In this document: one piece after another, positions 1-64,000 of the stretch | Position numbering within the stretch: position 1 is the first letter of the stretch | Layout: every line of letters starts with the position of its first letter | Origin: Candidatus Omnitrophota bacterium | Lineage (GTDB): Bacteria > Omnitrophota > Gorgyraeia > Duberdicusellales > 4484-171 | Length of the DNA: 64,000 nucleotides | Reading direction: 5' to 3' | Assembly (NCBI GenBank): GCA_003154195.1 | Contig: PMCS01000009.1 | Span: forward strand, 19,014-83,013 | The notes under the pieces: model-generated | Database searches by the model: none | The model's input: only the letters and a program-made list of their open reading frames with translations | What the model was told of the DNA's origin: nothing | Made by a program: the position numbers and the translations under genes

Positions 1-3
1 GCG

Positions 4-606
4 ATGGCGTATGGAGTGCAGCCGGGTATTGAATATCAATTAACCGACAATATTTCTTTAAAAGGAACCTTTTCGTATTTTACCTGGCAGGCGGTAAAAG
101 GCCGGCTTCTTGACGGCAGCCAGGCAACTAACTCCCGGAATGGCCAGGGCCTCATGCGTGCGTTTAACACGATAAGCCCGGCGGGACAGGTAGCCTTTAA
201 GGATCCTTTCAAAAACATCGGCTTGAATCTTCCTGTTTTAGCGGATATTCCGGAATTCGCGGTTTTCGGCGAATACTATAAAAATACCAGCGCTTCCGCA
301 AAGAATACTGGTTTTGCTACGGGTTTCCAGCTTGGCCAGCCCAAAATCGAAAGTTGGGCGCAATGGCAATTTAAATATGTATATTCGATGTTGGAAAAGG
401 ACGCGGTATTGGATATTTTACCGGATTCTGACCGCTATAGCGGTAAAACCGGTATACGCGCCCACAAGGGTGAGTTATCGTTTGGGTTAAGTAAGAATAC
501 GTACCTGAAATTTGCCGGCTTCCGCGTGTGGAACATCAATCAAATTGGTACTAATCGCAAAGCGCCCACTACGGTTTTCCAGGCTGATTGGAACATGAAG
601 TTTTAA
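4..606 (+). CDS. Outer-membrane beta-barrel protein, C-terminal part (5' end lies outside the window); possibly a phosphate-selective OprO/OprP-like porin given the pst operon immediately downstream
   Basis: Alternating hydrophobic beta-strand pattern and a C-terminal Phe (…WNMKF), the outer-membrane insertion signature; sits directly upstream of pstS. Confidence 0.45.
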   Translation: MAYGVQPGIEYQLTDNISLKGTFSYFTWQAVKGRLLDGSQATNSRNGQGLMRAFNTISPAGQVAFKDPFKNIGLNLPVLADIPEFAVFGEYYKNTSASAKNTGFATGFQLGQPKIESWAQWQFKYVYSMLEKDAVLDILPDSDRYSGKTGIRAHKGELSFGLSKNTYLKFAGFRVWNINQIGTNRKAPTTVFQADWNMKF

Positions 607-650
607 TGAGGTTTAGCCGAACGCGTATGCATCCATACGCAGTGAGGCTG

Positions 651-707
651 TAACCGAATTACCCTGAGCGAGCCTGCGCGAAGCACGGCGAGTCGAAGGG
701 CAATGAG
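651..707 (-). repeat. Copy of a dispersed intergenic repeat family (core TGAGCGAGC/…CCTTCGACTCG), inverted orientation
   Basis: The reverse complement matches the 23305-23346 and 39565-39658 copies (…ttgcccttcgactcg…cgctcgctcagg.taattcg…). Confidence 0.4.
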
Positions 708-768
708 TTTGAGGCTTTACTGATGTAGGTATGAAGCAGCTATAAACAAAATCAAGGAGGATAAAAAG

Positions 769-1584
769 ATGAAAAGTTTAACAAAGATTTTAGTAATGGC
801 CTTGGTGATTGCCGCGGGCTTGGGTTTTCCATGCTTTGCGGAAAAAATTGTTGTCGAAGGCTCAACTACCGTTTTACCGATTGCTCAAAAAACTGCTGAA
901 GTATTTATGCAAAAAGACAGTAGCGCCGATATCTCGGTACGCGGCGGCGGTTCAGGCGTGGGCATAGCTTCTTTACTCGACGGTACCTGTGATATCGCCG
1001 ATTCTTCGCGGCCAATCAAGGATACCGAGCTCGATAAGGCAGTAACTAACGGCAAAGATATTAAGGCGCATGTTATCGCGATGGATGGGATTGCCGTTAT
1101 CGTTAACCCGGCAAATAAAGTGGGGGCTTTAACCAAGAAACAGGTAAGGGATATTTATACCGGTAAAATTTCCAACTGGTCGCAAGTTGGCGGTGATGAC
1201 CGTAAAATCGTAGTTATTTCGCGCGATACGTCGAGTGGAACATTCGAGGCATTTGGAGAACTGGCTTTAGACAAACAAAAAGTAAGGCCGGATGCTTTAA
1301 TGCAGGCATCGAATCAGGCGATCGCGTCTACCGTAGCGCGGACACCCGACGCTATCGGTTATGTAGGTTTAGGCTTTCTTAGTTCCAGTGTCAAAGCTTT
1401 AGAGCTAGATGGCGTCGTGCCTTCGAAGGAAACTGTACTCAATAACAAATATTCTATTGGCAGGCCGCTATTTATGTATACCAATGGTAAGCCTAAGGGT
1501 TTGGCAAAAGATTTTATTGATTTTATAAAGAGTCCGGAGGGGCAAACGCTTGTGGACGAAGAAGGCTTTGTAAGCCTACATTAA
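769..1584 (+). CDS. pstS: Phosphate ABC transporter substrate-binding protein PstS (operon 1)
   Basis: Signal peptide followed by a PBP fold with GSGVG, SRP and TNG motifs; strong RBS aaggagg; first gene of a pstSCAB-phoU cluster. Confidence 0.85.
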   Translation: MKSLTKILVMALVIAAGLGFPCFAEKIVVEGSTTVLPIAQKTAEVFMQKDSSADISVRGGGSGVGIASLLDGTCDIADSSRPIKDTELDKAVTNGKDIKAHVIAMDGIAVIVNPANKVGALTKKQVRDIYTGKISNWSQVGGDDRKIVVISRDTSSGTFEAFGELALDKQKVRPDALMQASNQAIASTVARTPDAIGYVGLGFLSSSVKALELDGVVPSKETVLNNKYSIGRPLFMYTNGKPKGLAKDFIDFIKSPEGQTLVDEEGFVSLH

Positions 1585-1620
1585 TAACGCCGGCGTAATT
1601 GCTGGTTTATTATATATAAC

Positions 1621-1663
1621 GAAGCGCGCGGTGGTTCCGCCCTTTCCTTCCGCCGCGCGCTTC
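1621..1663 (+). promoter_or_regulatory. Perfect 11-bp GC hairpin (gaagcgcgcgg…ccgcgcgcttc) in the pstS-pstC intergenic region; likely partial terminator or mRNA stabiliser
   Basis: Seen in the sequence; the position matches the known pstS/pstC intergenic attenuator arrangement. Confidence 0.4.
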
Positions 1664-1709
1664 TCTTATTGTAAAAATATATGTGATTGCTTGACGCAGG
1701 TAGAAACAG

Positions 1710-2594
1710 ATGACAAAAATAAAAGAACGAATAATAAAAGGGATTTTTACGATTTTGGCATTCGCTTCCCTCATATTTTTAGTAGGCATTATTATTGTTT
1801 TATTCAGAGAAGCGCTGCCGATTTTTAAAAAGATCAAGGTATTTGAATTCATCTTCGGTAAATTCTGGTATCCGACCTATGACCCGGCGGAATTTGGAAT
1901 CTTACCTTTAATTCTGGCTTCAATCTGGGTTTCAACTGGAGCAATGTTAATTTGTGTGCCGTTGGGCGTGGGCAGCGCATTGTATCTGAATGAACTTGCC
2001 AGTCCTGGACAAAAAGCAATACTTAAGCCGTTAGTCGAGATTCTGGCGAGTATCCCTTCGATTGTATACGGTTTTTTTGGGATGGCGATACTTGCGCCAT
2101 TTTTGCAGAATTTATTTCATTTATCGATAGGCTTGTGTGCATTTACCGCCGGGTTGACTTTAGGGATTATGGCGACACCGGTAGTCTGCAGCATTGCCGA
2201 GGATGCATTAAGCTATGTGCCGAGATCGTTTAGAGAAGCGTCTTTTGCCGTAGGCGCTAACCGGTGGCAAACGCTGATCAAAGTGGTTATACCGGCTGCC
2301 GGATCGGGGATTTCGACGGCGATAATTTTAGGGATGAGCCGGGCGATAGGTGAAACCATGACAGTTTTAATGGTGGCCGGCGGGGCCGCGGTTATCCCTA
2401 AGTCATTCTTTGATCCGGTCCGGCCGATGACGGCAGCGATTGCCGCGGAAATGGGCGAGGCTCCTATGGGCAGTGACCACTATCATGCTTTGTTCGCCAT
2501 TGCGCTGATATTATTTTTGGTTACTTTTATCTTTAACGTTATCGCGGAAGTTGTCAGCCGAAAATACAGGATTAAATTGGGTCTATCAGGATAA
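1710..2594 (+). CDS. pstC: Phosphate ABC transporter permease PstC (operon 1)
   Basis: Multi-TM permease with an EAA-like loop (…ALSYVPRSFREASFAVGANRWQT…); operon context. Confidence 0.85.
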   Translation: MTKIKERIIKGIFTILAFASLIFLVGIIIVLFREALPIFKKIKVFEFIFGKFWYPTYDPAEFGILPLILASIWVSTGAMLICVPLGVGSALYLNELASPGQKAILKPLVEILASIPSIVYGFFGMAILAPFLQNLFHLSIGLCAFTAGLTLGIMATPVVCSIAEDALSYVPRSFREASFAVGANRWQTLIKVVIPAAGSGISTAIILGMSRAIGETMTVLMVAGGAAVIPKSFFDPVRPMTAAIAAEMGEAPMGSDHYHALFAIALILFLVTFIFNVIAEVVSRKYRIKLGLSG

Positions 2595-2680
2595 CCGGAA
2601 AAATGAGAAAACTCATTTTTCCGGTTAGGTGCTGCCTGACGGCAGGGAAAAATATAGTTCAGCGTTTAAAAACTAAAATT

Positions 2681-3571
2681 ATGAAAAAAGAGGATAAAAG
2701 AACTATCTGCCGACAGGCAGACAGTTCCCGAATTAAACAAAAAATAGGCTTTGGCATCATATCCCTGTGTATGTTTACTACAGTCTTGTTTTTGTTCGCG
2801 ATAATTTGCTTTATCGGTGTAAAGGGGATAAGGGTTATTTCATGGGAATTTTTAACGCAGGCACCGCGTGATTCTATGACTGCCGGCGGTGTAGCTCCCG
2901 CTATCGTGGGAACAATTTGCCTTACGTTAGGCGCAGTATTATTTTCTTTTCCTTTAGGGGTAGCCTGCGCGATATATCTTTGTGAGTATACGCCAAAGAG
3001 CTACATCGTGAATATCATAAGAATCAGTATTAATAATCTTGCCGGCGTGCCTTCGGTGGTGTTTGGTCTTTTTGGATTAGCGGTTTTCGTCAAATATTTT
3101 GGTTTCGGGGTGTCGATACTCTCAGGAAGCCTTGCTTTGGGGATTGTGGTTTTACCGGTGATTATTTCCGCGGCCCAGGAGGCGCTTTTGGCCGTACCCC
3201 AATCATTAAGAGAAGCATCGTTGGCCGTGGGCGCAACAAAGTGGCAGACAATAAAAAAGTTAGTTCTACCGGCGGCAATGCCGGGTATCTTGACTGGGGT
3301 TATTTTAAGCATCGGAAGAGTAGCCGGTGAAACCGCTCCAATTTTATTTACCGCAGCCGCCTTTTATTTAAAAGGTTACCCCAAATCTATTTTTTCCGAA
3401 GTGATGGCTCTGCCATATCATATTTATGCGCTTATGACCGAAGGTTCCCATCCGGATCAACAAACTGCGATAGCTTATGGCTGTTGTTTGATCCTTTTAT
3501 GTTTAGTTTTGTTGGTGTCAGCAATAGCGATTTTTATCCGCCAGAAGCAGAGGAGCTATTATCATGGATAA
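2681..3571 (+). CDS. pstA: Phosphate ABC transporter permease PstA (operon 1); the ORF is open from 2603 but ATG 2681 is the likelier start
   Basis: PstA-like TM core with the …[24 protein letters not shown]… loop; overlaps the pstB start. Confidence 0.8.
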
Positions 3572-4331
3572 CCAAACGTCGGTAAAGATTAAGGCACAGG
3601 ACGTAAATTTTTTTTACGGGAAACACCAGGCATTGAAAAATATAAAACTGGATGTTTTAGCCAATCAGGTTACTGCGATTATCGGCCCTTCGGGCTGCGG
3701 AAAATCTACCTTTATCCGGCTGCTTAATCGTATGAACGAATTAGTCTCCAATACTGTTTTAACCGGAAGAATTTATCTGGATGGGCAGGATATATTCGCT
3801 TCTTGCGTTGATTCAGTCGAGATTAGGCGGCGTGTCGGGATGGTATTTCAAAAACCCAACCCCTTTCCCAAGAATATATTTGAAAACATAAGTTACGCTC
3901 TCGAGGTTAATGGCATTAAAAATAAACAATTTGTCGAAGAAAGGGTGATAGAATCTTTCAAGAAGGCGGCGTTATGGGATGAGGTGAAAGACCGGCTTCA
4001 TGACAGCGCGCTAAAATTATCCGGCGGACAACAGCAAAGGCTTTGCATTGCCCGTTGCCTGGCGATCAAGCCGGAGGTGATTTTGTTCGACGAACCCTGC
4101 GCCAGCCTCGACCCTATTTCGACGCGCAAGATCGAAGAGCTGATTCTGGAGTTGAAAAAAGATTATACTATTGCTATAGTTACGCACAATATGCAGCAGG
4201 CGGCAAGGGTATCTAACTATACTGGTTTTTTTCTTTTAGGCGAGTTGATCGAGTTTGATAAAACTGAAACGATATTCAAGTCTCCCAAAGATCAGCGGAC
4301 AGAAGATTATATTACAGGGAGGTTCGGATAA
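3564..4331 (+). CDS. pstB: Phosphate import ATP-binding protein PstB (canonical; operon 1)
   Basis: Walker [11 protein letters not shown]-loop VFQKPNPFP, signature LSGGQQQRL, Walker B ILFDEP, H-loop VTHNM. Confidence 0.9.
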
Positions 4332-4332
4332 T

Positions 4333-4731
4333 ATGAAAAGAATCTTATTTGTTTGTATAGAAAATTCCTGTCGTAGCCAGATTGCGGAAGGGTTTGCGAG
4401 GTTTTTCGGTAAAGATATTTTAGAAGCATACAGCGCGGGTTCGCGGCCTTCGGGAAAAATAAATCGTATGGCGATAGAAGTCATGCAGGAAATCGGTATT
4501 GATATCTCACGTCAGAAATCAAAAGGATTTCAGGAATTAGCGGTAAAGGGGTTTGATTATGTTGTTACGCTTGGTTGCAAAGACGTATGCCCTTTTATAC
4601 CGGCAACAGAACATATAGAATGGCAAATCAGCGACCCTGAGGATAAGCCAATAGAGTTCTTCCGAAAAGTCAGAGATGATATAAAAGTTAAAGTAGAAGA
4701 ACTTATACAAAATATTGAAGAAACAAAATAA
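4333..4731 (+). CDS. Arsenate reductase (thioredoxin-coupled ArsC) / low-molecular-weight protein-tyrosine phosphatase family protein embedded in pst operon 1
   Basis: N-terminal CX5R P-loop (VCIENSCRSQIAEG), about 130 aa, LMW-PTP/ArsC fold; ATG at 4333 immediately after the pstB stop. Confidence 0.65.
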   Translation: MKRILFVCIENSCRSQIAEGFARFFGKDILEAYSAGSRPSGKINRMAIEVMQEIGIDISRQKSKGFQELAVKGFDYVVTLGCKDVCPFIPATEHIEWQISDPEDKPIEFFRKVRDDIKVKVEELIQNIEETK

Positions 4732-4741
4732 GGGGGATACT

Positions 4742-5413
4742 ATGCAAAGGCATTTAGATGATGAATTAACCGGCTTAAAGACAGAGATACTCAGGATGGG
4801 GGTGATGGTGGAGGAGTCCATTTTTAAATCGGTTGAAGCCCTCAAGCAATTAAATGCCGATGACGCCCGGCAAGTGATTGTAGATGATAAGCTAATCGAT
4901 GAGCTGGAATTAAAAATCGAAGAGAAAAGTTTGAATCTTCTGGCTCTATACCAGCCGATGGCGGTTGATTTAAGATTTATCGTAATGGCGATGAAGATTA
5001 CTACCGATTTAGAACGGATGGCTGACTTGGCTGTTGATATCGCCCAACGCGTTCTGGAGATTGTTGATAAGCCGCCTTTAAAGCCGTTGATTGATATTCC
5101 TAAGCTTACAATTATCGCCCAGCAGATGACCAAAGACGCTATCAACGCGTTCGTAAACAAAGATTCCGATGCTGCCGCTAAAATGATTTTGATGGATTCG
5201 CAAGCGGATGATTTACGCAATGTTGTGCAACAAGAGCTAATCAATGATTATATGGCTAAAGATCCGACTACTGCTGACCGGGCTGTTCCACTTTTACTGA
5301 TCGCCAGGCATCTTGAACGAATATGCGACCATGCTACCAACATCGCAGAAGATGTAATTTATATGGTGAATGCCGCTGTTGTTAAACATCATCCCGAAAA
5401 AATTAAAGATTAG
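4742..5413 (+). CDS. phoU: Phosphate signalling complex protein PhoU (operon 1)
   Basis: Two PhoU repeats (…DLERMADLAVDIAQR… / …ARHLERICDHATNIAEDV…); RBS aagggggat before ATG 4742. Confidence 0.85.
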   Translation: MQRHLDDELTGLKTEILRMGVMVEESIFKSVEALKQLNADDARQVIVDDKLIDELELKIEEKSLNLLALYQPMAVDLRFIVMAMKITTDLERMADLAVDIAQRVLEIVDKPPLKPLIDIPKLTIIAQQMTKDAINAFVNKDSDAAAKMILMDSQADDLRNVVQQELINDYMAKDPTTADRAVPLLLIARHLERICDHATNIAEDVIYMVNAAVVKHHPEKIKD

Positions 5414-5478
5414 AAGCTATTTTTTAAAATGCTAAGGATTATGGTTTGACGGCATAAATCCCGGACGTTAAAAAAAGT

Positions 5479-5525
5479 AAAACCTTCGTTGGTTTGATTA
5501 TAACTGGCGAAGGTTTTTTGTTTTG
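5479..5525 (+). terminator. Candidate rho-independent terminator after phoU (operon 1)
   Basis: aaccttcg…cgaaggtt stem followed by ttttttgttttg. Confidence 0.4.
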
Positions 5526-5661
5526 ATTTATATAATTTCGAGGAAAAAAATTTTACATAGATTTAACATTGGTTTAATCGGAACATAATATAAGGGTAAT
5601 AGAATAACATTTAGATTAACTGGAATAATACAGGTATTGCGCTTCTAAAAAGGAGGTCTGA

Positions 5662-6513
5662 ATGTTAAAAAAATGGCTGTTCGTTCTAATTACGATTTCC
5701 TTCACAACTTCAGCTTTTGCGGCAAAAGATAAAAATTCGATACAGGTCAAAGGCTCGGATACCATGGTTAACCTGGGCCAGGCCTGGGCGGAGAAATACA
5801 TGGAGAAGAATCCTACTGATTTTGTGGCAGTTACCGGCGGCGGGTCAGGCACAGGATTATCAAGCCTCATAAGCGGCACTTGCGATATAGCTACGAGTTC
5901 CCGGAACATCAAAGAAAAAGAAATCTCTCTCGCTAAGCAGAAAGGCATAAACCCTAACGAAATCAAAGTTGCCTTAGACGGCCTTGCGGTGGTAGTTAAT
6001 CCGAATAATCCTGTTGGTAAACTTACCTTAGCCCAACTCGCGGATATTTTTACCGGAAGGGTCACTAATTGGAAGGAATTGGGAGGCAAAGGTGAGAAGA
6101 TCGTTGTGCTCTCGCGCGAAGTCAATTCCGGAACTCACGTTTATTTTAAGGAGCACGTATTAAGAAAAAATGATCCTAACAGCAAAGAAGAATTCGTTTC
6201 AAGCGCTTTAATGCTTTCGTCTTCCCAGGCGATTGCTGATGAAGTGGCGGGAAATTCCGCCGCCGTTGGGTATTACGGAATGGGCTACATATCGAAAAAG
6301 CAAAAACCCTTGAGCTTAGCCAAAGATGAAAAGTCGGAATATGAAATGCCGACGATAGAGAATGTCGTAAATGGGAAGTATCCTATTTCAAGGCCGTTAT
6401 TCCTTTACACCAATGGCGTACCGACAGGCCTGGTAAAGAAATTTGTAGATTTTACACTTTCCCAGGAAGGCCAGGATATTGTTTTGGCAACTGATTTTGT
6501 TCCGATTAAATAA
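5662..6513 (+). CDS. pstS: Phosphate ABC transporter substrate-binding protein PstS (operon 2)
   Basis: Signal peptide, PBP fold with GGGSGTG/SSR motifs; RBS aaaggagg. Confidence 0.85.
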   Translation: MLKKWLFVLITISFTTSAFAAKDKNSIQVKGSDTMVNLGQAWAEKYMEKNPTDFVAVTGGGSGTGLSSLISGTCDIATSSRNIKEKEISLAKQKGINPNEIKVALDGLAVVVNPNNPVGKLTLAQLADIFTGRVTNWKELGGKGEKIVVLSREVNSGTHVYFKEHVLRKNDPNSKEEFVSSALMLSSSQAIADEVAGNSAAVGYYGMGYISKKQKPLSLAKDEKSEYEMPTIENVVNGKYPISRPLFLYTNGVPTGLVKKFVDFTLSQEGQDIVLATDFVPIK

Positions 6514-6551
6514 AATTACCTACGGGTGATTTTATCCCGTTAGCGAGAATA

Positions 6552-6677
6552 CCCCCGCCGTTAGGCGGGGGATGACAACAGGATGGGACGTCGCCCCACC
6601 CCGTGGGGCTCCAGTTTAATCCCGACGAGTATGTGAAAATTATCGTAGAGAATTTTCACATATTTTACGAGTCGGGG
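6552..6677 (+). promoter_or_regulatory. Cluster of GC hairpins (cccccgcc-gtta-ggcggggg; ccccaccccgtgggg; tgtgaaaatt…aattttcaca nested in cccgac…gtcggg) between pstS2 and pstC2
   Basis: Seen in the sequence; same position as the operon-1 hairpin. Confidence 0.4.
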
Positions 6678-6691
6678 TAATCTTAATACTA

Positions 6692-7555
6692 ATGCGTAGA
6701 TTAAAAGAATTCATTATTGAAAAACTCATTCTAATCTGCGGGTTAGCTTCAATATTTTTTGTGGTGTTGATTTTCCTTTTCTTGCTCAAAGAAGGGCTTG
6801 CGGTATTTAAGACGGTAAGCCCTTTTAAGTTTCTCTTGGGCAAGAGCTGGTACCCCATTTCAGAACCGCCTCAGTTAGGAATTCTTCCGTTAATCCTTGG
6901 CTCTTTACTGGTTACTGCCGGCGCGGCGATCATTTCTATTCCCATAGGAGTGGGTTGCGCAATTTATATCGCCGAGATAGCGCCATTAAGAATCAAAGAG
7001 ACCCTTAAAGCAGGGATTGAATTATTGGCAGCCATTCCCAGCGTAGTTTTAGGATTTATCGGTATGATAACCCTCGTTCCATTAGTAAAGTCAATTTTTC
7101 ATTTACCAACCGGATTAACCGCTTTATCCGGTTCAATAATGCTGGCTTTTATGGCCATGCCGACAATAGTTTCAATTGCTGAAGATGCATTATATTCTGT
7201 ACCTAAAACGTATAAAGAAGGCGCTCTCGCGCTGGGAGCGACACACTGGCAGACAATATGGCGAGTAATGCTTCCGGCGGCATCAAGCGGCATCCTTGCG
7301 GCAGTTATGCTTGGGATTGGCAGGGTAATCGGTGAAACAATGGCCGTGATGATGATCACGGGTAACGCCGCAGTCATACCAAATAGCATTTTAGCGCCGG
7401 TTAGAACTTTGACTGCTACTATCGCCGCGGAAATGGGTGAAGCGGTAGTAGGCAGCGAACATTATTTTGCTTTATTTGCTATTGGCATAGTTCTGTTTGT
7501 TATTAGCTTTGCGATTAATGTAACCGCGGACTTATTCTTGCACAAGAGGCAGTAA
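6692..7555 (+). CDS. pstC: Phosphate ABC transporter permease PstC (operon 2)
   Basis: Homologous to operon-1 PstC (…EDALYSVPKTYKEGALALGATHWQT…). Confidence 0.85.
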   Translation: MRRLKEFIIEKLILICGLASIFFVVLIFLFLLKEGLAVFKTVSPFKFLLGKSWYPISEPPQLGILPLILGSLLVTAGAAIISIPIGVGCAIYIAEIAPLRIKETLKAGIELLAAIPSVVLGFIGMITLVPLVKSIFHLPTGLTALSGSIMLAFMAMPTIVSIAEDALYSVPKTYKEGALALGATHWQTIWRVMLPAASSGILAAVMLGIGRVIGETMAVMMITGNAAVIPNSILAPVRTLTATIAAEMGEAVVGSEHYFALFAIGIVLFVISFAINVTADLFLHKRQ

Positions 7556-8403
7556 TGAAAAATCCTTATCGAACACAAAAGATTGCATTTTTCTTTTTAT
7601 TCCTGGCGACACTTTTAATAGTGGTTCCGGTAGGCTTAATCGTTGTCGTTATTATTCAAAAAGGACTGCCGGCAATCAACTGGCAGTTCGTTTCGGATAT
7701 GCCAAGACAGGGGATGCGTGCCGGCGGCATATTCCCGGCGATCGTAGGAACGATATATTTAGTTACCGGCGCTATTATCTTTGCTCTGCCGATAGGGCTT
7801 CTCGCGGCCATATACTTAAGCGAATATTCAAAAGATAACTTACTTACCCGGCTTATAAAATTAGCCATCGTGAATCTGGCGGGTGTGCCTTCGGTAGTTT
7901 ATGGGCTTTTTGGCCTGGCCCTTTTTGTAGTATTTTTTAAATTCGGCGCATCAATTATTTCCGGCTCGCTTACCCTGGGGATCATGATTCTCCCCGTAAT
8001 TATTACTACTTCACGCGAAGCCTTGGAAAGTGTACCGTATTCTTTTCGTGAGGTAAGTTTATCTTTAGGCGCAAGCAAATGGCAAACCATACGCCACATT
8101 ATTCTTCCTAATGCCCTCCCGGGTATATTAACCGGAACCATTTTAGGTTTAGGAAGGGCAGCGGGAGAAACGGCACCGATTCTTTTTACGGTTGCTGCTT
8201 TTTATCTGCCACGATTACCCAATTCTATTTTTGATCAAGCAATGGCGCTGCCGTACCATCTTTATGTCATTTCAACACAAGTGCCTAATGTCGACGAGAA
8301 GATAAGGTATGGAACAGCGCTTGTTTTGCTGGCGTTAGTTCTCTTCATGAATTTAGTGGCAATAATTATTCGATATAAGTTCAGAAAGAAGAAAAAATGG
8401 TAA
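7555..8403 (+). CDS. pstA: Phosphate ABC transporter permease PstA (operon 2)
   Basis: Homologous to PstA1 (…REALESVPYSFREVSLSLGASKWQT…). Confidence 0.85.
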   Translation: MKNPYRTQKIAFFFLFLATLLIVVPVGLIVVVIIQKGLPAINWQFVSDMPRQGMRAGGIFPAIVGTIYLVTGAIIFALPIGLLAAIYLSEYSKDNLLTRLIKLAIVNLAGVPSVVYGLFGLALFVVFFKFGASIISGSLTLGIMILPVIITTSREALESVPYSFREVSLSLGASKWQTIRHIILPNALPGILTGTILGLGRAAGETAPILFTVAAFYLPRLPNSIFDQAMALPYHLYVISTQVPNVDEKIRYGTALVLLALVLFMNLVAIIIRYKFRKKKKW

Positions 8404-9143
8404 AAGTTGACATAAAAAATCTTAATATCTGGTTTGGTTCCGTGCATGCCCTGAAGCAGGTAAGCATGGTAATACAGGCTAACGAAATCTTAAGCGTAAT
8501 CGGTCCTTCCAACAGCGGTAAGACAACTTTTTTAAGAACGCTTAATCGTTTAAGTGATTTAAACCAGAATTTTAGAATGACCGGAACAATAAAGCTTGAA
8601 CAAGAAGATATCGGGAATATTGATACGGAATTATTGCGTAAAAAAGTAGGCATGGTATTTGCGCTGCCGCTCCCGCTTCCCCTGTCTATTTTTGATAATG
8701 TGGCTTACGGGGTAAGGATGCACGGCACGAAAAACAAGAAAATACTGAGAGAGATAGTGGAGGTATCGTTGAACGAAGCCTATCTCTGGGAAGAGGTAAA
8801 AGATAGGTTAAATGAATCAGCTTTTAAATTGTCCGGGGGCCAGCAACAGCGTTTGTGTATCGCTAGAACCCTTGCCGTTGAGCCGGAGGTAATTTTATTT
8901 GACGAGCCCTGTTCGGGGCTCGATCCTATATCCACCGCAAAAGTAGAAGATGCCCTGGTTAAGCTAAAACAAAAATACACGATAGTCCTGGTAACCAACA
9001 ATGTAAAGCAGGCAGCCAGGGTTGGTGATATGACCGCTTTCTTTTTAGGCGGCGAACTTATTGAACTGGATAAAACAGACAAGATTTTTACCGCGCCGCA
9101 AGACAAACGCACGGATGGTTATATCAGAGGAAAATTCGGATAA
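8397..9143 (+). CDS. pstB: PstB paralog with degenerate catalytic motifs (operon 2, first of two)
   Basis: Walker [10 protein letters not shown] (atypical), Q-loop Gln replaced (VFALPLPLP), H-loop His replaced (VTNNV), but canonical LSGGQQQRL signature and Walker B. Confidence 0.8.
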
Positions 9144-9184
9144 TCCCCTTCGGGGAGGAAGCGCGACAAAAGAAGGAGGCTCCA

Positions 9185-9940
9185 CTGGCCAAGATTATAA
9201 CTAAAAATTTAAACTTTTGGTACACAACATTCCAGGCCTTGAAAAATGTTGGCTCAAGCATAGAGGCAAACAGGATTACCGCTATAATCGGGCCTTCGGG
9301 ATGCGGTAAATCTACTTTGCTTAGGGTCTTCAACCGTATGAATGACTTGATTGAAGGCGCGCGTACGGAAGGAGAAGTTCTCATCGACGATACTGATATA
9401 CTGGATCCCCGCACAGATTTAGTAGTTTTACGTAAAAAAGTAGGGATGGTATTCCAGAGGCCTAATCCGTTTCCGCTATCAATATATGAAAATATTGTTT
9501 TTGGAGAAAAGATTCACGCGGATCGCTTAACAAGAGATAAATTAGATGAAATTGTTGAGAGAAGCCTGGGGGATGTTCTTTTGTGGGATGAATTAAAGGA
9601 TCAGCTTAATGAACCGGCCATGAGGTTATCATTAGAGCAGAAACAGAGACTTTGCATAGCCAGGCTTATTGCCGTTAAGCCCGACGTATTGTTAATGGAT
9701 GAGCCTTGTTCTACTTTAGATCCGCAGGCAACAGCAAGAGTCGAAGAATTAATGCGTGAACTAAAGAACAGATATACTATAATAATAGTTACTCATAATA
9801 TGCAGCAAGCAGCACGGGTTTCCGACGATACGGGTTTTATGCTTTTAGGCGAACTGATAGAGTTTGGTAAAACACATGAAATATTTACCGCGCCGCAAGA
9901 CAAACGCACGGAAGATTACATTACCGGAAGGTATGGATAA
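9185..9940 (+). CDS. pstB: PstB paralog with canonical Walker A/Q-loop/H-loop but degenerate signature motif (operon 2, second). Proposed CTG start at 9185; the first canonical-type start in frame is TTG 9239
   Basis: [23 protein letters not shown], signature LSLEQKQRL. The conserved N-terminal beta-strand [21 protein letters not shown] is encoded upstream of the TTG, with no ATG/GTG/TTG in frame after the 9071 stop; perfect SD aaggagg at 9172-9178. Confidence 0.7.
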
Positions 9941-10042
9941 AAATATCCCGCTTCGTGATCACGCCGAAATTCTCTACGATAGTTTCGGCGTACTCGCGGG
10001 ATTTCGCTAAACAAAAAATTTTTGTGCTCAAGGAGGTTAGAA

Positions 10043-10720
10043 ATGGAAAGACATGTCGACCAGGAACTAAAAGAACTGAATAAAGATATCTTAAAGATGG
10101 GCGCTTTAGCAGAGGAAGCCATCTACAAATCCATCGAAGCGTTGAAGAACAGGGACAGGGAAATGGCCGGGAGTGTCATAGAGAATGATTCCAATATTGA
10201 TAAATTGGAATTAGCCATAGATGAAAAGTGTATTGATTTGATAGCGCTCTACCAACCTATGGCCAAGGACCTCCGTTTTATTACAACCGGCATGAAAATA
10301 AATAGTGAATTGGAAAGGATAGCGGATATTGCAGTAGATATTGCGCAACGTACGCTTGAAATAGTAGACAAACCCCTTTTAAAGCCGCTGATTGATATAC
10401 CTAAGTTAACCGCTATTGCGCAAAACATGGTAAAGATGTCCATCGATGCGTTTGTCAAGGGCGATATTGCCTTAGCGAAAAAAGTTTTATTATCTGATTC
10501 CGAAGCTGATCAGCTTCGGAATGTTATACAAAAAGAGCTTATTGAAGATTATATGGTTAAAGACGCAGCTACTGCGCCAAGGGCTGTCCAGCTGTTGTTG
10601 ATCGCTCGTTTTTTAGAGCGCATATGCGATCATGCGACGAATATCGCAGAAGACGTGATTTACATGGTTCAGGCAGAAGTTGTGAGGCATCACCCCGAGA
10701 AATTAAAGAATGGAAAATAA
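10043..10720 (+). CDS. phoU: PhoU (operon 2)
   Basis: Two PhoU repeats; RBS aaggagg before ATG 10043. Confidence 0.85.
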   Translation: MERHVDQELKELNKDILKMGALAEEAIYKSIEALKNRDREMAGSVIENDSNIDKLELAIDEKCIDLIALYQPMAKDLRFITTGMKINSELERIADIAVDIAQRTLEIVDKPLLKPLIDIPKLTAIAQNMVKMSIDAFVKGDIALAKKVLLSDSEADQLRNVIQKELIEDYMVKDAATAPRAVQLLLIARFLERICDHATNIAEDVIYMVQAEVVRHHPEKLKNGK

Positions 10721-10805
10721 AAACTATTGATTTAGCTTATCATGTATCCAGATATATTTTTTGTACCGTGCGCTGTTTTGTCTAAACAAATGTTTTCTTT
10801 TTTCC

Positions 10806-10865
10806 CATCCGCGCAAGCGGATAGCGGATATTTATTTTTTACTGCGTAAAAAATAAATATTATAT
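10806..10865 (+). promoter_or_regulatory. Conserved bipartite element, copy 1: GC hairpin (catccgcgcaagcggat) plus AT-rich palindrome (atttattttttac-tgc-gtaaaaaataaat); terminator-like
   Basis: Near-identical copies at 16000-16048 and 47659-47717. Confidence 0.4.
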
Positions 10866-10953
10866 TAGTTGAAAGTTTTTTGGTTATAGGGTATCATATT
10901 ACCACTCATATTTAAAACTTTATAATATAGTATTCATACATCTTGGGGCAAAA

Positions 10954-11652
10954 ATGTTTATTCGTATACTGTCTTCATTATCATTCTGTATATTTTTTGC
11001 TTCCTGCGCCGCGACCCAAAACACGATACAAAATAACTCTGCCGTACGCGCCGGGGTGCCAAGCATTGAGCCTTATAATTCTGCCCTTTCTTCTTGCGAT
11101 CATCCTGCCTTAGAAAAAACTCAATATTACATCGTAAAGCCGGGCGATTCCTTGAGGCTGATCGCGGAAAAGTTTAATCTAAGCATAGAAAAAATAATCG
11201 AAAAAAATCATATCGCTAAACCCGGTAATTTACGCGCCGGCCAATTAGTGATTATCCCCGGCACTGAATATGAAAAAGTAAACGCAGATTTCTTTTGGCC
11301 GATAAACGGCAAAATCGTAAGTTTTTATGGTGAGAATACCGACAGCATAAAGAACAAAGGGCTGAAAATAAAAACAACTTCTCAGGCCAACGTAAAAGCG
11401 GCGCGGGATGGAGAAGTGATTTTTTCCAACTATCTCAAAGGGTGGGGAAAAACCATCATCCTGAAACATAACGGCAATTTTTACACGGTCTACGCGAATT
11501 TAATCGACACCGCGACAAAAGAAGGCTCAAGCGTAAAAAGAGGCGAAGTTGTGGGGAAATTAGCGCTGAATAAAAAAAATGGCGAAGATACCTTATATTT
11601 TGAAATAAGAAGGGGGTGCCTGCCGCAAGACCCCATGAAGTATCTCCGGTAA
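10954..11652 (+). CDS. LysM-domain / M23-family (NlpD/EnvC-like) peptidase-like lipoprotein
   Basis: Signal with Cys, LysM (YYIVKPGDSLRLIAEKFNLS…), C-terminal M23/LytM-type domain apparently lacking catalytic His motifs; sigma70-like promoter ttgaaa-17-tatcat upstream. Confidence 0.7.
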   Translation: MFIRILSSLSFCIFFASCAATQNTIQNNSAVRAGVPSIEPYNSALSSCDHPALEKTQYYIVKPGDSLRLIAEKFNLSIEKIIEKNHIAKPGNLRAGQLVIIPGTEYEKVNADFFWPINGKIVSFYGENTDSIKNKGLKIKTTSQANVKAARDGEVIFSNYLKGWGKTIILKHNGNFYTVYANLIDTATKEGSSVKRGEVVGKLALNKKNGEDTLYFEIRRGCLPQDPMKYLR

Positions 11653-11767
11653 AATGAAACAAGGGGATTAGGGCATCGGGGGATTAGGGCATCGGGGGAT
11701 TAGGATTTGGAGATTAGGATATCCCGCATCGGGTTTTTTCCTGATTCCCCAATTTCCCAATTCCCAA
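11653..11767 (+). repeat. Tandem G-rich 16-bp repeats (GGGGATTAGGGCATCG x2 plus degenerate copies) followed by cccaatt repeats
   Basis: Direct repetition visible in the sequence. Confidence 0.5.
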
Positions 11768-13414
11768 ATGCTGATACCCTGGTTTCCTGATATCCTAAAA
11801 AGAAATTACTATACTTTTAGACTCGGCAAGGTTGGTATAAATTTTATGGATGAAAAATTGTTGTGGGAAACCAAGTTTTCCACATTAGATAAAAGAATAA
11901 AGGATTTTAGCCTGGGGTATCGGCAGAATATCGCGATCTTGGGAAATGACCAGGAAGAAATATCCTACCTTCTGGAAAGCTACCTTGAACAAAACAAATC
12001 TGACGATACTGTTTATATCCATATACCGGCTTCCTATATAAATAAAAAAGAATTCTTTAAACGAGTGGCTTTAGATATATTAAGCAGCTACTCCCATAAC
12101 GAAGGAAACCTTGACAGCTTAATAAACTTAAACAATCCCTCCTTAACCGCTACGACAAATTTTATCCGTAATACCCTCAAAAAAAATACCTTAACGCTGC
12201 TGGATACGCTGGAAGTTATCAATAAATTTCTGAACGAAAGTAAACGTAAAAGTATTCTCATCGTAGAGGACTTTTTAAAAATGGCAGAACTGTTCGGCAA
12301 CTGCTTCAAAGATTTCTCCAAATTTATAATGCTGCAACGCAACTGCATGATCATTCTTGCCTCTTCCTGCACAAGAGAAACACAAAGAATATTTTCCGAT
12401 GATTTAAACTTATTATTCGGAAATTTCGAAAAAATACTTTTGGACGAAAATACTTTTTTTGATAACTATATGCATCTGAAGCGTAAACTCCAGCCGATAA
12501 ATCCCTCGCCGCTCTTTATTTCTTTTTTTGTGAATATTCTCGGCTCAAACGTCATCTATTACGATGTCATTGCCGAAAAGATAAAAGCCGGCTATACCGA
12601 TAACGCCGAGGAAAAAGTAATCGTGGAAACGTTGACCAATTCTCTTTACGCGAAAGAAACATATTTATTCCAAAAAATGCTTAAAAAAGTAGATTTGCTT
12701 AAAGAAAGATTTAAGGATTCCGACTTAACCATAAAAATACTTATTGCCCTGGGAGAAGGTTACCTGAGAAAAGATGAGCTGGTTTCGTTAAACCTTTGCG
12801 AGCGTAAGCTTCTGGTTTCCAAACTTAACAAATTATGCGATTGCAGTTACGTTGAAGCGTGCGGCAATATTTATAAAATACAGGACCCGCTGTTTGCTTT
12901 CTGGATTTCACGCGTTTTCAAAATACATTTTCTGTCTTACGCCGGCAACGCCAAAACCCGGGCGGCAGCATGGGAAAAAATGCTGCAACAGGATATTTGT
13001 TTATTTAAGGAAGACTTTTTTAAAGATAAAATTAAACGGATACTGGAATTACTCTCTTATTTTAAAGACGATACTTTAAAAGTAGGTAAAGACCGCTGCA
13101 AACTTCCCTGCGTAGAAAAAACAAAACTTTTGTCTTATTCGGATACGAACATCCACTTCTTGATCGGCGAAGGCCGGGAAATAATTTTTGCGGGGATCAA
13201 AGAAAAAAATATCACCGACAACGACGTGATCGAATTTATTGAAAAGAGTAACGGCATCAAAGGCAAAGGCGTAAAAAAAATACTGATGTCGTTGGAAAAA
13301 TTTACGCCGGAAGCTCAGCTTATCGCAAAGAATAACCGGTTGATCACCTGGGATATAAACGAAATAAACCATTTGATGAAACTGTACAATAAGCCGACAA
13401 TCCCCATCAATTGA
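11768..13414 (+). CDS. Large hypothetical protein (548 aa) with no recognisable catalytic motifs; true start may be ATG 11846
   Basis: Long ORF with typical codon use; no Walker or other motif recognised by eye. Confidence 0.5.
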   Translation: MLIPWFPDILKRNYYTFRLGKVGINFMDEKLLWETKFSTLDKRIKDFSLGYRQNIAILGNDQEEISYLLESYLEQNKSDDTVYIHIPASYINKKEFFKRVALDILSSYSHNEGNLDSLINLNNPSLTATTNFIRNTLKKNTLTLLDTLEVINKFLNESKRKSILIVEDFLKMAELFGNCFKDFSKFIMLQRNCMIILASSCTRETQRIFSDDLNLLFGNFEKILLDENTFFDNYMHLKRKLQPINPSPLFISFFVNILGSNVIYYDVIAEKIKAGYTDNAEEKVIVETLTNSLYAKETYLFQKMLKKVDLLKERFKDSDLTIKILIALGEGYLRKDELVSLNLCERKLLVSKLNKLCDCSYVEACGNIYKIQDPLFAFWISRVFKIHFLSYAGNAKTRAAAWEKMLQQDICLFKEDFFKDKIKRILELLSYFKDDTLKVGKDRCKLPCVEKTKLLSYSDTNIHFLIGEGREIIFAGIKEKNITDNDVIEFIEKSNGIKGKGVKKILMSLEKFTPEAQLIAKNNRLITWDINEINHLMKLYNKPTIPIN

Positions 13415-13500
13415 AATTTTCGCTGGAAAACCAGCAAAAATTTCAATTGCCCCCGTAAGCCAAAAAGTCGGGAGAGGATTGCGAATCTCTGAGGCCTTTA

Positions 13501-13998
13501 ATGAGAATTTTGGTAATTTCCGACACGCATATACCGGTTACGGAAAAAAAATTACCCCCTATAATCGAAGAAGAAGCAAAAAAAAGCAACTGCTGTCTTC
13601 ATGCCGGAGATATGATCGATTATGAAACATTTGAACAATTATCTAAACTGGTAAAAGTATACGCCGTATGCGGCAATATGGACCAGGACCAGGTAAGAAA
13701 AAAGTTACCCGCCAAAGAGATTGTGACCCTCGATGATATCACAATCGGCCTTATTCATGGCCAGGGCGCTCCCGCGACTATAATCGATTATATCAACAAG
13801 GAATTTGCCGCCGATCTTGAACGAATAGATATTATTGTCTACGGCCACACCCACTGTCCCTCCGATAAAGAGATAAACGACAAAATTTATTTTAACCCGG
13901 GATCGCCTACCGATCGAGTATTCGCTCCTTATTGTTCCTACGGCATTTTAGAAATAAATGGCCGCGATATTAAACGGAGGCTCGTTAAAATTGAATAA
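13501..13998 (+). CDS. Metallophosphoesterase (YfcE/MJ0936-type phosphodiesterase)
   Basis: ISDTH, GDM.D, GNMD and GHTH metal-binding motifs. Confidence 0.75.
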   Translation: MRILVISDTHIPVTEKKLPPIIEEEAKKSNCCLHAGDMIDYETFEQLSKLVKVYAVCGNMDQDQVRKKLPAKEIVTLDDITIGLIHGQGAPATIIDYINKEFAADLERIDIIVYGHTHCPSDKEINDKIYFNPGSPTDRVFAPYCSYGILEINGRDIKRRLVKIE

Positions 13999-14485
13999 AC
14001 TTTGGGCGCCGTGGCGGATAAAATATCTCACGCAAAATAAAATACGGGGATGTATCTTTTGCCGTGCCGGTAAAGCCGGCAAAAGTAAAAACGAACAAAA
14101 CTTCGTGGTCGAACGCTCACCTCATTCATTTATCATCCTGAACGCCTTCCCGTATAATAACGGCCACCTGATGGCCGTTCCGCGGCGTCACGTAGATGCC
14201 CTGGATAAATTAAACGATGGGGAAATTTTAGATTTAAATAAATCTACTCTTCGGGCGATACGGTTATTGCAAAAAACATTAAAACCCGACGGCTTTAATG
14301 TAGGCATGAACCTGGGCAAAATTGCCGGTGCGGGCATAGAAAAACATATCCACATACATATCGTCCCCCGCTGGCAGGGAGATACAAATTTTATGCCGGT
14401 GCTAGCCGACACGAAGATAATTTCGCAAAGCCTTCATGATTTATATAAACTGCTTACAAAAGCGAAAACATTGACGGTAGAATAA
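13991..14485 (+). CDS. HIT-family (histidine triad) protein; likely TTG start at 13991 overlapping the upstream stop (ORF is open from 13958)
   Basis: HIHIHIVPR histidine-triad motif, N-terminal CIFC zinc motif. Confidence 0.75.
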   Translation: MNKLWAPWRIKYLTQNKIRGCIFCRAGKAGKSKNEQNFVVERSPHSFIILNAFPYNNGHLMAVPRRHVDALDKLNDGEILDLNKSTLRAIRLLQKTLKPDGFNVGMNLGKIAGAGIEKHIHIHIVPRWQGDTNFMPVLADTKIISQSLHDLYKLLTKAKTLTVE

Positions 14486-14519
14486 AATCTGGTATGATAA
14501 ATTAGTTTGGTGATATTTT

Positions 14520-14727
14520 TTTTGCGAAACAAACCCCCTTCGGGGGTTCACCGCCTCCCTGAATAATATATCTAAGGAAGCGGGATCCCGCCGAGTGAAG
14601 CGCAGGCGGGAAATTCGACTATCCCCTTACGGGGATAATTCAACTAAGCCCGGAGTACCGGGCAAGTTTCATTACCGCCTCGCGCGGCGTTCCTTCGGAA
14701 CTTGCGCTCGGCGAAGTCTCATTAATT
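14520..14727 (+). promoter_or_regulatory. Highly structured GC-rich 5' leader of the HD-GYP gene with several UUCG-type tetraloop hairpins; candidate cis-regulatory RNA
   Basis: aaccccc-ttcg-ggggtt, atcccc-ttac-ggggat, cccgg-agta-ccggg, gttcc-ttcg-ggaac; shares the 15-mer aagcgggatcccgcc with 39681-39695. Confidence 0.3.
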
Positions 14728-15762
14728 ATGAAAAAATATAAACAGATATTTTCCACATTCCATACGGTATATCGCCTGATCACTGCTTCCAGCAACGTAT
14801 CGAATTTCTTAAGCGGCGCGTGCCGCCTTTACAAAAATTCTTTTAAACTGGACAGGGTCGTGATCATCTGTAAAAACGTAAATTACAGCCTCTATATAAA
14901 AATACGCATGGAAAATAATTGCCAATATGAAAAAAAGGGCGGCATCTCTATCCTGACCAAAAGAGAAAAAGAAATATTGAACCGGGAAAAAGAAATATCT
15001 TTCCCTAACCGGCTGTTTTACCCTCTTGTTTTTTCTGAAACGTTAGGCGTTATTTATATAAAACGCGGCCCCCCCAACGGCCCCTTCACGGAATTGGAAA
15101 AAAAATGGTTTTTCTCGCTTTCCGAAGAAATAAGCGTCGGCCTGAAGATTTTCAATTTATACCGTGAAGAAAAAAAGATGATCATCAGCTACGTTAAATC
15201 TCTTACGAAATTATTAGACCAGTATGTTCCCACGTCATACCTGCATACCAAAAATATATTCCGTTTCATAAGGATGCTGGGCAAGGCGATGAAACTTTCC
15301 GAAGCGGAAATAAAATCCCTGGAATACGCGTCGCTTTTGCATGACGCGGGTAAAATACAGCTTCCCTCGGCGATATTGAAAAAACAAAGGCCGCTTACCG
15401 ACGAAGAATTCAAAATAATCAGGAAACACCCCCGCGAAGGCGTTGAATTGATAAAAGATTTGGATATCCTTAAACCTGTTATCCCGATAATCCTGCACCA
15501 CCATGAACGATACGACGGCTCGGGTTATCCTTCACGTTTAAAAAAAGAACAGATACCGATCGGCTCAAGAATTCTTTCCATAATTGACGCGTTTGACGCA
15601 ATGTATTTCGGAAGGCCCTACCGAAAAAAAATACCGCTGCCGGAAATAGAGCAGGAAATCAAAAAGGAATCGGCGAAACAATTTGACCCCAAAATCGTCG
15701 ATATTTTTTTGAAAATATTGCGCCGGAAAGCAACGCCGAAAGAATTACGCTTTTCGAAATAA
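14728..15762 (+). CDS. HD-GYP domain protein (cyclic-di-GMP phosphodiesterase family) with an N-terminal sensor region
   Basis: HDAGK…HHERYDGSGYP motif block. Confidence 0.75.
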   Translation: MKKYKQIFSTFHTVYRLITASSNVSNFLSGACRLYKNSFKLDRVVIICKNVNYSLYIKIRMENNCQYEKKGGISILTKREKEILNREKEISFPNRLFYPLVFSETLGVIYIKRGPPNGPFTELEKKWFFSLSEEISVGLKIFNLYREEKKMIISYVKSLTKLLDQYVPTSYLHTKNIFRFIRMLGKAMKLSEAEIKSLEYASLLHDAGKIQLPSAILKKQRPLTDEEFKIIRKHPREGVELIKDLDILKPVIPIILHHHERYDGSGYPSRLKKEQIPIGSRILSIIDAFDAMYFGRPYRKKIPLPEIEQEIKKESAKQFDPKIVDIFLKILRRKATPKELRFSK

Positions 15763-15766
15763 AAAT

Positions 15767-15797
15767 GCCCTGAGATAAAACCGCAGGGCATTTTTAT
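15767..15797 (+). terminator. Rho-independent terminator after the HD-GYP gene
   Basis: gccctg…cagggc stem followed by atttttat. Confidence 0.5.
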
Positions 15798-15999
15798 CCA
15801 CCTCCGCTTCGCGGAGTAAAAAACATCCCTTTCGTCACACCCTCTCTCCATTGGAACAATTCAGCGAAAGGAAAAATATTTTATCCCGAAGGTTAAGGAT
15901 ATGTTGATTTTTCCCAAAAATATTTTATAATGCTATTTAAGGTAAGGGCGTATTCTTGCTATAATCGATACCGGCGATAAATTTAGTGTATGCTTTTAT

Positions 16000-16048
16000 G
16001 TTTTTCATCCGCGAAGCGGATGAAAGATATTTTTTGCGGAGCAAAAAA
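16000..16048 (+). promoter_or_regulatory. Conserved bipartite element, copy 2 (catccgcgaagcggatg + atattttttgcggagcaaaaaatat) ending at the ATG of the SPOR gene
   Basis: See 10806 and 47659; extended -10 tgctataat at 15957-15965 upstream. Confidence 0.4.
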
Positions 16049-16049
16049 T

Positions 16050-16667
16050 ATGAAAGGAAAACAATTATATTTTTTTGAGTCCGACGAAGAAAAAAATATG
16101 CAAAAACGCAATATAGTAAATTTACCCCTGGACACCCTGATCATGTTCTCAATCGTTATCGCGCTATTGTTTGCTCTGATGTTTTCGCTCGGCGTAGAAA
16201 AGGGAAGAAAAATAGCGTATGCCTTAACGGAAAAAAATGAAATAAAACATGAGGCCGCCGTTTTAGATACGCCGGCGCCTGTCGGCGCTTCAGCCCCTAA
16301 AAAAATAATTTCCTCGCCGGGTGAAATTTACCAGAACCTTAAAACGCAAATACCGAACGCCCCGCGGCTGCAAACGGCAAATCTTGCGCCGGCGCCGGTT
16401 GAGGCCATTGCTTACGATACAAATGAACAAACGGCCGAAGAAAATACAACCAATAAATACCTTATCCAAGTCGCAACTTTCATGAAAGAAAATGTCGCCA
16501 ATCAGGAAGCAAAAAGCTTAGAAAAAAACGGTTATCCTGTATTGGTAGCGAAAAAAGGGAAATTTATCGTAGTCTTTGTAGGAAACTTCAAGGGCACGCA
16601 AGAAGCGCAAAAAAATATGAAAGAGTTAAAAAAGAAATATAAAGATTGTTTCTTAAGGAGGCTATAA
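16050..16667 (+). CDS. SPOR-domain protein (septal peptidoglycan-binding), single N-terminal TM helix; ORF is open from 15990
   Basis: C-terminal SPOR-like block YLIQVATFMKENVANQEAKSLEKNGYPVLVAKKGKFIVVFVGNFKG. Confidence 0.65.
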   Translation: MKGKQLYFFESDEEKNMQKRNIVNLPLDTLIMFSIVIALLFALMFSLGVEKGRKIAYALTEKNEIKHEAAVLDTPAPVGASAPKKIISSPGEIYQNLKTQIPNAPRLQTANLAPAPVEAIAYDTNEQTAEENTTNKYLIQVATFMKENVANQEAKSLEKNGYPVLVAKKGKFIVVFVGNFKGTQEAQKNMKELKKKYKDCFLRRL

Positions 16668-16921
16668 TGAGTTTACATCCGTCTTTAAAGCGGGCAGAAA
16701 AAATGGCAGCCAGTCGTTCGGTCATGAAACGCAGCGAAAGAATCAAATGGCTGGTGGAAAAAGGCATATGGAAAGAAAAAGACCGCGTGGTCGGCCTCGC
16801 GAAAATCAAAGTAGTAAAAGTAAAAACAGCTAAGAAAGAAAAGAAAGAAGAGAAGCCGGCAGAAGGCGCCGCTGTTGCCGCGCCGGCTACGGCAACTACT
16901 GCCGCGCCCGGAAAGAAGTAA
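16667..16921 (+). CDS. Small basic hypothetical protein (84 aa) with an Ala/Lys-rich tail
   Basis: Perfect RBS taaggagg 5 nt before ATG 16667; overlaps the upstream stop as TAATG. Confidence 0.5.
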   Translation: MSLHPSLKRAEKMAASRSVMKRSERIKWLVEKGIWKEKDRVVGLAKIKVVKVKTAKKEKKEEKPAEGAAVAAPATATTAAPGKK

Positions 16922-16928
16922 ACGATTT

Positions 16929-17837
16929 ATGACAAAACGCCGACGAACGGTACTTTTCGGGTTAAGCCTGGCAATTCTGAGCACGGCGTCGGCCCAGGAC
17001 TACCGGGCCGTTAAAGATAAGGTCACCATCAGGGCGGACTCCACGGTTACTTCCGCCTCCCTCGGCTGCCTCAAAAAAGGCCACACCGTAAAAGTAATCG
17101 GTGAGAGGTACGACTGGTACAAAATTATTCTGCCTAAAGACTTCCTCTGCTATGCCGCGACGCAATTCTTAACCAAACAAAAACCAGACAACAACCGGCT
17201 TACCGTTTCCGCCAACCGGTTGAACTTACGCGATAAACCATCTCTGGATTCGGATATCATCGGCAGCGTAAAACAAGGCGACATGTTAACGGCCGCCGGC
17301 GAAAAAGACGGTTGGTTTAAAATAAAAGGCTATCCGCACGCGCATGGCTGGATTCATAAAAGTTTCTTGCAAAAAACCGAGCCCCCGCCGGAGGACTCTG
17401 CCTTGCTCGCGCAAAAACAAAACTTTACCACGCAGATGCGCGGATTAAGGGAGGCTGCCGGGGAAAAGAAAAAAGAGATTCGCGGCCGGTTAATCGAGAA
17501 GGGAGACGCGATTATCCCGCAGTTGGAATCTTATTTAGATGATGCCGCCGCGGCCAAAGACAGCATCGCCTATGATATAATTTATATCTTAGGCGAAATC
17601 GGAAAAAAGAACCTGAAGGCCGCAGACGATTTCTTAGACAAAACCGGCAACGGATCACCGTCGATATCCGCGGCGTATCTGGATATCGCCCAGGATATCC
17701 TTGAGCCGAGGCAAAACCGTAAACCTTACTTTTACCTCGCGCAAAACAATAAACTAACGATAAAGGATATCGAAATCGCTAAAAAAAATTTACAGAAATT
17801 ATACGGTCGGCGGTTTAACGCAAACATACCCAAATGA
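16929..17837 (+). CDS. Secreted protein with two bacterial SH3 (SH3b) domains and C-terminal HEAT/ARM-like repeats
   Basis: Signal peptide; two …VTIRA.S…G.L.KG..V.VIGE..DWYKI… SH3b-like segments. Confidence 0.6.
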   Translation: MTKRRRTVLFGLSLAILSTASAQDYRAVKDKVTIRADSTVTSASLGCLKKGHTVKVIGERYDWYKIILPKDFLCYAATQFLTKQKPDNNRLTVSANRLNLRDKPSLDSDIIGSVKQGDMLTAAGEKDGWFKIKGYPHAHGWIHKSFLQKTEPPPEDSALLAQKQNFTTQMRGLREAAGEKKKEIRGRLIEKGDAIIPQLESYLDDAAAAKDSIAYDIIYILGEIGKKNLKAADDFLDKTGNGSPSISAAYLDIAQDILEPRQNRKPYFYLAQNNKLTIKDIEIAKKNLQKLYGRRFNANIPK

Positions 17838-18424
17838 CCCTGATCCTGATAGTTTTAATAACGCTTTCCCTTGCCGCCGGAGAGTACGCCCGCGCCCGGA
17901 TTGCCGACAATTTAGGCGATTCAACCCCCTATGAAACAAATCGGTTAACCCCCAACCCTTTAAGGCACGTTGATATCTTCGGCTCAATTATTCTTCCCCT
18001 GATAATTCTGGCAATCACCGATGCGAGCATAGCGATAGGATACGCTAAACCTGTTGCCGTTAACCCCTATTACTTCAAAAATCCCAAAAAAGGCACAATG
18101 CTGGTGTCCCTGGCCAGGCCTTTGATCAATACCGCAACCGCGGTTATCTCGATTCTGCTCATGAAACTAACCGGAGGAACTTTTGCCGGTGATTTATTTT
18201 TTCGCTATGCCGTAATAAGTATCGGGTTGGCGATATTCAATCTTATGCCGATACCGGGTTTTGACGGTTTTAAAATCGTAACGGCCCTCTTGCCTTACGA
18301 AACAGCCCACCGCCATCTTAAAACGAGGATTATCGGAATTATCGTTATATTGGTAATAGTGCTGATGGGCCTGCCGGAAAGATTTTTTTCGTTCCTGACC
18401 GGCGCTTTAACCGGAAGAATATAA
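17834..18424 (+). CDS. Site-2-protease-family (YwhC-like M50) membrane protein homolog with degenerate zinc site
   Basis: GEYARARIADNLGD…RLTPNPLRHVD aligns with the family's HEFAHAWAA…GDPT…RLTLNPLAHID; both HExxH histidines are replaced. Confidence 0.6.
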   Translation: MTLILIVLITLSLAAGEYARARIADNLGDSTPYETNRLTPNPLRHVDIFGSIILPLIILAITDASIAIGYAKPVAVNPYYFKNPKKGTMLVSLARPLINTATAVISILLMKLTGGTFAGDLFFRYAVISIGLAIFNLMPIPGFDGFKIVTALLPYETAHRHLKTRIIGIIVILVIVLMGLPERFFSFLTGALTGRI

Positions 18425-19530
18425 TGAAAATAATAAAAATTAACCTGAAAAAAAATCCATATAATATCTATATCGGACACGGCATATTAAAAAATATCCC
18501 GTTTTATATCAAAAACTGGGATCTCGGCAACCTCGGCATAATCCTGACATCGCCGATAATTTATTCGCTCTACAAAAACAGTATCAAAAAAAATTTTCCT
18601 TCCGGCCGCTACAAAATCATCACGGTCGCCGACGGCGAAAAAGCCAAATCAAAAGAACAGTTGTTTTACGCGATAAATAAAATCCTTAAATTAGACGGGT
18701 GGGATAAAAGGCCTTTCATCTTATGTCTCGGGGGAGGAACAATCGGCGATTTAGGCGGGCTGGTTGCCGCTTTATACAAACGCGGCATACCCTACATACA
18801 AATACCTACTACCTTACTGGCTCAAATCGACGCGAGCATCGGCGGTAAAACCGCGATCGACTTAAAAGAAGCAAAAAATATCCTGGGCGCGTTTTATCAG
18901 CCGAAAGCTGTTTTTATTGACCCCCTGTTCTTAGACACCTTGACCTTAAAAGAATTGAAAGAGGGGATGGCGGAAGCGATAAAATACGCCATGATCGAAG
19001 GTAAAAACTTTTTTACCTTTCTGAAAAAAAACAGCCGCGGAATAATGGAGCTTAACCCGCCTTTGATTTTAAAACTCATCAATACCTGCTGCCGCATAAA
19101 AGCAAAAATAGTGGAGCGCGACGAAAGAGAGGAGAAGGGTTTACGCACCATCCTTAATCTCGGCCATACCCTCGCGCACGCGCTCGAAGCGTCGTCAAAA
19201 TACAAAAAAATATCGCACGGCCAGGCCGTATCAATAGGGCTGCTCTATGCCGCCGGATTATCGTTAGCTCTGGGAAAATGCGATAAGAAAAAAGTGGACG
19301 CCGTCAGGGAAATCATCGAAGCGTTCGGATTACCCGTCGATATTTCCTTTGATTATCCGAAACTATTACGCGCTTTCAAATATGATAAAAAATTTATCTC
19401 GGGAAAGGTACGGATGGTTCTCATAAAAGACATCGGGAATTTAGAAATAACCGACGGGATACCTTTAAAAAAAATAGAAGGATCGCTGAGGTTATTTAAC
19501 GGGAAAAAATGCCGTTCGCTTGCTCTTTAA
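18424..19530 (+). CDS. aroB: 3-dehydroquinate synthase (AroB) family
   Basis: GGGTIGDLGG…IQIPTTLLAQIDASIGGKTAIDL and LNLGHTLAHALE motifs. Confidence 0.7.
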   Translation: MKIIKINLKKNPYNIYIGHGILKNIPFYIKNWDLGNLGIILTSPIIYSLYKNSIKKNFPSGRYKIITVADGEKAKSKEQLFYAINKILKLDGWDKRPFILCLGGGTIGDLGGLVAALYKRGIPYIQIPTTLLAQIDASIGGKTAIDLKEAKNILGAFYQPKAVFIDPLFLDTLTLKELKEGMAEAIKYAMIEGKNFFTFLKKNSRGIMELNPPLILKLINTCCRIKAKIVERDEREEKGLRTILNLGHTLAHALEASSKYKKISHGQAVSIGLLYAAGLSLALGKCDKKKVDAVREIIEAFGLPVDISFDYPKLLRAFKYDKKFISGKVRMVLIKDIGNLEITDGIPLKKIEGSLRLFNGKKCRSLAL

Positions 19531-19637
19531 AAAGCTTCAAAAAGACCCCTATGCCCTAAGTTGGGGCGAAAGATTACGCGCAAAACGCTAATGAAAAGAG
19601 CGTTTTTCGGGTTAATCGGGTTTTTTATCCGGCGGCA

Positions 19638-19666
19638 TTGACAAAACGATAAAAATATGCTATACT
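19638..19666 (+). promoter_or_regulatory. Near-consensus sigma70 promoter (TTGACA-17 bp-TATACT) upstream of the PilZ gene cluster
   Basis: Hexamers and spacing read directly from the sequence. Confidence 0.45.
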
Positions 19667-19735
19667 ATCTTAGAAATTGGAAGCGTTTTCAGTATATAAT
19701 ATTAACGTACGATAGCTTTACAAAGAGGACGAAAA

Positions 19736-20068
19736 ATGGAAGAAAGAAGAAAAAACCAAAGAGTAGGAGTAGCCTTTCCTGTTGAGTGCGCCTTACCTGC
19801 CAAAAAAGATTACTTTTATACCGTAGCCAAAGATTTAAGCCACCACGGCGCGAAAATAATAATTAATGATTTTTTAGCCAAGGGCGATATTATAAAAGTA
19901 AATTTGAACATGATCGACAAAATGCTTTATTTAAGAGCGAAGGTAGCCTGGTGCAGCAAAGAAAGGACTTCCTGCGAAAGATATATCGCGGGACTGGAAT
20001 TCGTGGCGCCCAACAAGGAAAACGAAAAAGAACTCTCCTGCTTTTTAAATAAAATCTACAACTCTTAA
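19736..20068 (+). CDS. PilZ-domain protein (c-di-GMP receptor family)
   Basis: RRKNQR (RxxxR) and DLSHHGAKI (D/NxSxxG) motifs. Confidence 0.7.
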   Translation: MEERRKNQRVGVAFPVECALPAKKDYFYTVAKDLSHHGAKIIINDFLAKGDIIKVNLNMIDKMLYLRAKVAWCSKERTSCERYIAGLEFVAPNKENEKELSCFLNKIYNS

Positions 20069-20126
20069 TCCGGCCGAATTTCCCGAAAAAACAGAAATTT
20101 CACCGCAAGGTGGTTAAAAAAATAAT

Positions 20127-20285
20127 ATGGCAAAATCTGAAGAAAAACGTAAAAATTGCGCGCAATGCAACAAATCAATGAAAAGGGTAGATTGGTATTA
20201 CCGTAATGACGGCTATTTCTGCAATAAATCCTGCTTCAAAGAACACCTCAAAAAACAGGCGCAGGAACAACCGAAGCCCGCTTAA
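20127..20285 (+). CDS. Small (52 aa) zinc-ribbon-like protein between the two PilZ genes (not in the supplied ORF track)
   Basis: MAKSEEKRKNCAQCNKSM…GYFCNKSCFKEH: CxxC…CxxxC. Confidence 0.4.
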   Translation: MAKSEEKRKNCAQCNKSMKRVDWYYRNDGYFCNKSCFKEHLKKQAQEQPKPA

Positions 20286-20301
20286 AAAATCCTTGAATAT
20301 G

Positions 20302-20682
20302 ACTGAAAGAAGAAAGTATCCGCGAATAGCTAAATCCTTGCCCTTAAAGATTTCCGATGACGGCCAATTCGATATCGTCACGGAAACTAAGAATATCAGC
20401 GCCAACGGCGTATATTGCTGCGTAAGCAAACCAATTAAAAACTTGACCAAATTAAGCATAATATTACTTATACCCTTCCAGAAAAACAAAAAAGAAAGTA
20501 TTCGAAAAGTAAAATGCGAAGGCATCGTGGTGCGGGAAGACGAAGCGGAAAACATAAAGGACAACGGAAAACACCCTTATCGCATCGGCATATTCTTCAA
20601 TAATATAAAAGAACGCGATAAAAAAAGTCTTGCTACCTATATCGACTCGCATCTGACGGCCGGCAGCAATACCCCCATTTAA
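20302..20682 (+). CDS. PilZ-domain protein (second copy); ORF is open from 20206
   Basis: ERRKYPR and NISANGVY motifs. Confidence 0.65.
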   Translation, partial: TERRKYPRIAKSLPLKISDDGQFDIVTETKNISANGVYCCVSKPIKNLTKLSIILLIPFQKNKKESIRKVKCEGIVVREDEAENIKDNGKHPYRIGIFFNNIKERDKKSLATYIDSHLTAGSNTPI

Positions 20683-21233
20683 TGCTTTATAAGGCTTACC
20701 CCTTACCCGTAAAATTCGTCTGCGCTTTTATTTATTCCGACCCCGCCGTTTATCAGCAGACAAAATCGATCATGGAAAGGAAATTCGGCCGGGTAGACTT
20801 TGAAAGCCAAACCATCGATTTTAATTTTACCGACTATTACGAAAAGGAAATGGGTAAAAACCTGACAAGGCGGTTTATTGCTTTCACGAAATTAGCCCGG
20901 GCCGATAATTTTGTGAAAATAAAAGATTTTTGCCTGAAACTGGAAAAAAAATTCGCGCGGAATAACAAACGAATCATAAATATCGATCCCGGCTATCTGA
21001 CCGAAGCAAAACTGGTGCTGACCACGACCAAAGACTTCCACCACCGGATATATATCGGAAAGGGGATTTTTGCGGAGGTCACGCTCAGTTTTTGTAAAAA
21101 AGAGAACAACTTCCTGGATTTTCCCACTACTTTTCCCGACTACCGCACGCAAAGATATAAAGACATTCTTTTAGGCATCCGCTCGACCTATAAAGAACAG
21201 TTGAAACTTTTGCCTTCCCGTAAAATCAATTAG
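20682..21233 (+). CDS. Conserved hypothetical protein (DUF4416-like)
   Basis: LPVKFV…INIDPGYL…HRIYIGKGIFAEVTL pattern recalled for that family; no function inferable. Confidence 0.45.
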   Translation: MLYKAYPLPVKFVCAFIYSDPAVYQQTKSIMERKFGRVDFESQTIDFNFTDYYEKEMGKNLTRRFIAFTKLARADNFVKIKDFCLKLEKKFARNNKRIINIDPGYLTEAKLVLTTTKDFHHRIYIGKGIFAEVTLSFCKKENNFLDFPTTFPDYRTQRYKDILLGIRSTYKEQLKLLPSRKIN

Positions 21234-21274
21234 CCGAAAGGATACATAAAGAAATAATCTTGGGAAATTCGGGG

Positions 21275-21496
21275 AAATTCGGGGGACAGCTACCATAATT
21301 ATCCTTGACACCCTGTCTGCTTTTGCTACAAATTCGGGGGACAGCTACCATAATTATCCTTGACACCCTGTCTGCTTTTGCTAAACTTACCCCATGCCGA
21401 GAATGGCCAGAGCAAATTCGGGGGACAGCTACCATAATTATCCTTGACACCCTGTCTGCTTTTGCTAAACTTACCCCATGCCGAGAATGGCCAGAG
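21275..21496 (+). repeat. Tandem array U,(U+V),(U+V) immediately upstream of and overlapping the RAYT start; U carries the REP-like motif GGGGACAGCTACCATAATT; V duplicates the RAYT 5' end including ATGCCGAGAATGGCCAGAG
   Basis: Three near-identical direct copies at 21275, 21330 and 21415. Confidence 0.7.
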
Positions 21497-22143
21497 TAGT
21501 TATACCCGATATACCCCACCATATAATCCAAAGAGGTAATCGCCGTCAGCCGGTATTCTTTTCTGATGCCGATAAAAGAGCCTACCTGGATTATCTTCGT
21601 CTACATGCAAAGCCGGCCGGAATAAGCATCTGGGCATATTGCCTGATGGACAACCATGTACATTTAATCGCTGTGCCTAGGCATGAAGACAGTTTTGCCG
21701 ATGGCTTAAGCGAATCTCACAAACGTTATAGCCGTATGGTAAATTTCCGGGAAAACTGGCGCGGCCATCTCTGGGAGGGGAGATTCAAATCTTACCCATT
21801 GAATGAATTCCATCTATACGCGGCGATAAGATACGTTGAAAGAAATCCCGTACGCGCTAAAATAGTAAGACAAGCCTGGCAATACCCCTGGTCAAGCGCT
21901 CAATCTCATGTAAAGAAGGAAAAAGACAGTATTGTGGATAATTGTTTTATCTCTGATGAAATAAAAAACTGGGCAGAATATATCGCCCAAGAAGACAACG
22001 ACAACGATCTGGTACTATTCAGAAAACATTCCAACACAGGGAGGCCGCTGGGGGATAATAAATTCATCGATCTTCTTGAGGGGATAACCGGACGCATATT
22101 ACACAGGAAAAAACCCGGCCCAAAGATGGTCAAGGACAAATAA
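21478..22143 (+). CDS. IS200-like Y1 HUH transposase / REP-associated tyrosine transposase (RAYT), copy 1
   Basis: MPRMARVVIPDIPHHIIQRGNRRQ…, HUH motif DNHVHLIAVP, catalytic Tyr in AIRYVERNPV. Confidence 0.8.
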   Translation: MPRMARVVIPDIPHHIIQRGNRRQPVFFSDADKRAYLDYLRLHAKPAGISIWAYCLMDNHVHLIAVPRHEDSFADGLSESHKRYSRMVNFRENWRGHLWEGRFKSYPLNEFHLYAAIRYVERNPVRAKIVRQAWQYPWSSAQSHVKKEKDSIVDNCFISDEIKNWAEYIAQEDNDNDLVLFRKHSNTGRPLGDNKFIDLLEGITGRILHRKKPGPKMVKDK

Positions 22144-22160
22144 TTATGGTAGCTGTCCCC
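22142..22160 (+). repeat. Inverted copy (aattatggtagctgtcccc) of the 19-mer directly after the RAYT1 stop
   Basis: Exact reverse complement of ggggacagctaccataatt. Confidence 0.6.
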
Positions 22161-22200
22161 AGAATTACCAGAATTACAAAGACCTTATAACAGTCCCCAT

Positions 22201-23145
22201 ATGATAAATAGCCGAAAAATCAAAGCCTTAGAAAAAATAGCCAAACCCCTCAACGACCGCCTTAAGGAATGCGACCTTTGCCCCCGAAACTGCAAAATCG
22301 ACCGCTTTAAGCAAAAAGGGTTCTGCAGCGTAGGCAGCCAGATGATTATCTACACGGCTTTTTTACACACCGGCGAGGAACCGCCGTTAATAACCGGGAA
22401 GGGGAGCGGAACGATATTTTTTTCCGGCTGTAACCTGAAATGCTGCTACTGCCAGAATTATAAATTTTCCCACACCCCGGAAGGCCGGATAGTAAGCGAG
22501 GAGGAGTGCGGCCGGATCATGCTTAACCTGCAAAAAAAAGGCGCCGCCAATATCAACCTGGTAACGCCCACGCATTACCTTCCCTTGATACTCAATGCAC
22601 TGCGGATAGCGTTTAAGAACGGCCTGGATATACCCCTGGTTTATAACACCTCCGGGTATGAAAAAACGGAGATCATCCGCCGGCTCAAAGGTATCGTCGA
22701 CGTCTACCTTGCCGACGTAAAATACATCTCCGGCGAAACCGCGGGAAAATATTCCCGGGCGGAAAACTACCCGTTTTACAACCAGGAAAGCCTGCGGGAA
22801 ATGTACCGGCAAAAACCCGCAGTTTTAGACGCAGACACACTGAAGGAAGGGTTAATCGTACGCCACTTGGTTTTACCGGGCCACAGCGAAGAAACCCGGC
22901 AGATTCTTTGCTGGATTAAAAAAAATATGCCCGACGCGCTGGTCAGTATAATGTTCCAATACCAGCCGTATTTCGAAGCCGCAAAATATCCGGAAATAAA
23001 CCGGATAGTAAGTTTAGAAGAATTCACCCGGATAAAAGAACTGGTCGACGAACTTGGCCTTCCCGGATGGGTACAGGAATATACCCCTGAAGAAAAACTG
23101 GCCGGAGTCTATTTCGAACCCCTTTCCGAGGATTTGTTGGAGTAA
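22201..23145 (+). CDS. Radical SAM enzyme (AmmeMemoRadiSam-system / PFL-activase-like)
   Basis: CNLKCCYCQN CxxxCxxC cluster, upstream CDLCPRNC…FCSVG motif. Confidence 0.7.
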   Translation: MINSRKIKALEKIAKPLNDRLKECDLCPRNCKIDRFKQKGFCSVGSQMIIYTAFLHTGEEPPLITGKGSGTIFFSGCNLKCCYCQNYKFSHTPEGRIVSEEECGRIMLNLQKKGAANINLVTPTHYLPLILNALRIAFKNGLDIPLVYNTSGYEKTEIIRRLKGIVDVYLADVKYISGETAGKYSRAENYPFYNQESLREMYRQKPAVLDADTLKEGLIVRHLVLPGHSEETRQILCWIKKNMPDALVSIMFQYQPYFEAAKYPEINRIVSLEEFTRIKELVDELGLPGWVQEYTPEEKLAGVYFEPLSEDLLE

Positions 23146-23304
23146 GAAGGCTCCTGCCAAACCACCAAAAAACATACCTCAAAAACTCTCAGAAACCCCC
23201 TTTTAAGCTATAGAACCGACAAAAGCATATCAGGGGATACCTAAAAAATCACCTCCTTAAAAACGTTTTAAAACCGTAAAATCAGAAGAATTTACCCCAA
23301 TTAG

Positions 23305-23346
23305 TCCTTCGACTCGCTATCGCTCGCTCAGGATAATTCGACTACA
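23305..23346 (+). repeat. Copy of the CGCTCGCTCA/CCTTCGACTCG dispersed repeat family
   Basis: tccttcgactcgctatcgctcgctcaggataattcgactac. Confidence 0.4.
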
Positions 23347-23559
23347 TCCAGCTCTGATTTCAAATAAAACCAGAGCTGGGTAAGTCTCATTAAGAAACAA
23401 GCACATTTACCGCTATTTATAACATAATCATTCAAGATAAACAGATAACGCAGAATATACCTAAAACGGTAAAAGGTCCGGCGTCATTTCACAGGAAGTT
23501 ATCCCGAATGGAAAAAATCAATACTGTCTTGCCATTCCAGCGATTTCTGATATTTATAA

Positions 23560-23590
<31 letters not shown>

Positions 23591-23748
23591 GCTATATTCC
23601 CCTTGTTTTCATTGTTTAGTTGCTAATGGGGTTTTTAAACGGGATTTTATCTTCTTTTGAGGGTTATTCTTGCGGACAAAACGCACTCTCATCTACAGCA
23701 GTTTCCGGCGGGAAAATAGATTTTATTTTTGGTAAGTTTTAAGGTAGT

Positions 23749-24057
23749 CTATTTTCCCGGAGGGTTATCCGGGGAAGAATTTATCCGGATGATTTTTCCT
23801 TTCGCCAACCCTTCGGCAATCACGTGACGCGCTGCCTTAAGGATCCGGCCGAAGGTCTGCCGGGATATGCCCATATGCCCGGCTGCAGCCTCCTGTTCCA
23901 GGCCTTCGTAGTCGGCAAGCCGAATGGCTTCAAAATGGTCCAAACCGAGCTCGACTTCGTCGGGCCGGCCGGGCTTACCCCGGGGGCTGAATTGCCGGAT
24001 ATCCGGTTCCTTATCGATTACCCGTTGTTTCTTAGGACGTCCTTTTGGTTTCATCAT
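23749..24057 (-). CDS. DUF134/UPF0251-family small DNA-binding protein (sigma-70 region-4-like HTH)
   Basis: MMKPKGRPKK…VELGLDHFEAIRLADYEGLEQEAAAGHMGISRQTFGRILKAARHVIAEGLAKGKII pattern. Confidence 0.55.
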   Translation of the reverse strand: MMKPKGRPKKQRVIDKEPDIRQFSPRGKPGRPDEVELGLDHFEAIRLADYEGLEQEAAAGHMGISRQTFGRILKAARHVIAEGLAKGKIIRINSSPDNPPGK

Positions 24058-24438
24058 AAAAAATTACTCCGTAATTTTTTATCGGTCATGAAAACCTGCG
24101 GGTTTTCCGTCAAAAACGAGACTTTCCCTTTATTTTATTGTGAAATAAACCCCCCGGTTATTATGAGCGTATGCTCATAAATAATATACAAGATTTCCGG
24201 CGAAACTCAAGCGGTTTTTAGGTTAAGACGAGTATCTTTCGCAAGACAGATTTTTGAAGCTCCCCCGACGTGTTCCGGCGGAAAAATCTCTCCGAAGCCT
24301 CTTCACTGTAGGTGACGGGCGAAGGCGGATTAAAACATGGGGCAACAAAAAACGGCAGCAAAAAGCGGTATTGTAAAAATCTTCGGCGGAAGCGCCTTAA
24401 AATTTTCGGTGACTATCGGACAGACCTTAGGGCTGTCC

Positions 24439-27400
24439 CTACTTCCCCCACGCCTTCCCCGCCAATTCATCAATCGTCTCCTTCGCCGAGACATCCTTCA
24501 TAAACGTAATCACGAATTGCAGGCGGTCGAAATTGGGATTCAGGGGACTGCTGGTTATGGCTTTATCCAGGCCTTCACCTTTGGTTTCCAGGTTAAAGTT
24601 ATTAGCGGTGACGTCGATGCCGCCTAAAGGCGTTGAGCCGGTTGTGTCCGTTAGGTCTGTTGAGCCCGTTAAAGGAAGCGGCGAGGCGGCGGATTTTGTC
24701 TTAACCGTTGCTACCGGGGAATTTCCCCGGCCCATAAATTGACCATTGAAAGGGGTTACTTCTTCCTCGAGACTTCTATGCAATGCGGAATATTTCTCTG
24801 CCTGCTTTTTGTTCCCTACAAGCCGATAAAGATCGGCCATATTTTTATAGTATTCCAAAATAGATACGGCACGCGAGTAACCGATACCTTTTTTACCCCC
24901 TGTATAATGATAATCAGTGGGTACCAACTTCTCAAGTATAGCAAGAGCCTTGATGGCCGCGGAACGCTCCTGGTTCGGTTCACCGATTTCATGGTAAAGC
25001 TCTACCAGTTTTAGATAGTCAAAAACTAAACCTTTTTTTTCTTCATTAAAAGGAGTTGGCGAAATTTTTTCATCGGCGTTTCGATAAACCGCGGGAATCT
25101 CCCGTTCTATTATTTTGATTTTTCTGGCATATACCTCGGCCTCTTTCTCCGGCATATGAGTATCCCTATACAGTTCCCGAAAACCGTCAAGAACATCAAG
25201 GGAGTCCGGCGATAATTCCAAAGCCTTGCGCAACGCACCTAATGCCTTATTGAAATATGTCCCTTCTGTCAAAAACCGCTCGGCGCCATGGATAATCCCT
25301 ATACTGGTATAAGTTACGCTTATTCCCATATAAGCATGAATATTATTTGGGTCAGATTTCAGCGCTTTCCGGTAAAGTTCCAATTGTTCTGGATATGGGG
25401 TGATATAGGCGTCATCTCTGTGCGCTACGGCCAGATAAGAACGTATCATCCCATCGTTAACACCCAATCTTATCTGTTGGGGCAAATCCTGCCTTATCGC
25501 GTCGTTGGCTTTTAGATACACCCCGTAGGGATGGAATAAATCGTAGAGAATAAAAGGTTGGCTTATTCCTACTTCAGAATTAGCAAGATCGACAATAACA
25601 GAACGCCCGCCTGGCAATCTTACCAGGGAAGCAATATGCAGTGTCCAGCCTCGCCGGTTGTGCCGGACAACTTCCATCGGTATCGCATCGTACCTTAAAG
25701 CCCTCGCGAGAACTAAAAATAATTGGGTTCCGCCGATGCAATTAGCTTTTTTCACCTCTAAAACGACATTCAAATCAAAAGGATATACCCCGGATTCAAT
25801 ATTAAATTTACCCTTAATCGCGGCGTATAATTCCTTAAGCCTTCCTGCCTCGTCCCCACCCGGGCTAAAGCGATAAGTATTTAAATCGGGAAACAAATTA
25901 ACTAATTCATGAACGATAGCTTGCCGTGATTTTTTATCGTAACCGAAATCCTCAAGTTGCTTACGCATCTCAAACTGCTGCCGTACATTTTGCAAAGCCC
26001 CCTCATGTTCGGAATCGCCCGCGCGATTAGCCGCGGTAATGGGCTCAGATCGATAACTCCGCTGCGGCGGTTGAGACGAAAGTAACTCATGGCCGGCGTC
26101 GGTAAGGCCCAAAATCCGCAGCTTGTCTTTCACTACTTTTCCCGCTACTGCTGCCACTCCCGCCAACAAACCGAATAAAAAAAGACCCCTGCGGGACATA
26201 TCTACCGGCGAGGCAGCGGCTGGCGAAAGTTGGTCTCTCGGAAAAGTTATAATAACAGTCGTGCCTATTACATTTTCATTGCTGACATCCATAATTCTTT
26301 TTCCATTTTGATATTGCGTAAACTGATATCCTGTATCGTTTTCTCGTTCGGAAACAAAAGAAATTTCGAAATTCCCTTTAGCTGTGTCTAAAATAGAACG
26401 TGTCGCATATCCTCGCCCAAGTGGTTTTGAGGTTCTATATTCGCCATTAACCCAGCTCTGGAAAATATCTTTTCTTATCCCTGCTCCATTATCAGATAAG
26501 ATTACCCTTGTTCCACCAGTCTGAGAATCACGCTGTATAAAAAATGATATTGCAGCTTTTCCAGAAACCTGCCCACGAACACTATCATCAGTAATATTAT
26601 CAATTCTCTCATAGACAGCATCAACAGCATTATCCACAAGATGGCCAACAATACTGGCCACACGCCCCTTGTCAACCGATGAAAGCTGGCTGTCTCTTAA
26701 AATAGTCAGAATATCTGCGACGATTTTTTTATCACCTGCGTTTCCTAAATATATTTGGCGAGCATCTGTAGAAAGCGCGCCTGGCGGCATATATGGGAAC
26801 TTCTCAGTAAAAATAGGGAAATTAATCGAAGCAGCGCCGTTGGCCGCAATAGATCCCGCCGCCGTCGGCGAACCTAACGGCACGGCCCGTTCTGGCCGGA
26901 ACAGGGTTGGCGAGGCGGCAACTTTTTTTCCAAAAGGAATCGTCCAGGTTACAGTAGTACCGGCGGTAATGCGGTGTCCCACGCTAACCTCATTATGGGA
27001 ACGGTATCTTCTCATGACATGCGCGCCGTCTTGGTGATGATAGGTATCGAATTCGATTGTCCCGCCGTAGCGGTTGACCAGCGCATCACCGTAATAGTTA
27101 CGCACATCGGTACCTACTCTTCCCAATGTCTCATCTTCCCTGCGCTTTTTTGTGCTAACAGGTTCATCGCTGAAAAGACGGCCCAGGGTGTCGACGGTTA
27201 TCCCTATACCGTTATCGCTAACTTTTATCACCAGACGGTCGTGCTCCACGCTAAAGCTGACTTCTATCATCCCTTTATATTCAGTTTCTTGCCTGGTCGC
27301 TTCCTTCGCGATACCGTCAATCGCATTATCCAGGGCCCCGCTTAAAGAAATTTGGAATGTACCATACTCATCATCACCTATCCATAAAACGGGATAATCG

Positions 27401-28926
27401 AGAGCAAGACGCAACGGCGATATTCCATGCAGTTGACTTGCGATGTCGGGAAATATTCCTAATAATACTCCGGACAAATTATTCGCTATGCCAAGTAAGT
27501 CATGAGTTTTCGTATGGGGCTTGATGATAAAATCAAAGGGTGGTAATTTTTTTTGCCACGGGATGTTTACAGATTTGGCTTTGCCTGGCGTTTTTTGGCC
27601 TGCATCGGGCGAAGATACGCTTTTATCCTTGTCTACAGCTCCTAGCGCTCTGCCTACTTCTTTACCTGTTAACTCTTCCTGCGTCAAAAACGCAGACCCA
27701 ACAGCCTTTAGTCTCCCTAAGCACGAATTTGCTGCCGGGTTTACGCCGACCTGCAAATTTAATTCCACGCGCATTGTTTCTCTAAAAGCCTCCGCTCCAA
27801 ACACCATCCCTCCAGAAGTATACCTGCGCCTTACCGGGTTTTTCCCCAATCGTTCTTCTTTCTTTACGCAGTTATATACTCCTTTTTTATAGGCTTCTAC
27901 GTAGAGGTTAAAAATCTTATCTTTTACGTTTTTGTCCTTTAGGTCTATCCCGGATATCTTCCCCTTATCGATGTAGGATTTATAGAAGGAATCTTTGAAT
28001 TTCTTACGGAACCAGACGGCGAGGACGAGAGAGTTATAGATCTGGCGCAGCGTGGCAAAGTTCTTGCCGTGGTTGACTTCCTGGTTGACTTCAGGGAGGA
28101 TGACTTCTTTGAAAACCCTTGACGCAATTTCTTCAGTTTTTCCTTTTTCGTCCTTCGTCCTTCCTCCCTCGTCCTTCTTTGTTTTTTCATCCTTCATCCC
28201 TCGTCCTTCATCCTTCGGTAGATTACGCTGCTGCGCCACGTAATCCCTCTCATGCATGACTTTTAAGCTCGCCTCGAGGACAAACGCCGTGTCTCCTTTC
28301 TCATAGACGACGCTCTTCTGAGGCATGACCCAAACCTTGTTATAAGTATTAACATCCTTCATCCCTCGTCCTTCATCCTTCATTACTGCCGTTACGCTGT
28401 CCCAGTATCTCTTTCCCAGTTCTGTTCCGGGGTAGGTCAAAGAAGAAACGAGTTGCTTCAGGCAGTAATCCTGGCCTAACAGATCTTTGCCGAGATCGGT
28501 CAGGGCTAAATTGTCTGAAGCAACACGTTCTCCTTCAAACGGTGACAGGTTGACCCATAACTCTTCCTGGGGAAGAGTTAACCCTGCCAGAAAATACTTG
28601 ATCAGACGGTCGGCTTCTTCTTTAGATACGTCATCTTTATTGGCAGTATCGACGAGGAATTCGATATTGAGAGGGTTTTTAGGATTAAAACGTAAGCCCT
28701 TCAAGACCGGGTAAGAGAATTTTTCGGATACTGAAAGGAGTTTGGTGGGTAGAGGGAGATTATAGACACTAGACGCCGGTTGCGGCGCGGGCACGACTTC
28801 GGATAAAGCCAGTGGGCTGAGCGAAGAAAAAAATACCGCCAAGGCCAGAAATACGGCGATAGCTTTGAAACCCGAGGACGTACGGCAATACGCCCCTCCG
28901 TTTTTTCGGGGGATTATTTGGGTCAT
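24439..28926 (-). CDS. 1495-aa multidomain membrane protein: TM, KDEG-repeat low-complexity segment, two GHKL/HATPase_c-like domains, second TM, transglutaminase-like Cys-His-Asp protease-like domain, TPR repeats
   Basis: N-box/G1/G2-like blocks (LDNAIDGI…VSDNGIGI…RYGGTIEFDT; HLVDNAVDAV…LSDNGAGI…GRGYATRS); KANCIGGTQLFLVLARAL…WTLHIA…VIVDLAN; TPR-like LELYRKALKSDPNN…. Confidence 0.65.
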   Translation of the reverse strand: MTQIIPRKNGGAYCRTSSGFKAIAVFLALAVFFSSLSPLALSEVVPAPQPASSVYNLPLPTKLLSVSEKFSYPVLKGLRFNPKNPLNIEFLVDTANKDDVSKEEADRLIKYFLAGLTLPQEELWVNLSPFEGERVASDNLALTDLGKDLLGQDYCLKQLVSSLTYPGTELGKRYWDSVTAVMKDEGRGMKDVNTYNKVWVMPQKSVVYEKGDTAFVLEASLKVMHERDYVAQQRNLPKDEGRGMKDEKTKKDEGGRTKDEKGKTEEIASRVFKEVILPEVNQEVNHGKNFATLRQIYNSLVLAVWFRKKFKDSFYKSYIDKGKISGIDLKDKNVKDKIFNLYVEAYKKGVYNCVKKEERLGKNPVRRRYTSGGMVFGAEAFRETMRVELNLQVGVNPAANSCLGRLKAVGSAFLTQEELTGKEVGRALGAVDKDKSVSSPDAGQKTPGKAKSVNIPWQKKLPPFDFIIKPHTKTHDLLGIANNLSGVLLGIFPDIASQLHGISPLRLALDYPVLWIGDDEYGTFQISLSGALDNAIDGIAKEATRQETEYKGMIEVSFSVEHDRLVIKVSDNGIGITVDTLGRLFSDEPVSTKKRREDETLGRVGTDVRNYYGDALVNRYGGTIEFDTYHHQDGAHVMRRYRSHNEVSVGHRITAGTTVTWTIPFGKKVAASPTLFRPERAVPLGSPTAAGSIAANGAASINFPIFTEKFPYMPPGALSTDARQIYLGNAGDKKIVADILTILRDSQLSSVDKGRVASIVGHLVDNAVDAVYERIDNITDDSVRGQVSGKAAISFFIQRDSQTGGTRVILSDNGAGIRKDIFQSWVNGEYRTSKPLGRGYATRSILDTAKGNFEISFVSERENDTGYQFTQYQNGKRIMDVSNENVIGTTVIITFPRDQLSPAAASPVDMSRRGLFLFGLLAGVAAVAGKVVKDKLRILGLTDAGHELLSSQPPQRSYRSEPITAANRAGDSEHEGALQNVRQQFEMRKQLEDFGYDKKSRQAIVHELVNLFPDLNTYRFSPGGDEAGRLKELYAAIKGKFNIESGVYPFDLNVVLEVKKANCIGGTQLFLVLARALRYDAIPMEVVRHNRRGWTLHIASLVRLPGGRSVIVDLANSEVGISQPFILYDLFHPYGVYLKANDAIRQDLPQQIRLGVNDGMIRSYLAVAHRDDAYITPYPEQLELYRKALKSDPNNIHAYMGISVTYTSIGIIHGAERFLTEGTYFNKALGALRKALELSPDSLDVLDGFRELYRDTHMPEKEAEVYARKIKIIEREIPAVYRNADEKISPTPFNEEKKGLVFDYLKLVELYHEIGEPNQERSAAIKALAILEKLVPTDYHYTGGKKGIGYSRAVSILEYYKNMADLYRLVGNKKQAEKYSALHRSLEEEVTPFNGQFMGRGNSPVATVKTKSAASPLPLTGSTDLTDTTGSTPLGGIDVTANNFNLETKGEGLDKAITSSPLNPNFDRLQFVITFMKDVSAKETIDELAGKAWGK
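28150..28390 (-). repeat. In-gene tandem 7-mer repeats (tccttca/tccttcg on the + strand) encoding (M)KDEG(R)G repeats
   Basis: Seen in the sequence at 28150-28240 and 28355-28390. Confidence 0.5.
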
Positions 28927-29118
28927 GAATAATCACCTTACTATTATCCCAACTTTTGCGTTAGAGCATGGCAAAAAACGCTGACTGGTGATTATAATTT
29001 AACATATCTAATCGGGAAAAACCGGATAAAAGGCAGGTTTTTTGGGGGTTTTTGAAAACGTTTACCGAAGCGGCTTTTCTGATGTTTGTGTCCGAAAGTA
29101 CCTACGGAATAAGTTTTT

Positions 29119-30186
29119 TTATTTTGTTTTTGCTCTCACCGCCCATCTCAATATCGCGCTCTTCGAGCGCGGATTATCATACCGCTCCTGGGGTGTCGGC
29201 CGGATGGGTTCGCGGCAGATATCGGAATATGCCCCCGTCGCCAATCCTTCATCGAAAAACCGGGCAACGCGGTTATCCTCGCCCGAGTGAAACGTCAGGA
29301 TTGCCGCCCGGCCGCCGGGCTTAAGGCAAATCGGCAGGTTTCTCAAAAATTGCTCGAGAGCGGAAAACTCATCGTTGACCGCGATGCGCAATGCCTGAAA
29401 AGTTCTCCTGATCGAAGTCGTTATTTCCTCCCGGGGATTTTCAAAAGATACTCCGGCCAGCGCCTCCCGTATGGCATCAGCCAGCGCAGTAGTCGTAGCA
29501 ATCATATTTTTGTTTTTATGAATCGCCCGGGCGATCTCGCACGCGTAAGGTTCGTCGGAATTGGCAAAAAGTATCTTCTCCAGGGCTTTTTCCGATATCG
29601 ATTTGACCAAGGCCGACGCAGGCTGGCCCCTTTGGGAGTTAAACCTTAAGTCGAGCGGCCCTTCTCTTTTAAAAGTAAACCCTCGCGAAGGATTATCAAG
29701 CTGCATCGATGAAACGCCGAGGTCGGCAAGAATGAAATCAAAACCGCCGCCGGCAGAATCAAGCAGTTTGGGGATACCGGCGAAGTTTATACGCCGGGCG
29801 ACAAATTCATTTTCGTTAAAGCCGGCCTTCCTGAGACGGGCCTCCGTGCGCGCTAATTCTACAGGGTCAACGTCGATACCAAAGATACGCCCTCCCGGGC
29901 TGACACGCGCCAGCAATTCCTGCGCGTGCCCACCAAAACCCAGTGTCGCGTCCAATCCAACCTGGCCGGGCTCAGGCCTAAGCGCTTCGATGACTTCCTT
30001 AACGCAAATCGAACGGTGCATCCCCGCGGGTGTCTTGCCGCTTTTTATGATCTTTTTTACATCGTCGGCATATTTTTCGAAATTAAGCTCTTTATACTTT
30101 TCTTCAAACCGGCGGGGATGCGTGCCCTTATAGCGTACGCGCCGCTTTCTTTTAGGTTCCTCATTACTTATGGTAGTATTTTCCAT
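29119..30186 (-). CDS. rsmH: 16S rRNA (cytosine1402-N4)-methyltransferase RsmH (MraW) with an N-terminal basic extension of about 55-65 aa; ORF is open to 30219
   Basis: TLGFGGHA, DVDP, ADLGVSSMQLD, TFHSGED, RSKSAILRWAV motifs. Confidence 0.8.
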   Translation of the reverse strand: MENTTISNEEPKRKRRVRYKGTHPRRFEEKYKELNFEKYADDVKKIIKSGKTPAGMHRSICVKEVIEALRPEPGQVGLDATLGFGGHAQELLARVSPGGRIFGIDVDPVELARTEARLRKAGFNENEFVARRINFAGIPKLLDSAGGGFDFILADLGVSSMQLDNPSRGFTFKREGPLDLRFNSQRGQPASALVKSISEKALEKILFANSDEPYACEIARAIHKNKNMIATTTALADAIREALAGVSFENPREEITTSIRRTFQALRIAVNDEFSALEQFLRNLPICLKPGGRAAILTFHSGEDNRVARFFDEGLATGAYSDICREPIRPTPQERYDNPRSKSAILRWAVRAKTK

Positions 30187-30190
30187 CGCC

Positions 30191-30892
30191 CTATCCGATA
30201 TTTTCTTCCAGCTCCCCAATGGATTCGCTGACTCGATGAAGCAAGGCGATGAGGCCGGCGCAGGATTTGTTTAAATCCGGACAAGCCTGGCGCAGGCCCC
30301 TTAACGCCTCAAGCGAACCGGTGACGGCCTTGGCGCAGACATCAAGCTGGGCGACACCGTCATGCAAGCCAAACTCATCTTTATCGTCCGCCGCCAGGAT
30401 ACCGGTTAAAGCGCGTTTCATTTTTACCGCCAACAACATGTGGTAGCGGGCGATAGTTTCAGTTTCTTTTTTTGCCGCGGGGTATTCCCGATAGGCGTAT
30501 TGGATAAACTTATGGGCGAAGCCCATATACTTATCGCATAACCCTGTTACCGGATGTTTATCGACGCGGCGCCCTGTCTCCCCTTCTTCCTCCACACTTT
30601 CCTGAGCGTCAAAAGCATCAGTATCGGTATCATGCTCTACCGCGAAATCCTCTAACCCCTGGAGCGCGTTACCAAAATGGGCTTCAAATATCTCCGGGAT
30701 GATTTCATGGTCATCGGGGTCGCGGCCAAGTGAAATATTGGTGACCTTTTGCTCAAATTCTACCTGGTAGACCCGGCATTTATTCTGGATAGAATCGGGG
30801 CATTGCTCGCACCACCGGTCGCAGAAATTATAGGGCGACTTCTTTTTAAGCCGTTCGTTTTCCTTGCGTATCCGCTCAATTCGTTTTGGCAT
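30191..30892 (-). CDS. Hypothetical protein with an N-terminal Cys cluster (CDRWCEQC…C) and an acidic middle region
   Basis: ORF only; no family recognised. Confidence 0.45.
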   Translation of the reverse strand: MPKRIERIRKENERLKKKSPYNFCDRWCEQCPDSIQNKCRVYQVEFEQKVTNISLGRDPDDHEIIPEIFEAHFGNALQGLEDFAVEHDTDTDAFDAQESVEEEGETGRRVDKHPVTGLCDKYMGFAHKFIQYAYREYPAAKKETETIARYHMLLAVKMKRALTGILAADDKDEFGLHDGVAQLDVCAKAVTGSLEALRGLRQACPDLNKSCAGLIALLHRVSESIGELEENIG

Positions 30893-31007
30893 CTTTTTAA
30901 CCCAAAAAGTATATCATGCGCCGCCTAAAATCAAACTCGGCACCTTCTATTAACCTTGAATTTTAAATGGCGGGAAAAAATATCGCACCAATTATAAATT
31001 GGCAGGG

Positions 31008-31355
31008 TTATAAATCTTTTTCGTCCACGTGGAATTTGTGGAGCATTCGATGCGCGACCGGCGATAAAACGATTCCCATCACGGCGATAAACACGAGCCC
31101 GCTGAAAAGAGCATAAAACGAAGCGAAAATTTTCGCGGCGTTGTTAACTAGCGAGTTTACCGGGCCCATGCCGCCTAAAATCATCGACGCGTTTAACAAC
31201 GCGTCGACCCACCCAAGGCCGGCAATCCAATGATATCCGGCAACCCCGATAAGCAAGGCGGCTAAAATCAATAAAACGGCGGCGGCCAGGCACCGCCCCA
31301 ATCTTTTTATGAAAACCAGAACCGAAGCTACTTTTTGGTGTTTGCGTTCGAACAT
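31008..31355 (-). CDS. Small membrane protein (2-3 TM), hypothetical
   Basis: Hydrophobic segments; no motif. Confidence 0.45.
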   Translation of the reverse strand: MFERKHQKVASVLVFIKRLGRCLAAAVLLILAALLIGVAGYHWIAGLGWVDALLNASMILGGMGPVNSLVNNAAKIFASFYALFSGLVFIAVMGIVLSPVAHRMLHKFHVDEKDL

Positions 31356-31494
31356 ATCTAAGAAAAAAGCCGCCCGCTTATGCCCAGGAAAACCTTTTAT
31401 TCTCCTTCGCCAAATCTTGCCACAGGATGGCTACGGAGATATGAAGCTAGATATCCCACGCCCTGCCTGCCGCGGGGAATACATTTGTGCTTCA

Positions 31495-32853
31495 TTACCT
31501 GACTTCTTCATAAAGTAAATATTCCGCGTCAATCAATCCCTGGCGATAAGCATTCTCTAATGAGTCCTTGAATGTTTGCATACCTTCGTTTTTACCGGTT
31601 TGGATAATCGACCGGATCTGCGCCCAATCGCCGTTTCTGATTATGCTTTTAACCGCGTCGGTAGAAGTCACGACTTCCGAAATAAGAGTAAACCCGCTCT
31701 TATCCATTCGCGGCAGTAACAGCTGGGTCGTCACGCCTCTTAGAACCAGCGCCAACCGGGAAAGCATATGGCGCTGCACCTCGGGAGGGAAAAAAGATAT
31801 TACCCGATCCAGGGCTTGAGTGGAATTAGCCGCGTGTAAGGTAGTAAATACTAAAATGCCGCTTTCGGCCGCGGTAATCGCTACTTCCATGGTTGCCTGG
31901 TCTAAAATTTCTCCGATAACCAATACGGTCGGGTCCTGGCGAAGGGCATTTCTCGCCGCGTTGGCAAAAGAAAGAGTGTCTACCCCTATCTCTCTTTGTT
32001 TTATAATACACTTTCGATCGGTATGCAAATACTCGATTGGGTCTTCCAGGGAGACGATTACCCCCTTTTTTTCTTGATTATATAGCTCCACTAAAGAAGC
32101 GATGGTCGTACTTTTACCGGAACCGGTCCTTCCCGCGATGATAATCAATCCGCTGTTATTATTCAACCATTTCTCGACCACGGGAGGAACTCCGATCTCC
32201 GAAGGTAAAGACACCCGATAGGGTAAAAGCCGGAATACCGCTTCGACTTTACGCCGCTGCATATGCATATTTACGCGGAACCGGATCTCTTTGCTGTAAG
32301 TATAAACAAAATTCAGTTCTTTTTCCGCCAAAAACTTCTTATGCCGATCCCTATCCAGCATCCCAAACAATAAACACTGCAGGCTATGCGAGTCAAAAAC
32401 TTCGCCTCCGGCGGTAACCCACTCTCCGATCTTCTTCATCACCGGAGGATAGCCTACGGTAAAATATATATCGATGACATTCTTTAAATTAACCCCCTGC
32501 AAAACCTTTTTTATATTAGCCCGGCGCAGGAAATCGTCTAGCTTGCCTTTATCCTCATCGTTGATTTTATCAATCTGGACGCCGACGATATATTCCTTAT
32601 CATCACTAACCTCGATTCGTGCCACGCGCCCTTCGAAAGAAATTTTATCCGCATCCGAAACAAGCATAGTAATTTTGAGCAGACTGCTCAACTCCATTAG
32701 TTCCTTACAAACAAAACCTACCCCCAGCAGCCCCATGTCTTGTCCGTAGACCTTAACCGCGATACCCAATTTACCGCTATCGAGAATTTTTTCATATTGC
32801 ATGGGAAAACGTATCAGCGTTCTTTCTTCCCGGCGATTATTTTTTCCTTTCAT
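31495..32853 (-). CDS. PilT/PilU-family type IV pilus retraction ATPase with an N-terminal PilZ-like domain (PilZ-PilT fusion); ORF is open to TTG 32895
   Basis: Walker A GRTGSGKST, PilT core (…LVIGEILD…TLHAANS…); N-terminal RREERT (RxxxR) plus D.S..G-like region; SD gggagg before ATG. Confidence 0.75.
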   Translation of the reverse strand: MKGKNNRREERTLIRFPMQYEKILDSGKLGIAVKVYGQDMGLLGVGFVCKELMELSSLLKITMLVSDADKISFEGRVARIEVSDDKEYIVGVQIDKINDEDKGKLDDFLRRANIKKVLQGVNLKNVIDIYFTVGYPPVMKKIGEWVTAGGEVFDSHSLQCLLFGMLDRDRHKKFLAEKELNFVYTYSKEIRFRVNMHMQRRKVEAVFRLLPYRVSLPSEIGVPPVVEKWLNNNSGLIIIAGRTGSGKSTTIASLVELYNQEKKGVIVSLEDPIEYLHTDRKCIIKQREIGVDTLSFANAARNALRQDPTVLVIGEILDQATMEVAITAAESGILVFTTLHAANSTQALDRVISFFPPEVQRHMLSRLALVLRGVTTQLLLPRMDKSGFTLISEVVTSTDAVKSIIRNGDWAQIRSIIQTGKNEGMQTFKDSLENAYRQGLIDAEYLLYEEVR

Positions 32854-32900
32854 TCCCCCTCCCATTATTGGCAGCGGCCTGTCAAAAACAAACAAATTTC

Positions 32901-33010
32901 AACCACATGATTGCACAGATTTCACTGAAAAATATAAATTCCGATAATGTAAAAAACTGAAAATCTTAAAAATCTGTGAAATCTTGTGAAATCAGTGGTT
33001 GCAGTTTTTA
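32901..33010 (+). repeat. MITE-like ~110-bp element with terminal inverted repeats aaccacatgatt.cacagatttcac; copy 1
   Basis: Matches 49398-49509. Confidence 0.5.
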
Positions 33011-33165
33011 TATCGCTTATAGTCTATCAGCTTAAAGACAAACAGCAAACAAGATACAGCACTCTTTAATTATAACAAAACGGGCAGGTTTTGGTAGAGT
33101 TTTAGCTTTTTATTTGAACTGCGGAAAACCGCCAATTTATTCGGCGGATGCCCGCCTTGCCCGCG

Positions 33166-33247
33166 GCTTCGCCGTGAGGCGAGCCGAGCAAGGCGAAGCA
33201 GGAATGCGGGGCAAATAATTCCTGCCTCGCTCGCCTCACGGCGAAGC
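33166..33247 (+). repeat. Long imperfect inverted repeat (gcttcgccgtgaggcgagc…/…gctcgcctcacggcgaagc) forming a ~30-bp-stem hairpin; contains a CTCGCTCGC core
   Basis: Seen in the sequence; GC-rich within AT-rich DNA. Confidence 0.5.
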
Positions 33248-33352
33248 CGTGGGCCTTATAGCTCATCAAGGCGGGCCGCCGCAGTCTGGCGGGATCATTT
33301 AGGTGAAGCCGGCGACGAAGTCGGCGGTAATTCACTTATATTTTAGCAGAAC

Positions 33353-33913
33353 TCAAAACGATGCCCTGAAAACATAGCTTATGGAGTTTTTTTTGAACTG
33401 GGGGCGGCCTTTGATATGAAAAACTTTCACGCTGAGCCTATCCTTTACCCATTCCTCTACATCTTTGGCTTTAAAGTACAGGTAAAATATATCCACTCCC
33501 AGAAGATCCCGCCACTTTTCCCTCAACACTTCTTTACCATCGCTATTTGTATTACTATTATCGGTAATTTGTGTTTTGAAATTAAAGTTATACCGGGTAT
33601 AAGCAAGTTTCTCCTGGGTGTCGCGGTAAGACACGTAAACTCTTTCGCCGGCATAACCTTTTTCCCGAATAAGCATCATCCAGCTATAATAGGTTAGATA
33701 ATCCGGGCGCAAGCGTACGGCCTTATCCGGTTTAGGGTTGAAATCGGATAAGTAAAGCGCTGGGGAATGGAAAAAATTTATCTGGCTGATTGAGCTAAAA
33801 GGTAGGATTTCTATAGCGCGGCCGTCGTCCTGCGCGCAAGCACTGGACGCGAAAGAAAAAATAACAATCCCGCCGATGATGGCCGCTATTTTCAGATGTT
33901 TCACATAGAACAC
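33353..33913 (-). CDS. Hypothetical secreted protein (signal peptide, AxA cleavage)
   Basis: ORF plus signal peptide only. Confidence 0.45.
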   Translation of the reverse strand: MFYVKHLKIAAIIGGIVIFSFASSACAQDDGRAIEILPFSSISQINFFHSPALYLSDFNPKPDKAVRLRPDYLTYYSWMMLIREKGYAGERVYVSYRDTQEKLAYTRYNFNFKTQITDNSNTNSDGKEVLREKWRDLLGVDIFYLYFKAKDVEEWVKDRLSVKVFHIKGRPQFKKNSISYVFRASF

Positions 33914-34351
33914 GCTCCTTCATCGCTAATTCGCCAAAACCATAACTGCTGAGGAATAAAACTCAGCCCATGCTTTGGCGAGTTAGATGTTTGAAAACCT
34001 TATGGTTTTTCCGCCAATGGCGGACTCACCTAAATATTTATTAATTGTGGCAAGCAAACTTTCCTTCAATTTGAATATAACACGATATCCTCTATAAACC
34101 CAATTTTTAGCAAGTAAATATTCTTTATATCTCCTTGATTACCAGGATGTTGCATCGCGATAAAAATAGTTATTGGAAGATTGGGTTAAAAATGCGGTTA
34201 ATTGGAAATGCGATTCAGATATTTTTCTGGAAAGGGAAAGCTTGCTCGCCAAAAGTTGGAAACTTTTGGCGAAGTCTCGCCTTGGCGGAAAAACCGTAAG
34301 TTTCCATATACCTAATCTGAACGAGCTTTTTTAGTTTTACTTCCGGCTCGT

Positions 34352-34639
34352 TCAGATTAGAAATAGTTCCTGGAGAAATTCGCTTACCGGGTGGGTGTCT
34401 TTTTGTTCAGCTTTCCTGATCAGTTCGATAAGTTTGCCCTTAGCAGAAACAGCTTCGCGGATTTTTTCGAGATTAAAATCGATCTCGCCGTCAAAATAGG
34501 CGCATAAATCATCCATAAATTTTTCGACGGTATAGCCGGTAAAGTAATCGTGCAATTTTTTTCGGCGCTCGCGCGCCCGGCGCCGCTCTTCTTTAATATC
34601 GAAATCCGGCTTTTCTTCGCGGGAATCTTCCTGTTTCAT
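34352..34639 (-). CDS. Small hypothetical protein (95 aa)
   Basis: ORF only. Confidence 0.35.
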   Translation of the reverse strand: MKQEDSREEKPDFDIKEERRRARERRKKLHDYFTGYTVEKFMDDLCAYFDGEIDFNLEKIREAVSAKGKLIELIRKAEQKDTHPVSEFLQELFLI

Positions 34640-34650
34640 TTTTTGTTTTT

Positions 34651-35886
34651 CTATACACGGTTCGGCAGCGGTTTAAAAACATAACCAAAACTCTGCGGTA
34701 CGAAGTTTTCATTGAACTGGTTGTTGAAAAAATCGTCGGTCATGCCGGCGATAAAATCAACTACCGCGCGCTTGACCGGGGTTTCCCTGCGATAACGCCT
34801 GCTCATGCGCTGCCAGTAGTGGTAGGCGAAAGAATTATTATCACGGCCTTTTATATTATCGTAATATTTATCGAACAACCGCGCAAACATATCGGCGATC
34901 TTATCGCTTTGGGTCTTGATCTGCGGATTAAAATAAATATTTTCGTGGTTGAATATCCGCAGTTCGCATAAAGCGTCAAAAATATCATTACTGAATTCTA
35001 AAAACGGCTTATTGTAGCTGTTGGCGATTAAATCCATCACCAGGGTATTGATAATCTCATTATTGGAACTACCCAAGACTTTTCTTATTTTTGAAGGAAT
35101 GTCCGGGCGTTTTATCAACCGGACGGTTATCGCGTCTTCGATATCCCTGCCGATATAGGCAACAACATCGCAAATCCTTACCACGCAGCCCTCAAGCGTC
35201 ATCGGCCTGATTTTTTTACCGAAACTGCGGTCAAGGAAACACTTTCGATATTGCTCCCGGAAAACTGCCCAATCCTTAAGTTTATCCGGCTCGTATCTCG
35301 GGCTAAGCATCTCCCCGTTATGCGCCAGAATCCCATCCAGCACTTGCAGGGTAAGATTCAAGCCCTGGCCGTTTTTTTCAATATCTTTTAAGAAGCGTGC
35401 GCTTTGAACATTGTGGCTGAATGAACCTATCTTGTGAACATGGCATATTTTATCGAGAACCTTTTCGCCATCGTGGCCGTAAGGGACATGCCCGATATCA
35501 TGGCCCAGAGCAATCGCCTCAACCAAATCTTCGTTTAACCGCAGGGCCCGGCCGACCACCCTTCCGATCTTCGCGACGAACTGAACATGGAGAACACGAT
35601 GAGTGATGTGGTCGTTCTCAAAAAGATAAAATACCTGGGTTTTATCGATGTACCGTGCGTAGGACTGAGAATGGATAATCCGGTCGGTATCATGGAAAAA
35701 AGCCGGGCGGATATTGCGCGCGTCAGGCACTTTTTCGCCCTGCGAAGAAAAACGCACGGCGCAGCTGCTGGGGCAGGCGTATTGGGAAAGAATATTTTTT
35801 TCCCGGACAAGATTAACTTCGATTATTTTTTTAAAGATATCGGTTTTACGCAACATAATATATCCTGGGCATAAGACCTTATCCAA
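34651..35886 (-). CDS. dgt: dGTP triphosphohydrolase-like HD-domain protein
   Basis: …HITHRVLHVQFVAKIGR…ALGHDIGHVPYGHDGE… HD motifs, N-terminal …GR…E…R.F..D.DRI…. Confidence 0.75.
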   Translation of the reverse strand: MDKVLCPGYIMLRKTDIFKKIIEVNLVREKNILSQYACPSSCAVRFSSQGEKVPDARNIRPAFFHDTDRIIHSQSYARYIDKTQVFYLFENDHITHRVLHVQFVAKIGRVVGRALRLNEDLVEAIALGHDIGHVPYGHDGEKVLDKICHVHKIGSFSHNVQSARFLKDIEKNGQGLNLTLQVLDGILAHNGEMLSPRYEPDKLKDWAVFREQYRKCFLDRSFGKKIRPMTLEGCVVRICDVVAYIGRDIEDAITVRLIKRPDIPSKIRKVLGSSNNEIINTLVMDLIANSYNKPFLEFSNDIFDALCELRIFNHENIYFNPQIKTQSDKIADMFARLFDKYYDNIKGRDNNSFAYHYWQRMSRRYRRETPVKRAVVDFIAGMTDDFFNNQFNENFVPQSFGYVFKPLPNRV

Positions 35887-35916
35887 ATTTCATTTTAAAT
35901 TACCCTTTGGACGTTG

Positions 35917-35977
35917 GCCATTTTAAATTTTTAAAAAATGAAAAATGTGAAATGACAAATGATAATTTTAAAATGAA
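35917..35977 (+). repeat. Conserved ~60-bp AT-rich intergenic element (gccattttaaatttttaaaaa.tga.aaatg…tgataattttaaaatgaat), copy 1
   Basis: Near-identical to 46297-46357. Confidence 0.4.
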
Positions 35978-35980
35978 TCT

Positions 35981-38900
35981 TTATTTGCCCTTTTCTTCCT
36001 CCGCTTTCCTTTTCCTTTCTTCGATTACCCTCTGGGTAACTTCATAAGGCACTTCCGTATACTTGGCAAATTCCATGGAACAGCTGGCGCGGCCGCTGGA
36101 AAGTGAACGCAATGCCGTGGTGTAACCGAATAATTCCGAAAGGGGCGCCTCCGCGGAAATCACCTTCTGGTTATTCCGTGAATCCATGCTTAAAACTTTA
36201 CCCCGATGCGAGCAGACATTGCCGACAACAGCTCCGGCGTAATCTTCCGGCGTGGTTATCTCTAGTTTCATCTGCGGCTCAAGCAATACCGGCGCGCACT
36301 TGGTAAACGCCTGGCGGAAACAGCCGATGGCCGCCATCTTAAACGCTAATTCCGAAGAATCGACCTCATGGAACGAACCGTCCACAAGATTAGCCTCAAT
36401 ATCCGCTACCGGATACCCGGCGAGGCCGCCCCTCCGCATCGCTTCGACTAACCCTTTTTCCACAGCGGGGATAAAGTTCCGGGGGATCGCCCCGCCGACA
36501 ATACTGTTTTTGAATTTAAACCCCTCGCCGCGGGCGGCGGGTGAGAATTCGATAACCACATGGCCGTACTGGCCGCGGCCGCCGGATTGTTTAACGTGTT
36601 TGTATTCTTCGGAAGCCCCCTTACCGATCGATTCCCGGTAAGCCACCTTAGGCTTTCCCACTACCGCTTCGACGCCGAATTCATGCTTCAGCCGGTCCAC
36701 GATGATTTCCAAGTGGAGCTCGCCCATACCGGTCAAAATCGTTTCCTTGGTTTCTTCATCGGATTGAACCATAAACGTAGGGTCTTCTTCCGCCAGCTTC
36801 GCCAGTCCTTTAGCCAGTTTATCCTGGTCGGCGCGGGTCGCCGCGGCAATGCTGAGCGATACCACCGGCGTGGGAAATTTTATCGACTCAAGCAACACCG
36901 GATACTCGACATCACAAAGCGTATCGCCGGTAATCGTACTGCTCAGGCCGACTGCGGCGGCGATTTCTCCGGCAAAAACGCTGTCCCGGGATTCGCGCTG
37001 GTTGGCGTGCATCTGGAAAATCCGGCCAATCCGCTCTTTCTTATCTTTGGTCGCGTTCAAGACATAGGATCCGGCTTCCATTGTCCCGGAATAAACCCGG
37101 AAATAGACCAGCTTACCCATATGCGGATCGGTTTGGATCTTAAATGCCAGGGCGGTAAAGGGCTCATCATCCTTAGCGTAGCGAATGATTTCTTTTTCCG
37201 GATCGTTGACGTCATGCCCCTTGATCGGAGGCAGATCCAGGGGCGAAGGGAGATAATCGATAACCGCGTCCAAAAGTTTTTGCACGCCTTTATTTTTAAA
37301 TGACGCTCCGCAGAGAACCGGCACTGCCTTGCCGGCTATCGTCCCCTTGCGAATCGCGGCTTTTATTTCTTCGTTAGTTATCGTCGACTCCGCTTCGAGA
37401 TATTTTCTGGCTAAATCGTCGTCGAGGGAAGCCGCTTTCTCAATCATTTTGTGGCGGTATTCGACCGCCTTATCTTTAAGCTCCGCCGGAATTTCTTCAA
37501 TATTGTAGTCCTTGCCCAGAGAAGTATCTTCATAAATATAGGCTTTCATCTCCAGAAGGTCGATAATGCCTTTAAAATTATCTTCGGCGCCGACCGGGAT
37601 AACCAGCGGTATGGCGTCGGCGCCTAATTTATCCTCGATTTCTTCGAGGACCTTAAAGAAATCGGCGCCCAGACGATCCATTTTATTCACAAATGCCACT
37701 TTCGGAACATGATACTTTTCCGACTGGCGCCAGACCGTTTCCGACTGCGGCTCGACGCCGCCTACAGCGCAGTAAAGCGCCACCGCGCCGTCAAGGACAC
37801 GTAAACTGCGCTCCACTTCCACGGTAAAATCCACATGCCCCGGCGTATCGATAATATTGATACGGTAGTTGTTCCAAAAACAAGTCGTGGCGGCACTGGT
37901 GATGGTAATCCCCCTTTCCTGCTCCTGCTTCATCCAATCCATCGTCGCCTTGCCGTCATGGACCTCGCCGATCTTATGGGAACGGCCGGTATAATAAAGA
38001 ATACGCTCGGTAGTCGTGGTTTTCCCGGCGTCGATGTGCGCCATAATCCCGATATTGCGCAATTTAGAAAGATCGATATGCGCTTTAGCCTCTTTGGCGT
38101 CTTTCGCGGTTTTATCTTTCGGCGCTTTTTCTTCGGGAGAAGCCGTTTCTTGCGGTTTTTGCTCCGGCGCGGCGGCTTCCGGACTGGTTTTGTCTTCCTG
38201 AACCGGCGGCAGCTCTTCCGGTTCTGCCGCTTCCGGCGCGGCAGTCGCTGCCGAGACCGCCGGAACTTCGGCTTCGGCCGCAGGAGCGGCCGGAACATTT
38301 ATCTTTTCCGGCGCGGTCGAAATCGGCGCCGGTTCTTGTTTATTTTCTTCCCGGGGTTCAACCGAAGTTTCCCCGCCGGCCGTCTCACCCGTTTCCGCCT
38401 TTGGTCGAGGTTCGGCCGGCACGGCTTCCTTTTTTTCCTCTTCGGGCGCGTTTTCCGCGGCCGGAGCCGCGGCCGGAACCGCCGGCGGAACCACCGACGA
38501 TACGGACTCAACCTTAGCTCCGCCGTTTACCCCTTCCGGCTCCGGGCCGGCGACAATCGTTTCTGCCTCAACTTTTTCTTCTTTTCCCTGAGGCTTCGCT
38601 TCTTTCAATTCCGGCTCGACTTCCGTTTTAACCGCGGCCGGCAAAACCGCCGCCTTTTCTTCTTTTCGGCCGAAAACTTCTTTAGCGATCTTATCTAATT
38701 CGCTGGGCGGCTCGGCGTTTATGGTTTCGGCTTCCGGCTCTTTTTTCCTTGCTCCCGGTTCCGGCCGTAACTGCTTAAGTGTTTCCTCTTTTTCTTTTAA
38801 GCGAGTTAACAGGAAATCGTACTCTTCTTTGGAAACCCAGCTGCTGGCGGTACTCTTCTTTTTAAAGTCGCCGACGATCGTGCTGAGTTCTTTCACCTTG

Positions 38901-39451
38901 ATGCCGGCGTCTTCAACTTCTTTCAGGTGTTTTTTTATCTGGGCTTTGAGAAGGTTACTCTCCTCGGCCAATTCTTTATTTTTTGCTTCCAGCGGCGCCA
39001 CTCGTTCCTGCGTTTCGCGTATTGTTTTAGACAACTTGACATTTTGAGAAAATTGCTCGTCTCGCTCTTTCTCTTTACCAAGCACCCTCTCCTGCAATTG
39101 AGCGTTTTCTTTTTTAAGCTGCGCCTGGCGTTCCTCGAATTCCTCTTTTTTTACTGTCCCCTCTTTCAATGCCGCTTCCCTTCCCAGGGCCGCGGCCAGC
39201 TCAACTTTAACCTTAGCGGCTTCGAGCCGGGAAGAATCCAATTCCGATTGTATCGCGGCGATTTGTTCTTCCGGCTTTATTTTGGGACGGGCTTCTTTTT
39301 TAAATAACGTTAGTTTGGCTTTCGTTTCGGCAGGCTTAGGCGCCTTTTTCTTTTCCCGGCTACCCATCCCTCGGGAAGGTATAAAAAAAACGGCAAGCAA
39401 AGCTCCCACACATAGAATAACAAATAAACCTATCAAAAACATCCCATCCAT
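35981..39451 (-). CDS. fusA: Elongation factor G homolog with a ~460-aa N-terminal extension (TM helix, coiled coil, Pro/Ala/Glu-rich linker)
   Basis: Complete EF-G (G1 AHIDAGKTT…DTPGHVDF…NKMD, domains II-V). No canonical start codon at the expected EF-G N-terminus; the same frame is open 1.4 kb further upstream. Confidence 0.7.
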
Positions 39452-39564
39452 ATCGCCTCAAACCTCTTCGCTTCAGAGCAATGGAGCTAAGCATCACCAT
39501 GTAGCATCGGGACAAGTTTTATTGCCCGGCGTTAATTTTACTATGTCAAAATTAGTACTAAACT

Positions 39565-39658
39565 CATTGCCCTTCGACTCGTAGTTCGACTTTGTTCACT
39601 ATCCCTCGAACATCCCGAGCGAAGTCGAGGGACTGTCGCTCGCTCATGGTTTCACCGC
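39565..39658 (+). repeat. Copy of the CCTTCGACTCG…CGCTCGCTCA dispersed repeat family
   Basis: cattgcccttcgactcg…gtcgctcgctcatgg. Confidence 0.4.
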
Positions 39659-39735
39659 CCCCATAGATACCTATATAAAGAAGCGGGATCCCGCCAAGGG
39701 CGGGAAATTTTTCCGGCTGTATCCAGCCGGAAAAA

Positions 39736-40653
39736 TTAAATATATTCCACCATCCGCTCCAACGCGGTTTTTGCCTGCTTGATGATTTGCTCATCAAGCT
39801 CAATTTCATAGATCTCATGGCTTAAAGCCCGATGCAATTCGTTCAAGGTTGTCTTTTTCATATTTATACAGGTACGCGCGGTTCCCAGAGAATAGAATTC
39901 TTTTTGGGGATTTTCTTTTTGCAGCCGATAGACAAGCGCCTCTTCGGTTCCAATGATAAACACTTTAGCGCCCGATTCTTTGGCACGCTTTAACATCCCC
40001 GCCGTAGAAACAACATAGTCGGCCTTTTCCAATATTTCACTGCGGCATTCGGGATGCGCGAGGACTTCCGCCTCGGGAAAATTTTTCTTCGCTTCTTCTA
40101 AGTCTTTTAAGGTAAATTGTTCGTGCACATAACAAAAACCCTGCCAGACAATAATTTCTTTTTCCGGAACATTTTTCTTAACCCACCAGCCTAAATTCTT
40201 ATCCGGCACAAAAATAACTTTTTTTGCCGGGATGCCCCGGACGACCTGTATAGCGTTGCTGGAAGTACAACATACATCGCTCAGCGCTTTTACGCTTGCC
40301 GCAGTATTGACATAGCTGACCACCCAGGCGCCGGGATGTTTCTTTTTTAATTCCTCGACTTCTTCCGGTTCAATCGTATCCGCCAGGGGGCATCCGGCCT
40401 CTAAAACCGGTAAAATAATTCTTTTTTGCGGCGAGAGTATCTTGGCGGTCTCCGCCATGAATTTAACCCCGCAAAAAATAATTAGCTTCTCGACGAGCTT
40501 GGCGGAAATCCGGGAAAGCTCCAGTGAATCCCCCAGGTAATCGGCGACATTCTGGATATCGGGAATCTGGTAATTATGCGCCAGGATTACCGCGCCTTTT
40601 TCTTTCTTCAGCCTCTGGATTTCGGCGTTTAACACTTCCCGATTAATGCTCAT
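39736..40653 (-). CDS. nadA: Quinolinate synthase NadA
   Basis: Full-length NadA-like (…ILAHNYQ…FCGVKFMAETAKIL…). Confidence 0.85.
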   Translation of the reverse strand: MSINREVLNAEIQRLKKEKGAVILAHNYQIPDIQNVADYLGDSLELSRISAKLVEKLIIFCGVKFMAETAKILSPQKRIILPVLEAGCPLADTIEPEEVEELKKKHPGAWVVSYVNTAASVKALSDVCCTSSNAIQVVRGIPAKKVIFVPDKNLGWWVKKNVPEKEIIVWQGFCYVHEQFTLKDLEEAKKNFPEAEVLAHPECRSEILEKADYVVSTAGMLKRAKESGAKVFIIGTEEALVYRLQKENPQKEFYSLGTARTCINMKKTTLNELHRALSHEIYEIELDEQIIKQAKTALERMVEYI

Positions 40654-40740
40654 TGCTTATCTCATTAGAATAATGATGACCGCCGATGAGAAGATGCAGA
40701 TGACCACAGATAAAATAATCAAATTCCCAACAGCTATCTG

Positions 40741-40775
40741 CGATCATCTGTTTCTTTTAATCCGCGATCATCTGC
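40741..40775 (+). promoter_or_regulatory. Direct repeats gcgatcatctg (x2, 24 bp apart) plus an agatgcagatg upstream copy between nadA and glnA; ATCTG-motif family
   Basis: Seen in the sequence. Confidence 0.3.
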
Positions 40776-40778
40776 GTA

Positions 40779-42866
40779 TCACAGGACTAAAAGCAAATCC
40801 TGGTATTTCGCCAGCGGCCAGAACTCCCACGCCACCACAGTCTCGGCGTAATCTACGGCCGCCCGTAATCCGCCTAACGCTTGGCTTCCTTTTTCGGCGT
40901 AGAGATGCGCTTTTTTAAATAAATCGTTTTCTTTTTCGCAAACCGCCAGCGCTTTTTCCAAACCGGCGATGCCGTCTTTAATCTCGTTGTATACTTTTTC
41001 AAGATTCTTAATGTCGGCGGCAATCGCTTTATTTTTTGCGCTGAACCGGGCCGCCTTACCGGCCAGGTTTATCTGTTGCAAAACGGCCGGTAAAATATAA
41101 GTTTCGGCGATTTCGCGCGCCGTTTTGAACTCGACATCTTTAAGCTTGATGTACATATCAAGTTTTATTTCCACCTTGGAATGCAATTCCCGCTCCGAAA
41201 GAATCTTGTATTTCGTAAATAGTTCGACCGCGGGTTTTTCGATTAACATCTCCAGGGCCGCCGGAGTGGTCTTCTTATTGGGTAGGCCTCTTTTTTCCGC
41301 TTCCTCGTGCCACTGGGCCGAATAGTTATTTCCCTCAAACCGCACCCGCTTGGTTTCCTTGATAATATCTTTCATCACCAGAAAAGCGTTGGTTTTGGCA
41401 TCGCCTTTCTTAGCCGATATCCTCCGGTTGATTTCATCGTAACCGTACGCTACCAGGAGATTCAACAGCGTAGCCGCTTCGGAACAATTTTGCGACGAGC
41501 CTACGGCCCGGAATTCAAATTTGTTGCCGGTAAAGGCGATCGGCGATGTGCGGTTACGGTCGGAGGTATCCTTGGCAACCCGGGGAAGATTTTGCACGCC
41601 GATATTGATATGTGATATTTTCTGCTCGGTTACCTTGCCGATCCCCTCGATTACATCGAGAATCGCATCAAGGTATTCCCCCAGATAAACCGACATAATC
41701 GCCGGCGGCGCTTCGTTGGCGCCGAGCCGATGGTCATTGCCGGCATCGGCGACTGCGGCGCGCAGCAAGCCGCCGTATTTATTGACGCCCAGTAAAATCG
41801 CGCCCAGCGTCATCAGAAAGCTCATATTTTGCCTGGGCGAAGATGAAGGCTCAAGATAGTTAACACCGGTGTCATCACCCAGCGACCAGTTAAAATGCTT
41901 GCCGGAACCGTTTACGCCGGCTAACGGCTTCTCGTGCAATACTGCTACCATATCATGCTTGTCGGCAACCTTGGTGATAATATCCATCAACTGCAGATTA
42001 TGGTCAACCGCCAGATTAAGCTCTTCGTAAAGCGGCGCTATCTCAAATTGGTTGGGCGATACTTCATTATGCCGCGTCTTAGACGGTATCCCGCGGCGGT
42101 ATAACTGGATATCGAATTCTTCCATAAACATGATTACTTTGTCTTTGATTGCCGCGAAATAATGGTCTTCCATCTGCTGGCCTTTTGCCGGCGGCGCGCC
42201 AAAAAGCGTCCGGTTGCAAACCTTTAAATCAGGGCGCCTGGCGCAAAGCTTTTTAGAAAAAAGAAAATATTCCTGTTCCGGCCCGGCGAAAACCTTGATT
42301 CTTTTCGCGGCGGTATTGCCTAATAATTTCTGCAGCTTCAAAGCGGAATCGTTCAATGCCTTCATCGAACGAAGCATTGGCGTTTTTAAATCAAGCACGT
42401 CGCCGGTCCACGATAAAAATACGGAAGGGATAACCAGGGTTTTTGTGTCGCCCGCTTCCAATAAAAACGCCGGGCTGGTAGGGTCCCAGGCGGTATAGCC
42501 TCTGGCCTCAAACGTGGAACGGATTCCTCCCGAAGGAAAGGAAGAGGCGTCCGGCTCCGACTGGATGAGCTGCTTGGCCGAAAAACGTTCGATGATTTCA
42601 CCGTCTTCGCCGTAAGTGATAAAGGCGTCGTGTTTCTCGGCGGTGCCGCCGCGCTGCGGCTGGAACCAATGGGTAAAATGCGTCGCCCCGTTTTCCAACG
42701 CCCATTCCTTCATCGCGTGAGCAACATCCGGCGCGATTGCTTCATCCAAGGGCTGGCCGTACTGTATCGTATCGATAAGCTTGGAATAAATGGTTTTACT
42801 CAGCTTAGACTTCATCACTTCCTTATTAAAGGTAAGCTCTCCGAATATCTTAGTTATGTCAGGCAT
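40779..42866 (-). CDS. glnA: Glutamine synthetase type III (GSIII)
   Basis: ~695 aa with the GSIII-type N-terminus (MPDITKIFGELTFN…) and a GS catalytic region. Confidence 0.8.
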   Translation of the reverse strand: MPDITKIFGELTFNKEVMKSKLSKTIYSKLIDTIQYGQPLDEAIAPDVAHAMKEWALENGATHFTHWFQPQRGGTAEKHDAFITYGEDGEIIERFSAKQLIQSEPDASSFPSGGIRSTFEARGYTAWDPTSPAFLLEAGDTKTLVIPSVFLSWTGDVLDLKTPMLRSMKALNDSALKLQKLLGNTAAKRIKVFAGPEQEYFLFSKKLCARRPDLKVCNRTLFGAPPAKGQQMEDHYFAAIKDKVIMFMEEFDIQLYRRGIPSKTRHNEVSPNQFEIAPLYEELNLAVDHNLQLMDIITKVADKHDMVAVLHEKPLAGVNGSGKHFNWSLGDDTGVNYLEPSSSPRQNMSFLMTLGAILLGVNKYGGLLRAAVADAGNDHRLGANEAPPAIMSVYLGEYLDAILDVIEGIGKVTEQKISHINIGVQNLPRVAKDTSDRNRTSPIAFTGNKFEFRAVGSSQNCSEAATLLNLLVAYGYDEINRRISAKKGDAKTNAFLVMKDIIKETKRVRFEGNNYSAQWHEEAEKRGLPNKKTTPAALEMLIEKPAVELFTKYKILSERELHSKVEIKLDMYIKLKDVEFKTAREIAETYILPAVLQQINLAGKAARFSAKNKAIAADIKNLEKVYNEIKDGIAGLEKALAVCEKENDLFKKAHLYAEKGSQALGGLRAAVDYAETVVAWEFWPLAKYQDLLLVL

Positions 42867-43017
42867 ACAATCTCCTTCGCTAAAAGTTATAGTTACGATA
42901 CCTATTGAGCCATGCTTATGGCCAATAAAGCTACCGATATATTTCAGGAAAGTCTTATTTTAGCAGGGTTTTAAAGCAAATCAATCATTTTGCGTATCTT
43001 GGGGAATTATATTAATT

Positions 43018-43689
43018 TTACTGCGGCCGGTCGTTCAACAAAAGCAAGGTGAAACCTCCGTCGGCCCGTTGCCGTAAATAAGTTATTTGGGCATTTTCGA
43101 GATAAACACTAAGGCTATGGCCTAAAATTTTTTCAATCAGTTTCTTGCCGCATGTGCCATGCCCGACCAGAAGGATAGTTTTGTCTTTATACCAAAAACT
43201 TTTAACCAGATTCCGGTACAAATCCTCCACCTGCCGCGTCCCCTGCTCATAATAGTCGGACAAGTAATAACAGCGCTTACCTTCGACAAGGGAAAAGTAT
43301 TGGCGTTCGCCCGGCACCACATTCACCAACCGGCCGCTCAAGGCGCCCTTTGTCGGCGTAAAACCATGCTTACCGCTGGAACAACACTCGGCCAGTTCCG
43401 GCCAGATATAAGCGATAGCGCCGTGTTTTTTAAGATAAGGCAGGATGGTCAACCGGGCGCGGGTCAGCGGGCTTGCTAAAATAATGTCAAACTTAAACTT
43501 TTCCAGTTTGACGACGACATTCTGGGTCTGGCGGCGGCCGATGGCAGTCAGGGTATCGCCGTTATTCCCCGAATAATCGCCGCCGGCGTTGCCGATAGTT
43601 TCAGCGTGGCGAAGGAAAATAATATCAAGCGGAAAAACTTCTATCGACAGGCATAAAAACAGCAAAAAAAGGGATAATATTTTTTTCAT
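43018..43689 (-). CDS. Histidine phosphatase superfamily (phosphoglycerate-mutase-like) protein with signal peptide
   Basis: IIFLRHAET.GN…LTAIGRRQ… RHG-type motif; C-terminal LVGHG. Confidence 0.65.
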   Translation of the reverse strand: MKKILSLFLLFLCLSIEVFPLDIIFLRHAETIGNAGGDYSGNNGDTLTAIGRRQTQNVVVKLEKFKFDIILASPLTRARLTILPYLKKHGAIAYIWPELAECCSSGKHGFTPTKGALSGRLVNVVPGERQYFSLVEGKRCYYLSDYYEQGTRQVEDLYRNLVKSFWYKDKTILLVGHGTCGKKLIEKILGHSLSVYLENAQITYLRQRADGGFTLLLLNDRPQ

Positions 43690-43724
43690 TGAGAGATTAT
43701 AAATAAAAACGTTTAATTTGAAAA

Positions 43725-44240
43725 TTACTTTTTTGCCGTCACCGTGATTTTGTCACCGGTGATCTTAGCATTGGGAATAATAATTTTTTTGTTATTGTCG
43801 CCGGCGATAATAGTGCTGAATATTTGTATTTCCTTTACCTCTCCGCTTGCTCCGTCCGCTTCAATAAAATCTCCTACCTCGAACGGATGGAGTATCACAA
43901 TCATCACCCCCGCGGCAAAATTAGCCAGCGAACCCTGAAAAGCCAAGCCGATCGCCAGGCCGGCGGCACCGACCAAGGCGACAAAAGAAGTCGTCTCTAC
44001 CCCCAGCTTATTAAGGACGGCGATAAATACAAAAATCAGCAGAGTAAAATATGTAATGTTTTTTAAAAAGCTTACGAGCGTTCTGTTTAGTTTGGTTTTG
44101 CGCAACGATTTCTCTACCAGATTAGCAACAATAAGGGCTAACCACCGTCCGAAAACAAAGATGACTATTGCAAAAATAATCTTCATGCCGTAGTCAACGA
44201 CTAACAAGCGCGCTTTGTCAACCAAAGCTATATTGTCCAT
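43725..44240 (-). CDS. MscS-like mechanosensitive channel family protein (short form, 171 aa; C-terminal domain absent)
   Basis: GAAGLAIGLAFQGSLANFAAGVMIVILHPFEVGDFIE TM3/beta-domain signature. Confidence 0.6.
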   Translation of the reverse strand: MDNIALVDKARLLVVDYGMKIIFAIVIFVFGRWLALIVANLVEKSLRKTKLNRTLVSFLKNITYFTLLIFVFIAVLNKLGVETTSFVALVGAAGLAIGLAFQGSLANFAAGVMIVILHPFEVGDFIEADGASGEVKEIQIFSTIIAGDNNKKIIIPNAKITGDKITVTAKK

Positions 44241-44302
44241 ACTCCCTCCTCCCTAAATCAGGGGTTCTGTCAAAATCTTACCTTAAAAAAATCGTAATAT
44301 CG

Positions 44303-45490
44303 CTATCGCGTCAATCCCGCCACAAATCCCGACGCCCAGGCCCAGGCCAGATTATAACCGCCACGCGGGGCTTTGATATCGATAATCTCGCCACAGAAAT
44401 AAAGATTTTTGACGATGGCCGATTCCAGGGTGCCGATTTTAATCTGCGACACTTCGACTCCTCCGTCGGTAAATTCCGCCTCGTTCCAGCCCCGGGTGCC
44501 GGAAACTTTAAACCGCCGGTCTTTCAGGACGGCGGCAATCGTATCCGCGTCGCCACCCCCGGCTAACTCCTTGGAAACTATCCGGAACTTATTGGGCAAG
44601 ATGCCGGTAAATAAATCTTCCCGTGAAAAGCCTTTGCTTAACCGCCGCTTAAATTCTGCGGCTAACGCGTCTTTATCCATAAACGGCGCCATATCCACCG
44701 ATATTTCTATATCACGGCCATAGCCGCGGTGGATCGCGCAGGATACCGGCCGGCTCATATCGATAATTGCCGTTCCCGATAAACCGTATTTAGTAAAAAT
44801 CAACTCGCCGTCGGCGATAGAAACTACTTTACCGTCGACGATGCCCTTAACCCCGGCGAATATTTTCTGGCCCTGCAAGAGATGACAAAAAGGATCTTTT
44901 GCCGTTAACGCGACGGAAACCGGCATCGGCGTAATAATCTTATGGCCGAGGCCAGCCGCCAGGTCATAGCAGCTTCCGTCCGAACCTAATGCCGGATAAG
45001 TCCTGCCGCCGCCGGCAATAAGCAGTTTTCCACAAAAAACCTTTTTGCCGTTTTTCGCCAGGACGGCATAACCGCCGTCTACTTTGGATATTTCACTTAC
45101 TTCAAAGTTTAACTCGACTGGCACCGCCAGATTTTTTATTTCGATTTCCAGAACGCTTAAAACCGAAGATGCCTGGTTGGTAACGGGAAAAATACGGCCG
45201 TCCTGCGAATAGACGGTTAACCCCAAATCTTTAAAAAATTCGATTATTTTTTCTTTTCCGAATTGGTAAAAAATCGATTCGACCAGCCCTTGCGCCTGCG
45301 GATTATAAAAAGACGGTCCGATGTTGTCGTTGGCAAGGTTACACCTTCCGCCGCCTGAAGCTAATATCTTCTTACCGGCAACCGGCATCCGTTCGCAGAT
45401 TAAAACCGTTTTATTTTTCCTTGCGGCGCTTATCGCGGCCACCAAGCCGCTCGCCCCCGCGCCGATAATCACGATGTCGTATTTTTTCAT
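44303..45490 (-). CDS. HI0933/BaiN-like NAD(P)/FAD-dependent flavoprotein; ORF is open to GTG 45514
   Basis: YDIVIIGAGASGLVAA dinucleotide-binding motif; …GGGRCNLAN…. Confidence 0.75.
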   Translation of the reverse strand: MKKYDIVIIGAGASGLVAAISAARKNKTVLICERMPVAGKKILASGGGRCNLANDNIGPSFYNPQAQGLVESIFYQFGKEKIIEFFKDLGLTVYSQDGRIFPVTNQASSVLSVLEIEIKNLAVPVELNFEVSEISKVDGGYAVLAKNGKKVFCGKLLIAGGGRTYPALGSDGSCYDLAAGLGHKIITPMPVSVALTAKDPFCHLLQGQKIFAGVKGIVDGKVVSIADGELIFTKYGLSGTAIIDMSRPVSCAIHRGYGRDIEISVDMAPFMDKDALAAEFKRRLSKGFSREDLFTGILPNKFRIVSKELAGGGDADTIAAVLKDRRFKVSGTRGWNEAEFTDGGVEVSQIKIGTLESAIVKNLYFCGEIIDIKAPRGGYNLAWAWASGFVAGLTR

Positions 45491-45664
45491 ATCGTTTGGA
45501 GAAAAATAAACCACGAAATACTTTTATCCTCAGATTATAGCGATTATCAGATTACAAACAAAAACAAGACCAAAAAATATCTAGTCCACAGATTACTCGA
45601 ATTGTCACAGACAAACACGAAATACACGAAAAAAATAATATTGCTTATGCCTATCGGTGATAAA

Positions 45665-45730
45665 AACTTAATTTCTTAATCCGTGAAAATCTGCGTAATC
45701 TGTGGATGAAAATATTTTTAGTTTTTAATT
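45665..45730 (+). repeat. Partial copy of the ~90-bp ATCTG-triple-repeat element (…aatccgtgaaaatctgcgtaatctgtggatg…)
   Basis: Matches the cores at 54254, 55111 and 58351. Confidence 0.4.
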
Positions 45731-45747
45731 CTATCCGGGTCTATCAT

Positions 45748-46212
45748 TTACCTGTCTTTCTTTTCATTATCCTCGATTTTTTCCACATCGATAACATTAT
45801 CGTATTCGTTTCTCTCCGGCCCGGGCGAAGCGGAATATGTTGTTTTATGAAAACAAAAAGTTTTTCCGGCCTTCGGCCTGGTAAAAGCATCCGCGACAGA
45901 GCTGATAACGCTGAACCACAACGCGCCCCAGAATGCCGCCCAAAAGTCAACGACATTAAACCCTTTCACCAGCTTCGCGGCCAGGTAAAACATAAAACCG
46001 TTGATGAAAAAAGTAAAAATTCCCAGTGAAAATATATTCAGCGGTAGTGTCAACGCCAATATCAACGGCCGCAAAAACGCGTTAACCAGGCCCAGGGTCA
46101 AAGCCGCCACCGCCAGCGTGTCCCAGTGGTCAACGGTTATTCCGGGTGAGATTTTTATCACCAAGAACAAAACCAGGATATTAAGAAACCATTTTATAAT
46201 AAATTTGTCCAT
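45748..46212 (-). CDS. Phage-holin-family-4-like / small 4-TM membrane protein
   Basis: …LILALTLPLNIFSLGIFTFFINGFMFYLAAKLVKGFNVVDFWAAFWGAL… pattern. Confidence 0.5.
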   Translation of the reverse strand: MDKFIIKWFLNILVLFLVIKISPGITVDHWDTLAVAALTLGLVNAFLRPLILALTLPLNIFSLGIFTFFINGFMFYLAAKLVKGFNVVDFWAAFWGALWFSVISSVADAFTRPKAGKTFCFHKTTYSASPGPERNEYDNVIDVEKIEDNEKKDR

Positions 46213-46296
46213 AGACTAAACTCTCTTAGCCGCAAAGACACCAAGGCACTAAGATTATAAATGCGTTATTTAATTTTAAATTGTTAATTGGTCATT

Positions 46297-46357
46297 TGCC
46301 ATTTTAAATTTTTAAAAATGATAAATGCTCAATGCCTGATGATAATTTTAAAATGAA
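46297..46357 (+). repeat. Conserved AT-rich intergenic element, copy 2
   Basis: See 35917-35977. Confidence 0.4.
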
Positions 46358-46401
46358 TTAATTATTGGTTTTGGTGTCTTTGTGCATTGGTGGCTGATTC
46401 T

Positions 46402-47403
46402 TTATTGTTCCACGTTTATTTCCCTTAAATACTTCGCGTTTTTTTCGGGAAGGCTGGTATTAATATACATCCCCGAACCGAATTCAAAACCCAGAGAGGA
46501 GTTGACTCGTGGGATCAGGCTGATATACCAGTGAAAATAAGCGGTATTTTTTTCTTTGGTAGGGATGGAACGTACCGTATAATTATAATCCGGGTTATTT
46601 AAACCACGGTAGACCTTCATCAGGGTAACCTTTAAGACCTTCGCCAGGTCTCTTATTTCTTCTTCGTCAATCTCGGAAAACGACGCCATGTGCCGTTTGG
46701 GAAAAATCCAGAGATGAAACGGCGAAAACGCGGCATAGGGCACGAAGGAAACAAATTTAGCGCTCTCCAGCACTATCCTCTCCTTAGCCCTCAACTCATC
46801 GGCTAAGCAATTACAGAATACGCATCGGCCGGTATCGTCAAAATAACCGGTTGCGTGCTCCAACCTTGTCCTTACCTGTGGCGGCACGATGGGCGTGGCG
46901 ATAATCTGGGAGTAAGCGTGCTCGATCGATGAGCCGGAAATCAAACCGTGGTTTTTAAAAATGGTAACCGCTTCGATATTTTTATCGCGGCCTAAAACTT
47001 CATACCGGTTTTTATAAGCGCGCAAAATATTAGAAACATCTTCTTCGGAAGCAAAGGCGATAAGAAAATTGTGCTTAGGGTGCTCAATAACGATCTCATG
47101 CGCCCCATAACCGGCCATAGAGTGGAACGTCCCGTTAACCACTCTCTCCCCTTTCCCCGCGGCTGAAAGGACGCCGAATTTATTTGGCACCACCTTTACC
47201 CGCCAACCCTTGCCTGAACCGAGGCAAAAAAGTTCCTGCTCAACCCGGCTTTCATTTCCCGGGCAAAACAAGCAATCGCTCTTATGCTCCGTGATCTGGC
47301 GGTCGGCTTTACGATTATCGACATAATCCCGGGGAGTTAACCCCTTATCGGATGCGATGATAACCCATTCCCGCGATATTAAATTCTGCCGTATTTCGGA
47401 CAT
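46402..47403 (-). CDS. Galactose-1-phosphate uridylyltransferase-like (GalT/HIT-superfamily nucleotidyltransferase)
   Basis: CLFCPGNE zinc motif in the N-terminal half, duplicated HIT-like halves, …HLWIFPKRH…. Confidence 0.6.
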   Translation of the reverse strand: MSEIRQNLISREWVIIASDKGLTPRDYVDNRKADRQITEHKSDCLFCPGNESRVEQELFCLGSGKGWRVKVVPNKFGVLSAAGKGERVVNGTFHSMAGYGAHEIVIEHPKHNFLIAFASEEDVSNILRAYKNRYEVLGRDKNIEAVTIFKNHGLISGSSIEHAYSQIIATPIVPPQVRTRLEHATGYFDDTGRCVFCNCLADELRAKERIVLESAKFVSFVPYAAFSPFHLWIFPKRHMASFSEIDEEEIRDLAKVLKVTLMKVYRGLNNPDYNYTVRSIPTKEKNTAYFHWYISLIPRVNSSLGFEFGSGMYINTSLPEKNAKYLREINVEQ

Positions 47404-47589
47404 AGGTATCTCCTACCAATCGATTATTTTATAGTTTTATTTCTCTTCCACCGGCCGGGATTATTCGAATATTATCTTTTCCGTATAACGATAATTATAC
47501 CTTCATCCCTGTTTTCGGCAAAGGAATATTTATCAAAAAACATTACGACAATATAAGCGAAATAACGGCAAGTAGAAGTCATTTACCTC

Positions 47590-47618
47590 TTGACACATTA
47601 TTATTTTTAGAATACTAT
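47590..47618 (+). promoter_or_regulatory. Sigma70-like promoter TTGACA-17 bp-TACTAT upstream of the XRE-cupin regulator
   Basis: Read directly from the sequence. Confidence 0.45.
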
Positions 47619-47658
47619 TAAAATAACTTTTTTCGGATCAATTTACGAACAAAAGCTT

Positions 47659-47717
47659 TACACATTTTCATCCGCGAAGCGGATGATATTTATTTTTTTA
47701 CGAAGTAAAAAAATAAT
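47659..47717 (+). promoter_or_regulatory. Conserved bipartite element, copy 3 (catccgcgaagcggatg + ttatttttttacgaagtaaaaaaataa) ending at the ATG
   Basis: See 10806 and 16000. Confidence 0.4.
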
Positions 47718-48290
47718 ATGGAAATACACGAAAAAATAAAACTCATCCGCCGGCAAAAAAAACTAAAGCTCGCCGATGTCCATCGTACGATTAAAAAGAT
47801 ATTCCGGGATAACGCCGTGACCTACCGCACGCTCCAGCGAATCGAAGCGGGCGAACCGGGCGGCAAAGAAACTTCTCTCTACCAGGTCTGCGTCGGGCTG
47901 GATATCACCTCCCGGGAATTAAAAGAAAGTACCGAAGAAAAATCATCTCTCGCCGAACATACTAAAAGGTATAACCGTTATGGCCGCCATTACTTTGACA
48001 AAAATACTTACGCCGAGATTCTCACCGGCCGGCACGAACCCTTCACCGCTCTATTTTATTCGGTAAAAAAGGGGCAAAAAACTAAAACCGAGGTAAGTTC
48101 CGGCGATATAAAAGAAAAATGCCGCGAATGGCTTTTTGTACTCAAGGGAGGGATAATCGCCGTAGTCGGCGAAAAAAAATGGCGACTGGCAAAAGGCGAC
48201 TGCCTCTCTTTTGAGGGTCATGCCCCGCACTACTTCGAAAACCGGTCCGGCAAAGACGCTTCGTTTATCCTCGTCCGCTGCCCTAAATAA
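47718..48290 (+). CDS. XRE-family HTH plus C-terminal cupin-domain transcriptional regulator
   Basis: N-terminal HTH_3-like region (IKLIRRQKKLKLADV…), C-terminal cupin (…GDCLSFEGHAPHYFEN…). Confidence 0.7.
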   Translation: MEIHEKIKLIRRQKKLKLADVHRTIKKIFRDNAVTYRTLQRIEAGEPGGKETSLYQVCVGLDITSRELKESTEEKSSLAEHTKRYNRYGRHYFDKNTYAEILTGRHEPFTALFYSVKKGQKTKTEVSSGDIKEKCREWLFVLKGGIIAVVGEKKWRLAKGDCLSFEGHAPHYFENRSGKDASFILVRCPK

Positions 48291-48383
48291 CAAAACCCCT
48301 TGACAATGCAAAATTAGGAAGTATAGTATCATTTCGTCAATATTATAGCGGACAAAAGCATCTATCAAGCCAAGGAGATTGCA

Positions 48384-48626
48384 ATGAGCAGGCGCTGCGT
48401 TATCTGTCATAAAAAAACGTTATACGGCAATTCCATTACCCGGCGCGGTATGGCCAAAGCAAAAGGCGGCGTGGGTAAAAAGATTACCGGTACCACCAAA
48501 AGAAAATTCTTCCCCAATCTGCAAAAACGCAGAATAATTATCGAGGGTAAGCTTACCCGCGCCTTCGTCTGCGTAAAATGCATCAAGGGCGGCAAAGCAA
48601 TATTCCCCACCAAAAAAACAGTGTAA
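48384..48626 (+). CDS. rpmB: 50S ribosomal protein L28
   Basis: MSRRCVICHKK…FFPNLQKRR…FVCVKCIK: L28 pattern with a C4 zinc ribbon. Confidence 0.7.
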   Translation: MSRRCVICHKKTLYGNSITRRGMAKAKGGVGKKITGTTKRKFFPNLQKRRIIIEGKLTRAFVCVKCIKGGKAIFPTKKTV

Positions 48627-48803
48627 CCTACAAATAGTACGTCAACCGCAATCCTGCTGGAGTTCGATCTGGCGGGATTTTTTGTTTCTAACCCTTCAAA
48701 AACAAAAATTTTCACCACAAAACACACAGTCTGCTTGCGGGCTTTGCGCCTTTGCGGGAAAATGCTTCTGGAAATAAAACGAGGTTTGCTTTATAATACA
48801 TCC

Positions 48804-49379
48804 ATGCGGATAAAAATAGCCGTCGCATTATCTTTCCTCATTCTTTTCTGCGGATGCGCTTACCTGAGCTACGTCAAAGACCCCTTCGCCGGCATCCCCG
48901 CCTTCGCCAGAGTAAACGATAATCTCTACCGCGGCGGATACCCAAAAGCCAGGGGATACGCGGAACTTAAAAAAATCGGCGTTAAGACAATCGTAAACTT
49001 AAGCGGTAAGAATAAATATTCGCAGTCTGAGCAAAAGGCTTGCGTGGAATACGGCTTTAATTTTGTCCATATCCCCTTAAGCGTCTACACCTGGCCGGAA
49101 GACGAAAAAGTGCTGAAATTTTTAGAAACAATCCTCAATCCCGCTAACCAGCCGGTATTCGTCCACTGCGGCAATGGGCGGGATTGCACCGGCGCGATGA
49201 TTTCCGTTTATCGGGTAATTCTGGAGCACAAAGGCCCCAAGGAAGCCTATAGAGAAGCTCTAAGCTACGGCTTCTGGCCCTATCGCGGGGAAGTAGTGTT
49301 GAAAAGGTATATTCACCAGTTGAAAGACCGGAAGGTTTTTTACGATTTCGTGGAAAAATATAAACCGCAGAATCAATAA
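48804..49379 (+). CDS. Dual-specificity / tyrosine protein phosphatase family protein with signal peptide; ORF is open from 48735
   Basis: CX5R P-loop HCGNGRDCTG. Confidence 0.65.
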   Translation: MRIKIAVALSFLILFCGCAYLSYVKDPFAGIPAFARVNDNLYRGGYPKARGYAELKKIGVKTIVNLSGKNKYSQSEQKACVEYGFNFVHIPLSVYTWPEDEKVLKFLETILNPANQPVFVHCGNGRDCTGAMISVYRVILEHKGPKEAYREALSYGFWPYRGEVVLKRYIHQLKDRKVFYDFVEKYKPQNQ

Positions 49380-49397
49380 AAAATTAGTTAAAAAACC

Positions 49398-49509
49398 AAA
49401 AACTGCAACCACATGATTACACAGATTTCACTGATTTCAGATTGATTTTGTATTTTTTTACATTATCGGAATTTGTATTTTTCAGTGTAATCGGTGGAAT
49501 CTTGTGGTT
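49398..49509 (+). repeat. MITE-like element, copy 2 (inverted relative to copy 1)
   Basis: Shares aaaaactgcaacca…ttttttacattatcggaattt.tatttttcagtg…tgtggtt with the reverse complement of 32901-33010. Confidence 0.5.
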
Positions 49510-49529
49510 AAAATTCATGGGGACATGCA

Positions 49530-49895
49530 ATGACTTTATTTCGTAAAAATTTTTTAGTTCTCTTCATGGTTACATTATTCTTTTCCGTTCCCAACGCCTA
49601 TGCCCTGTCCACCCCGCATCACCTTTACGTTATTTCCCGTAAATTGGTAGAAACCGTCGGCGGGACGTTTTACGGCATCTTTGTCCAGGGGCCGAAAAAC
49701 GTTAAAACCGCCTACCACGCCGAAGTGTGGGAACAGGAAAAACCGGAAAAACGGGGAAAATTAAAGTATAAAACGGTTGGGGTATTGCGCGCGCCGGGAG
49801 AAGAAGCCAAAGGCATCATCGACGGCATCACCGACAGCGTGAAATCCCTGGGCAGTGCCGGCAAAGAATTCATCTCGATCTTCTTCGGGGATTAA
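49530..49895 (+). CDS. Hypothetical secreted protein (121 aa)
   Basis: Signal peptide; ORF only. Confidence 0.45.
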   Translation: MTLFRKNFLVLFMVTLFFSVPNAYALSTPHHLYVISRKLVETVGGTFYGIFVQGPKNVKTAYHAEVWEQEKPEKRGKLKYKTVGVLRAPGEEAKGIIDGITDSVKSLGSAGKEFISIFFGD

Positions 49896-49945
49896 TCCCA
49901 AATAATGAGTTTTTCAAACCCATTATTTGGGATTAGTATTTTTTA
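49894..49945 (+). terminator. Rho-independent terminator (14-bp perfect stem aatcccaaataatg/cattatttgggatt plus T-run)
   Basis: Seen in the sequence directly after the stop codon. Confidence 0.6.
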
Positions 49946-50017
49946 ATATTTTTGTATTATTATAATTTGACAAAATATGATTTTTATGGTATATTTTAGT
50001 TGAAGGAGTTAATACTT

Positions 50018-50287
50018 ATGCTAAGAAAGCTCGGTCAAAACTATCAAATTGCTTTACCGCGTTCTTTTGTCGCCGCGCTGCACCTGCGTGCCAACGACTA
50101 TCTGGATATCGAAATAAAAGATAATAAGATAATTATCGAACCGCAGGTGATGATACCTAAGGCCCAGGCCTACTTCTACACCCCCGAATGGCAAAAGGAA
50201 GAAGCTTGCGCTGACGCCGACATAAAGAGCGGAAAAACCACCAAAACCAAAAATATAAAAGAGTTGTTTGATGAACTGGATAAATAA
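50018..50287 (+). CDS. AbrB/MazE/SpoVT-type antitoxin
   Basis: LRKLGQNYQIALPRSFVAAL…IEIKDNKIIIEP swapped-hairpin domain; RBS aaggag; ATGA overlap with the toxin gene. Confidence 0.65.
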   Translation: MLRKLGQNYQIALPRSFVAALHLRANDYLDIEIKDNKIIIEPQVMIPKAQAYFYTPEWQKEEACADADIKSGKTTKTKNIKELFDELDK

Positions 50288-50544
50288 TGCATATCGAAGC
50301 AACCCCTACTTTTATCCGGCTCTATAAAAAACTGCCGCCGGAAATCAAAGAACGCGCTAAAAAAATCCTGGAACTTCTGGAAACTAACCCTTCCTACCCC
50401 TCATTAGGCCATAAAAAAATGGCAGGGCAAACCGATATTTACGAAATCCGCGTATCCGACAACTACCGCATAACCTATCAAAGAATCGGCTCAACCGCGT
50501 ACTTGCGCAAAATCGGCACGCATAATCTTCTACAAAACCCCTGA
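50287..50544 (+). CDS. RelE/ParE-family toxin
   Basis: …YEIRVSDNYRITYQRIGSTAYLRKIGTH… RelE-like C-terminus. Confidence 0.7.
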   Translation: MHIEATPTFIRLYKKLPPEIKERAKKILELLETNPSYPSLGHKKMAGQTDIYEIRVSDNYRITYQRIGSTAYLRKIGTHNLLQNP

Positions 50545-50563
50545 GAAATAAGTATTTTTCTGG

Positions 50564-53410
50564 TTAAATACCGCAGGCGCTTTTAAAGGAGCAGTAGGAA
50601 CAGCGTTGTTCATCAGGAACAGCCACAAAATCCACTTCCGGATTGATAATCTCCTCGAAAATAAAATCCAGCGCCCGCAGGCACACCGTCATCACTTCTT
50701 CCCGCTGTTTCGCTTCCGCGGGACGGATAAAAGGAAGCAGGTCCAGGGTGCGGATATTGTAAAGCTGAGCGTTGACCTGTTTTCCGGGAAATTGGCGGGA
50801 AATAAAATAGTAATAAATCGGCAGTTGGAACGACTTCATACTCTCGCTGATATTTTGCCGGGTCAGCTCCATTTTGGAAAGCCCGGAAAGGCTCTTGGGT
50901 TGGACGTCGCTGGAACCGGTCTTATAATCGATGATAACAATCGAATCGTCGCGCAATTCATCGACCCGGTCGGCGGTATAGCCGAAAGTAACCTCGTGTT
51001 TGCTCAGTTTCATCACCCCTTCGATTCGCTCTTCCAGGGCAAGGATCTTCTTAACATCGCGCCGCTTCTCTTCTTCCAGGAATTTGCGCATCCGGTCCTG
51101 CAAGATCCCCCACAACAAAAACGAATCGGATTTCATCCTCCGCTTGATCGTCTCGTTAAAGCGCTTTTCCATCACGTTAAAAAAATAGCGGGAGAATTCT
51201 TCATCGATTATCGGTTGAACTCCTTTGAACTTACCGAGGGTTTCTTCCAGCAATTCGTGAATAAAAGTGCCGATACTATCAGCCCGCGGGTCATCAAGCA
51301 GCCCCCGCTTTTCTTTCAGCCCCAGGCAATAAGTATAATAAAATTTCAACGGGCAGGATAAATAAACATTCAGGCGGCTGGCGGAATAACGGTCGGCCAA
51401 TAACCGCGCAACCATCTCCGGGGTTTTCTTCGCGGTATTTTGCGGCAAACTCGGCGCCAGGTTAAACGCCGCGCGCTGCGGCTCCAGCACATCGAGCCGT
51501 CCCGTTTCCTTCTGTCTCTGCCAGATCAACTCTTCGACAAAACGGCTCTTTTCTTTCTCTTTGGTCTCCTCATAAATCAAATGGACGCGTTTAGCGCCGT
51601 TGATCAGGCGCATAAACTGGTAGCGCTGGATTTCCTCTTCTTTTTCCAGGCGGTTTATCCCCAACTGCAGCATCACTTCCCGCGGGATCAGCGGCTCGTA
51701 AATCTTAAGCCGGGGCATTACCGATTCATTTAAATCCAAAGCAATCACATTATCGAAATTAAGCGAACGGGTCTCAAACAACCCTAAAATCTGCAGCCCT
51801 TTAAGCGGTGAACCGGAAAACGATAAGAGTTCGCTCTTTATCTTCTGCAAAAAAATCAGCCACAGTTCTTCGGGATTAAACTTTTCATGCTTAAAACTTA
51901 ATTCCGCCAGCTCGTCCTTAACGTTAAAGAGTTTTTCCAACGCCTTAATATTAAACGGGTAATTGCCGATATAACTTTTCCGGCTCAGCGTGTCTAAAAG
52001 CGCTTCCAGCACTCGGCTAAATCCGGCAAAATCATTTGTCGCTTCCCAGCCGCGCAACACCGTATCGTGGACATATTTTAAAATCGCCCGGCAATCATCA
52101 AGGCTGACCTTGATCTCGCCGGCCTTTAAAATCTCCAGGGCCCCGCGGTAGATCACCGTTTCCTTCTCAATTGCTTCTAAATCAATGAATAAAGTTCCGC
52201 CGATATCCGATTCGATTTCACCGTCCAACGCCTCTTCCAATTTGTGGACGAGCACCCGCGTCGCCTCATGGCCAAACCCGGCGTCGATATTTTTGATCAA
52301 GGGATGGCGCATCACCTGCAGATAATCCCGCGCGTAGTATTTATCCCCCTTCTTACTCTCCACCGCCCGCACCAGATATTCGAACAAACTGCACACCACA
52401 CTGCGCTTTAACGGATAGCCCATCGATACATTAAACTCATCGACATTGGAAGAAATCTCCGACAACAACGGCACTACTGCTTCCGGTTGGGGCAGTAAGA
52501 TAAGGGTCTTCTCTTTATCGCTGATGGTGTTTATGATATCGCGGCAGATGCAGACCTGGGAGTGAAGGTCAAAGCCTTCATGCAAAGAAAGATTAACTTT
52601 GACGCTTTGACGCTTTGACGCGCTTAATGCGCCGGGAACAATTGAGGAGCCGAATAACTTGGCATTGTGGGCTAAAACTGGCCATTCGGCTTCGTCGCCC
52701 TGGAAAATACAGCTCCCCTTTCTCGAATCGAGCACGGCTTTAATAATCGCGCCCTCGGTGGCGTGGAGATAAAAAAAGTTACAGAACAATACCGCGTCGA
52801 AGTCATCTAAATTATTCCCGGCGGCCAGAGCGCCGGCCGCTGAATAACGCTTGCCGCGCGCCATCACGCCCTGCTTAGCCAATTCCTCATGATAAAGCTT
52901 GCGCAACACTCCCATCGACTCAAGAAGCTTATTAATACTCTCCGGAACATCAAACCCGATTTGCGCGCTGGCCTTGATCGAAAGTAACTTCTCATCGGGA
53001 ATTCCTTCCAAATCAAGCTGTTCGATGAACGAAACCACTTCCCGCGCCCAGGGCAAGAATTCATTAAAGCTTTTCTTCTCCTTTAACACCCCGGATGCGT
53101 TCTTCTTCGCCAATTTATACAAAATATAACCGGCATCTAAATCGGATATCCCGGCCAGCGGTTTCCCCTGCCCGACCAACCAATCGACAAAATCATCCAT
53201 GGAAAAAACCTTAGGCGGGACGAAACTGGTGCCGATTCGATTAGCGAGTGCTTTGCGCAAAAACAAGCCGGGACGTTTGCCGCCAAAGACACAGGCGACG
53301 CGGGAATAGTCGGTGGTCTTGCCGAAGCGGTCGAGAATGATATCCGCCAACCGCTCAATAAAATTCTCGCCGAAAGATAGGGTTATCGATTTAATATTAT
53401 TTGCGCCCAT
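50564..53410 (-). CDS. AddB-like PD-(D/E)xK nuclease-family protein with C-terminal Fe-S cysteine cluster; ORF is open to 53446
   Basis: C-terminal …IIDYKTG… nuclease motif and CSYCSFKSACG cysteines; 950-aa size typical of AddB/RexB-type subunits. Confidence 0.65.
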   Translation of the reverse strand: MGANNIKSITLSFGENFIERLADIILDRFGKTTDYSRVACVFGGKRPGLFLRKALANRIGTSFVPPKVFSMDDFVDWLVGQGKPLAGISDLDAGYILYKLAKKNASGVLKEKKSFNEFLPWAREVVSFIEQLDLEGIPDEKLLSIKASAQIGFDVPESINKLLESMGVLRKLYHEELAKQGVMARGKRYSAAGALAAGNNLDDFDAVLFCNFFYLHATEGAIIKAVLDSRKGSCIFQGDEAEWPVLAHNAKLFGSSIVPGALSASKRQSVKVNLSLHEGFDLHSQVCICRDIINTISDKEKTLILLPQPEAVVPLLSEISSNVDEFNVSMGYPLKRSVVCSLFEYLVRAVESKKGDKYYARDYLQVMRHPLIKNIDAGFGHEATRVLVHKLEEALDGEIESDIGGTLFIDLEAIEKETVIYRGALEILKAGEIKVSLDDCRAILKYVHDTVLRGWEATNDFAGFSRVLEALLDTLSRKSYIGNYPFNIKALEKLFNVKDELAELSFKHEKFNPEELWLIFLQKIKSELLSFSGSPLKGLQILGLFETRSLNFDNVIALDLNESVMPRLKIYEPLIPREVMLQLGINRLEKEEEIQRYQFMRLINGAKRVHLIYEETKEKEKSRFVEELIWQRQKETGRLDVLEPQRAAFNLAPSLPQNTAKKTPEMVARLLADRYSASRLNVYLSCPLKFYYTYCLGLKEKRGLLDDPRADSIGTFIHELLEETLGKFKGVQPIIDEEFSRYFFNVMEKRFNETIKRRMKSDSFLLWGILQDRMRKFLEEEKRRDVKKILALEERIEGVMKLSKHEVTFGYTADRVDELRDDSIVIIDYKTGSSDVQPKSLSGLSKMELTRQNISESMKSFQLPIYYYFISRQFPGKQVNAQLYNIRTLDLLPFIRPAEAKQREEVMTVCLRALDFIFEEIINPEVDFVAVPDEQRCSYCSFKSACGI

Positions 53411-53415
53411 ATAAT

Positions 53416-54000
53416 TCAATAAAATTGTCCTGTAGGGGCCGGGCATGCCCGGCCCGTTAATATCATGTCTGGTTCGCGATTCGGTGATTTAAGATTTATT
53501 ATGTTTTCATTATCATCAGCCCATTTTGCAGGGTTATTAATTATGTATTCACGTATATTTTTTAATGATTCTTCCGTACGTATATGATGGTCATAGAAAA
53601 AACGCTGCCATTTAAATGAATTATTATTCAATTTATTAATTTGCCGCGAAACGGCTGACTTGAACGACCCGATTATAACCGATAAATTGTTATTTTTTTT
53701 ATTTTGATTAACGGGACGGGCATGCCCGTCCCCTACAGGACTATTGATTATTATTATCCCATGTATATGGTTCGGCATAACGATATATTCATCTAACTCA
53801 ACGTTGGGACAATGGCACGCAATCTCTTGCCAGGCTTTCCTGACGATTACTCCATATTCGTTTAAAACCATGCAATCACCTTTAATCTGGCCGAATAATT
53901 CTTTGTGATTATACGTACAAATCGTCACATAATAATACCCTGCCTTGGAATAATCATATCCTTTTAATCTGATTGCTTTTCGTTTCGGAAATTCTTGCAT
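53416..54000 (-). CDS. REP-associated tyrosine transposase (RAYT), copy 2
   Basis: KRKAIRLKGYDYSKAGYYYVTICT…, HUH MPNHIHGII, catalytic Tyr IREYIINNPAKW. Confidence 0.8.
   Translation of the reverse strand: MQEFPKRKAIRLKGYDYSKAGYYYVTICTYNHKELFGQIKGDCMVLNEYGVIVRKAWQEIACHCPNVELDEYIVMPNHIHGIIIINSPVGDGHARPVNQNKKNNNLSVIIGSFKSAVSRQINKLNNNSFKWQRFFYDHHIRTEESLKNIREYIINNPAKWADDNENIINLKSPNREPDMILTGRACPAPTGQFY
53429..53460 (+). repeat. Perfect 20-bp GC palindrome GGGCCGGGCATGCCCGGCCC (with cctgtag… flank) inside the RAYT2 3' coding region
   Basis: Seen in the sequence; self-complementary. Confidence 0.65.
53708..53739 (+). repeat. Second perfect 20-bp GC palindrome GGGACGGGCATGCCCGTCCC (inverted partner of 53429-53460) inside the RAYT2 coding region
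   Basis: Seen in the sequence; encodes an SPVGDGHARPVNQ insertion between the HUH and Tyr motifs. Confidence 0.65.
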
Positions 54001-54151
54001 TTTATTGCGTAAATTTTAGCCACGAATCACGGTGCGAAGCGAAGCGTAGCCTCCCCTTAGAGACGAATTACGCAAATGGGATATTTTTCCCGCAAAGGCG
54101 CCCGCCTAGCCAAGCAAGGCAAGGCTGGCAAAGAACGCAAAGAAAAAAATC

Positions 54152-54166
54152 ATGGTAGCTGTCCCC
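54152..54166 (+). repeat. REP-like motif atggtagctgtcccc (= GGGGACAGCTACCAT on the RAYT2 coding strand) 150 bp upstream of RAYT2
   Basis: Same 15-mer as the RAYT1-associated repeats. Confidence 0.55.
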
Positions 54167-54210
54167 GAAATTTCCTCTGTGGTAAATATTTTTATCTTAT
54201 TCGCGAGATT

Positions 54211-54300
54211 TGTGTTATTCGTTGTTAAAATCTTTCCCCGCTTTTTCTTTCTTAATCTGTGAAAATCTGCGTAATCTGTGGACAAAATTTTTTGTTTTCT
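54211..54300 (+). repeat. ~90-bp conserved intergenic element with triple ATCTG core (aatctgtgaaaatctgcgtaatctgtggac) followed by an A/T tract; copy A
   Basis: Copies at 55081-55160, 58307-58394, partial at 45665-45730. Confidence 0.5.
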
Positions 54301-54387
54301 CCCGTATTTTATCTTTTCAATTATGCGCGGATAGAATTAATACAAGCCCAGAGATAAGACAAACGAACACTTACGGCAACGGTGGGG

Positions 54388-54804
54388 TTATTTTAACTTT
54401 TTATTTTTTGTTTCTAAAGAAAAAACGAGTTTGGGATAATCGATAGTAAGGATGAAGCTGCTCAAAAAGCTTTTTACGCCAAGCAGCGGCACATGAAGGT
54501 TGGGCATGAAATCTATCAAAATATTATTAATTTCGAAATCATCAATCTTGACACAAACCGTATGGGAATAGGCAAGAGTTTTGCCGTTACCGGTATTAAT
54601 TTCTTTAGCAAAACCGGACTGTAAATCATGCCCTAAAATCGGAGCATACAAAGCCGGTAAGGCGCACTCATCGGCTCCGGTATCGATCAGGCCGTAAGCT
54701 TTAACGCTTTTGCCGGTATGAGGATTTTTAATAATTATCGCCAGCCATGGACGCGGGGTATCTTGAGGAGAGAATTTGGAGAAAGGTAAATTTCTTAAAT
54801 TCAT
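54388..54804 (-). CDS. Retropepsin-like (clan AA) aspartic protease
   Basis: LIDTGADECALP active-site motif. Confidence 0.7.
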   Translation of the reverse strand: MNLRNLPFSKFSPQDTPRPWLAIIIKNPHTGKSVKAYGLIDTGADECALPALYAPILGHDLQSGFAKEINTGNGKTLAYSHTVCVKIDDFEINNILIDFMPNLHVPLLGVKSFLSSFILTIDYPKLVFSLETKNKKLK

Positions 54805-54992
54805 TAGTAAATTTGAACCACATCATTTAAAGGGACAAAAATCACAACCGGTTCTTTACAGCCTTTATGCAAAGCTTTTTCGTAAGCTTCCTGGGGCGTA
54901 TCGCCGTCGCCGACAACGGTATTTTTCCCAAAATCTTTTATCGCGACATACCTGCCCCTGTATTTTTTATCTTTTATCAATACCTGCGTCAT
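54804..54992 (-). CDS. Small DUF5678-like protein (62 aa); start/stop-overlapping partner of the aspartic protease gene
   Basis: …YRGRYVAIKDFGKNTVVGDGDTPQEAYEKALHKGCKEPVVIFVP… pattern. Confidence 0.45.
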   Translation of the reverse strand: MTQVLIKDKKYRGRYVAIKDFGKNTVVGDGDTPQEAYEKALHKGCKEPVVIFVPLNDVVQIY

Positions 54993-55080
54993 ATATTTTC
55001 TTCTTTTTTTAAGATGGTAATTATACCGTGATGCTAAAATTCTAAAGGCTATGGCATTTTTGTCAATGAATATTTACCCC

Positions 55081-55160
55081 ATAATTCTCCTTCATCCTTC
55101 TTGCTTTACTCTGTGAAAATCTGTGTAATCTGTGGACAAATTTTTTTCGTTTTATCTATC
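55081..55160 (+). repeat. ~90-bp ATCTG element, copy B (ctctgtgaaaatctgtgtaatctgtggac)
   Basis: See 54211. Confidence 0.5.
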
Positions 55161-55161
55161 T

Positions 55162-55968
55162 TTACAAATCAGCCCTGTACTTCGCAATCAACGACGGAAC
55201 GACCGTATCGGCGTTAGCAATCAAATCGGCCTGGGCGTCTTCGAATAAAAACGGACGCAATTCTTCCGCCTGCTTTTTTAATTCCGCCGGCGAAAAGCTC
55301 TTAACTCTTTTAGCAATAACCTCCAGCGGGTTTTCCTTGATCCCCAACGAAGCCAGGACTTTCCGGTTAATCGGATAATTTTGGGAAAGCATAAAAATTA
55401 TATCGTACAGGTGCCGCGCCCGCGTTTTTTTAACCAGGGCGTCGATTTTATCGGCAAACAGCGCGCTCTTGTCGGTGCAGCCGCAGGTAAAAATCTCCCC
55501 AAAGCCGTTGATTACTTCGCTTTCCCTGACGATTTTCCATTTGGGCGTATTCGTCTCAATTTTAATGACAATCCCGGCTTTCTTCGAATACGCCGATTTA
55601 ACATTATACGCTTTTTCGATTTCCGGAAAGATTAAATTCCCCGCGAAAATATTACGCCAATGCTTAAAATTAACATCGGCAATAATGTTAGAACGGGCCA
55701 GCTCGGTTTTTACCTTATCCAGCAAGGTTTCAAACTGCCCCCCGGAAAGCTCATCGCAGTTAAAATCAAGGTCTTCAGAAAACCGTTTTAGATTATGCAC
55801 CAGCCGCAGGTATGTCCCGCCGGTAAAATACAGATGCTTACCGGTATCGGCCTTATAAATCTCTTTTAAAATCAATACCTGCAAATATTCGCGCAATACC
55901 CCGCGCATCTTATTACCCGGCATGCCCCGCAGTTTTGCCTGTTCGGTTAAACTCTCATAGGTCAGCAT
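55162..55968 (-). CDS. AbiEii/AbiGii-family nucleotidyltransferase toxin
   Basis: …REYLQVLILKEI…LYFTGGTYLRLVHNLKRFSEDLDF… family signature. Confidence 0.75.
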   Translation of the reverse strand: MLTYESLTEQAKLRGMPGNKMRGVLREYLQVLILKEIYKADTGKHLYFTGGTYLRLVHNLKRFSEDLDFNCDELSGGQFETLLDKVKTELARSNIIADVNFKHWRNIFAGNLIFPEIEKAYNVKSAYSKKAGIVIKIETNTPKWKIVRESEVINGFGEIFTCGCTDKSALFADKIDALVKKTRARHLYDIIFMLSQNYPINRKVLASLGIKENPLEVIAKRVKSFSPAELKKQAEELRPFLFEDAQADLIANADTVVPSLIAKYRADL

Positions 55969-56569
55969 AAATCACCTCTTCTACGTCGATATTATACTGC
56001 TTAGCGTATTTTTCCAGTTTCTTCTTATTCATCCCCGCGATAATGTTTTTATCCATCCGCTCTTCGCCTAAGATTGCCCGCTTCTTCCCGCGAAAGGTTT
56101 TAAAATGGACAAAATCGATTAAAGCCTTTTCCGGTTCGGCAATCAGGACATCGAAATCTCCCTGCCGTTCCACATAATAACCGCCAAACGCCTCTTTTTT
56201 TATCGTCCGGTAAATAAATAACCCGTGCAGGTTCCTGAATTTACGGGTAGGCTTGGTAGTAATCGAAGTCACCGCCATCGATACTTCCGGAATAACGCTG
56301 TAATGGGATAAAGCCGTCTCCAGGGAAACATACGACGGCGCGTATAAGCGGTTGGCAATATGCATATCGGAAATAGCATATTCCTCAGGATAAATCAATT
56401 CATAAAAATCTCGCTTCAATGCCCGGATAAACCCCTTTCCTTTCCAGCGATAAAGCAGTTTTTTAAGGCTCTCTTTTTTCTCCCGCGGGTAAAAAGAAAG
56501 CACATCCTCGCTGGTGAAAAGATAGTATTTTTTTCCCGATAATGTTTTATAAAATTCTTCGAATTTCAT
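55955..56569 (-). CDS. AbiEi-family antitoxin / transcriptional regulator
   Basis: Sits directly upstream of and overlaps AbiEii; AbiEi-like sequence. Confidence 0.65.
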   Translation of the reverse strand: MKFEEFYKTLSGKKYYLFTSEDVLSFYPREKKESLKKLLYRWKGKGFIRALKRDFYELIYPEEYAISDMHIANRLYAPSYVSLETALSHYSVIPEVSMAVTSITTKPTRKFRNLHGLFIYRTIKKEAFGGYYVERQGDFDVLIAEPEKALIDFVHFKTFRGKKRAILGEERMDKNIIAGMNKKKLEKYAKQYNIDVEEVIYADL

Positions 56570-56623
56570 AGTATTTCACATAAAGAATATATATGTCCTT
56601 TACCTGAAATAAGTATACAATAT

Positions 56624-58252
56624 TTAATGTGGGTTGTCAAGGGCGTACAACGCTTCCCGCGAAAGCTTAAGGGCTTCGTCAGCCAGGTATTCATCGAGCA
56701 GCATTTGCCGGTTGATAAAGCCGTCAGGCGTGATTTCGATGATGCGATTAGCCAGGGTCTGGATAAACTGGTGGTCCTGCGAAGAAAAAAGCAATGTTCC
56801 GGTAAAATTCTCCAGGCCTTTGTTGAGAGACGTGATCGATTCCATATCCAGGTGGTTGGTGGGTTCATCCATCACCAATACATTCGCGCCGGTGAGCATC
56901 ATCCGCGCGAACATGCAGCGGACCTTTTCGCCGCCGGAAAGCACGCTCACGCTCTTAAGCGTCTCGTCCCCGGAAAATAACATCTTCCCCAGGAAACTGC
57001 GGATAAAATCCTCCTCCTTATTGCCGGAATACTGCCTCAACCAATCAATAAGGTTCAAGCCGGACTCAAAATATTTTTTATTATCTTTGGGGTAGTAGGC
57101 GACCAACGCTGACGCGCCCCACTTATACGTACCACTGCCGGGGGTTAATTGGCCCATGATCGTCTCAAACAACGCCGTCTTGACCAGGTCATTGCGGCCT
57201 AAAAACGCGATGCGCTCTCCTTTTTGCACGCTCAAGGTAAAGTCATTAAGCATCGTCCGGCCATCGGCCGCGATACTCATGTGTTCGATATCCAGAATAT
57301 CATTACCCGCTTCTTTCTCGCTTTTAAAATAAATATGCGGGTAGCGGCGCGACGAGGGCTTAATATCATCCAGGGTCAGTTTCTCCAGAAGTTTTTTACG
57401 GCTGGTGGCCTGCCGCGATTTTGAAGCATTAGCGCTGAAGCGCGCGATAAATTCCTGCAATTCCTTGCGCTTTTCCTCGATCTTTTTGTTCGAATCGGAA
57501 CGCTGGCGCAAAACTAATTGGCTCGATTCATACCAGAAAGAGTAATTACCCGCATACAGCTGTATCTTGCCAAAATCAAGATCGGCGATATGAGTGCACA
57601 CCTTGTCGATAAAATGGCGGTCATGGGAAATAACGATAACGGTATTCTTAAACTCATATAAAAACTCCTCAAGCCATAAGTTAGTTTCGACATCTAAATG
57701 GTTAGTCGGCTCATCCAGAAGTAATATATCCGGGTTCCCGAACAGCGCCTGCGCTAAAAGCACGCGCACTTTCTGGCTCGATTCAAGCTGTTTCATCTTT
57801 AAACCATGCAGCTTTTCCTTAACGCCCATCCCGCTCAACAGCTTTGCCGCCTCACCTTCGGCATCCCAGCCATTGAGTTCGCCGAATTCATGCTCCAGCT
57901 CAGCGGCAAGCATGCCGTCAGCGTCGCTGAAATCAGGCTTGGCATATAAGGCGTCCTTTTCAGTCATGATCTCATAGAGCCGTTTATGGCCCATGACAAC
58001 GGTAGCCAGCGCGGTATATTCATCATAGGCGTACTGGTCCTGCTTGAGCATCGATAAACGTTTACGCGGCTCAACACTCACTTCTCCGGCGCTGGGCTCG
58101 ACTTCTCCGGCCAAAATCTTCAGAAATGTAGTTTTGCCGGAACCATTGGCGCCGATAAGGCCATAGCAATTACCCGCCGAAAACGTAGCATTCACATTTT
58201 CGAACAAAGGTTCTTTGCCAAATCGTAAGGTAACATTAATCGCGGATATCAT
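56624..58252 (-). CDS. ABC-F family ATPase (two tandem ABC domains, no TMD)
   Basis: Two Walker A sites (GANGSGKTT, G.NG.GKT), two LSGGE/LSGGEK signatures, inter-domain linker. Confidence 0.85.
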   Translation of the reverse strand: MISAINVTLRFGKEPLFENVNATFSAGNCYGLIGANGSGKTTFLKILAGEVEPSAGEVSVEPRKRLSMLKQDQYAYDEYTALATVVMGHKRLYEIMTEKDALYAKPDFSDADGMLAAELEHEFGELNGWDAEGEAAKLLSGMGVKEKLHGLKMKQLESSQKVRVLLAQALFGNPDILLLDEPTNHLDVETNLWLEEFLYEFKNTVIVISHDRHFIDKVCTHIADLDFGKIQLYAGNYSFWYESSQLVLRQRSDSNKKIEEKRKELQEFIARFSANASKSRQATSRKKLLEKLTLDDIKPSSRRYPHIYFKSEKEAGNDILDIEHMSIAADGRTMLNDFTLSVQKGERIAFLGRNDLVKTALFETIMGQLTPGSGTYKWGASALVAYYPKDNKKYFESGLNLIDWLRQYSGNKEEDFIRSFLGKMLFSGDETLKSVSVLSGGEKVRCMFARMMLTGANVLVMDEPTNHLDMESITSLNKGLENFTGTLLFSSQDHQFIQTLANRIIEITPDGFINRQMLLDEYLADEALKLSREALYALDNPH

Positions 58253-58306
58253 AAGAAATTAAGATTGGAAATCCCGGGGAAACCGGATTCCTCCATTTGT
58301 ATGGTT

Positions 58307-58394
58307 CGTGTAATTCGTTGTTAAATTTTTCTTTGCCCCCTTCTTTTTCTCAATCTGTAAAATCTGCGTAATCTGTGGTTAAAAATTATTGTTT
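58307..58394 (+). repeat. ~90-bp ATCTG element, copy C (caatctgtaaaatctgcgtaatctgtggtt)
   Basis: See 54211. Confidence 0.5.
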
Positions 58395-61300
58395 TTATTT
58401 TATCTCCTCCACTTCCCCACTATCAAAATAAACCAGATACCCCTTTATCTTCTTACCCGGATATATCTCCCCCACAATTTCTTTATATTCTTTTACCTGC
58501 TCGACATGCGCCGCGAAATTATCCTTCGAACTCTTAAAATCGATCAGCACCGCATCCTCCGCCACAATCAACCGGTCAATGCGTTTTAAATTGCCCCGTT
58601 TGTCGGCTACTTCGTATTCGCAAAAGACCAGCGCTTTATCCGTATAGAAAAATGGTTTTAAATCCGGCTGTTTCAATAAAGTGAGCGCCTTCTTCTCGTA
58701 AACGCTAAAATCATCAATTTGCGGAAATAATATTTTGGCATCGTTGATTGCCCGCGCCACCGCTTCTTTTTCTTTTCCCTTCGCCGGCGCCGTAATCCGG
58801 GAAAAAATCGCGTGCAAGACCGTTCCTTCTAAAATCACCTGCCGGCGGCACAGGCTTCCCTCGTCGCCGAATTCTTCGCGCAATAGTTTAATCCAGTTGC
58901 CATAACAGGAAGGCTTGATATACTCCGCCATATCGCTTTTAGCCTCTGACTTTAATCCCGCGACGGGCTTACCCAGCTCGACGTTAGCGCCAGGAAAAAA
59001 TAACCGGGCAAGGTTAGCGGCGTTAGCGCTCTTTTTCGGCAGAAAAGCATAAATCTCATCTTTGGCGCGGGTTAACGCGACATAGATATTATTTAATTCA
59101 TCGACGCAAGCCCGGGCGTAAGCGGCCTCATATTTTGCCGCCAGGGTTTCGCTGAAAAGACAATGGGCCTGGGTGATACGCAATAACCCTAAATCCGGGG
59201 CGTGAGCCTGGTCCACATAAGCCGACTTCATCTTACCGTCGGCAGGGTTGATGTCCATACGTAAAAACGGGATGACCACCACATTATATTCCAGGCCCTT
59301 AGCCTTATGGACGGTCAGCACTTTAACTGCCTCACTAAGCCTGGCGTTAACAAAAAAATCTTCTTCGGGGAAATCGCTCTCGAAAAACTTTAAGAAATCG
59401 CCGAGCCCCGGATAATCATTTTCCTGTTTTTTTATCACCTCTAAAAGCTTCATAAAAAATCCCTGGCTTTGGGGAAAAAGCCGGCCCAGTTCGAATTTCG
59501 CGTAAATATCCACCGTCAGTTCGTAGTTAGAAATAAATCCGACGCTGCGGAAAAATTCATCGAAAAACTTACCCCAGAGCGCGGGGTATTTTTTCCGGAA
59601 TAACCGGTATAGCCGCGCCTCCGGCAATTCCTTAGCCTTACGGGAATTAGTGCCGAATAAAAATCCGGCGGCTTCCTCGCGCGGCAAGCCGGCAGCGTTC
59701 GTAAAAATATCGCTTAAAATAAACAGAGCGAAACTGTTATCGTCGATCGGCGAATGCAGGAATTTGAGCAGATTCACCAGGGCGGCGACATGGGGATTGC
59801 GCCGGACATCAAGCGTCTTCTCCGACTCCACGGGAATACCCGCTTCAATCAACCAGGAACTGACCGCCTCGACGTCGTTATTATCGCGGCAGAGGAACGC
59901 GATGTCTCCCAGGGAAAAACGCTTCCGAGCGGAGGCGACGATCTCTAAAATCTTAGGCCGGATAAAATCATTACGCGCCTGGTTGCTGTCGGCATCGACG
60001 CGCTCGACGCGCACATACCCGCCGTTTTTACCGAAAGATACTTTTTGATGGGCATTACCGAAGGTATCGAGAATCTCCCGGCGCGCCTGGGCGCTAAGGC
60101 CAAAATCGTCGCCCGCCAGCGTTGCGGCTAAATTATCCCGCGAAAAGATGTGGTTGTTAAATTCAACGATTTCCTGCCGGCTGCGCCAATTGGTATCCAG
60201 TATCGAAGTTTGCGCGCCGAAACGGCCATAGCCACGCCGGACCTCGTCGAACAGCCGGGCCTCACCGCCGCGGAAGCGGTAAATCGCCTGCTTCCGGTCG
60301 CCGACGTAGAAAAACGTCCCGCCCGCGGAAAGAGCGTCTTCGACCATCAACTCTAAATTACGCCACTGTAACGAGCTCGTATCCTGGAACTCATCGATCA
60401 AATAATGCCGGTAACGCGCGGAAAGACGGTAATAAATCTCCGCCACGCTCAACCCCTCTTCGCCAAAAAGCGAACGCGCGAAGCGGTTAAGCTGCTCTAA
60501 AAACAGGACATCGTCCTTGCGGGAAAAATCTTCGAAGTAACGCTGGGCCTGCGCGAACAGCCGGACATAAGGGTTATACGCCACGGTCGCGTCAAGTTCA
60601 GCGAGGCCGGTGATTTTACGCCGTAGCGCCTGCCACTTTTTCACGAAACCGGCGGGCGCGATTTTCTTCTTATTCATCGGCGGTTCGTCCTGGGCTAAAA
60701 GCTTCGATAAATTGGCGATATCGAAAAAATCGTCGTGTTTTTCCAGGAACCGGCCGAGCCACCCGCCAAACGGGCCGTTGATACCCTCGGGAAGATGATT
60801 CTGCAGATCCTGAAGCTGGGCGAATATTTCTTTTTTCGCGGCAAGCACGTCTTTAGAGCCGCCTTTATAAGGGGCGAATTCGCCGCCGTAACAATTAGTC
60901 AGCGCGAACAATCCGCGCAGCATCTCTAAAATATTTTCTTTGGGGAACCAGCCGGTCCGCGCCTCGACAAAGAGATAATGGCGCAGAAACTCGGTAAAAA
61001 TTCCCAGAAGTTCTTTGTCCGAAACCGTCTCATCGACCGCTTTATCGAAAGCGTATTCGATATAATCGGCATAGCCGCGCCGAATGCCGAAACTGGCGGA
61101 ACGGCCGATATTTAAAGCGCAGCCCAAAAGCAAAGCGTTGATAAACGAATCGATTGTCTGGACACTGAAAAAATTATAATGGCGGATGAGTTCGTCTAAA
61201 ATCGCGCGGGCGCGCTCCGGCGATTCTTTTTCGGATAGGTTTAAAGCATTTAGGATATCCTGTTTTTCCTGGGGGCTGGTAAACTTATCCAGAGCGATTT

Positions 61301-61511
61301 TCTTCAAAAACTCTAAAATCCTTTCTTTCATCTCCACCATCGCTTTATTGGTGAAGGTTATCGCGAGAATATTGCGTAAAGGGCTGCCGCCCGGCGGAAG
61401 GCCGCGGTCAAAGATAAGCTCCAGGTATCGCTTAGCCAGGCAGTAAGTCTTACCTGAACCGGCGGAAGCTTCTACGATAAAAACATGGGCCTTTTCGGAT
61501 ACTTTCTCCAT
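58395..61511 (-). CDS. AddA-like UvrD/Rep-family helicase with C-terminal PD-(D/E)xK nuclease domain
   Basis: N-terminal FIVEASAGSGKT Walker A, UvrD helicase motifs, C-terminal …RIDRLIV…VLIDFKSS nuclease motif. Confidence 0.8.
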   Translation of the reverse strand: MEKVSEKAHVFIVEASAGSGKTYCLAKRYLELIFDRGLPPGGSPLRNILAITFTNKAMVEMKERILEFLKKIALDKFTSPQEKQDILNALNLSEKESPERARAILDELIRHYNFFSVQTIDSFINALLLGCALNIGRSASFGIRRGYADYIEYAFDKAVDETVSDKELLGIFTEFLRHYLFVEARTGWFPKENILEMLRGLFALTNCYGGEFAPYKGGSKDVLAAKKEIFAQLQDLQNHLPEGINGPFGGWLGRFLEKHDDFFDIANLSKLLAQDEPPMNKKKIAPAGFVKKWQALRRKITGLAELDATVAYNPYVRLFAQAQRYFEDFSRKDDVLFLEQLNRFARSLFGEEGLSVAEIYYRLSARYRHYLIDEFQDTSSLQWRNLELMVEDALSAGGTFFYVGDRKQAIYRFRGGEARLFDEVRRGYGRFGAQTSILDTNWRSRQEIVEFNNHIFSRDNLAATLAGDDFGLSAQARREILDTFGNAHQKVSFGKNGGYVRVERVDADSNQARNDFIRPKILEIVASARKRFSLGDIAFLCRDNNDVEAVSSWLIEAGIPVESEKTLDVRRNPHVAALVNLLKFLHSPIDDNSFALFILSDIFTNAAGLPREEAAGFLFGTNSRKAKELPEARLYRLFRKKYPALWGKFFDEFFRSVGFISNYELTVDIYAKFELGRLFPQSQGFFMKLLEVIKKQENDYPGLGDFLKFFESDFPEEDFFVNARLSEAVKVLTVHKAKGLEYNVVVIPFLRMDINPADGKMKSAYVDQAHAPDLGLLRITQAHCLFSETLAAKYEAAYARACVDELNNIYVALTRAKDEIYAFLPKKSANAANLARLFFPGANVELGKPVAGLKSEAKSDMAEYIKPSCYGNWIKLLREEFGDEGSLCRRQVILEGTVLHAIFSRITAPAKGKEKEAVARAINDAKILFPQIDDFSVYEKKALTLLKQPDLKPFFYTDKALVFCEYEVADKRGNLKRIDRLIVAEDAVLIDFKSSKDNFAAHVEQVKEYKEIVGEIYPGKKIKGYLVYFDSGEVEEIK

Positions 61512-61597
61512 AGCGGGTATTATATAGCGTTAAAAAAAATTAAAAACTAAAAAATTTATTGTTGACGCGAAACATTTTATAAAGTATATTAATATCG

Positions 61598-61885
61598 ATG
61601 GAAAAATCTACCGTATTGGAAAGTATTATTAACGAAGTCATGTGCGGTTACTTCCGGGAAGAAAACGATACCTGCAAATGCCCGGCCTGCAAGGAATATA
61701 TCGTCGCCACGCTGATGAAGCGTTTATCCCCCCAATTTGCCGAGATGCTGAAAGATAAAAAGGCGATTCGGGTGCAAGTCGTAGACAATCAAATCAAAGC
61801 CGATGTGATGCGAGAATTCATGTCGGTAATCAGCTCCCTCAAAAACAACCCCCAAGCCAGCATCGGCTGCGTTAACAATAAGTAA
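61598..61885 (+). CDS. ComFB-family protein (cyclic-dinucleotide-binding small protein family)
   Basis: …CKCPACKEYIVATLMKRLSPQF… matches the C.C..C…A.ALN.LPP.Y ComFB pattern. Confidence 0.5.
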   Translation: MEKSTVLESIINEVMCGYFREENDTCKCPACKEYIVATLMKRLSPQFAEMLKDKKAIRVQVVDNQIKADVMREFMSVISSLKNNPQASIGCVNNK

Positions 61886-61951
61886 ACCCCGTTAGAGAAC
61901 TTCGTTCTCTAACGGGGTAAAGGTAAATTACCAACCCGTTCCTGCAAATAT

Positions 61952-62476
61952 CTAATTTTCTTTATTCACCCTCACAACATTCGGCGAGATTACCAGGCCA
62001 TAAACCAGCAAAAACAAAGAATAAAACAATAGTACCAATCCAAAAATAGTGACGGCCGTCCATAATCCTTTATATTTTATCATCCCTAAATTTATTGCAA
62101 ATTCCTTGGGCAAAATAAGAATGATTATTGATAAGGGGAGGGAAAGAATCAACCGGGGAACCTGGCTATATCCCTGGATATTCATAATCTTCTTAAAAGT
62201 CAAATCTTTCCCAAACATCCTCACGATCATTTTCAGGCAAAAAGCCGTCAAAAGAAAACTCAGAACACCGTAAGCTAAAAAGATCACATATGACAAAAAT
62301 TTTGAATTAAACTTTTCCGCGACTATTCCGAAAAAACCTTTTTGGGCCGCCCGCGCGTAACCAAAATATAATGATATCAAAAAACTAACCCAATAAAACT
62401 TGACGTAAGGAAGATCCAAGAGTGTTTGCTTCGGCTTTACGAACATCCCGATAAGAGCCCTGAGCTGTTCTTTCAT
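61952..62476 (-). CDS. Polytopic membrane protein (Yip1-like), hypothetical
   Basis: 4-5 TM segments; weak family resemblance only. Confidence 0.4.
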   Translation of the reverse strand: MKEQLRALIGMFVKPKQTLLDLPYVKFYWVSFLISLYFGYARAAQKGFFGIVAEKFNSKFLSYVIFLAYGVLSFLLTAFCLKMIVRMFGKDLTFKKIMNIQGYSQVPRLILSLPLSIIILILPKEFAINLGMIKYKGLWTAVTIFGLVLLFYSLFLLVYGLVISPNVVRVNKEN

Positions 62477-62558
62477 CGTTTTACCTCCTTAATTTGTTTG
62501 CATACTGCGAAACGCACCATGCTGGAATTATAGCATAGATTCGAAAGCCTGTCCCTAC

Positions 62559-63617
62559 CTATATCTCCACCAATTCATAATCCATCGCTCCCAGGCCGAT
62601 GCTCTGGCCGTATTCAAGCTGGCGCAGGTAATTTATCTGGGGGTGGGCTTTTTTCAATGGGTCCTCCTGGTTTTGCGCCAAAATTAAATCAACGCCGGCT
62701 TTATCGATTGCCACCGGGTCGTCGCTGAACAACACGCCGATATCCGGGATAAAACCTTCATCTTCTTTGTTCATGCAATCACACTCAGTAGTAACATAAA
62801 GTAAAAAATTGGCGTAAACGCAGTTCTTCACCGATTTAGCCGCGGCATAGGCGTATTCAGCGACTTTTTCCGAGATAAAATCAGAATCGTTGGCCCAGGA
62901 AATATCTACCGCGCCATAACGGCACACGCTCAGGCATTGGGCGCAGCCGATACACCGTTCTCCGACAATCGCGTATTTGTCACCCTGTTTATCAATTGCT
63001 GCCACGGAACAATTAGCAAAACAGGCGCCGCAGGCGACGCATCGATCTTTATGGATAAAAGGGCTGACCGTGCAATGCTGGGCAAGTTTTCCCCGGCGCG
63101 CCGCGCAGCCCATGCCTAAATTTTTCACCGCGCAGCCAAAACCGGTCAGCATATGGCCGGTCATATGCGATAAAACAATCAGGGAATCGATATCTTTCAG
63201 GATAGCGGCCAGGTAACATTTCTCAAAATGTTTCTTGTAGATTTCCTTTTCGATAAAGTCCGCGCCCTTCATGCCGTCACCGATCATAATCGGCAGGTTA
63301 AGTTTGCCGAAGCCGTGGCCGGCCGCGATACTAAGATGGTCCACGCTGTTGCCGCGCCGGCCGTGATAAAGGGTATTGGTGTCGAATAAAAACGCTTTGG
63401 CGCCCGATTCTTTCAGGAAATGCGCCAGCTTAAACAGGTAATTGGGGTTGATGAAAGATTTATTGCCCCGTTCGCCGAAATGGATTTTCAGGCCTAAAAA
63501 ATCGTTTTTCTTGATCGCAGCGCTAAGGCCGAGGCGTTCAAACCCGTCGAGAACGAGCTGGGGGTTCTTGAAGAAATCTTCGTGGGTCCCTTTTTTGAAA
63601 AATACTTTTGGCTTCAC
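62559..63617 (-). CDS. DUF362-domain protein with 2x[4Fe-4S] ferredoxin insert
   Basis: DUF362-like N-terminus and C-terminus; CVACGACFANC and CIGCAQCLSVC clusters. Confidence 0.7.
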   Translation of the reverse strand: MKPKVFFKKGTHEDFFKNPQLVLDGFERLGLSAAIKKNDFLGLKIHFGERGNKSFINPNYLFKLAHFLKESGAKAFLFDTNTLYHGRRGNSVDHLSIAAGHGFGKLNLPIMIGDGMKGADFIEKEIYKKHFEKCYLAAILKDIDSLIVLSHMTGHMLTGFGCAVKNLGMGCAARRGKLAQHCTVSPFIHKDRCVACGACFANCSVAAIDKQGDKYAIVGERCIGCAQCLSVCRYGAVDISWANDSDFISEKVAEYAYAAAKSVKNCVYANFLLYVTTECDCMNKEDEGFIPDIGVLFSDDPVAIDKAGVDLILAQNQEDPLKKAHPQINYLRQLEYGQSIGLGAMDYELVEI

Positions 63618-63619
63618 GC

Positions 63620-64000
63620 AAATATTATAAGGGAAATAAGCTAATTAGCCATTATTTTTTGTTAATCACCTGCATGCGAACGGACGCTCGTGCCAGTCCC
63701 GCCATAGGCGGGGAATGAATTGTTTCCCGCTTCGCCTTCGGCTTCGCGGGACTCGCTATATGTTTGTATAAAGATGAATCGCGCGCGCAAAGGGCGGTCA
63801 ACGGCCATTCGCCTGTGAGACTTACCCCTTAAGAAGAGTTGAGGGAACAATCCGTTCGCGAGAGCGGAAGCCCAACTTCGCGTTCGCGCCGATGTCTCAT
63901 CGGCGCGAACACCTGAACCAGCCGCCCCGCCCCGGTCGGCTTAAGCGACGCGGCAAATTATTCTATAGCCTCCCGAACGGCAGGATCGTAAACCTTCAAG
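63620..64000 (+). other. GC-rich (~58%) structured non-coding region at the window edge; candidate ncRNA or regulatory RNA (truncated by the window end)
   Basis: Perfect hairpins cccgcc-atag-gcggg and gttcgcgccgatg-tctc-atcggcgcgaac; no long ORF. Confidence 0.3.

What the first reader, a model, noticed from the sequence alone, without database searches (positions are those of the whole stretch)
24439..28926. 1495-aa two-TM protein combining tandem GHKL ATPase-like domains, a transglutaminase-like Cys-His-Asp protease-like domain, TPR repeats and a KDEG tandem repeat
The domain combination is unusual. It has two HATPase_c-like modules (DNAIDGI/DNGIGI/…GGTIEFDT and DNAVDAV/DNGAGI/GRGYATRS) with no clear HisKA phospho-acceptor between them (only a weak H-D-L-L-G motif). 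A predicted TM helix follows, then a papain/transglutaminase-like core (C in KANCIGGTQLF, H in WTLHIA, D in VIVDLAN) and TPRs. A simple positive-inside reading puts both ATPase-like domains on the non-cytoplasmic side, which is odd for ATPases. The N-terminal region contains a DNA-level tandem 7-mer repeat (KDEGRGMKDE…) that may be length-variable. A DUF134-type regulator lies just downstream on the same strand.
Basis: partly seen in the sequence, partly recalled or inferred. Interest (0 to 1): 0.62.

Follow-up and report, generated by a model that had tools for sequence, protein, structure and literature searches.

The report
Omnitrophota exported carrier protein with swapped cargo
This 1495-residue protein belongs to a very large, apparently undescribed family found only in Omnitrophota bacteria, in which a conserved signal peptide, front module and short tail bracket a freely exchanged middle "cargo"; here the cargo is two ATPase-like domains plus a captured secreted protease-like/TPR protein.

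Summary
The ORF (24439-28926, minus strand, 1495 aa) is real, and an independent assembly carries it intact. There are two HATPase_c/GHKL domains with no conserved phospho-acceptor His. There is a transglutaminase-like Cys-His-Asp core, weak in the query but supported by its homologues, followed by TPRs. There are two hydrophobic segments, a KDEG-coding 7-nt repeat, and DUF134 downstream.

Every close database relative matches only aa ~20-375 and aa ~1428-1480. These are a Sec-type signal peptide plus a ~320-aa N-module with no Pfam, NCBIfam or PDB match, and a ~55-aa C-terminal tail. Together they bracket unrelated cargo (HEAT, PGK, PPDK, PGM, methyltransferases, J domain, kinases and others).

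The family has at least 1469 clusters and at least 556 loci in species-representative genomes. Every informatively named source is Omnitrophota, and one MAG carries at least 9 copies. A 438-aa member has no cargo, so cargo sits between invariant ...YFSGG and GGIDL... motifs. Pairs with 80-90% identical N-modules mostly carry unrelated cargo.

The "second TM" is best read as the relic signal peptide of a captured secreted TGase-TPR gene.

Best reading: an exported carrier domain that displays or delivers swappable cargo. The anatomy is shown; the function is inferred.

The parts
24439..28926 (-). Whole ORF, 1495 aa, a single gene
   Evidence: The same ORF is present in the independent assembly L001.
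28801..28926 (-). Sec-type signal peptide (aa 1-42): n-region with R7, K8, R15, K21; h-region AIAVFLALAVFF; possible cleavage at A-L-S|E
   Evidence: The hydropathy peak is 2.29. Of 209 family members with complete N-termini, 207 have such a hydrophobic core and 205 have a net-positive n-region. Seventy-four have A-x-A, most often followed by Q.
27808..28764 (-). Family-defining N-module (aa ~55-373). Motifs: LKG..P.NPL..F.VD, LIKYFLAGLT.P..ELWVNLSP.E, TDLGKDLLGQDY.LKQL, NKVW, ILP...EVN.GKNFA.LRQIY, and the ending ..RRYTSGG
28147..28217 (-). Imperfect 7-nt array (GGACGAA on the coding strand) encoding a K/D/E/G-rich insert in the second variable loop of the N-module. It includes one exact 28-mer (28188-28215).
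   Evidence: This loop is gapped or variable across the family.
28353..28383 (-). Second copy of the 28-nt element (KDEGRGMKD, aa 183-191), in the first variable loop of the N-module
26827..27579 (-). Cargo 1: divergent GHKL/HATPase_c module (aa ~450-700). The N box is DNAIDGI and the G1 box DNGIGI. The G2 region looks degenerate by eye.
   Evidence: Pfam best stretch is aa 530-665. It is 42% identical to P0121, another family member with a different cargo arrangement. His474 is not conserved.
26239..26679 (-). Cargo 2: second GHKL/HATPase_c-like domain (aa ~750-896). Motifs: DNAVDAV, DNGAGI, GRGYATRS.
   Evidence: This is the second HATPase_c stretch in Pfam. NCBIfam aligns CckA to aa 750-839. 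Remote hits cover query aa 725-910. Similarity to cargo 1 is weak (E=0.003).
26125..26199 (-). Internal hydrophobic segment (aa 910-934, MSRRGLFLFGLLAGVAAVAGKVV), read as the relic twin-arginine signal peptide of the captured downstream module
   Evidence: Hydropathy 2.07. Many stand-alone TGase-TPR homologues begin with Sec or lipoprotein signal peptides. Only 19 of 103 family cargos have any such segment. Two have RR just upstream, and the other (P0064) carries a precomputed Pfam TAT_signal hit.
25477..25929 (-). Cargo 3a: transglutaminase-like / papain-like core (aa ~1000-1150) with C1063, H1097, D1113
25057..25419 (-). Cargo 3b: TPR repeats (aa ~1170-1290). The sequence up to aa ~1395 was not analysed further.
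24487..24645 (-). Family-defining C-terminal tail (aa ~1428-1480): ..LGGIDVTANNFNLETKGEGL....FDRLQFVITFM..
   Evidence: An iterated HMM finds it in 97 of 119 homologues, always 2-54 aa from the stop. It is present in 48 of 57 complete N-module ORFs in GTDB loci.

Best explanation
The gene encodes one member of a very large, Omnitrophota-restricted family of modular proteins built on a 'bookend' carrier. The carrier has three parts: a Sec-type signal peptide, a conserved ~320-aa N-module with no detectable relative in the solved structures searched, and a conserved ~55-aa C-terminal tail.

Shown:
- The two bookends occur once each, always at the two ends of the protein.
- They co-diverge.
- In a cargo-less 438-aa member they are separated by only ~15 residues.
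- Cargo of 0 to more than 3500 aa sits between the invariant motifs ...YFSGG and GGIDL....
- Cargo is replaced much faster than the bookends diverge.

Inferred:
- The N-module and tail fold together into one carrier domain with a permissive loop.
- The signal peptide sends the whole polypeptide across the cytoplasmic membrane.
- The carrier anchors, displays or hands on the cargo at the cell envelope or towards a host or prey cell. This fits the proposed episymbiotic or predatory lifestyle of Omnitrophota.

In this particular protein the cargo has two parts. The first is a pair of divergent GHKL ATPase-like domains of a type that recurs in other family members and in giant Omnitrophota proteins; they have no phospho-acceptor histidine, so this is not a histidine kinase. 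The second is a complete captured secreted transglutaminase-like Cys-His-Asp/TPR protein whose own, now internal, twin-arginine-like signal peptide is the 'second TM'. That module is most plausibly a protein-modifying or proteolytic enzyme with a TPR substrate-binding arm.
For: Family and anatomy:
- About 120 best hits match only query aa ~20-375, and some also match aa ~1411-1493. Their middles carry unrelated Pfam domains.
- The C-tail HMM finds the tail in 97 of 119 homologues. The N-module is always N-terminal and single, and the tail is always 2-54 aa from the end.
- The profile search finds at least 1469 clusters at E<=1e-10 and at least 556 loci in GTDB species genomes. Every informatively named source is Omnitrophota, and there are several copies per genome. 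At least 9 GY858-tagged paralogues come from one MAG. Tandem copies occur.
- The minimal member P0350 reads SP + N-module ...YFSGG + 15 aa + GGIDL... tail. The GG pairs are invariant.

Cargo swapping:
- N-module and tail identities correlate (Spearman 0.45; 0 of 500 permutations reach it).
- Of the 25 pairs with the most similar N-modules (77-91% identical), 18 share no alignable cargo.
- Cargo modules recur in other members: GHKL in P0121, P0132 and P0239; TGase-TPR in P0123 and P0252.

Export:
- 207 of 209 complete N-termini have a hydrophobic core and 205 have a positive n-region. Seventy-four have A-x-A, mostly followed by Q.
- 84 of 103 cargos have no internal hydrophobic segment.
- Many stand-alone TGase-TPR homologues have Sec or lipoprotein signals.

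N-module and tail packing (a hint only):
- In the full-length P0010 model the tail strands reach pLDDT ~85.
- The last hairpin of the N-module is ordered in that model, whereas it is disordered in the model of the N-module alone.

Gene reality: an independent assembly is identical in length.

Literature context: Omnitrophota giant proteins carry signal peptides or TM helices together with HATPase_c, methyltransferase, PGM, PPDK_N, HEAT and TPR domains (bioRxiv 10.64898/2026.06.07.730766; bioRxiv 10.1101/2023.11.21.568195).
Against: - Much of the family's cargo (PGK, PPDK, GAPDH, enolase, adenylate kinase, J domain, SNF2 helicase, XRE HTH, and the GHKL ATPases here) is normally cytoplasmic and needs ATP or cytoplasmic partners. 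That is hard to reconcile with a periplasmic or surface location unless the final destination is another cell's cytoplasm.
- No signal-peptide predictor, topology predictor or experiment was available. The signal-peptide call rests on my own hydropathy, charge and A-x-A counts.
- In the query's closest subfamily, basic residues also follow the hydrophobic core, so an uncleaved anchor is possible.
- No secretion-system gene or other partner is conserved next to family members.
- The N-module has many invariant polar residues and could be an enzyme or binding domain with a role of its own.
Confidence: 0.55

Rival explanations
1. Membrane-tethered cytoplasmic scaffold. The N-terminal hydrophobic helix is an uncleaved anchor, or is not membrane-inserted at all. 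The N-module, cargo and tail all stay in the cytoplasm. The family tethers metabolic and regulatory enzymes to the inner face of the membrane, as a set of membrane-bound metabolons.
For: The cargo repertoire is overwhelmingly cytoplasmic-type and ATP-dependent. GHKL domains need ATP. In the query's subfamily, basic residues flank both sides of the hydrophobic core. West-Roberts et al. themselves say some predicted extracellular localisations of such domains in giant proteins 'seem highly unlikely'.
Against: 205 of 209 N-termini have a net-positive n-region (median +3) before the hydrophobic core, which by the positive-inside rule puts the rest of the protein outside. Seventy-four have canonical A-x-A sites, mostly followed by Q. 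Part of the cargo is natively secreted: the TGase-TPR module with relic signal peptide, Peptidase_S8, and a TAT_signal-bearing glycosyltransferase module.
Confidence: 0.2
2. One reading: a stand-alone, unusual two-TM signalling protein. It would be an atypical histidine-kinase-like sensor whose tandem ATPase domains regulate a transglutaminase-like protease, possibly together with the DUF134 regulator downstream.
For: HATPase_c is significant. Histidine-kinase and anti-sigma-kinase models give weak hits. The protein has two hydrophobic segments. DUF134 is adjacent on the same strand.
Against: There is no HisKA hit, and His474 is not conserved in the nearest homologues. No response regulator was found among the ten neighbouring ORFs scanned. 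The DUF134 neighbour appears in 1 of 83 family loci. The same GHKL and TGase-TPR modules occur separately, in other combinations, in other bookend proteins. The only strongly conserved parts are the bookends. The exact domain combination has no orthologue in 5.8 billion proteins apart from the same organism.
Confidence: 0.08
3. Polyprotein precursor. The invariant double-glycine motifs at both cargo boundaries (YFSGG / GGIDL) are processing sites, for example for C39-type peptidases. Cargo would be cut free from the bookends after export. This is compatible with the best explanation as an extra step.
For: GG pairs are invariant on both sides of the insertion point. C39 and S8 peptidase domains are reported near the N-termini of Omnitrophota giant proteins and were proposed to cleave them. 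One family member carries Peptidase_S8 as cargo.
Against: There is no test of cleavage. The GG pairs can equally be structural turns of a split beta-sheet. No C39 gene was seen next to the gene. No leader-like consensus was noted around the GG pairs, though none was specifically searched for.
Confidence: 0.1
4. Artefact or decaying fusion. The ORF would be a misassembly or a recent non-functional fusion of two genes at the internal signal peptide.
For: There is an internal signal-peptide-like segment beginning with Met (aa 910). The middle part has no orthologue.
Against: The same uninterrupted ORF is present in an independent assembly, with 5 mismatches in 9.7 kb. The C-tail that defines the family lies downstream of the supposed junction, exactly where it sits in the 97 homologues that carry it. 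The Cys-His-Asp triad and the GHKL N and G1 boxes are intact.
Confidence: 0.03

Closest known systems
Omnitrophota giant multi-enzyme proteins ('Archaeovorin'-type; West-Roberts et al. 2023 bioRxiv 10.1101/2023.11.21.568195; Nielsen & Lui 2026 bioRxiv 10.64898/2026.06.07.730766)
   Same: Both come from the same phylum. Both have an N-terminal signal peptide or TM helices. Both hold a mosaic of highly divergent, normally cytoplasmic domains (HATPase_c, methyltransferase, PGM, PPDK_N, HEAT, TPR). Both raise the same localisation paradox.
   Different: Those proteins are 10,000 to 147,000 aa or more, often with many TM helices, C39/S8 peptidase and SecA-like domains, and secretion or pilus genes nearby. 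The family here is 0.4-4 kAA and is defined by one N-module and one C-tail. Neither paper mentions these. I did not find them in the eleven proteins of 3.3-7.5 kAA in my sample that share cargo domains with the query. There is no conserved neighbourhood.
Polymorphic toxin / effector families (CdiA, Rhs, MAF and similar)
   Same: Both are multi-copy families with conserved trafficking parts and a variable part that is exchanged far faster than the conserved part diverges.
   Different: In those families the variable module is C-terminal, is a toxin, and is paired with an immunity gene. Here both ends are conserved and the variable part is internal. The cargo consists of metabolic, regulatory or scaffold domains, and there is no conserved downstream gene.
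LapA-type T1SS adhesins (N-terminal retention module plus C-terminal secretion signal)
   Same: Both have a conserved N-terminal module and a conserved C-terminal ~50-60-aa element bracketing a variable body. A transglutaminase-like cysteine protease (LapG) belongs to that biology (from my own knowledge).
   Different: Those adhesins have no Sec signal peptide, and they carry RTX repeats and adjacent T1SS genes. Here a Sec-like signal is present in 207 of 209 complete N-termini. There is no RTX/HemolysinCabind hit and no T1SS genes nearby.
Histidine kinases / GHKL ATPases (Pfam HATPase_c)
   Same: The ATP-lid fold signature is present twice, with N-box Asn and the G1 box DxGxG.
   Different: There is no HisKA/DHp domain and no conserved His. 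The G2 box looks degenerate by eye. The domains belong to a divergent subfamily seen mainly in large proteins, including other family members, sometimes in three copies.
Secreted transglutaminase-like + TPR proteins (Pfam Transglut_core + TPR)
   Same: The triad is conserved (Cys invariant, His at least 90%, Asp 65-85%) and is followed by TPRs. Many stand-alone relatives of 250-650 aa begin with signal peptides.
   Different: Here the module is embedded as cargo, keeps an internal signal-peptide relic, and scores below the Pfam cutoff on its own.

Membership tests
Omnitrophota 'bookend' family (defined here; not in Pfam or NCBIfam) | N-terminal Sec-type signal peptide | tested here: met
   The query has an n-region of +4, a hydrophobic core with KD 2.29, and A-L-S|E. 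In the family, 207 of 209 complete N-termini have such a core. This is a heuristic; SignalP was not available.
Omnitrophota 'bookend' family (defined here; not in Pfam or NCBIfam) | Single N-module directly after the signal peptide, ending in ..R.Y(F/T)SGG | tested here: met
   The module is 34-67% identical to ~120 members over aa ~20-375. All invariant residues are present. RRYTSGG is at aa 367.
Omnitrophota 'bookend' family (defined here; not in Pfam or NCBIfam) | Single ~55-aa C-tail starting with GGID and ending within ~50 aa of the stop | tested here: met
   The HMM score is 58.5 bits (E=4.4e-18) at aa 1428-1480, 15 aa before the stop. GGIDVT is at aa 1435.
Two-component sensor histidine kinase | HATPase_c catalytic domain | tested here: met
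   E=3.9e-13 with two matched stretches.
Two-component sensor histidine kinase | HisKA/DHp domain with a conserved phospho-acceptor His | tested here: not met
   No HisKA model hits at E<=1. His474 aligns to non-His residues in P0121 and P0129.
Two-component sensor histidine kinase | Cognate response regulator in the neighbourhood | tested here: not met
   No Response_reg hit among the ten neighbouring ORFs scanned (20682-35886).
Transglutaminase-like / papain-like cysteine peptidase superfamily (Pfam Transglut_core) | Score above the Pfam gathering threshold | tested here: not met
   The query scores 13.2 bits against a cutoff of 23. Membership rests on transitivity: 28 of 62 homologues hit at E<=0.01 (best 3.7e-8), and P0127 is above the cutoff.
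Transglutaminase-like / papain-like cysteine peptidase superfamily (Pfam Transglut_core) | Conserved Cys-His-Asp triad in the right order and spacing | tested here: met
   The triad is C1063, H1097, D1113. Cys is invariant and His at least 90% conserved in 62 sequences. Asp is 65-85% conserved in 89 sequences.
Transglutaminase-like / papain-like cysteine peptidase superfamily (Pfam Transglut_core) | Papain-like fold | not tested
TPR repeat proteins | At least two TPR units detectable | tested here: met
   PDB consensus TPR proteins match at E=2e-5, with two stretches covering aa ~1178-1273. Pfam TPR models are individually below cutoff.
Omnitrophota giant proteins (Archaeovorin-type) | Length of at least 10,000 aa with many TM helices and C39/S8/SecA-like domains | tested here: not met
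   The protein is 1495 aa with two hydrophobic segments and has none of those domains.
Polymorphic toxin systems | C-terminal toxin domain plus an adjacent immunity gene | tested here: not met
   The C-terminus is the conserved tail. No toxin family is hit. The downstream gene is DUF134 and is not conserved.
T1SS LapA-like adhesins | RTX repeats, no Sec signal, adjacent T1SS genes | tested here: not met
   There is no HemolysinCabind hit. A Sec-like signal is present. No ABC/MFP/TolC genes are nearby.
Anti-phage defence or phage protein | Match to PADLOC or PHROGs models, or presence on viral contigs | tested here: not met
   There are no hits in either library. Only 3 loci were found in 2.9 million viral contigs.

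The most novel reading that the evidence does not exclude
The N-module plus C-tail would be a previously unrecognised, phylum-wide cargo platform. It would be a split carrier domain, exported by Sec, whose permissive loop captures whole genes (sometimes with their own signal peptides) and swaps them by recombination among paralogues. Through it, Omnitrophota would place cytoplasmic-type enzymes outside the cell or into a host or prey cell. These include ATP-generating glycolytic enzymes (PGK, PPDK, adenylate kinase), kinases, chaperone J domains and, here, GHKL ATPases with a protease. This would be a new effector-delivery or extracellular-metabolism strategy, and a small-scale key to the puzzle of the phylum's giant multi-enzyme proteins.
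Probability: 0.25. Interest if true: 0.85.

Novelty: new variant of a known kind. Interest (0 to 1): 0.68.

Why it matters
Omnitrophota are ultra-small, mostly uncultured, probably host-dependent bacteria. Their signal-peptide- and TM-bearing giant proteins full of 'cytoplasmic' enzymes are an open puzzle.

This gene exposes a much smaller and far more numerous relative of that phenomenon, with a clean anatomy: one conserved front module, one conserved tail, a fixed insertion point, and cargo that is swapped rapidly. Such a family is experimentally tractable. A 438-aa cargo-less member and members of 0.8-2 kAA can be expressed, localised and solved. That makes it possible to ask where these enzyme fusions go and what they do.

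The N-module also appears to be a new domain. It has no Pfam, NCBIfam or PDB relative despite thousands of sequences.

For annotation, the result means that domain hits in such proteins (for example 'histidine kinase', 'phosphoglycerate kinase') should not be read as ordinary cytoplasmic functions without checking for the bookends.

Tried and rejected
I used full-length P0010 instead. Coordinates are not returned, so contact between the N-module and the tail could not be measured.
- The AFDB Foldseek library was unavailable.
- The N-module gave no convincing family match in Pfam (best E=0.02) and nothing in the PDB profile search. The full protein matched nothing in that region in NCBIfam. The full protein and the minimal member P0350 matched nothing in PADLOC or PHROGs.
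- A word-index search of the middle 959 aa found only the query itself. The exhaustive HMMER search was needed to find remote relatives.
- I looked for conserved gene neighbours: two context look-ups plus tblastn of 11 window neighbours against 83 loci. Nothing recurs.
- I tested the histidine-kinase H-box idea ('THDLLG'). The His is not conserved.
- Five literature searches and two Omnitrophota giant-protein preprints gave no description of the N-module, tail or family. The JBC paper on SpeD fusions in Omnitrophica is unrelated.
- Coevolution (DCA) between the N-module and tail was not attempted. About 150 paired sequences are too few.

Full report
The ORF 24439-28926 (minus strand, ATG start) encodes 1495 aa. 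Pfam finds HATPase_c at E=3.9e-13 with two matched stretches, plus HATPase_c_3. NCBIfam gives only weak partial hits to histidine-kinase, anti-sigma-kinase and Hsp90 models. The quoted motifs are present at aa 533, 571 and 621 and at aa 765, 812 and 837. The TPR models are each below their cutoffs, but consensus TPR proteins in the PDB match at E=2e-5. Transglut_core is only E=0.11 in the query. Kyte-Doolittle scanning finds exactly two strong hydrophobic segments, aa 14-47 and aa 910-934. Tandem Repeats Finder reports period-7 arrays at 28147-28217 and 28353-28383. There are also two exact 28-nt copies, encoding KDEGRGMKD at aa 183 and 238, where none is expected by chance. DUF134 lies downstream on the same strand. 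An independent ENA assembly (L001) carries the same 1495-aa ORF with two substitutions and no length change. That argues against a misassembly and against the repeat varying in length between these two assemblies.

In a search of 5.8 billion proteins, essentially every hit (830-2578 aa; nearly all named ones are Candidatus Omnitrophica/Omnitrophota) aligns only to query aa ~20-375 at 34-67% identity. Some also align to aa ~1411-1493. Their middles carry unrelated Pfam domains: HEAT, PGK, PPDK/PEP-utilisers, PGM, GAPDH, enolase, aldo/keto reductase, J domain, methyltransferases, SNF2 helicase, XRE HTH, Peptidase_S8, protein kinase, receiver and glycosyltransferases. An iterated HMM shows that a ~55-aa C-terminal tail is present in 97 of 119 of these proteins, always 2-54 residues from the stop. 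Its consensus is ..GGIDLNAKSFNIQTKGQG......F.GLTPVIISITPI... The N-module occurs once, directly after the N-terminal hydrophobic segment. It has 33 invariant columns, including WVNLSP.E, T..G...L..D..LKQ, K.W, F...RQ and Y.SGG.

**The family is huge and restricted to one phylum.** A profile of the N-module retrieves at least 1469 clusters at E<=1e-10 among the 8000 candidates scored. All the names are 'hypothetical protein'. Among the 80 loci listed, most titles name Omnitrophota/Omnitrophica or Candidatus Aceula. The rest are MAGs labelled 'Planctomycetales', 'Planctomycetia' or simply 'bacterium', which I take, without checking, to be mislabelled Omnitrophota. Several loci come from the same genome. 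One MAG (locus-tag prefix GY858) has at least 9 members with different cargo. Tandem copies occur. Of 57 N-module ORFs complete within the fetched loci, 48 carry the tail. Only 3 loci were found in 2.9 million viral contigs. PADLOC and PHROGs give nothing. No gene recurs next to family members.

**Cargo is an insertion at a fixed point and is exchanged quickly.** The 438-aa member P0350 has no cargo. Its N-module ends ...PRKYFSGG and is followed by 15 residues and then GGIDL..., the tail. The GG pairs on both sides are invariant. The query has RRYTSGG at aa 367 and GGIDVT at aa 1435. Across 103 proteins, N-module identity and tail identity correlate (Spearman 0.45; 0 of 500 permutations reach it). 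Yet of the 25 pairs with the most similar N-modules (77-91% identical, tails 54-85%), 18 share no alignable cargo. An example is P0016/P0017 with 0 of 561 residues aligned; the query and P0002 are 80% and 71% identical with 0 of 1008 aligned. So the bookends are inherited together while the middle is replaced.

**The cargo of this protein.** The middle (aa 441-1399) has no close relative. Exhaustive HMMER finds 142 remote ones, which fall into three blocks.

1. aa ~450-700 is 42% identical to P0121, another bookend protein in which the GHKL module follows a methyltransferase.
2. aa ~725-910 is the second GHKL domain.
3. aa ~985-1280 matches many stand-alone proteins of 250-650 aa as well as segments of other bookend proteins (P0123, P0252).

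The GHKL domains keep the N box and the G1 box. By eye the G2 region is degenerate. His474 of 'THDLLG' is not conserved in the nearest homologues and no HisKA model hits, so this is not a histidine kinase. The subfamily recurs, sometimes in three copies, in other large proteins.

For block 3, the Cys is invariant and the His at least 90% conserved in 62 sequences. Twenty-eight of the 62 hit Transglut_core (best 3.7e-8), and nearly all have TPRs. Many stand-alone homologues begin with Sec or lipoprotein signal peptides. The query's internal segment MSRRGLFLFGLLAGVAAVAG lies ~90 residues upstream of this block, begins with Met, and has a twin-arginine motif. I therefore read it as the relic signal peptide of a captured secreted TGase-TPR gene rather than a designed second TM. 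Only 19 of 103 family cargos have any internal hydrophobic segment. The one other case with RR just upstream (P0064) carries a precomputed Pfam TAT_signal hit.

**Export.** Of 209 family members with complete N-termini, 207 have a hydrophobic core and 205 a net-positive n-region (median +3). Seventy-four have A-x-A within 14 residues, most often followed by Q, as in 'ANA|QTLNLP'. The query fits this pattern: +4 n-region, core AIAVFLALAVFF, A-L-S|E. This is a heuristic. No dedicated predictor was available.

**Context and literature.** The window looks like an ordinary chromosomal stretch. It includes RsmH, a PilZ-GspE-like ATPase, a small PilZ protein, DUF4416, an IS200-like transposase, a radical SAM protein, an HD phosphohydrolase, glutamine synthetase III and UvrD. 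Two preprints describe Omnitrophota giant proteins (>=10 kAA) that carry signal peptides or TM helices and mosaics of HATPase_c, methyltransferase, PGM, PPDK_N, HEAT and TPR domains. They note that predicted extracellular positions of such domains are puzzling. Neither mentions the N-module, the tail or this mid-size family. My other searches found no description either.

**Mechanism.**
- Shown: family membership, bookend anatomy, the fixed insertion point, rapid cargo exchange, the identity of the cargo domains, the absence of a phospho-acceptor His, and the integrity of the gene.
- Inferred: the signal peptide exports the chain. The N-module and tail fold into one carrier domain. The carrier anchors, displays or passes on cargo at the envelope or to a host or prey cell. 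The TGase-like/TPR unit acts on proteins there.
- Main difficulty: ATP-dependent, cytoplasmic-type cargo, including the two GHKL domains here. This keeps a rival alive, namely a membrane-tethered cytoplasmic scaffold (confidence 0.2).
- Other rivals: a dedicated sensor-kinase reading (0.08), GG-site processing as an added step (0.1), and an artefact (0.03).

**Verdict.** The finding is real and more interesting than described, but for a different reason. The domain combination is one instance of a phylum-wide, apparently undescribed carrier-plus-cargo family with a novel N-terminal domain. I rate it a new variant of a known kind (Omnitrophota exported multi-enzyme fusions, or polymorphic effector-like families), with interest 0.68.

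Noticed in passing
window 35981-39451 (-): A 1156-aa ORF is a complete EF-G (GTP_EFTU through EFG_C, aa 463-1141) preceded by a ~460-aa N-terminal extension with no Pfam hit. It lies in a locally GC-richer stretch (0.51-0.53, against 0.38-0.50 in the other 2-kb windows).
   Followed up: no
window 21275-21496: There are exact tandem repeats (55 bp x2 and 84 bp x2) overlapping the start of an IS200-like Y1 transposase gene (21478-22143, +). The independent assembly L001 has one 84-bp unit fewer, so the copy number varies between assemblies.
   Followed up: partly
window 28188-28215 and 28353-28380; proteins P0027, P0036, P0037 and others: The query carries the same exact 28-nt element in two variable stretches of the N-module. 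About 15 other family members carry short in-frame peptides (GRGNPAPT, VGANN[YH]SPA, GT[GC]TGSP), mostly in the same part of the module and three of them twice. This suggests small repeat elements colonise permissive loops.
   Followed up: partly
window 31495-32895 (-) and 20206-20682 (+): A PilZ-GspE-like secretion ATPase and a small PilZ protein flank the gene within ~4 kb. PilZ and T2SS/T4P genes are reported next to Omnitrophota giant genes. This linkage is not conserved in 83 family loci.
   Followed up: yes
query aa 367-373 and 1435-1440; alignment A2: The cargo insertion point is bracketed by invariant double-glycines (..YFSGG and GGIDL..). These could be structural turns or double-glycine processing sites.
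   Followed up: no
L085 2704-7425; L066: Family members occur in tandem. The cargo-less 438-aa P0350 is immediately followed by a 1110-aa member with cargo, and L066 holds three N-module ORFs.
   Followed up: partly
window 11768-13414 (+), 30191-30892 (-), 31008-31355 (-), 33353-33913 (-): Several ORFs of 115-548 aa have no Pfam match. Two of them lie between the PilZ-GspE gene and rsmH, upstream of the gene studied.
   Followed up: no

Follow-up and report, generated by a model that had tools for sequence, protein, structure and literature searches.

A predicted membrane-anchored paralog of elongation factor G in Candidatus Omnitrophota

On the reverse strand of a 64-kb stretch of DNA from a Candidatus Omnitrophota bacterium, the whole of which is referred to here as the window, we found a gene (35981-39451) that joins a hydrophobic N-terminal helix, a long charged helix and a disordered linker to a complete elongation factor G (EF-G), all in one 1156-aa open reading frame with an ATG start and a stop codon within the span. 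Few proteins are as conserved or as well studied as EF-G, which is regarded as diffusing freely in the cytoplasm. We lean towards the view that this gene, which we call the long form, encodes a membrane-anchored EF-G paralog specific to a clade of Candidatus Omnitrophota, and that the protein would carry out normal EF-G activity beside the membrane. The same architecture is present in 47 protein clusters and, among species-representative genomes, in about 60 genes, nearly all of them titled Candidatus Omnitrophota, the homologs that share this layout being 997-1181 aa long. Such recurrence far exceeds chance, and it provides the orthologs with the same extension that an earlier note on this DNA had proposed to look for.

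The reading frame and its start

GAGG-type Shine-Dalgarno-like motifs, recognized as consensus matches only, lie 5-15 nt before the ATG of the 1156-aa frame (39456-39467, reverse strand; ...AAGAGGTTTGAGGCGAT-ATG). The two peptides cited by the earlier note were located in this frame, at residues 6-24 and 453-472, and its statement that no start exists at the usual EF-G N-terminus is borne out, since the place of the canonical Met, 10 residues before the RNIGI motif, is taken by a non-start codon. Residues 435-472 contain just two start-type codons, TTG (Leu464) and ATG (Met470), both of them devoid of a Shine-Dalgarno-like motif; just before the G domain, the TTG that opens the codons of Leu464 to Asn466 (38054-38062, reverse strand) is the only one. 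The proposal that this TTG might serve as an internal start found no support, given the missing motif and the presence of a start-type codon at that place in only 12 of 58 homologs. Among the 58 long-form genes compared, moreover, an in-frame ATG no more than 25 codons from RNIGI occurs in five, and a start-type codon close to the canonical Met position in 11; an internal start that would release a free EF-G is thus rejected at the level of conservation, although this single gene may still possess one.

A Shine-Dalgarno-like motif precedes the start in 28 of the 58 long-form genes, as against 26 of 28 genes for the normal-length EF-G of related genomes (the short form). With this low proportion, some start calls in the long form may be wrong, or initiation may differ. 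Promoter and terminator scans returned nothing at the junction between linker and EF-G, with no promoter-like site there on the coding strand, and an Rfam search near the gene yielded no RNA element. The neighbors of the gene are nadA and an HD-domain gene.

Predicted membrane anchor, stalk and linker

The protein begins with a hydrophobic helix (residues 2-25; 39377-39448, reverse strand), as the earlier note had recognized, with a Kyte-Doolittle maximum of 3.09 over 19 aa from residue 6 and an AlphaFold2 (AF2) helix at residues 2-22. Such a helix opens 46 of the 47 long-form clusters with a full-length extension, being weak in the remaining one (P0066), and it is also found at about 54 genomic loci; across the family it starts at residues 1-9, with a charge of 0 or -1 ahead of it. 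In the protein of the window the helix is preceded by a charge of -1 and followed by one of +5 within 20 residues; this 20-residue stretch carries a net positive charge in 37 of 46 clusters. Topology was judged by hand with the positive-inside rule: given the lack of positive charge before the helix and the basic cluster after it, the segment should insert as a signal-anchor, N-terminus out and C-terminus in, leaving the rest of the protein cytoplasmic. Membrane insertion, this topology and the cytoplasmic site of the EF-G module are accordingly predictions from sequence.

Beyond the putative anchor lies a basic juxtamembrane segment (residues 26-59; 39275-39376, reverse strand), with a net charge of +5 over residues 29-50, where AF2 gives pLDDT values below 50 and models disorder at residues 24-58. 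It leads into a single continuous K/E-rich alpha-helix (residues 60-202; 38846-39274, reverse strand), about 21 nm long and predicted by AF2 with a pLDDT of 95-99 in the domain model, in which our family alignment (A1) shows conserved RREEW-like, KEKELQxEFSKNVxL and KHxIEK motifs. The helix is followed by an invariant Trp motif and a short second helix (residues 203-228; 38768-38845, reverse strand), modeled by AF2 as a break at residues 203-207 and a helix at 208-228. The family consensus of this motif is SEWVPKxEFNKLNEEYTxLEKELE; W205 and L214 do not vary in A1, and the motif stands at residue 188-208 in 55 genes. The earlier description of this region as a heptad-rich charged coiled coil stands as regards a very long, charged predicted helix (residues 51-228 contain 17% K, 17% E and 2% P), whereas its heptad character is only moderate, with an a/d hydrophobic score of 0.5-0.7 over residues 130-190. 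AF2 models the 143-residue helix as a monomer, and the PDB gave generic coiled-coil matches only. The helix may form a coiled-coil dimer or higher oligomer or, alternatively, persist as a stable single alpha-helix.

Between the stalk and the EF-G module lies an acidic linker rich in Pro, Ala, Glu and Lys (residues 229-454; 38090-38767, reverse strand). The earlier claim of a disordered PAE-rich segment agrees with its composition (15% P, 20% A, 21% E and a net charge of -21 over residues 229-457) and with AF2 pLDDT values below 50 across residues 232-453. In the 55 genes measured the linker spans 77-226 aa and its net charge is never positive, the 226 aa of the present protein being the longest. 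Apart from the EF-G N-terminal strand, no conserved sequence was found at the junction of linker and EF-G, and Pfam detected no domain in residues 1-457.

A canonical EF-G module

Residues 455-1156 (35981-38089, reverse strand) form a complete canonical EF-G, just as the earlier note had read it. Full-length matches to five Pfam domains (PF00009, PF03144/PF22042, PF14492, PF03764 and PF00679) fall within residues 463-1141, corresponding to the G domain (463-736) and domains II (764-847), III (859-933), IV (934-1052) and V (1055-1141). The EF-G model TIGR00484, whose cutoff is 659.4 bits, scores 1063.4, with positions 4-690 of its 691 aligned to residues 458-1147. By contrast, models of related factors stay below their cutoffs, namely, EF-G2 (NF009377, 493.7 against 890; NF058620, 510 against 1000) and tetracycline ribosomal protection protein (NF012153, 392.9 against 775). 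The motifs AHIDAGKTT (471), DTPGHVDF (535), NKMD (589) and SGGRGQYGH (956) are in place, as is the domain IV loop motif at residue 1024; the P-loop, the DTPGH of switch II with its catalytic His, and NKxD are kept in 60 of 60 long forms. In the AF2 model the EF-G fold begins at residue 464 and superposes on solved EF-G, the best Foldseek matches being solved EF-G structures, with target-normalized TM-scores of 0.87-0.94 at 53-55% identity for the free crystal forms. Identity to the solved EF-Gs of S. aureus and T. thermophilus is 53-58%. Only two sites in the module are fixed differently between the long form and the short paralog, so that the catalytic part gives no sign of specialization.

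Origin of the extension by gene fusion

With hmmsearch, a profile of the helical N-terminal part (the N-module) picked up numerous standalone proteins, about 210-235 aa in length, with E-values down to about 1e-25 at around 225 aa. This standalone family (alignment A2; for example, P0205, P0214, P0227 and P0271) has the same N-terminal transmembrane (TM) helix, basic stretch, long helix and two Trp motifs as the long form, including the terminal motif WV(A/S)KxEYxxLxxxLxEKEKE, and a comparison of N-module and A2 by hhalign gave a probability of 99.8% and an E-value of 2.9e-30 over 219 columns, that is, over the full length. Since the N-module is homologous to a standalone family of about 225 aa, a gene fusion gave rise to the long form. 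The A2 proteins stop just past this domain, while the long form continues with its 226-aa linker and EF-G; their genes sit between genes for a TPR protein and an aminotransferase, EF-G not being adjacent. The N-module is also found fused to MshEN and PilZ signaling domains. In Pfam, NCBIfam and PDB sequence searches the N-module gave only sub-threshold coiled-coil noise (UPF0242, SMC), and the standalone family had no match above threshold.

Integrity of the fusion

If an upstream coiled-coil gene and fusA had been joined by a frameshift, a misassembly or a wrong start call, the product would be an ordinary EF-G. This is how the homologs appear in NCBI, whose pipeline gives them as EF-Gs of 687-717 aa with internal Leu, Val or Met starts, and one homolog (L044) does look frameshifted. 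We nevertheless consider such an artefact close to untenable, as the sequence results already contradict it. The 1156-aa protein is identical on nine contigs from several assemblies, and the frame stays open across about 60 genomes, where indels between close relatives preserve it. Neither an internal start nor an internal Shine-Dalgarno motif is conserved, and the junction, as described above, carries no promoter-like site on the coding strand. Furthermore, dN/dS is 0.03-0.06 in EF-G, 0.06-0.17 in the TM and helical part and 0.13-0.38 in the linker, hence below 0.4 along the whole extension, and purifying selection acts on all three parts. The frame that the earlier note saw staying open upstream of EF-G is therefore a genuine fusion, and not the frameshift or assembly error that the note had named as its possible undoing.

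Paralogy and gene copy number

A normal-length EF-G of 697-698 aa lies a few kilobases from the long form in four cases (L019, L041, L046 and L047, the last of these being the complete chromosome CP070797.1), and the metagenome-assembled genome (MAG) CAZVQU01 carries long and short EF-G on separate contigs. These five documented co-occurrences all come from early-branching long-form lineages. In neighbor-joining trees the long and short EF-Gs form separate sister clades with moderate bootstrap values (69 and 78 of 100). The paralog part of the idea of a specialized paralog, put forward in the earlier note, is thereby supported in these relatives. Recent gene conversion between co-resident copies was rejected, their identity of 65-72% being near the cross-clade average.

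The genome of the window probably holds a second EF-G as well, to judge from its relatives. No second translational GTPase was found in the window or in about 7-10 kb past each of its edges. Among the matches listed (best 80 or best 120), the large derived long-form clade showed no short copy, and further pairing of short and long copies led only to the tandem cases already known; no short/long pair emerged from the proximity of NCBI accessions. Genes for S12, S7 or EF-Tu were absent within 10 kb of this gene and of about 90 related long- and short-form genes, and a scan of viral contigs with E. coli S12 for the str operon of Omnitrophota hit 14 unrelated loci. A 2026 preprint describes S12-S7-EF-G-EF-Tu operons in Omnitrophota chromosomes (10.64898/2026.06.07.730766). 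As the clade studied here lies away from S12, S7 and EF-Tu, there may be additional EF-G genes. Some long-form genomes also contain a third EF-G-like paralog.

A model for the tethered factor and its alternatives

We propose that a widespread membrane-anchored helical protein of about 225 aa became fused, through a low-complexity acidic linker, to a duplicated EF-G. The N-terminal helix would insert as a signal-anchor with all downstream parts in the cytoplasm, and the tether would combine a rigid stalk, about 21 + 3 nm long, with a flexible linker of 77-226 residues, giving the present protein a typical reach of some 35-40 nm from the inner membrane face. Given its fully canonical make-up and strong constraint, the EF-G module should work on ribosomes in the normal way, as a translocase or recycling GTPase, in this case limited to a shell beside the membrane. 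There it may raise the local EF-G supply for ribosomes producing membrane and secreted proteins, while the soluble paralog of normal length would cover the remaining cytoplasm. Both the activity of the tethered factor on ribosomes and the gain for membrane-proximal translation are inferred from the sequence. Cells of Omnitrophota are mostly ultra-small, the cultured species measuring 0.2-0.3 μm (PMC10066038), a size at which, by our estimate, a tether of 35-40 nm still covers a large share of the cytoplasm. These considerations suggest that Omnitrophota with the long form retain some of the machinery for protein synthesis at the cell membrane.

The same small cell size could make it feasible for a membrane-fixed EF-G to be the sole one. 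The short paralog would then have been lost here, perhaps in the whole derived clade, leaving the tethered protein as the only canonical EF-G, a scenario that we hold to be rather improbable. It draws on the missing second translational GTPase in and around the window, on the restriction of all five co-occurrences to early-branching lineages, and on the groundwater MAG sets rich in derived long forms (MFA5..., MDD...), which account for one of 16 sampled short-form accessions, this one not coming from a long-form genome. The long EF-G module retains all catalytic and domain IV motifs and is as constrained as the short paralog (dN/dS 0.03-0.06 against 0.04-0.08). Parsimony speaks for two copies, however, as at least three separate early-branching lineages hold both and the protein of the window branches beside them. 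In addition, short-form scores are spread evenly down to the cutoff among the best 80 and best 120 matches, implying that many short copies are unlisted, and both the str-type operons reported for Omnitrophota (10.64898/2026.06.07.730766) and the third paralog of some long-form genomes could point to EF-G genes elsewhere. That the derived long-form branch, possibly including this organism, has lost its soluble paralog and relies on the tethered protein as sole canonical EF-G is accordingly a doubtful proposition. If true, each elongation and recycling step would be bound physically to the membrane, for which bacterial translation offers no known precedent.

Two further readings assign the linker a role in release. 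The tether might sequester EF-G, or idle ribosomes with EF-G bound, as a regulated membrane store from which proteolysis of the linker could free them, much as LepA/EF4 has been proposed to be stored at the membrane in E. coli, or as in hibernation complexes. This would accord with a long, disordered and protease-accessible linker that is conserved as a feature though not in sequence, with an N-module that serves as a reusable membrane scaffold, alone or fused to MshEN and PilZ, and with a cultured relative that switches between ribosome-poor free cells and ribosome-richer attached cells (PMC10066038). Against it, neither a protease site nor a regulatory domain was found, the results fit an active factor as well as a stored one, and a mere store, while compatible with the very strong constraint on all catalytic and tRNA-mimicry motifs, would not require it; we regard this reading as unlikely. 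More improbable still is a precursor whose linker is cut to yield a normal EF-G in free form and, apart from it, a membrane-anchored helical protein resembling the standalone family. Both halves do exist independently in related genomes, as the standalone 225-aa family and the short EF-G, and the linker is disordered, but its length and sequence are free to vary, the junction has no conserved sequence beyond the EF-G N-terminal strand, and a fusion kept in about 60 lineages just to be cut has no obvious advantage.

Significance and comparison with known systems

Should the membrane-anchored paralog be confirmed, some bacteria would arrange translation elongation in space, with an EF-G built into the membrane by stalk and tether, and there would be a direct handle on factor supply to membrane-bound ribosomes. 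The helical N-module is, besides, a new reusable unit for predicted membrane anchoring that occurs alone, with EF-G and with MshEN and PilZ. Full-text literature searches and EF-G family surveys gave no description of this architecture, the surveys searched containing neither 'membrane' nor 'transmembrane' nor 'N-terminal extension'. EF-G is not mentioned in the 2023 Omnitrophota paper (PMC10066038), and the 2026 preprint (10.64898/2026.06.07.730766) refers to it solely as cargo of the str operon or of mobile elements, and never as an anchored protein. The trimming of long forms to plain EF-G by NCBI helped to keep the architecture out of view; it amounts to a systematic annotation error, which can also skew single-copy-marker statistics for Omnitrophota genomes.

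In layout the long form is reminiscent of TolA and TonB, which carry a TM anchor, a long helix or Pro-rich spacer and a globular head, span the periplasm and have positive charges before the TM segment. A single N-terminal TM anchor, an extended spacer and a functional C-terminal domain are common to all of them, but the charges of the long form predict the opposite orientation, with a cytoplasmic head, and no sequence similarity was detected. Two membrane-associated GTPases of translation or targeting also invite comparison. FtsY, the SRP receptor, carries an acidic A domain at its N-terminus, joined in some bacteria by a TM segment; LepA/EF4, reported as membrane-stored in E. coli, is not known to have an integral anchor. 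The long form resembles FtsY in its acidic, disordered N-terminal region; its N-terminal part is nevertheless not homologous to those of FtsY or LepA, it has no NG domain, and EF-G works in each elongation cycle, as opposed to the targeting role of FtsY.

With canonical EF-G (FusA; EFG I; TIGR00484), the long form shares the five domains, the G motifs and the domain IV loops. The canonical protein has about 700 aa, of which some 10 precede the first G-domain strand, whereas the long form has 454 extra N-terminal residues. The EFG I gene typically lies in the str operon, rpsL-rpsG-fusA-tuf (PMC3150367), while the long form lies outside it and belongs to a pair of closely related paralogs. Known EF-G duplicates include EFG II/EF-G2, spdEFG1/2, mitochondrial mtEF-G1/2 and Pseudomonas EF-G1A/1B (PMC3150367, PMC4342817, PMC3832671), and here too a second copy is kept, one lies outside the str operon and a division of labor is expected. 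These duplicates, however, are soluble and specialize in their catalytic or ribosome-contacting parts, whereas the long form adds a tether and leaves EF-G almost unchanged.

Organization and integrity of the long EF-G gene

The long EF-G form of the window is encoded by a single ORF of 1156 aa (35981..39451, minus strand), whose ATG start follows GAGG-type Shine-Dalgarno-like motifs at a distance of 5-15 nt. In Pfam, residues 463-1141 contain all five EF-G domains, and residues 1-457 have no match. The NCBIfam EF-G equivalog TIGR00484 aligned over nearly its full span (profile positions 4-690 to residues 458-1147; 1063 bits, cutoff 659), with the EF-G2, Tet-protection, RF3, LepA and BipA models all under their cutoffs. 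Compared with solved EF-G structures (53-55% identity), the predicted EF-G part gave target-normalised TM-scores of 0.87-0.94 for free crystal forms. In both sequence and fold, the C-terminal 700 residues belong to the EF-G/EFG I family, from which the protein differs in length, N-terminus and genomic context.

The N-terminal part consists of a hydrophobic stretch (residues 2-25), a basic one (29-50, net charge +5), a K/E-rich region with 2% Pro (51-228) and a linker of 15% P, 20% A and 21% E with a net charge of -21 (229-457). Two AlphaFold2 runs returned the same layout, namely, a helix (residues 2-22), disorder (24-58), one unbroken helix (60-202; pLDDT 95-99 in a domain-only model), an interruption at SSWVS, a second helix (208-228), disorder (232-453) and the EF-G fold from residue 464. 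The earlier note had described a membrane anchor, a coiled coil and a Pro/Ala/Glu-rich linker ahead of a complete EF-G, and this description is accurate, since the ORF, domain, composition and structure-model results agree with it, with the coiled coil refined to a predicted very long helix of moderate heptad character. The base composition of positions 36001-40000 is also distinctive, with a GC content of 0.51-0.53 over the gene versus 0.42-0.45 immediately downstream, and an AT skew down to -0.28 at 38-40 kb, the strongest anywhere in the window; this composition stems from the minus-strand extension, with its purine-rich codons for K and E and its GC-rich codons for Pro and Ala.

Codon inspection confirmed that the gene has no start codon at the canonical EF-G Met position. 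The sole start-type codons in residues 435-472 are a TTG (Leu464) and an ATG (Met470), both devoid of a preceding Shine-Dalgarno-like motif. Of 58 long genes, five have an in-frame ATG within 25 codons of RNIGI and 11 have a start-type codon close to the canonical Met; at the protein level, neither Met, Val nor Leu is conserved there when linker/EF-G junctions are compared. With no internal start conserved among these genes, the TTG put forward in the earlier note as an alternative start is not supported by conservation.

Nine contigs, from assemblies of several samples in ENA, NCBI and JGI, encode the identical protein, and orthologs with the same extension, which the earlier note had suggested looking for, are present. 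First, a protein search yielded 47 clusters (997-1181 aa) in which the extension measures at least some 300 residues; 46 of these clusters have a clearly hydrophobic N-terminal helix (that of cluster P0066 is weak). Second, a one-genome-per-species scan gave at least 79 loci, nearly all of them with Candidatus Omnitrophota in the title; about 54 of the 79 listed have a frame that is open for 300-440 codons 5' of the G domain, with an ATG and a hydrophobic helix first. Third, the EF-G module has a dN/dS of 0.03-0.06 among close relatives, compared with 0.06-0.17 in the TM and helical part and 0.13-0.38 in the linker; hence, the entire extension is translated and under selection. In one genome (CAZJJL01, locus L044, 81-443 and 591 onward), the long gene looks frameshifted, with the TM and first helical part in an ORF of their own, which reflects either an assembly error or a pseudogene. 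A Shine-Dalgarno-like motif precedes the start by 4-16 nt in 26 of 28 short EF-G genes versus 28 of 58 long ones (loci L001-L096); either some long starts are wrongly chosen or initiation differs.

Public databases contain these sequences, yet labelled plain EF-G. In NCBI, at least 13 protein records named 'elongation factor G' represent long-form genes cut to 687-925 aa; they start at internal codons, leaving about 1 kb before each without annotation, whereas the genes called by JGI on these contigs are complete at 993-1022 aa. For instance, P0058 (696 aa, NCBI) and P0029 (1022 aa, JGI) are one gene on one 214-kb contig, and P0047 (712 aa) and P0391 (993 aa) are a second such pair; loci L006 and L008, both on contig JBAZEN010000001.1, show the gene at locus positions 10001-13069 versus 10001-12091. 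This trimming partly explains why the architecture escaped notice.

Paralogy of long and short EF-Gs

The nearest relatives of the long forms are short EF-Gs of 695-702 aa, also present in Omnitrophota, which start with MxRxxxLxKVRNIGI. Neither S12, S7 nor EF-Tu was found within 10 kb of some 90 long or short genes, and four short-form loci viewed directly were likewise standalone. In four genomes (L019, L041, L046 and L047, the last being the complete 1.52-Mb chromosome CP070797.1), a short and a long gene share a strand and are separated by a few kb; the MAG CAZVQU01 has a short and a long gene on separate contigs of 146 kb and 599 kb, respectively. When the EF-G modules were placed in neighbor-joining trees with EF-Gs from other phyla as the root, the Omnitrophota genes formed one clade (bootstrap 100/100), divided into a long clade of 61 genes (69/100) and a short clade of 29 genes (78/100), with co-resident copies on opposite sides. 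Such copies are 65-72% identical, near the cross-clade average; the duplication is thus an old one, which gene conversion is not wiping out.

Evolution has been somewhat faster in the long clade (root-to-tip 0.234 versus 0.173 for the short clade; identity to outgroups 59.2% versus 61.5%). Fixed differences between the clades are limited to two positions, and 60 of 60 long forms retain the P-loop, DTPGH and NKxD motifs. The long form is thus a paralog set apart by its added N-terminal part and not by a remodelled EF-G. The paralog idea of the earlier note is supported in relatives by the five genomes with both genes and by their separate clades. Some short-clade EF-Gs carry other phylum titles (L066 in JAFGJP01, Candidatus Auribacterota; L028, Spirochaetes; P0304 and P0360, Aureabacteria), owing either to imprecise labels or to a standalone short type that reaches beyond Omnitrophota.

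All five documented co-occurrences are in early-branching long-form lineages, which the branch of the window protein adjoins, preceding a large derived clade. No new short/long pairs were seen in derived-clade genomes among the matches listed, in which short-form scores spread evenly to the cutoff. Several Omnitrophota chromosomes are reported to carry an S12-S7-EF-G-EF-Tu-S10 cluster (2026 preprint, 10.64898/2026.06.07.730766), and since the present clade is never near S12 or S7, further EF-G genes may exist. Two long-form loci (L087, 18571-20505, plus strand; L096, about 2709-4712, minus strand, divergent from the long gene at 5201-8299) also encode a third EF-G-like paralog (644-667 aa), a divergent one that shares 36-38% identity with the EF-G module of the window. 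It has a GHAQSGKT P-loop and intact domain IV loops; DAPGY or DTPGY replaces DTPGH, so that it lacks the catalytic His and resembles GTPase-deficient EF-G2-type proteins. IMG/VR contigs of 11-128 kb classed as viral (L103-L107) have an S12 gene, downstream of which tblastn detected no S7 or EF-G.

Origin of the N-terminal module

The first 190-230 residues of the long forms, which include the TM helix, a basic stretch and the motifs RREEWV, KEKELQxEFSKNVxL and KHxIEK, are well conserved, as is the motif SEWVPKxEFNKLNEEYTxLEKELE with its invariant Trp (residue 188-208 in 55 genes). The linker, free to vary from 77 to 226 aa, is always acidic or neutral, and among the 55 genes measured none has a longer one than the window protein. 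Searched with a profile of the N-terminal module, 1.84 billion representative proteins yielded 499 matches, many of them whole proteins (about 210-235 aa) that share the TM helix, the helices and the Trp motifs and stop right past the last motif. These members (e.g. P0205, P0208, P0214, P0227 and P0271, alignment A2) form a large, unnamed family with a TM helix, a long helix and two Trp motifs, which the module matches in profile-profile comparison with 99.8% probability (E 2.9e-30, 219 columns). Neither module nor family gave anything above threshold in Pfam, NCBIfam or PDB. The profile match and the standalone homologs therefore indicate that the long EF-G arose by fusion of a member of this membrane-anchored helical family, the donor of the extension, to a duplicated EF-G.

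In three standalone loci (L111-L113), an aminotransferase gene follows directly in all, a TPR protein is identifiable upstream in two, and no EF-G lies beside the gene. The same type of module is fused in P0204 (724 aa) to MshEN and PilZ (c-di-GMP-binding) domains, as defined by Pfam; it appears to be a reusable membrane scaffold. The C-terminal sequence of P0242 (614 aa) is close to that of P0204, and P0238 (719 aa) and P0203 (529 aa) seem alike, judged from their ends alone.

The EF-G duplicates EFG II, spdEFG1/2, mtEF-G1/2 and Pseudomonas EF-G1A/1B are soluble and differ in the factor itself (PMC3150367, PMC4342817, PMC3832671). Unlike the long form, which carries a predicted membrane anchor, none of them is reported with one. 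The words 'membrane' and 'transmembrane' are absent from the EF-G family surveys searched, and a full-text literature search returned no description of the anchored architecture. The long form represents a genuine domain architecture that is conserved and has so far been overlooked.

A possible role for an anchored EF-G

In the window protein and most homologs, no positive residue precedes the hydrophobic helix and a basic cluster follows it. By the positive-inside rule, this pattern would leave the short N-terminus outward and all the remaining protein in the cytoplasm, the sole compartment where EF-G can meet ribosomes. From standard values, we calculated about 4 nm for the juxtamembrane segment, 21 nm for the long helix (143 residues at 0.15 nm each), 3 nm for the second helix and an r.m.s. 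end-to-end distance of about 10 nm for the 226-residue disordered linker (contour about 86 nm), which therefore sum to a modelled typical reach of about 35-40 nm, or one to two ribosome diameters. Most Omnitrophota are ultra-small, the cultured species measuring 0.2-0.3 μm (PMC10066038); in a sphere of 100-150 nm radius, a shell of this depth would occupy roughly 55-75% of the volume. The simplest reading would be that active EF-G is held concentrated at the inner face of the membrane, where it may serve ribosomes engaged in co-translational insertion or secretion, the soluble paralog serving elsewhere. Such a spatial function is plausible but unproven, and we infer the membrane insertion, orientation, oligomeric state and activity of the long form. 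Very long membrane-anchored proteins are known from Omnitrophota (10.64898/2026.06.07.730766), and a tie between them and the anchored EF-G is attractive, if speculative.

That the long form could be the sole canonical EF-G of the window lineage agrees with the failure to find a second translational GTPase in the window and 7-10 kb on either side. However, the early-branching genomes that adjoin this branch do have co-resident short copies, and we regard this alternative as rather unlikely, the organism probably having another EF-G. The long form might instead act as a membrane store of EF-G or as a ribosome anchor, which we consider improbable, or as a precursor cut in the linker, which seems more doubtful still. 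An artefact is contradicted by the nine identical contigs, the conserved open frame, the dN/dS values and the lack of a conserved internal start, as well as by NCBI short records that equal full JGI genes on the same contig, making it the least credible reading by far.

Other genes in the window

At 769-4331 and 5662-9143 lie two phosphate-type ABC transporter sets in succession, each with a PBP_like_2 binding protein, permeases and an ATPase and each followed by a PhoU gene in the gene tables of matching contigs (L117). On the minus strand, a 1495-aa ORF (24439-28926) has HATPase_c (residues 530-665) as its lone Pfam match, and a 466-aa protein (31495-32895) has a T2SSE domain (type II/IV secretion ATPase) in addition to an N-terminal PilZ domain. 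A toxin gene for an AbiEii-type nucleotidyltransferase (55162-55968) overlaps a 204-aa ORF without family match (55955-56569), both on the minus strand, and together they probably constitute a type IV toxin-antitoxin pair. This pair is flanked by an ABC-F ATPase and an AddB-like nuclease.

Follow-up and report, generated by a model that had tools for sequence, protein, structure and literature searches.

On balance, the addA-addB operon of one Omnitrophota species appears to have been split by unrelated pieces that accumulated stepwise where the two genes meet, and the ~90-bp element that recurs between these pieces appears to be a dispersed gene-boundary repeat rather than a cassette site. 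This combined reading is considered somewhat probable. The window analysed is a stretch of 64,000 nucleotides. Within it, addA, addB and all genes of the island between them are on the minus strand.

The addA-like gene (58395–61511) encodes a protein of 1038 aa with an SF1 UvrD-type helicase (Pfam UvrD-helicase and UvrD_C) and a C-terminal RecB-type nuclease motif. Residues D979, D991, K993, Q1005 and Y1009 are invariant in an alignment of 32 sequences. The top PDB match is AddA of B. subtilis (3U44_A, E 3.4e-21), and the NCBIfam RecB-like helicase and addA models are matched with every score below cutoff. The addB-like gene (50564–53410, 948 aa) lies in an ORF that reaches 53446. The ATG at 53410 is the likely true start; it was placed by alignment with relatives, and gene callers give 948 aa in one of the contigs. 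The protein has an N-terminal part resembling an inactive helicase and a C-terminal PD-(D/E)XK nuclease (Pfam PDDEXK_1, E 1.9e-28; NCBIfam addB_alphas, E 1e-22, below cutoff) with four conserved cysteines. These cysteines (C698, C949, C952 and C958) are invariant in the alignment with relatives.

Among the Omnitrophota relatives found, the two closest (AddA identity about 50–53%) have addA and addB either overlapping by 4 nt or separated by 3 nt, and the genes are also neighbours in many remoter metagenomic relatives. Since they touch or overlap in related Omnitrophota, the interval of ~4.95 kb (53411–58394) is, judged by these comparisons, a derived state. The earlier note had interpreted the two proteins as halves of one complex and the interval as lying inside what was probably a former addBA-type operon. 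The uninterrupted pairs in the relatives agree with both statements and support the assignment of addA and addB to one system. The gene content reported there (ABC-F, AbiEi/AbiEii, a DUF5678-like gene with a retropepsin-like protease, and a RAYT, all co-oriented on the minus strand) was likewise confirmed.

The island is a mosaic of pieces with separate histories; GC3 and the types of junction differ between them. The ABC-F ATPase (56624–58252, 542 aa; Pfam, NCBIfam PRK15064) has a GC3 of 0.60, similar to AddA and AddB, whereas the toxin-antitoxin and RAYT genes have values of 0.35–0.55. Its best matches are from Omnitrophota (70–88% identity). Based on GC3 and these matches, the ABC-F gene is evidently native to the genome. 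This housekeeping gene is apparently relocated compared to other Omnitrophota, and in three relatives (L342–L344) it sits in different neighbourhoods.

The ABC-F gene is followed by the AbiE pair, an AbiEi antitoxin-like gene (55955–56569, 204 aa; PADLOC AbiEi E 3.5e-41; NCBIfam TAA_AbiEi E 3e-12, below cutoff) and an AbiEii nucleotidyltransferase toxin-like gene (55162–55968, 268 aa; Pfam AbiEii E 5.8e-21; PADLOC E 6.4e-45). Homologues of AbiEii with 60–69% identity are present in Omnitrophota, Elusimicrobia, Planctomycetes and WOR-3. A sigma-70-like promoter (TTGACA-17-TATACT) is predicted for the pair at 56612–56640 and overlaps the final ABC-F codons. The promoter overwrites the ABC-F tail, in that the residues ALDNPH and the stop codon are encoded by promoter sequence. 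Promoter and leader are also found upstream of AbiEi in L345 and L346. The next unit, also a pair of toxin-antitoxin type, consists of a small DUF5678 protein (54804–54992, 62 aa; Pfam DUF5678 E 3.2e-10) and a clan-AA (retropepsin-like) aspartic protease (54388–54804, 138 aa; Pfam gag-asp_proteas at 28.8 bits, above the cutoff of 28.2; matches to NCBIfam clan_AA models below cutoff), whose start overlaps the DUF5678 stop. A second sigma-70-like promoter (TTGACA-16-TAGAAT) is predicted upstream of the DUF5678 gene at 55039–55066, between repeat E2 and the ATG.

The last gene of the island (53416–54000, 194 aa; Pfam Y1_Tnp; NCBIfam REP_Tyr_transpos 63 bits, below cutoff) encodes a REP-associated tyrosine transposase with the HUH motif NHIH and the Y motif YIINNP. 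The signature of subclass 2.4 is NH[IFV]H and YIxNNP with a mean length of 194 aa (Table 1 in Quentin et al. 2018, PMC6006769). The island RAYT matches this signature and belongs to group 4 (subclass 2.4), not to group 2 as its initial label RAYT2 implied. The GC palindromes reported earlier at the RAYT end are present. GTAG followed by GGGCCGGGCATGCCCGGCCC forms a REP at 53707–53745, inserted in frame into the RAYT gene after the HUH motif and before the Y motif. An inverted copy at 53423–53461 supplies the codons of the C-terminal tail and ends close to addB, on its upstream side. An in-frame REP between these motifs has been described as characteristic of subclass 2.4 (PMC6006769). With GTAG-tagged, GC-footed REPs beside and within its gene, the RAYT is a textbook member of the subclass-2.4 REPtrons, from which it differs in nothing notable.

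Three co-oriented copies of a different repeat are present in the island. An 18-mer core occurs without mismatch at 54264, 55118 and 58361 (chance expectation 0.08 matches). E1 (58290–58394) starts 15 nt past the addA stop and consists, on the sense strand, of CCACAGATTACGCAGATTTTACAGATT, a spacer of ~40 nt and a degenerate second module, TTTAACAACGAATTACACGAA. No significant fold was found for E1 on either strand, and E1 has no homology to the region upstream of ABC-F in the 88% relative (L342). E2 (55100–55161) comprises the core only, with its CCAC end 26 nt past the AbiEii stop. E3 (54195–54312) has two modules as in E1, between which one contig carries a 56-nt deletion (54209–54264). Degenerate modules in the opposite orientation (sense strand ATTTGCGTAATTCGTCT ... 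CACCGTGATTCGTGG) were read by eye, with no statistical match, at 54020–54078. Their end is 20 nt short of the RAYT start. Pairing of these modules with E3 is weak; in the fold of 54005–54305, GAUUACGCAGAU pairs with AUUUGCGUAAUUC (z = -1.8). All three copies are on the minus strand. The ~90-bp element at cassette boundaries described in the earlier note is therefore real as three co-oriented copies, but the full unit of ~90 nt is common to E1 and E3 only (83% over 93 nt) and E2 shares just ~59 nt. Furthermore, the repeats mark three of the five island junctions; the ABC-F/AbiEi and RAYT/addB junctions have none. Of the four strong copies, three are in the island, whose gaps account for 7.6% of the intergenic DNA (post hoc P about 0.002). 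This enrichment exceeds the expectation of a purely passive model in which any intergenic gap is occupied.

The repeat is not confined to the island. The sequence at 45677–45712 is 84–91% identical to the island copies, a similarity no lower than that within the island, and is part of a complete palindromic member (45570–45715, fold -36.8 kcal/mol, z = -4.3, with a related copy at 45580–45596) between a holin-4-like gene and a gene for an HI0933-like flavoprotein. Another palindromic member is present at 32895–33005 (fold z = -5.1), a weaker inverted pair at 49407–49515 between a phosphatase gene and a 121-aa ORF (copy at 49407–49437), and degenerate inverted arrays of related ATCTGYG units at 40681–40776. 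The units of the family are 9–10 nt long (ATCTGYG/CRCAGAT) and end in CTGTGG/CCACAG. The complete form is an inverted pair capable of a long hairpin.

Using a 17-nt core (ATCTGYGTAATCTGTGG) as query, at least 120 matches were obtained in genomes, with more than 10 phyla among the matches listed, and at least 120 in viral contigs, compared to one viral match for a shuffled composition-matched control. The sequence around the core is non-random and the adjacent genes are diverse, unrelated housekeeping genes. The gaps occupied are short. The repeat typically sits straight after a stop codon, inverted pairs often fill the space up to the following start codon, and in most cases no more than about 30 nt lie between the outer end of the repeat and a gene boundary. 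Among 107 intergenic settings, 62 are co-directional, 35 convergent and 10 divergent. In L257, four consecutive intergenic gaps consist of stop codon, left arm, spacer and right arm, followed in three of the four by an ATG within about 10 nt. The cultured Bacteroides finegoldii has the same layout between a gene with a SPOR domain and one of the BT_3928 family. The repeat was not found in about 250 kb of other Omnitrophota loci or beside AbiE loci of other genomes.

The earlier note had also suggested a novel cassette-capture structure. In an integron-like or novel capture system the ~90-bp elements would be site-specific recombination sites, and a recombinase would have taken up each cassette. 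Integrons commonly carry toxin-antitoxin cassettes. Small co-oriented cassettes including such a pair, separated by a recurring element of ~60–120 nt, resemble attC cassettes, as do the co-oriented copies at unit boundaries and their enrichment in the island, and at other loci inverted copies bracket genes. However, no tyrosine or serine recombinase, no DDE transposase and no integrase or transposase besides the RAYT was found within about 10 kb on either side of the island. There is no attI, the elements lack an attC-like imperfect palindrome (fold z-scores -1.3 to +1.1) and the cassettes have their own promoters. The ABC-F/AbiE joint was formed without the element, which is also absent from AbiE cassettes elsewhere and common beside housekeeping genes, both in this window and in many phyla, and no cassette turnover is visible, the same island being present in all 11 contigs compared. 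Capture of this kind is highly improbable. It is very unlikely that the elements serve as promoters or operator arrays controlling the expression of the unit downstream of each. Each element is upstream of a unit, the 9–10-nt direct repeats resemble binding-site arrays, E1 contains a weak sigma-70-like match, and an ATG often lies 5–40 nt from the CTGTGG end in other genomes. On the other hand, few family members are in divergent, promoter-only gaps and many are in convergent ones, the family occurs in both orientations relative to flanking genes, and in the island it runs antisense to the genes when read towards the ATG. Separate strong sigma-70-like promoters are present at the AbiE start and downstream of E2.

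Spread of the elements by the island RAYT as REPIN-type cargo, with the island as a REPtron neighbourhood, is unlikely to a degree only slightly short of this. A gap of 20 nt separates the RAYT start from the degenerate right arm in the E3 region, and the repeat pairs are built as REPIN-like inverted dimers. A REP of Ignavibacterium album linked to a subclass-2.7 RAYT, GTAGCACAGATTAGTAATCTGTGCTAC, has the stem CACAGATT in common with the repeat, and subclasses 2.4 and 2.7 are patchily distributed over phyla (PMC6006769). The cognate REPs of subclass 2.4, however, are GT[AG]G with a GC-footed hairpin, exactly those that flank and interrupt the island RAYT, whereas the repeat arms have neither this foot nor a hairpin of their own. 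Homologous RAYT loci in Leptolinea, Fulvitalea and Spirosoma (3 of 3) contain GTAG-GC palindromes and no CAGAT-type copies, and about 1.9 Mb of motif-bearing loci gave only two weak Y1-transposase matches. The repeat could also be a host-function signal, such as a processing site for RNase III/E, a site for gyrase or a nucleoid protein, or clustered weak DnaA boxes, that recurs by selection and is present in the island incidentally. Its core is conserved over phyla and viral contigs and it sits exactly between stop and start codon. The DnaA-box consensus, TGTGGATAA, terminates many copies, and the sense-strand unit AG|AUU would agree with the reported preference of RNase E. A universal factor fits poorly with the absence of the repeat from the loci compared (about 250 kb) in close Omnitrophota relatives. 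Orientation relative to genes is random, hairpin stability has no sense/antisense bias (67 pairs) and no Rfam family matched. A host signal is rather unlikely.

The repeat is best read as this genome's version of a dispersed family of REP/BIME- or MITE-like gene-boundary elements, because on sequence criteria it lies between genes in multiple copies, favours gene 3' ends in either orientation and is patchily distributed among related genomes. As in REP, BIME and REPIN families, the copies are short, concentrated past gene 3' ends, depleted from divergent promoter gaps and frequently form inverted dimers with long hairpins, and the genome also encodes a RAYT. Unlike REPs, the arms are arrays of 9–10-nt direct units without a 5' GT[AG]G tag, the local RAYT already has its own canonical REPs, and one core of 17–30 nt is spread over more than 10 phyla and viral contigs, while a REP family is normally restricted to one lineage. 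That identical 17-mers turn up in separate phyla also counts against the best explanation as a whole. MITEs co-transcribed with genes include Correia/NEMIS of Neisseria and ERIC of enterobacteria. The repeat has in common with these a terminal-inverted-repeat look, a length of 45–250 nt, tight within-operon gaps and predicted mRNA hairpins. It differs in that a transposase or autonomous partner, target-site duplication and presence/absence polymorphism were looked for in the family and none was found. Additionally, the palindrome extends past the conserved core in a lineage-specific manner (L105 and L110); thus, the core is not the terminus.

Identity among the 11 contigs compared is 99.7% or higher, no intermediate states of the island were found, and the nearest relative beyond them is only 53% identical in AddA, so that the order and mechanism of events are a matter of reconstruction. 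The native ABC-F gene would have been relocated from another site. The AbiEi/AbiEii abortive-infection pair, with its own promoter, would have been fused directly onto the ABC-F end. The DUF5678/protease module, also with its own promoter, and a domesticated group-4 RAYT, with its own GTAG-tagged REPs on the flank of its gene and inside it, would be the remaining pieces. The repeats possibly supply homology for rearrangement. E1, E2 and E3, which flank two segments, might be remnants of circular or looped-out segments that integrated by homologous recombination at a pre-existing junction copy, or mere 3' trailers of each piece. The copies share just about 55–93 nt at 78–88% identity, which is a poor RecA-type substrate. 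The nearest analogue of such repeat-mediated stacking is the PeSL ('promoter-early stem-loop') of T4-type phages, reportedly described by Arbiol and colleagues in 2010 as mobile regulatory cassettes. There, too, unrelated ORFs are bordered by a recurrent stem-loop of regulatory appearance, the proposed source of homology for modular shuffling. PeSL differs in having a defined early promoter and being restricted to one phage group, whereas the island repeat has a very wide host range and a promoter function that is putative at most. The elements would mark transcript boundaries in the manner of hairpins or insulators; because the island copies are of solo or direct-repeat form and have no hairpin, a hairpin-based function would not apply to them in their present state.

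In other lineages, the cargo between addA and addB is different (RecQ and a nucleotidyltransferase, a radical-SAM enzyme, an aminotransferase and OmpA, or unknown proteins of 571–635 aa), which indicates that this junction is used repeatedly across lineages. Together with GC3 and the junction types, this supports mosaic accretion at the addA-addB junction, in partial agreement with the serial insertion at a hotspot proposed earlier. Despite the split, both addA and addB are intact. As every island gene has the same direction, transcriptional read-through could still reach addB.

The addA-like gene (58395–61511, minus strand) encodes UvrD helicase N- and C-terminal domains (Pfam UvrD-helicase and UvrD_C). 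GSGKT and the RecB-type nuclease residues D...D-x-K...Q-x3-Y are invariant in an alignment of 32 sequences, which is the composition of AddA: an SF1 UvrD-like helicase with a Walker A motif and a C-terminal RecB-type PD-(D/E)XK nuclease. The best matches of the product are all from Candidatus Omnitrophota, and its closest solved relative and best PDB match is Bacillus subtilis AddA (3U44_A). The longer ORF of the addB-like gene spans 50564–53446 on the minus strand, and its ATG lies within a palindrome. An orthologue alignment and independent gene calls place the start at the ATG at 53410, giving 948 residues. The product carries a C-terminal PD-(D/E)XK domain (PDDEXK_1, E 1.9e-28). Residues C698, C949, C952 and C958, invariant in three orthologues, follow the AddB pattern, in which the C-terminal nuclease is stapled by four cysteines, one upstream followed by CxxCx5C; their iron-sulphur role is presumably that of the B. 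subtilis AddB cysteines. Every NCBIfam model for addA, addB and recB scores far below its curated equivalog cutoff, and the AddB-like protein has no sequence match in the PDB, with either a single sequence or a profile. Judged from these sequence features, the pair is a distant branch of the AddAB-type family.

The usual arrangement of an AddAB pair as adjacent, co-transcribed genes is not found in the window, where the genes are 4.95 kb apart. That the two halves are normally adjacent, as the earlier note stated, is borne out by related genomes. In the closest relative found (L001, AddA identity 53%) addA and addB overlap by 4 nt, in locus L003 they are separated by 3 nt, and a profile scan of metagenomes followed by tblastn located adjacent pairs in many more lineages (L263, L264, L266–L268, L271, L297 and L319). 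An uninterrupted pair thus exists within the phylum, so the two genes belong together as one system and the arrangement in the window is derived. Other lineages have different genes in the gap: an ORF of 571–635 residues in L261 and L262, RecQ with an MNT-like nucleotidyltransferase and a small ORF in the distant relative L270 (4347–7435), a radical-SAM enzyme in L276, and an aminotransferase with an OmpA-family protein in L277. By this differing content, evolution has made repeated use of the addA–addB junction. The ORF of L261 (13221–15128) and L262 (13071–14786), where AddA identity is about 40%, is co-oriented and has no Pfam match; it may be a third component, as yet uncharacterised, of that lineage's system. 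The module in L270 is the second toxin-antitoxin-like module seen at an addA–addB junction. Directly downstream of addB and convergent with it, the window has a MazE-like/ParE-like toxin-antitoxin pair (50000–50544, plus strand). In relatives this position is occupied by an RRM-domain gene, so the downstream flank of addB, too, has acquired a module of the toxin-antitoxin type.

The identities listed previously for the eight genes from 50564 to 61511, each on the minus strand, are correct. The order between addA and addB is ABC-F, AbiEi/AbiEii, DUF5678, a clan-AA aspartic protease and a REP-associated tyrosine transposase (RAYT). The ABC-F gene has a GC3 of 0.60, close to that of AddA (0.59) and AddB (0.60); values are lower for AbiEi (0.49), AbiEii (0.55), DUF5678 (0.43), the protease (0.40) and the RAYT (0.35). 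According to Pfam, the ABC-F product has two ABC ATPase domains, the ABC_tran_Xtn linker and no membrane domain, as is characteristic of ABC-F translation factors; NCBIfam PRK15064 scores 676 bits, under its cutoff of 762. Its best matches are Omnitrophota proteins (identity 70–88%). The gene encoding the 88%-identical protein (L342) is flanked by an NMO-family gene on one side and a second ABC-F gene on the other, and those in L343 and L344 are flanked by MarC and a cold-shock gene. Because of the native GC3, the Omnitrophota matches and the different neighbourhoods in relatives, the ABC-F gene is a relocated resident and not foreign cargo.

AbiEi and AbiEii have strong PADLOC matches with Pfam support, and their genes overlap by 14 nt. 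With AbiEi overlapping a downstream AbiEii nucleotidyltransferase gene behind a promoter of its own, they are predicted to form a type IV toxin-antitoxin (abortive-infection) module. The predicted promoter (TTGACA-17-TATACT, 56640–56612, minus strand) overlaps the 3' end of the ABC-F gene, and this promoter with its leader also stands ahead of AbiEi in unrelated genomes. The last six ABC-F residues (ALDNPH) and the stop codon are encoded by DNA of the AbiE cassette (56612–56643). Thus, insertion of AbiE rebuilt the end of the resident gene, and this junction was formed without any repeat. In another Omnitrophota genome (L345, ~5470–5510), a second copy of the AbiE promoter, CCCTTGACGG...GTATACT, is found downstream of AbiEii, a hint that the cassette, upon inserting, either duplicates the sequence of its own promoter or targets it. 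A second strong promoter is predicted ahead of the DUF5678 gene (TTGACA-16-TAGAAT, 55066–55039, minus strand).

The RAYT (53416–54000) has the motifs NHIH and YIINNP and a length of 194 residues. This signature and the mean length are those of subclass 2.4, Bertels group 4 (Quentin et al. 2018, PMC6006769), so the former label RAYT2 was a misassignment. The GC palindromes reported at the RAYT end are present: GTAG plus GGGCCGGGCATGCCCGGCCC at 53423–53461, at the 3' end of the gene, encodes the C-terminal tail of the protein, and a second copy, inverted relative to it, lies at 53707–53745 in frame between the HUH and Y motifs and encodes SPVGDGHARPVNQ. An in-frame REP at this position is a unique trait of subclass 2.4 (PMC6006769). 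With HUH and Y motifs and GT[AG]G-tagged hairpins, the locus has the hallmarks of a REP/REPIN–RAYT system, and homologous RAYTs of Leptolinea, Fulvitalea and Spirosoma have similar GTAG-GC palindromes. Since the published hallmark of the subclass is matched, a RAYT with an internal REP is already known and not new. Overall, the island is a mosaic rather than a uniform cassette array: an addAB-type junction has taken up an ABC-F gene moved from elsewhere, a pair of two-gene modules with promoters of their own, and a RAYT of group 4. The operon split by toxin-antitoxin and RAYT cargo is a further case of a common phenomenon.

The earlier note had described a conserved element of about 90 bp at the cassette boundaries. 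An exact core, AATCTGYGTAATCTGTGG, does occur at three of them (54264, 55118 and 58361); two junctions have no element, and the core is also found outside the island, at 45688 (0.08 chance matches expected). The 17-nt core ATCTGYGTAATCTGTGG, preceded by further ATCTGYG units at a 9–10-nt period, is that of the four strong copies at 45677–45712, 54253–54288, 55109–55142 and 58350–58385. The island copies, referred to as E1 (58290–58394), E2 (55100–55161) and E3 (54195–54312), are 83% identical over 93 nt for E1 and E3, 88% over 59 nt for E2 and E3, and 78% over 63 nt for E1 and E2. The copy at 45.7 kb is 84–91% identical to the island copies over 50–54 nt. The full unit is therefore common to E1 and E3 only, and the 45.7-kb copy is no less similar than those within the island. 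Inside the unit, one module occurs twice in direct orientation, as the diverged copies ATCTGYGTAATCTGTGG and TTCGTGTAATTCGTTG. Related copies are present at 45580–45596, 49407–49515, 40681–40776 and 32895–33005.

At 45.6 and 32.9 kb, the copies form complete inverted pairs whose folding is much stronger than that of shuffled sequences (z = -4.3 and -5.1). With RNA energy parameters, neither strand of the island copies folds better than shuffled sequence; the gap between E3 and the RAYT shows weak pairing, with degenerate and oppositely oriented modules (z = -1.8). On the sense strand, each of the four strong copies reads CCACAGATTAC and lies 15–107 nt beyond the stop codon of its minus-strand neighbour, which is addA, AbiEii, the protease gene or a holin-4-like gene. 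The island makes up 7.6% of the intergenic DNA of the window and yet holds three of the four strong copies (P ~0.002, post hoc). All family copies lie in the half of the window with minus-strand genes (32–58 kb vs 0–24 kb), and GC skew is negative throughout this region. A replication-strand bias of the repeat is possible, in a small sample of four strong copies that share one orientation.

The same DNA is present on 11 contigs with at least 99.7% identity, including the NCBI assembly GCA_003154645.1. Comparison of these 11 contigs revealed no strain-level variation of the island beyond a single deletion within E3. One scaffold (L133) lacks exactly 56 nt (54209–54264) between the two direct modules, either through real slippage or recombination between them or as an assembly artefact at the repeat. 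The deletion shows at most that direct modules can recombine or slip.

The 17-mer ATCTGYGTAATCTGTGG was found at 120 or more loci from more than 10 phyla in bacterial and archaeal contigs (one genome per species). For this collection of 596 Gb, about 140 chance matches are expected by arithmetic estimate, so the count alone proves nothing. The flanks of the matches are clearly non-random, with upstream ATCTGYG units of 9–10-nt period and a downstream A/T-rich AT(A/G)(A/G) stretch, and inverted partners are frequent at a distance of 0–130 nt. In the much smaller viral collection, at least 120 loci match ATCTGYGTAATCTGTGG vs one for a composition-matched shuffled 17-mer. Among the 80 matches listed for bacteria and archaea, about 25 are from Acidobacteriota and about 19 from Bacteroidota (including Ignavibacteria); the others are from Verrucomicrobiota and Lentisphaerae, Planctomycetota, Chloroflexota, Proteobacteria, Spirochaetota, WOR-3, Omnitrophica, Gemmatimonadota and Armatimonadota, with one Desulfosporosinus and one ANME-1 contig. 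Cultured carriers are Bacteroides finegoldii, Chryseobacterium, Flavobacterium sp. CF108 and Haliscomenobacter hydrossis.

Of the motif-bearing gaps, 35 are convergent, 62 co-directional and only 10 divergent. Both motif orientations are equally common in co-directional gaps, and the CTGTGG end is mostly within ~30 nt of a start or stop codon. In a viral contig from IMG/VR (L257, 920–9170), each of four successive gaps consists of a stop codon, ATCCGCAGATTACGCAGATTACACAGAT, 0–80 nt and ATCTGCGAAATCTGCGTAATCTGTGGAT, with an ATG no more than ~10 nt beyond the right arm in three of the four. Some right arms of this contig end in GGAGG, which could double as a ribosome-binding site; none of its eight ORFs matches Pfam. 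The same layout separates a SPOR-domain gene from a BT_3928-family gene in B. finegoldii. The repeat family was not found in ~250 kb of other Omnitrophota loci.

Several known identities were considered for the repeat. A scan against Rfam, with the whole window at the gathering threshold and the island at E-values up to 5, found nothing, and there are no tRNA or tmRNA genes as potential integration targets. A role as recombination sites, one of the functions proposed earlier, is not supported: attC sites of an integron would be imperfect palindromes that fold as single-stranded DNA at the 3' end of every cassette, whereas no fold was found for the island copies and two junctions are free of the element, and Pfam revealed no recombinase family, and hence no IntI-type tyrosine recombinase to go with an attI site, among the genes within ~10 kb on either side. 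The proposed promoter function is likewise not obviously supported, as the repeat is depleted in divergent gaps, occurs in either orientation and has separate promoters nearby. An RNA hairpin of the sense strand, suggested by G-U wobbles in the L257 arms, is not supported, since 67 inverted pairs show no strand bias in stability. A link to a single gene family fails as well: 109 motif-adjoining genes, among them type II secretion ATPases, kinases, tRNA synthetases and ABC permeases, fall into 174 Pfam families, none with more than three members. The repeat is not part of the AbiE cassette, as AbiE loci of other genomes do not contain it, and E1 is not the ancestral upstream region of the ABC-F gene, for which similarity to the 88%-identical relative ends ~25 nt before the ATG.

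A canonical REP of the local RAYT was rejected because the repeat has neither a GT[AG]G tag nor a monomer hairpin and its CAGAT units were not found at the three homologous RAYT loci (Leptolinea, Fulvitalea and Spirosoma). Y1 transposases are not enriched near motif loci, where only weak Y1 matches occur. As the sole tie to a described element, Ignavibacterium album has a REP, GTAGCACAGATTAGTAATCTGTGCTAC, linked to a subclass-2.7 RAYT, with the same CACAGATT/AATCTGTG stem. Apart from this REP with its common CACAGATT stem, the REP surveys consulted do not list the repeat. A MITE would have terminal inverted repeats, a target-site duplication and a related autonomous element with a transposase gene. 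Inverted arms are present; by eye there is no consistent flanking duplication, and no transposase or candidate autonomous element was seen among arm-bracketed genes, of which Pfam covered only the L257 ORFs. DnaA-box arrays, RNase E sites, the IS608 TTAC target, CRESS-type nonanucleotides, Pho boxes and Tn7- or IS21-type multi-site ends would not jointly fit the 9–10-nt period, the orientation and the patchiness. The few matches in annotated collections carry no annotation, and neither Rfam nor the literature searched yielded a description, as a full-text search with the core returned unrelated primers only and keyword searches returned nothing on such a family.

The boundary element belongs to a dispersed, REP/MITE-like repeat family of gene boundaries. 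It behaves like REP, BIME and MITE families; it differs from them in unit structure and above all in an identical core across phyla and viral contigs. This core adjoins unrelated housekeeping genes in Acidobacteriota, Bacteroidota, Verrucomicrobiota, Planctomycetota, Chloroflexota, Proteobacteria, Spirochaetota, Omnitrophota and viral contigs. Known REP and MITE families are normally restricted to a lineage, so an identical core that spans phyla and is missing from close relatives is unexpected.

The layout of the island is E1, ABC-F–AbiE, E2, DUF5678–protease, E3, with the three copies in direct orientation. Segments with one copy each may have integrated by homologous recombination at a copy already present in the addA–addB junction. 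Equally compatible with this layout, each piece may simply have brought the repeat along as its 3' trailer. The repeat-mediated integration step is speculative, because the homology is short and only 78–88% identical and no intermediate states were found. It is conceivable, if rather unlikely, that the CAGAT-unit palindrome is an undescribed, horizontally spreading gene-boundary element whose conserved core of 17–30 nt implies a conserved partner (a nuclease, a transposase or a nucleic-acid-binding protein), and that the co-oriented copies of the window acted as portable modules of homology or insulation by which unrelated transcription units could be stacked in the addAB operon.

In itself the island is ordinary genome biology: a tolerant junction has taken in toxin-antitoxin modules together with a domesticated transposase, and the genes for repair are still intact. 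The main interest lies in the repeat family, more than in the idea of cassette capture. As the repeat occurs in cultured, tractable bacteria, the question is directly testable. If real and undescribed, the repeat would point to a miniature mobile element of very broad host range or to a conserved partner, protein or RNA, that is yet to be assigned.
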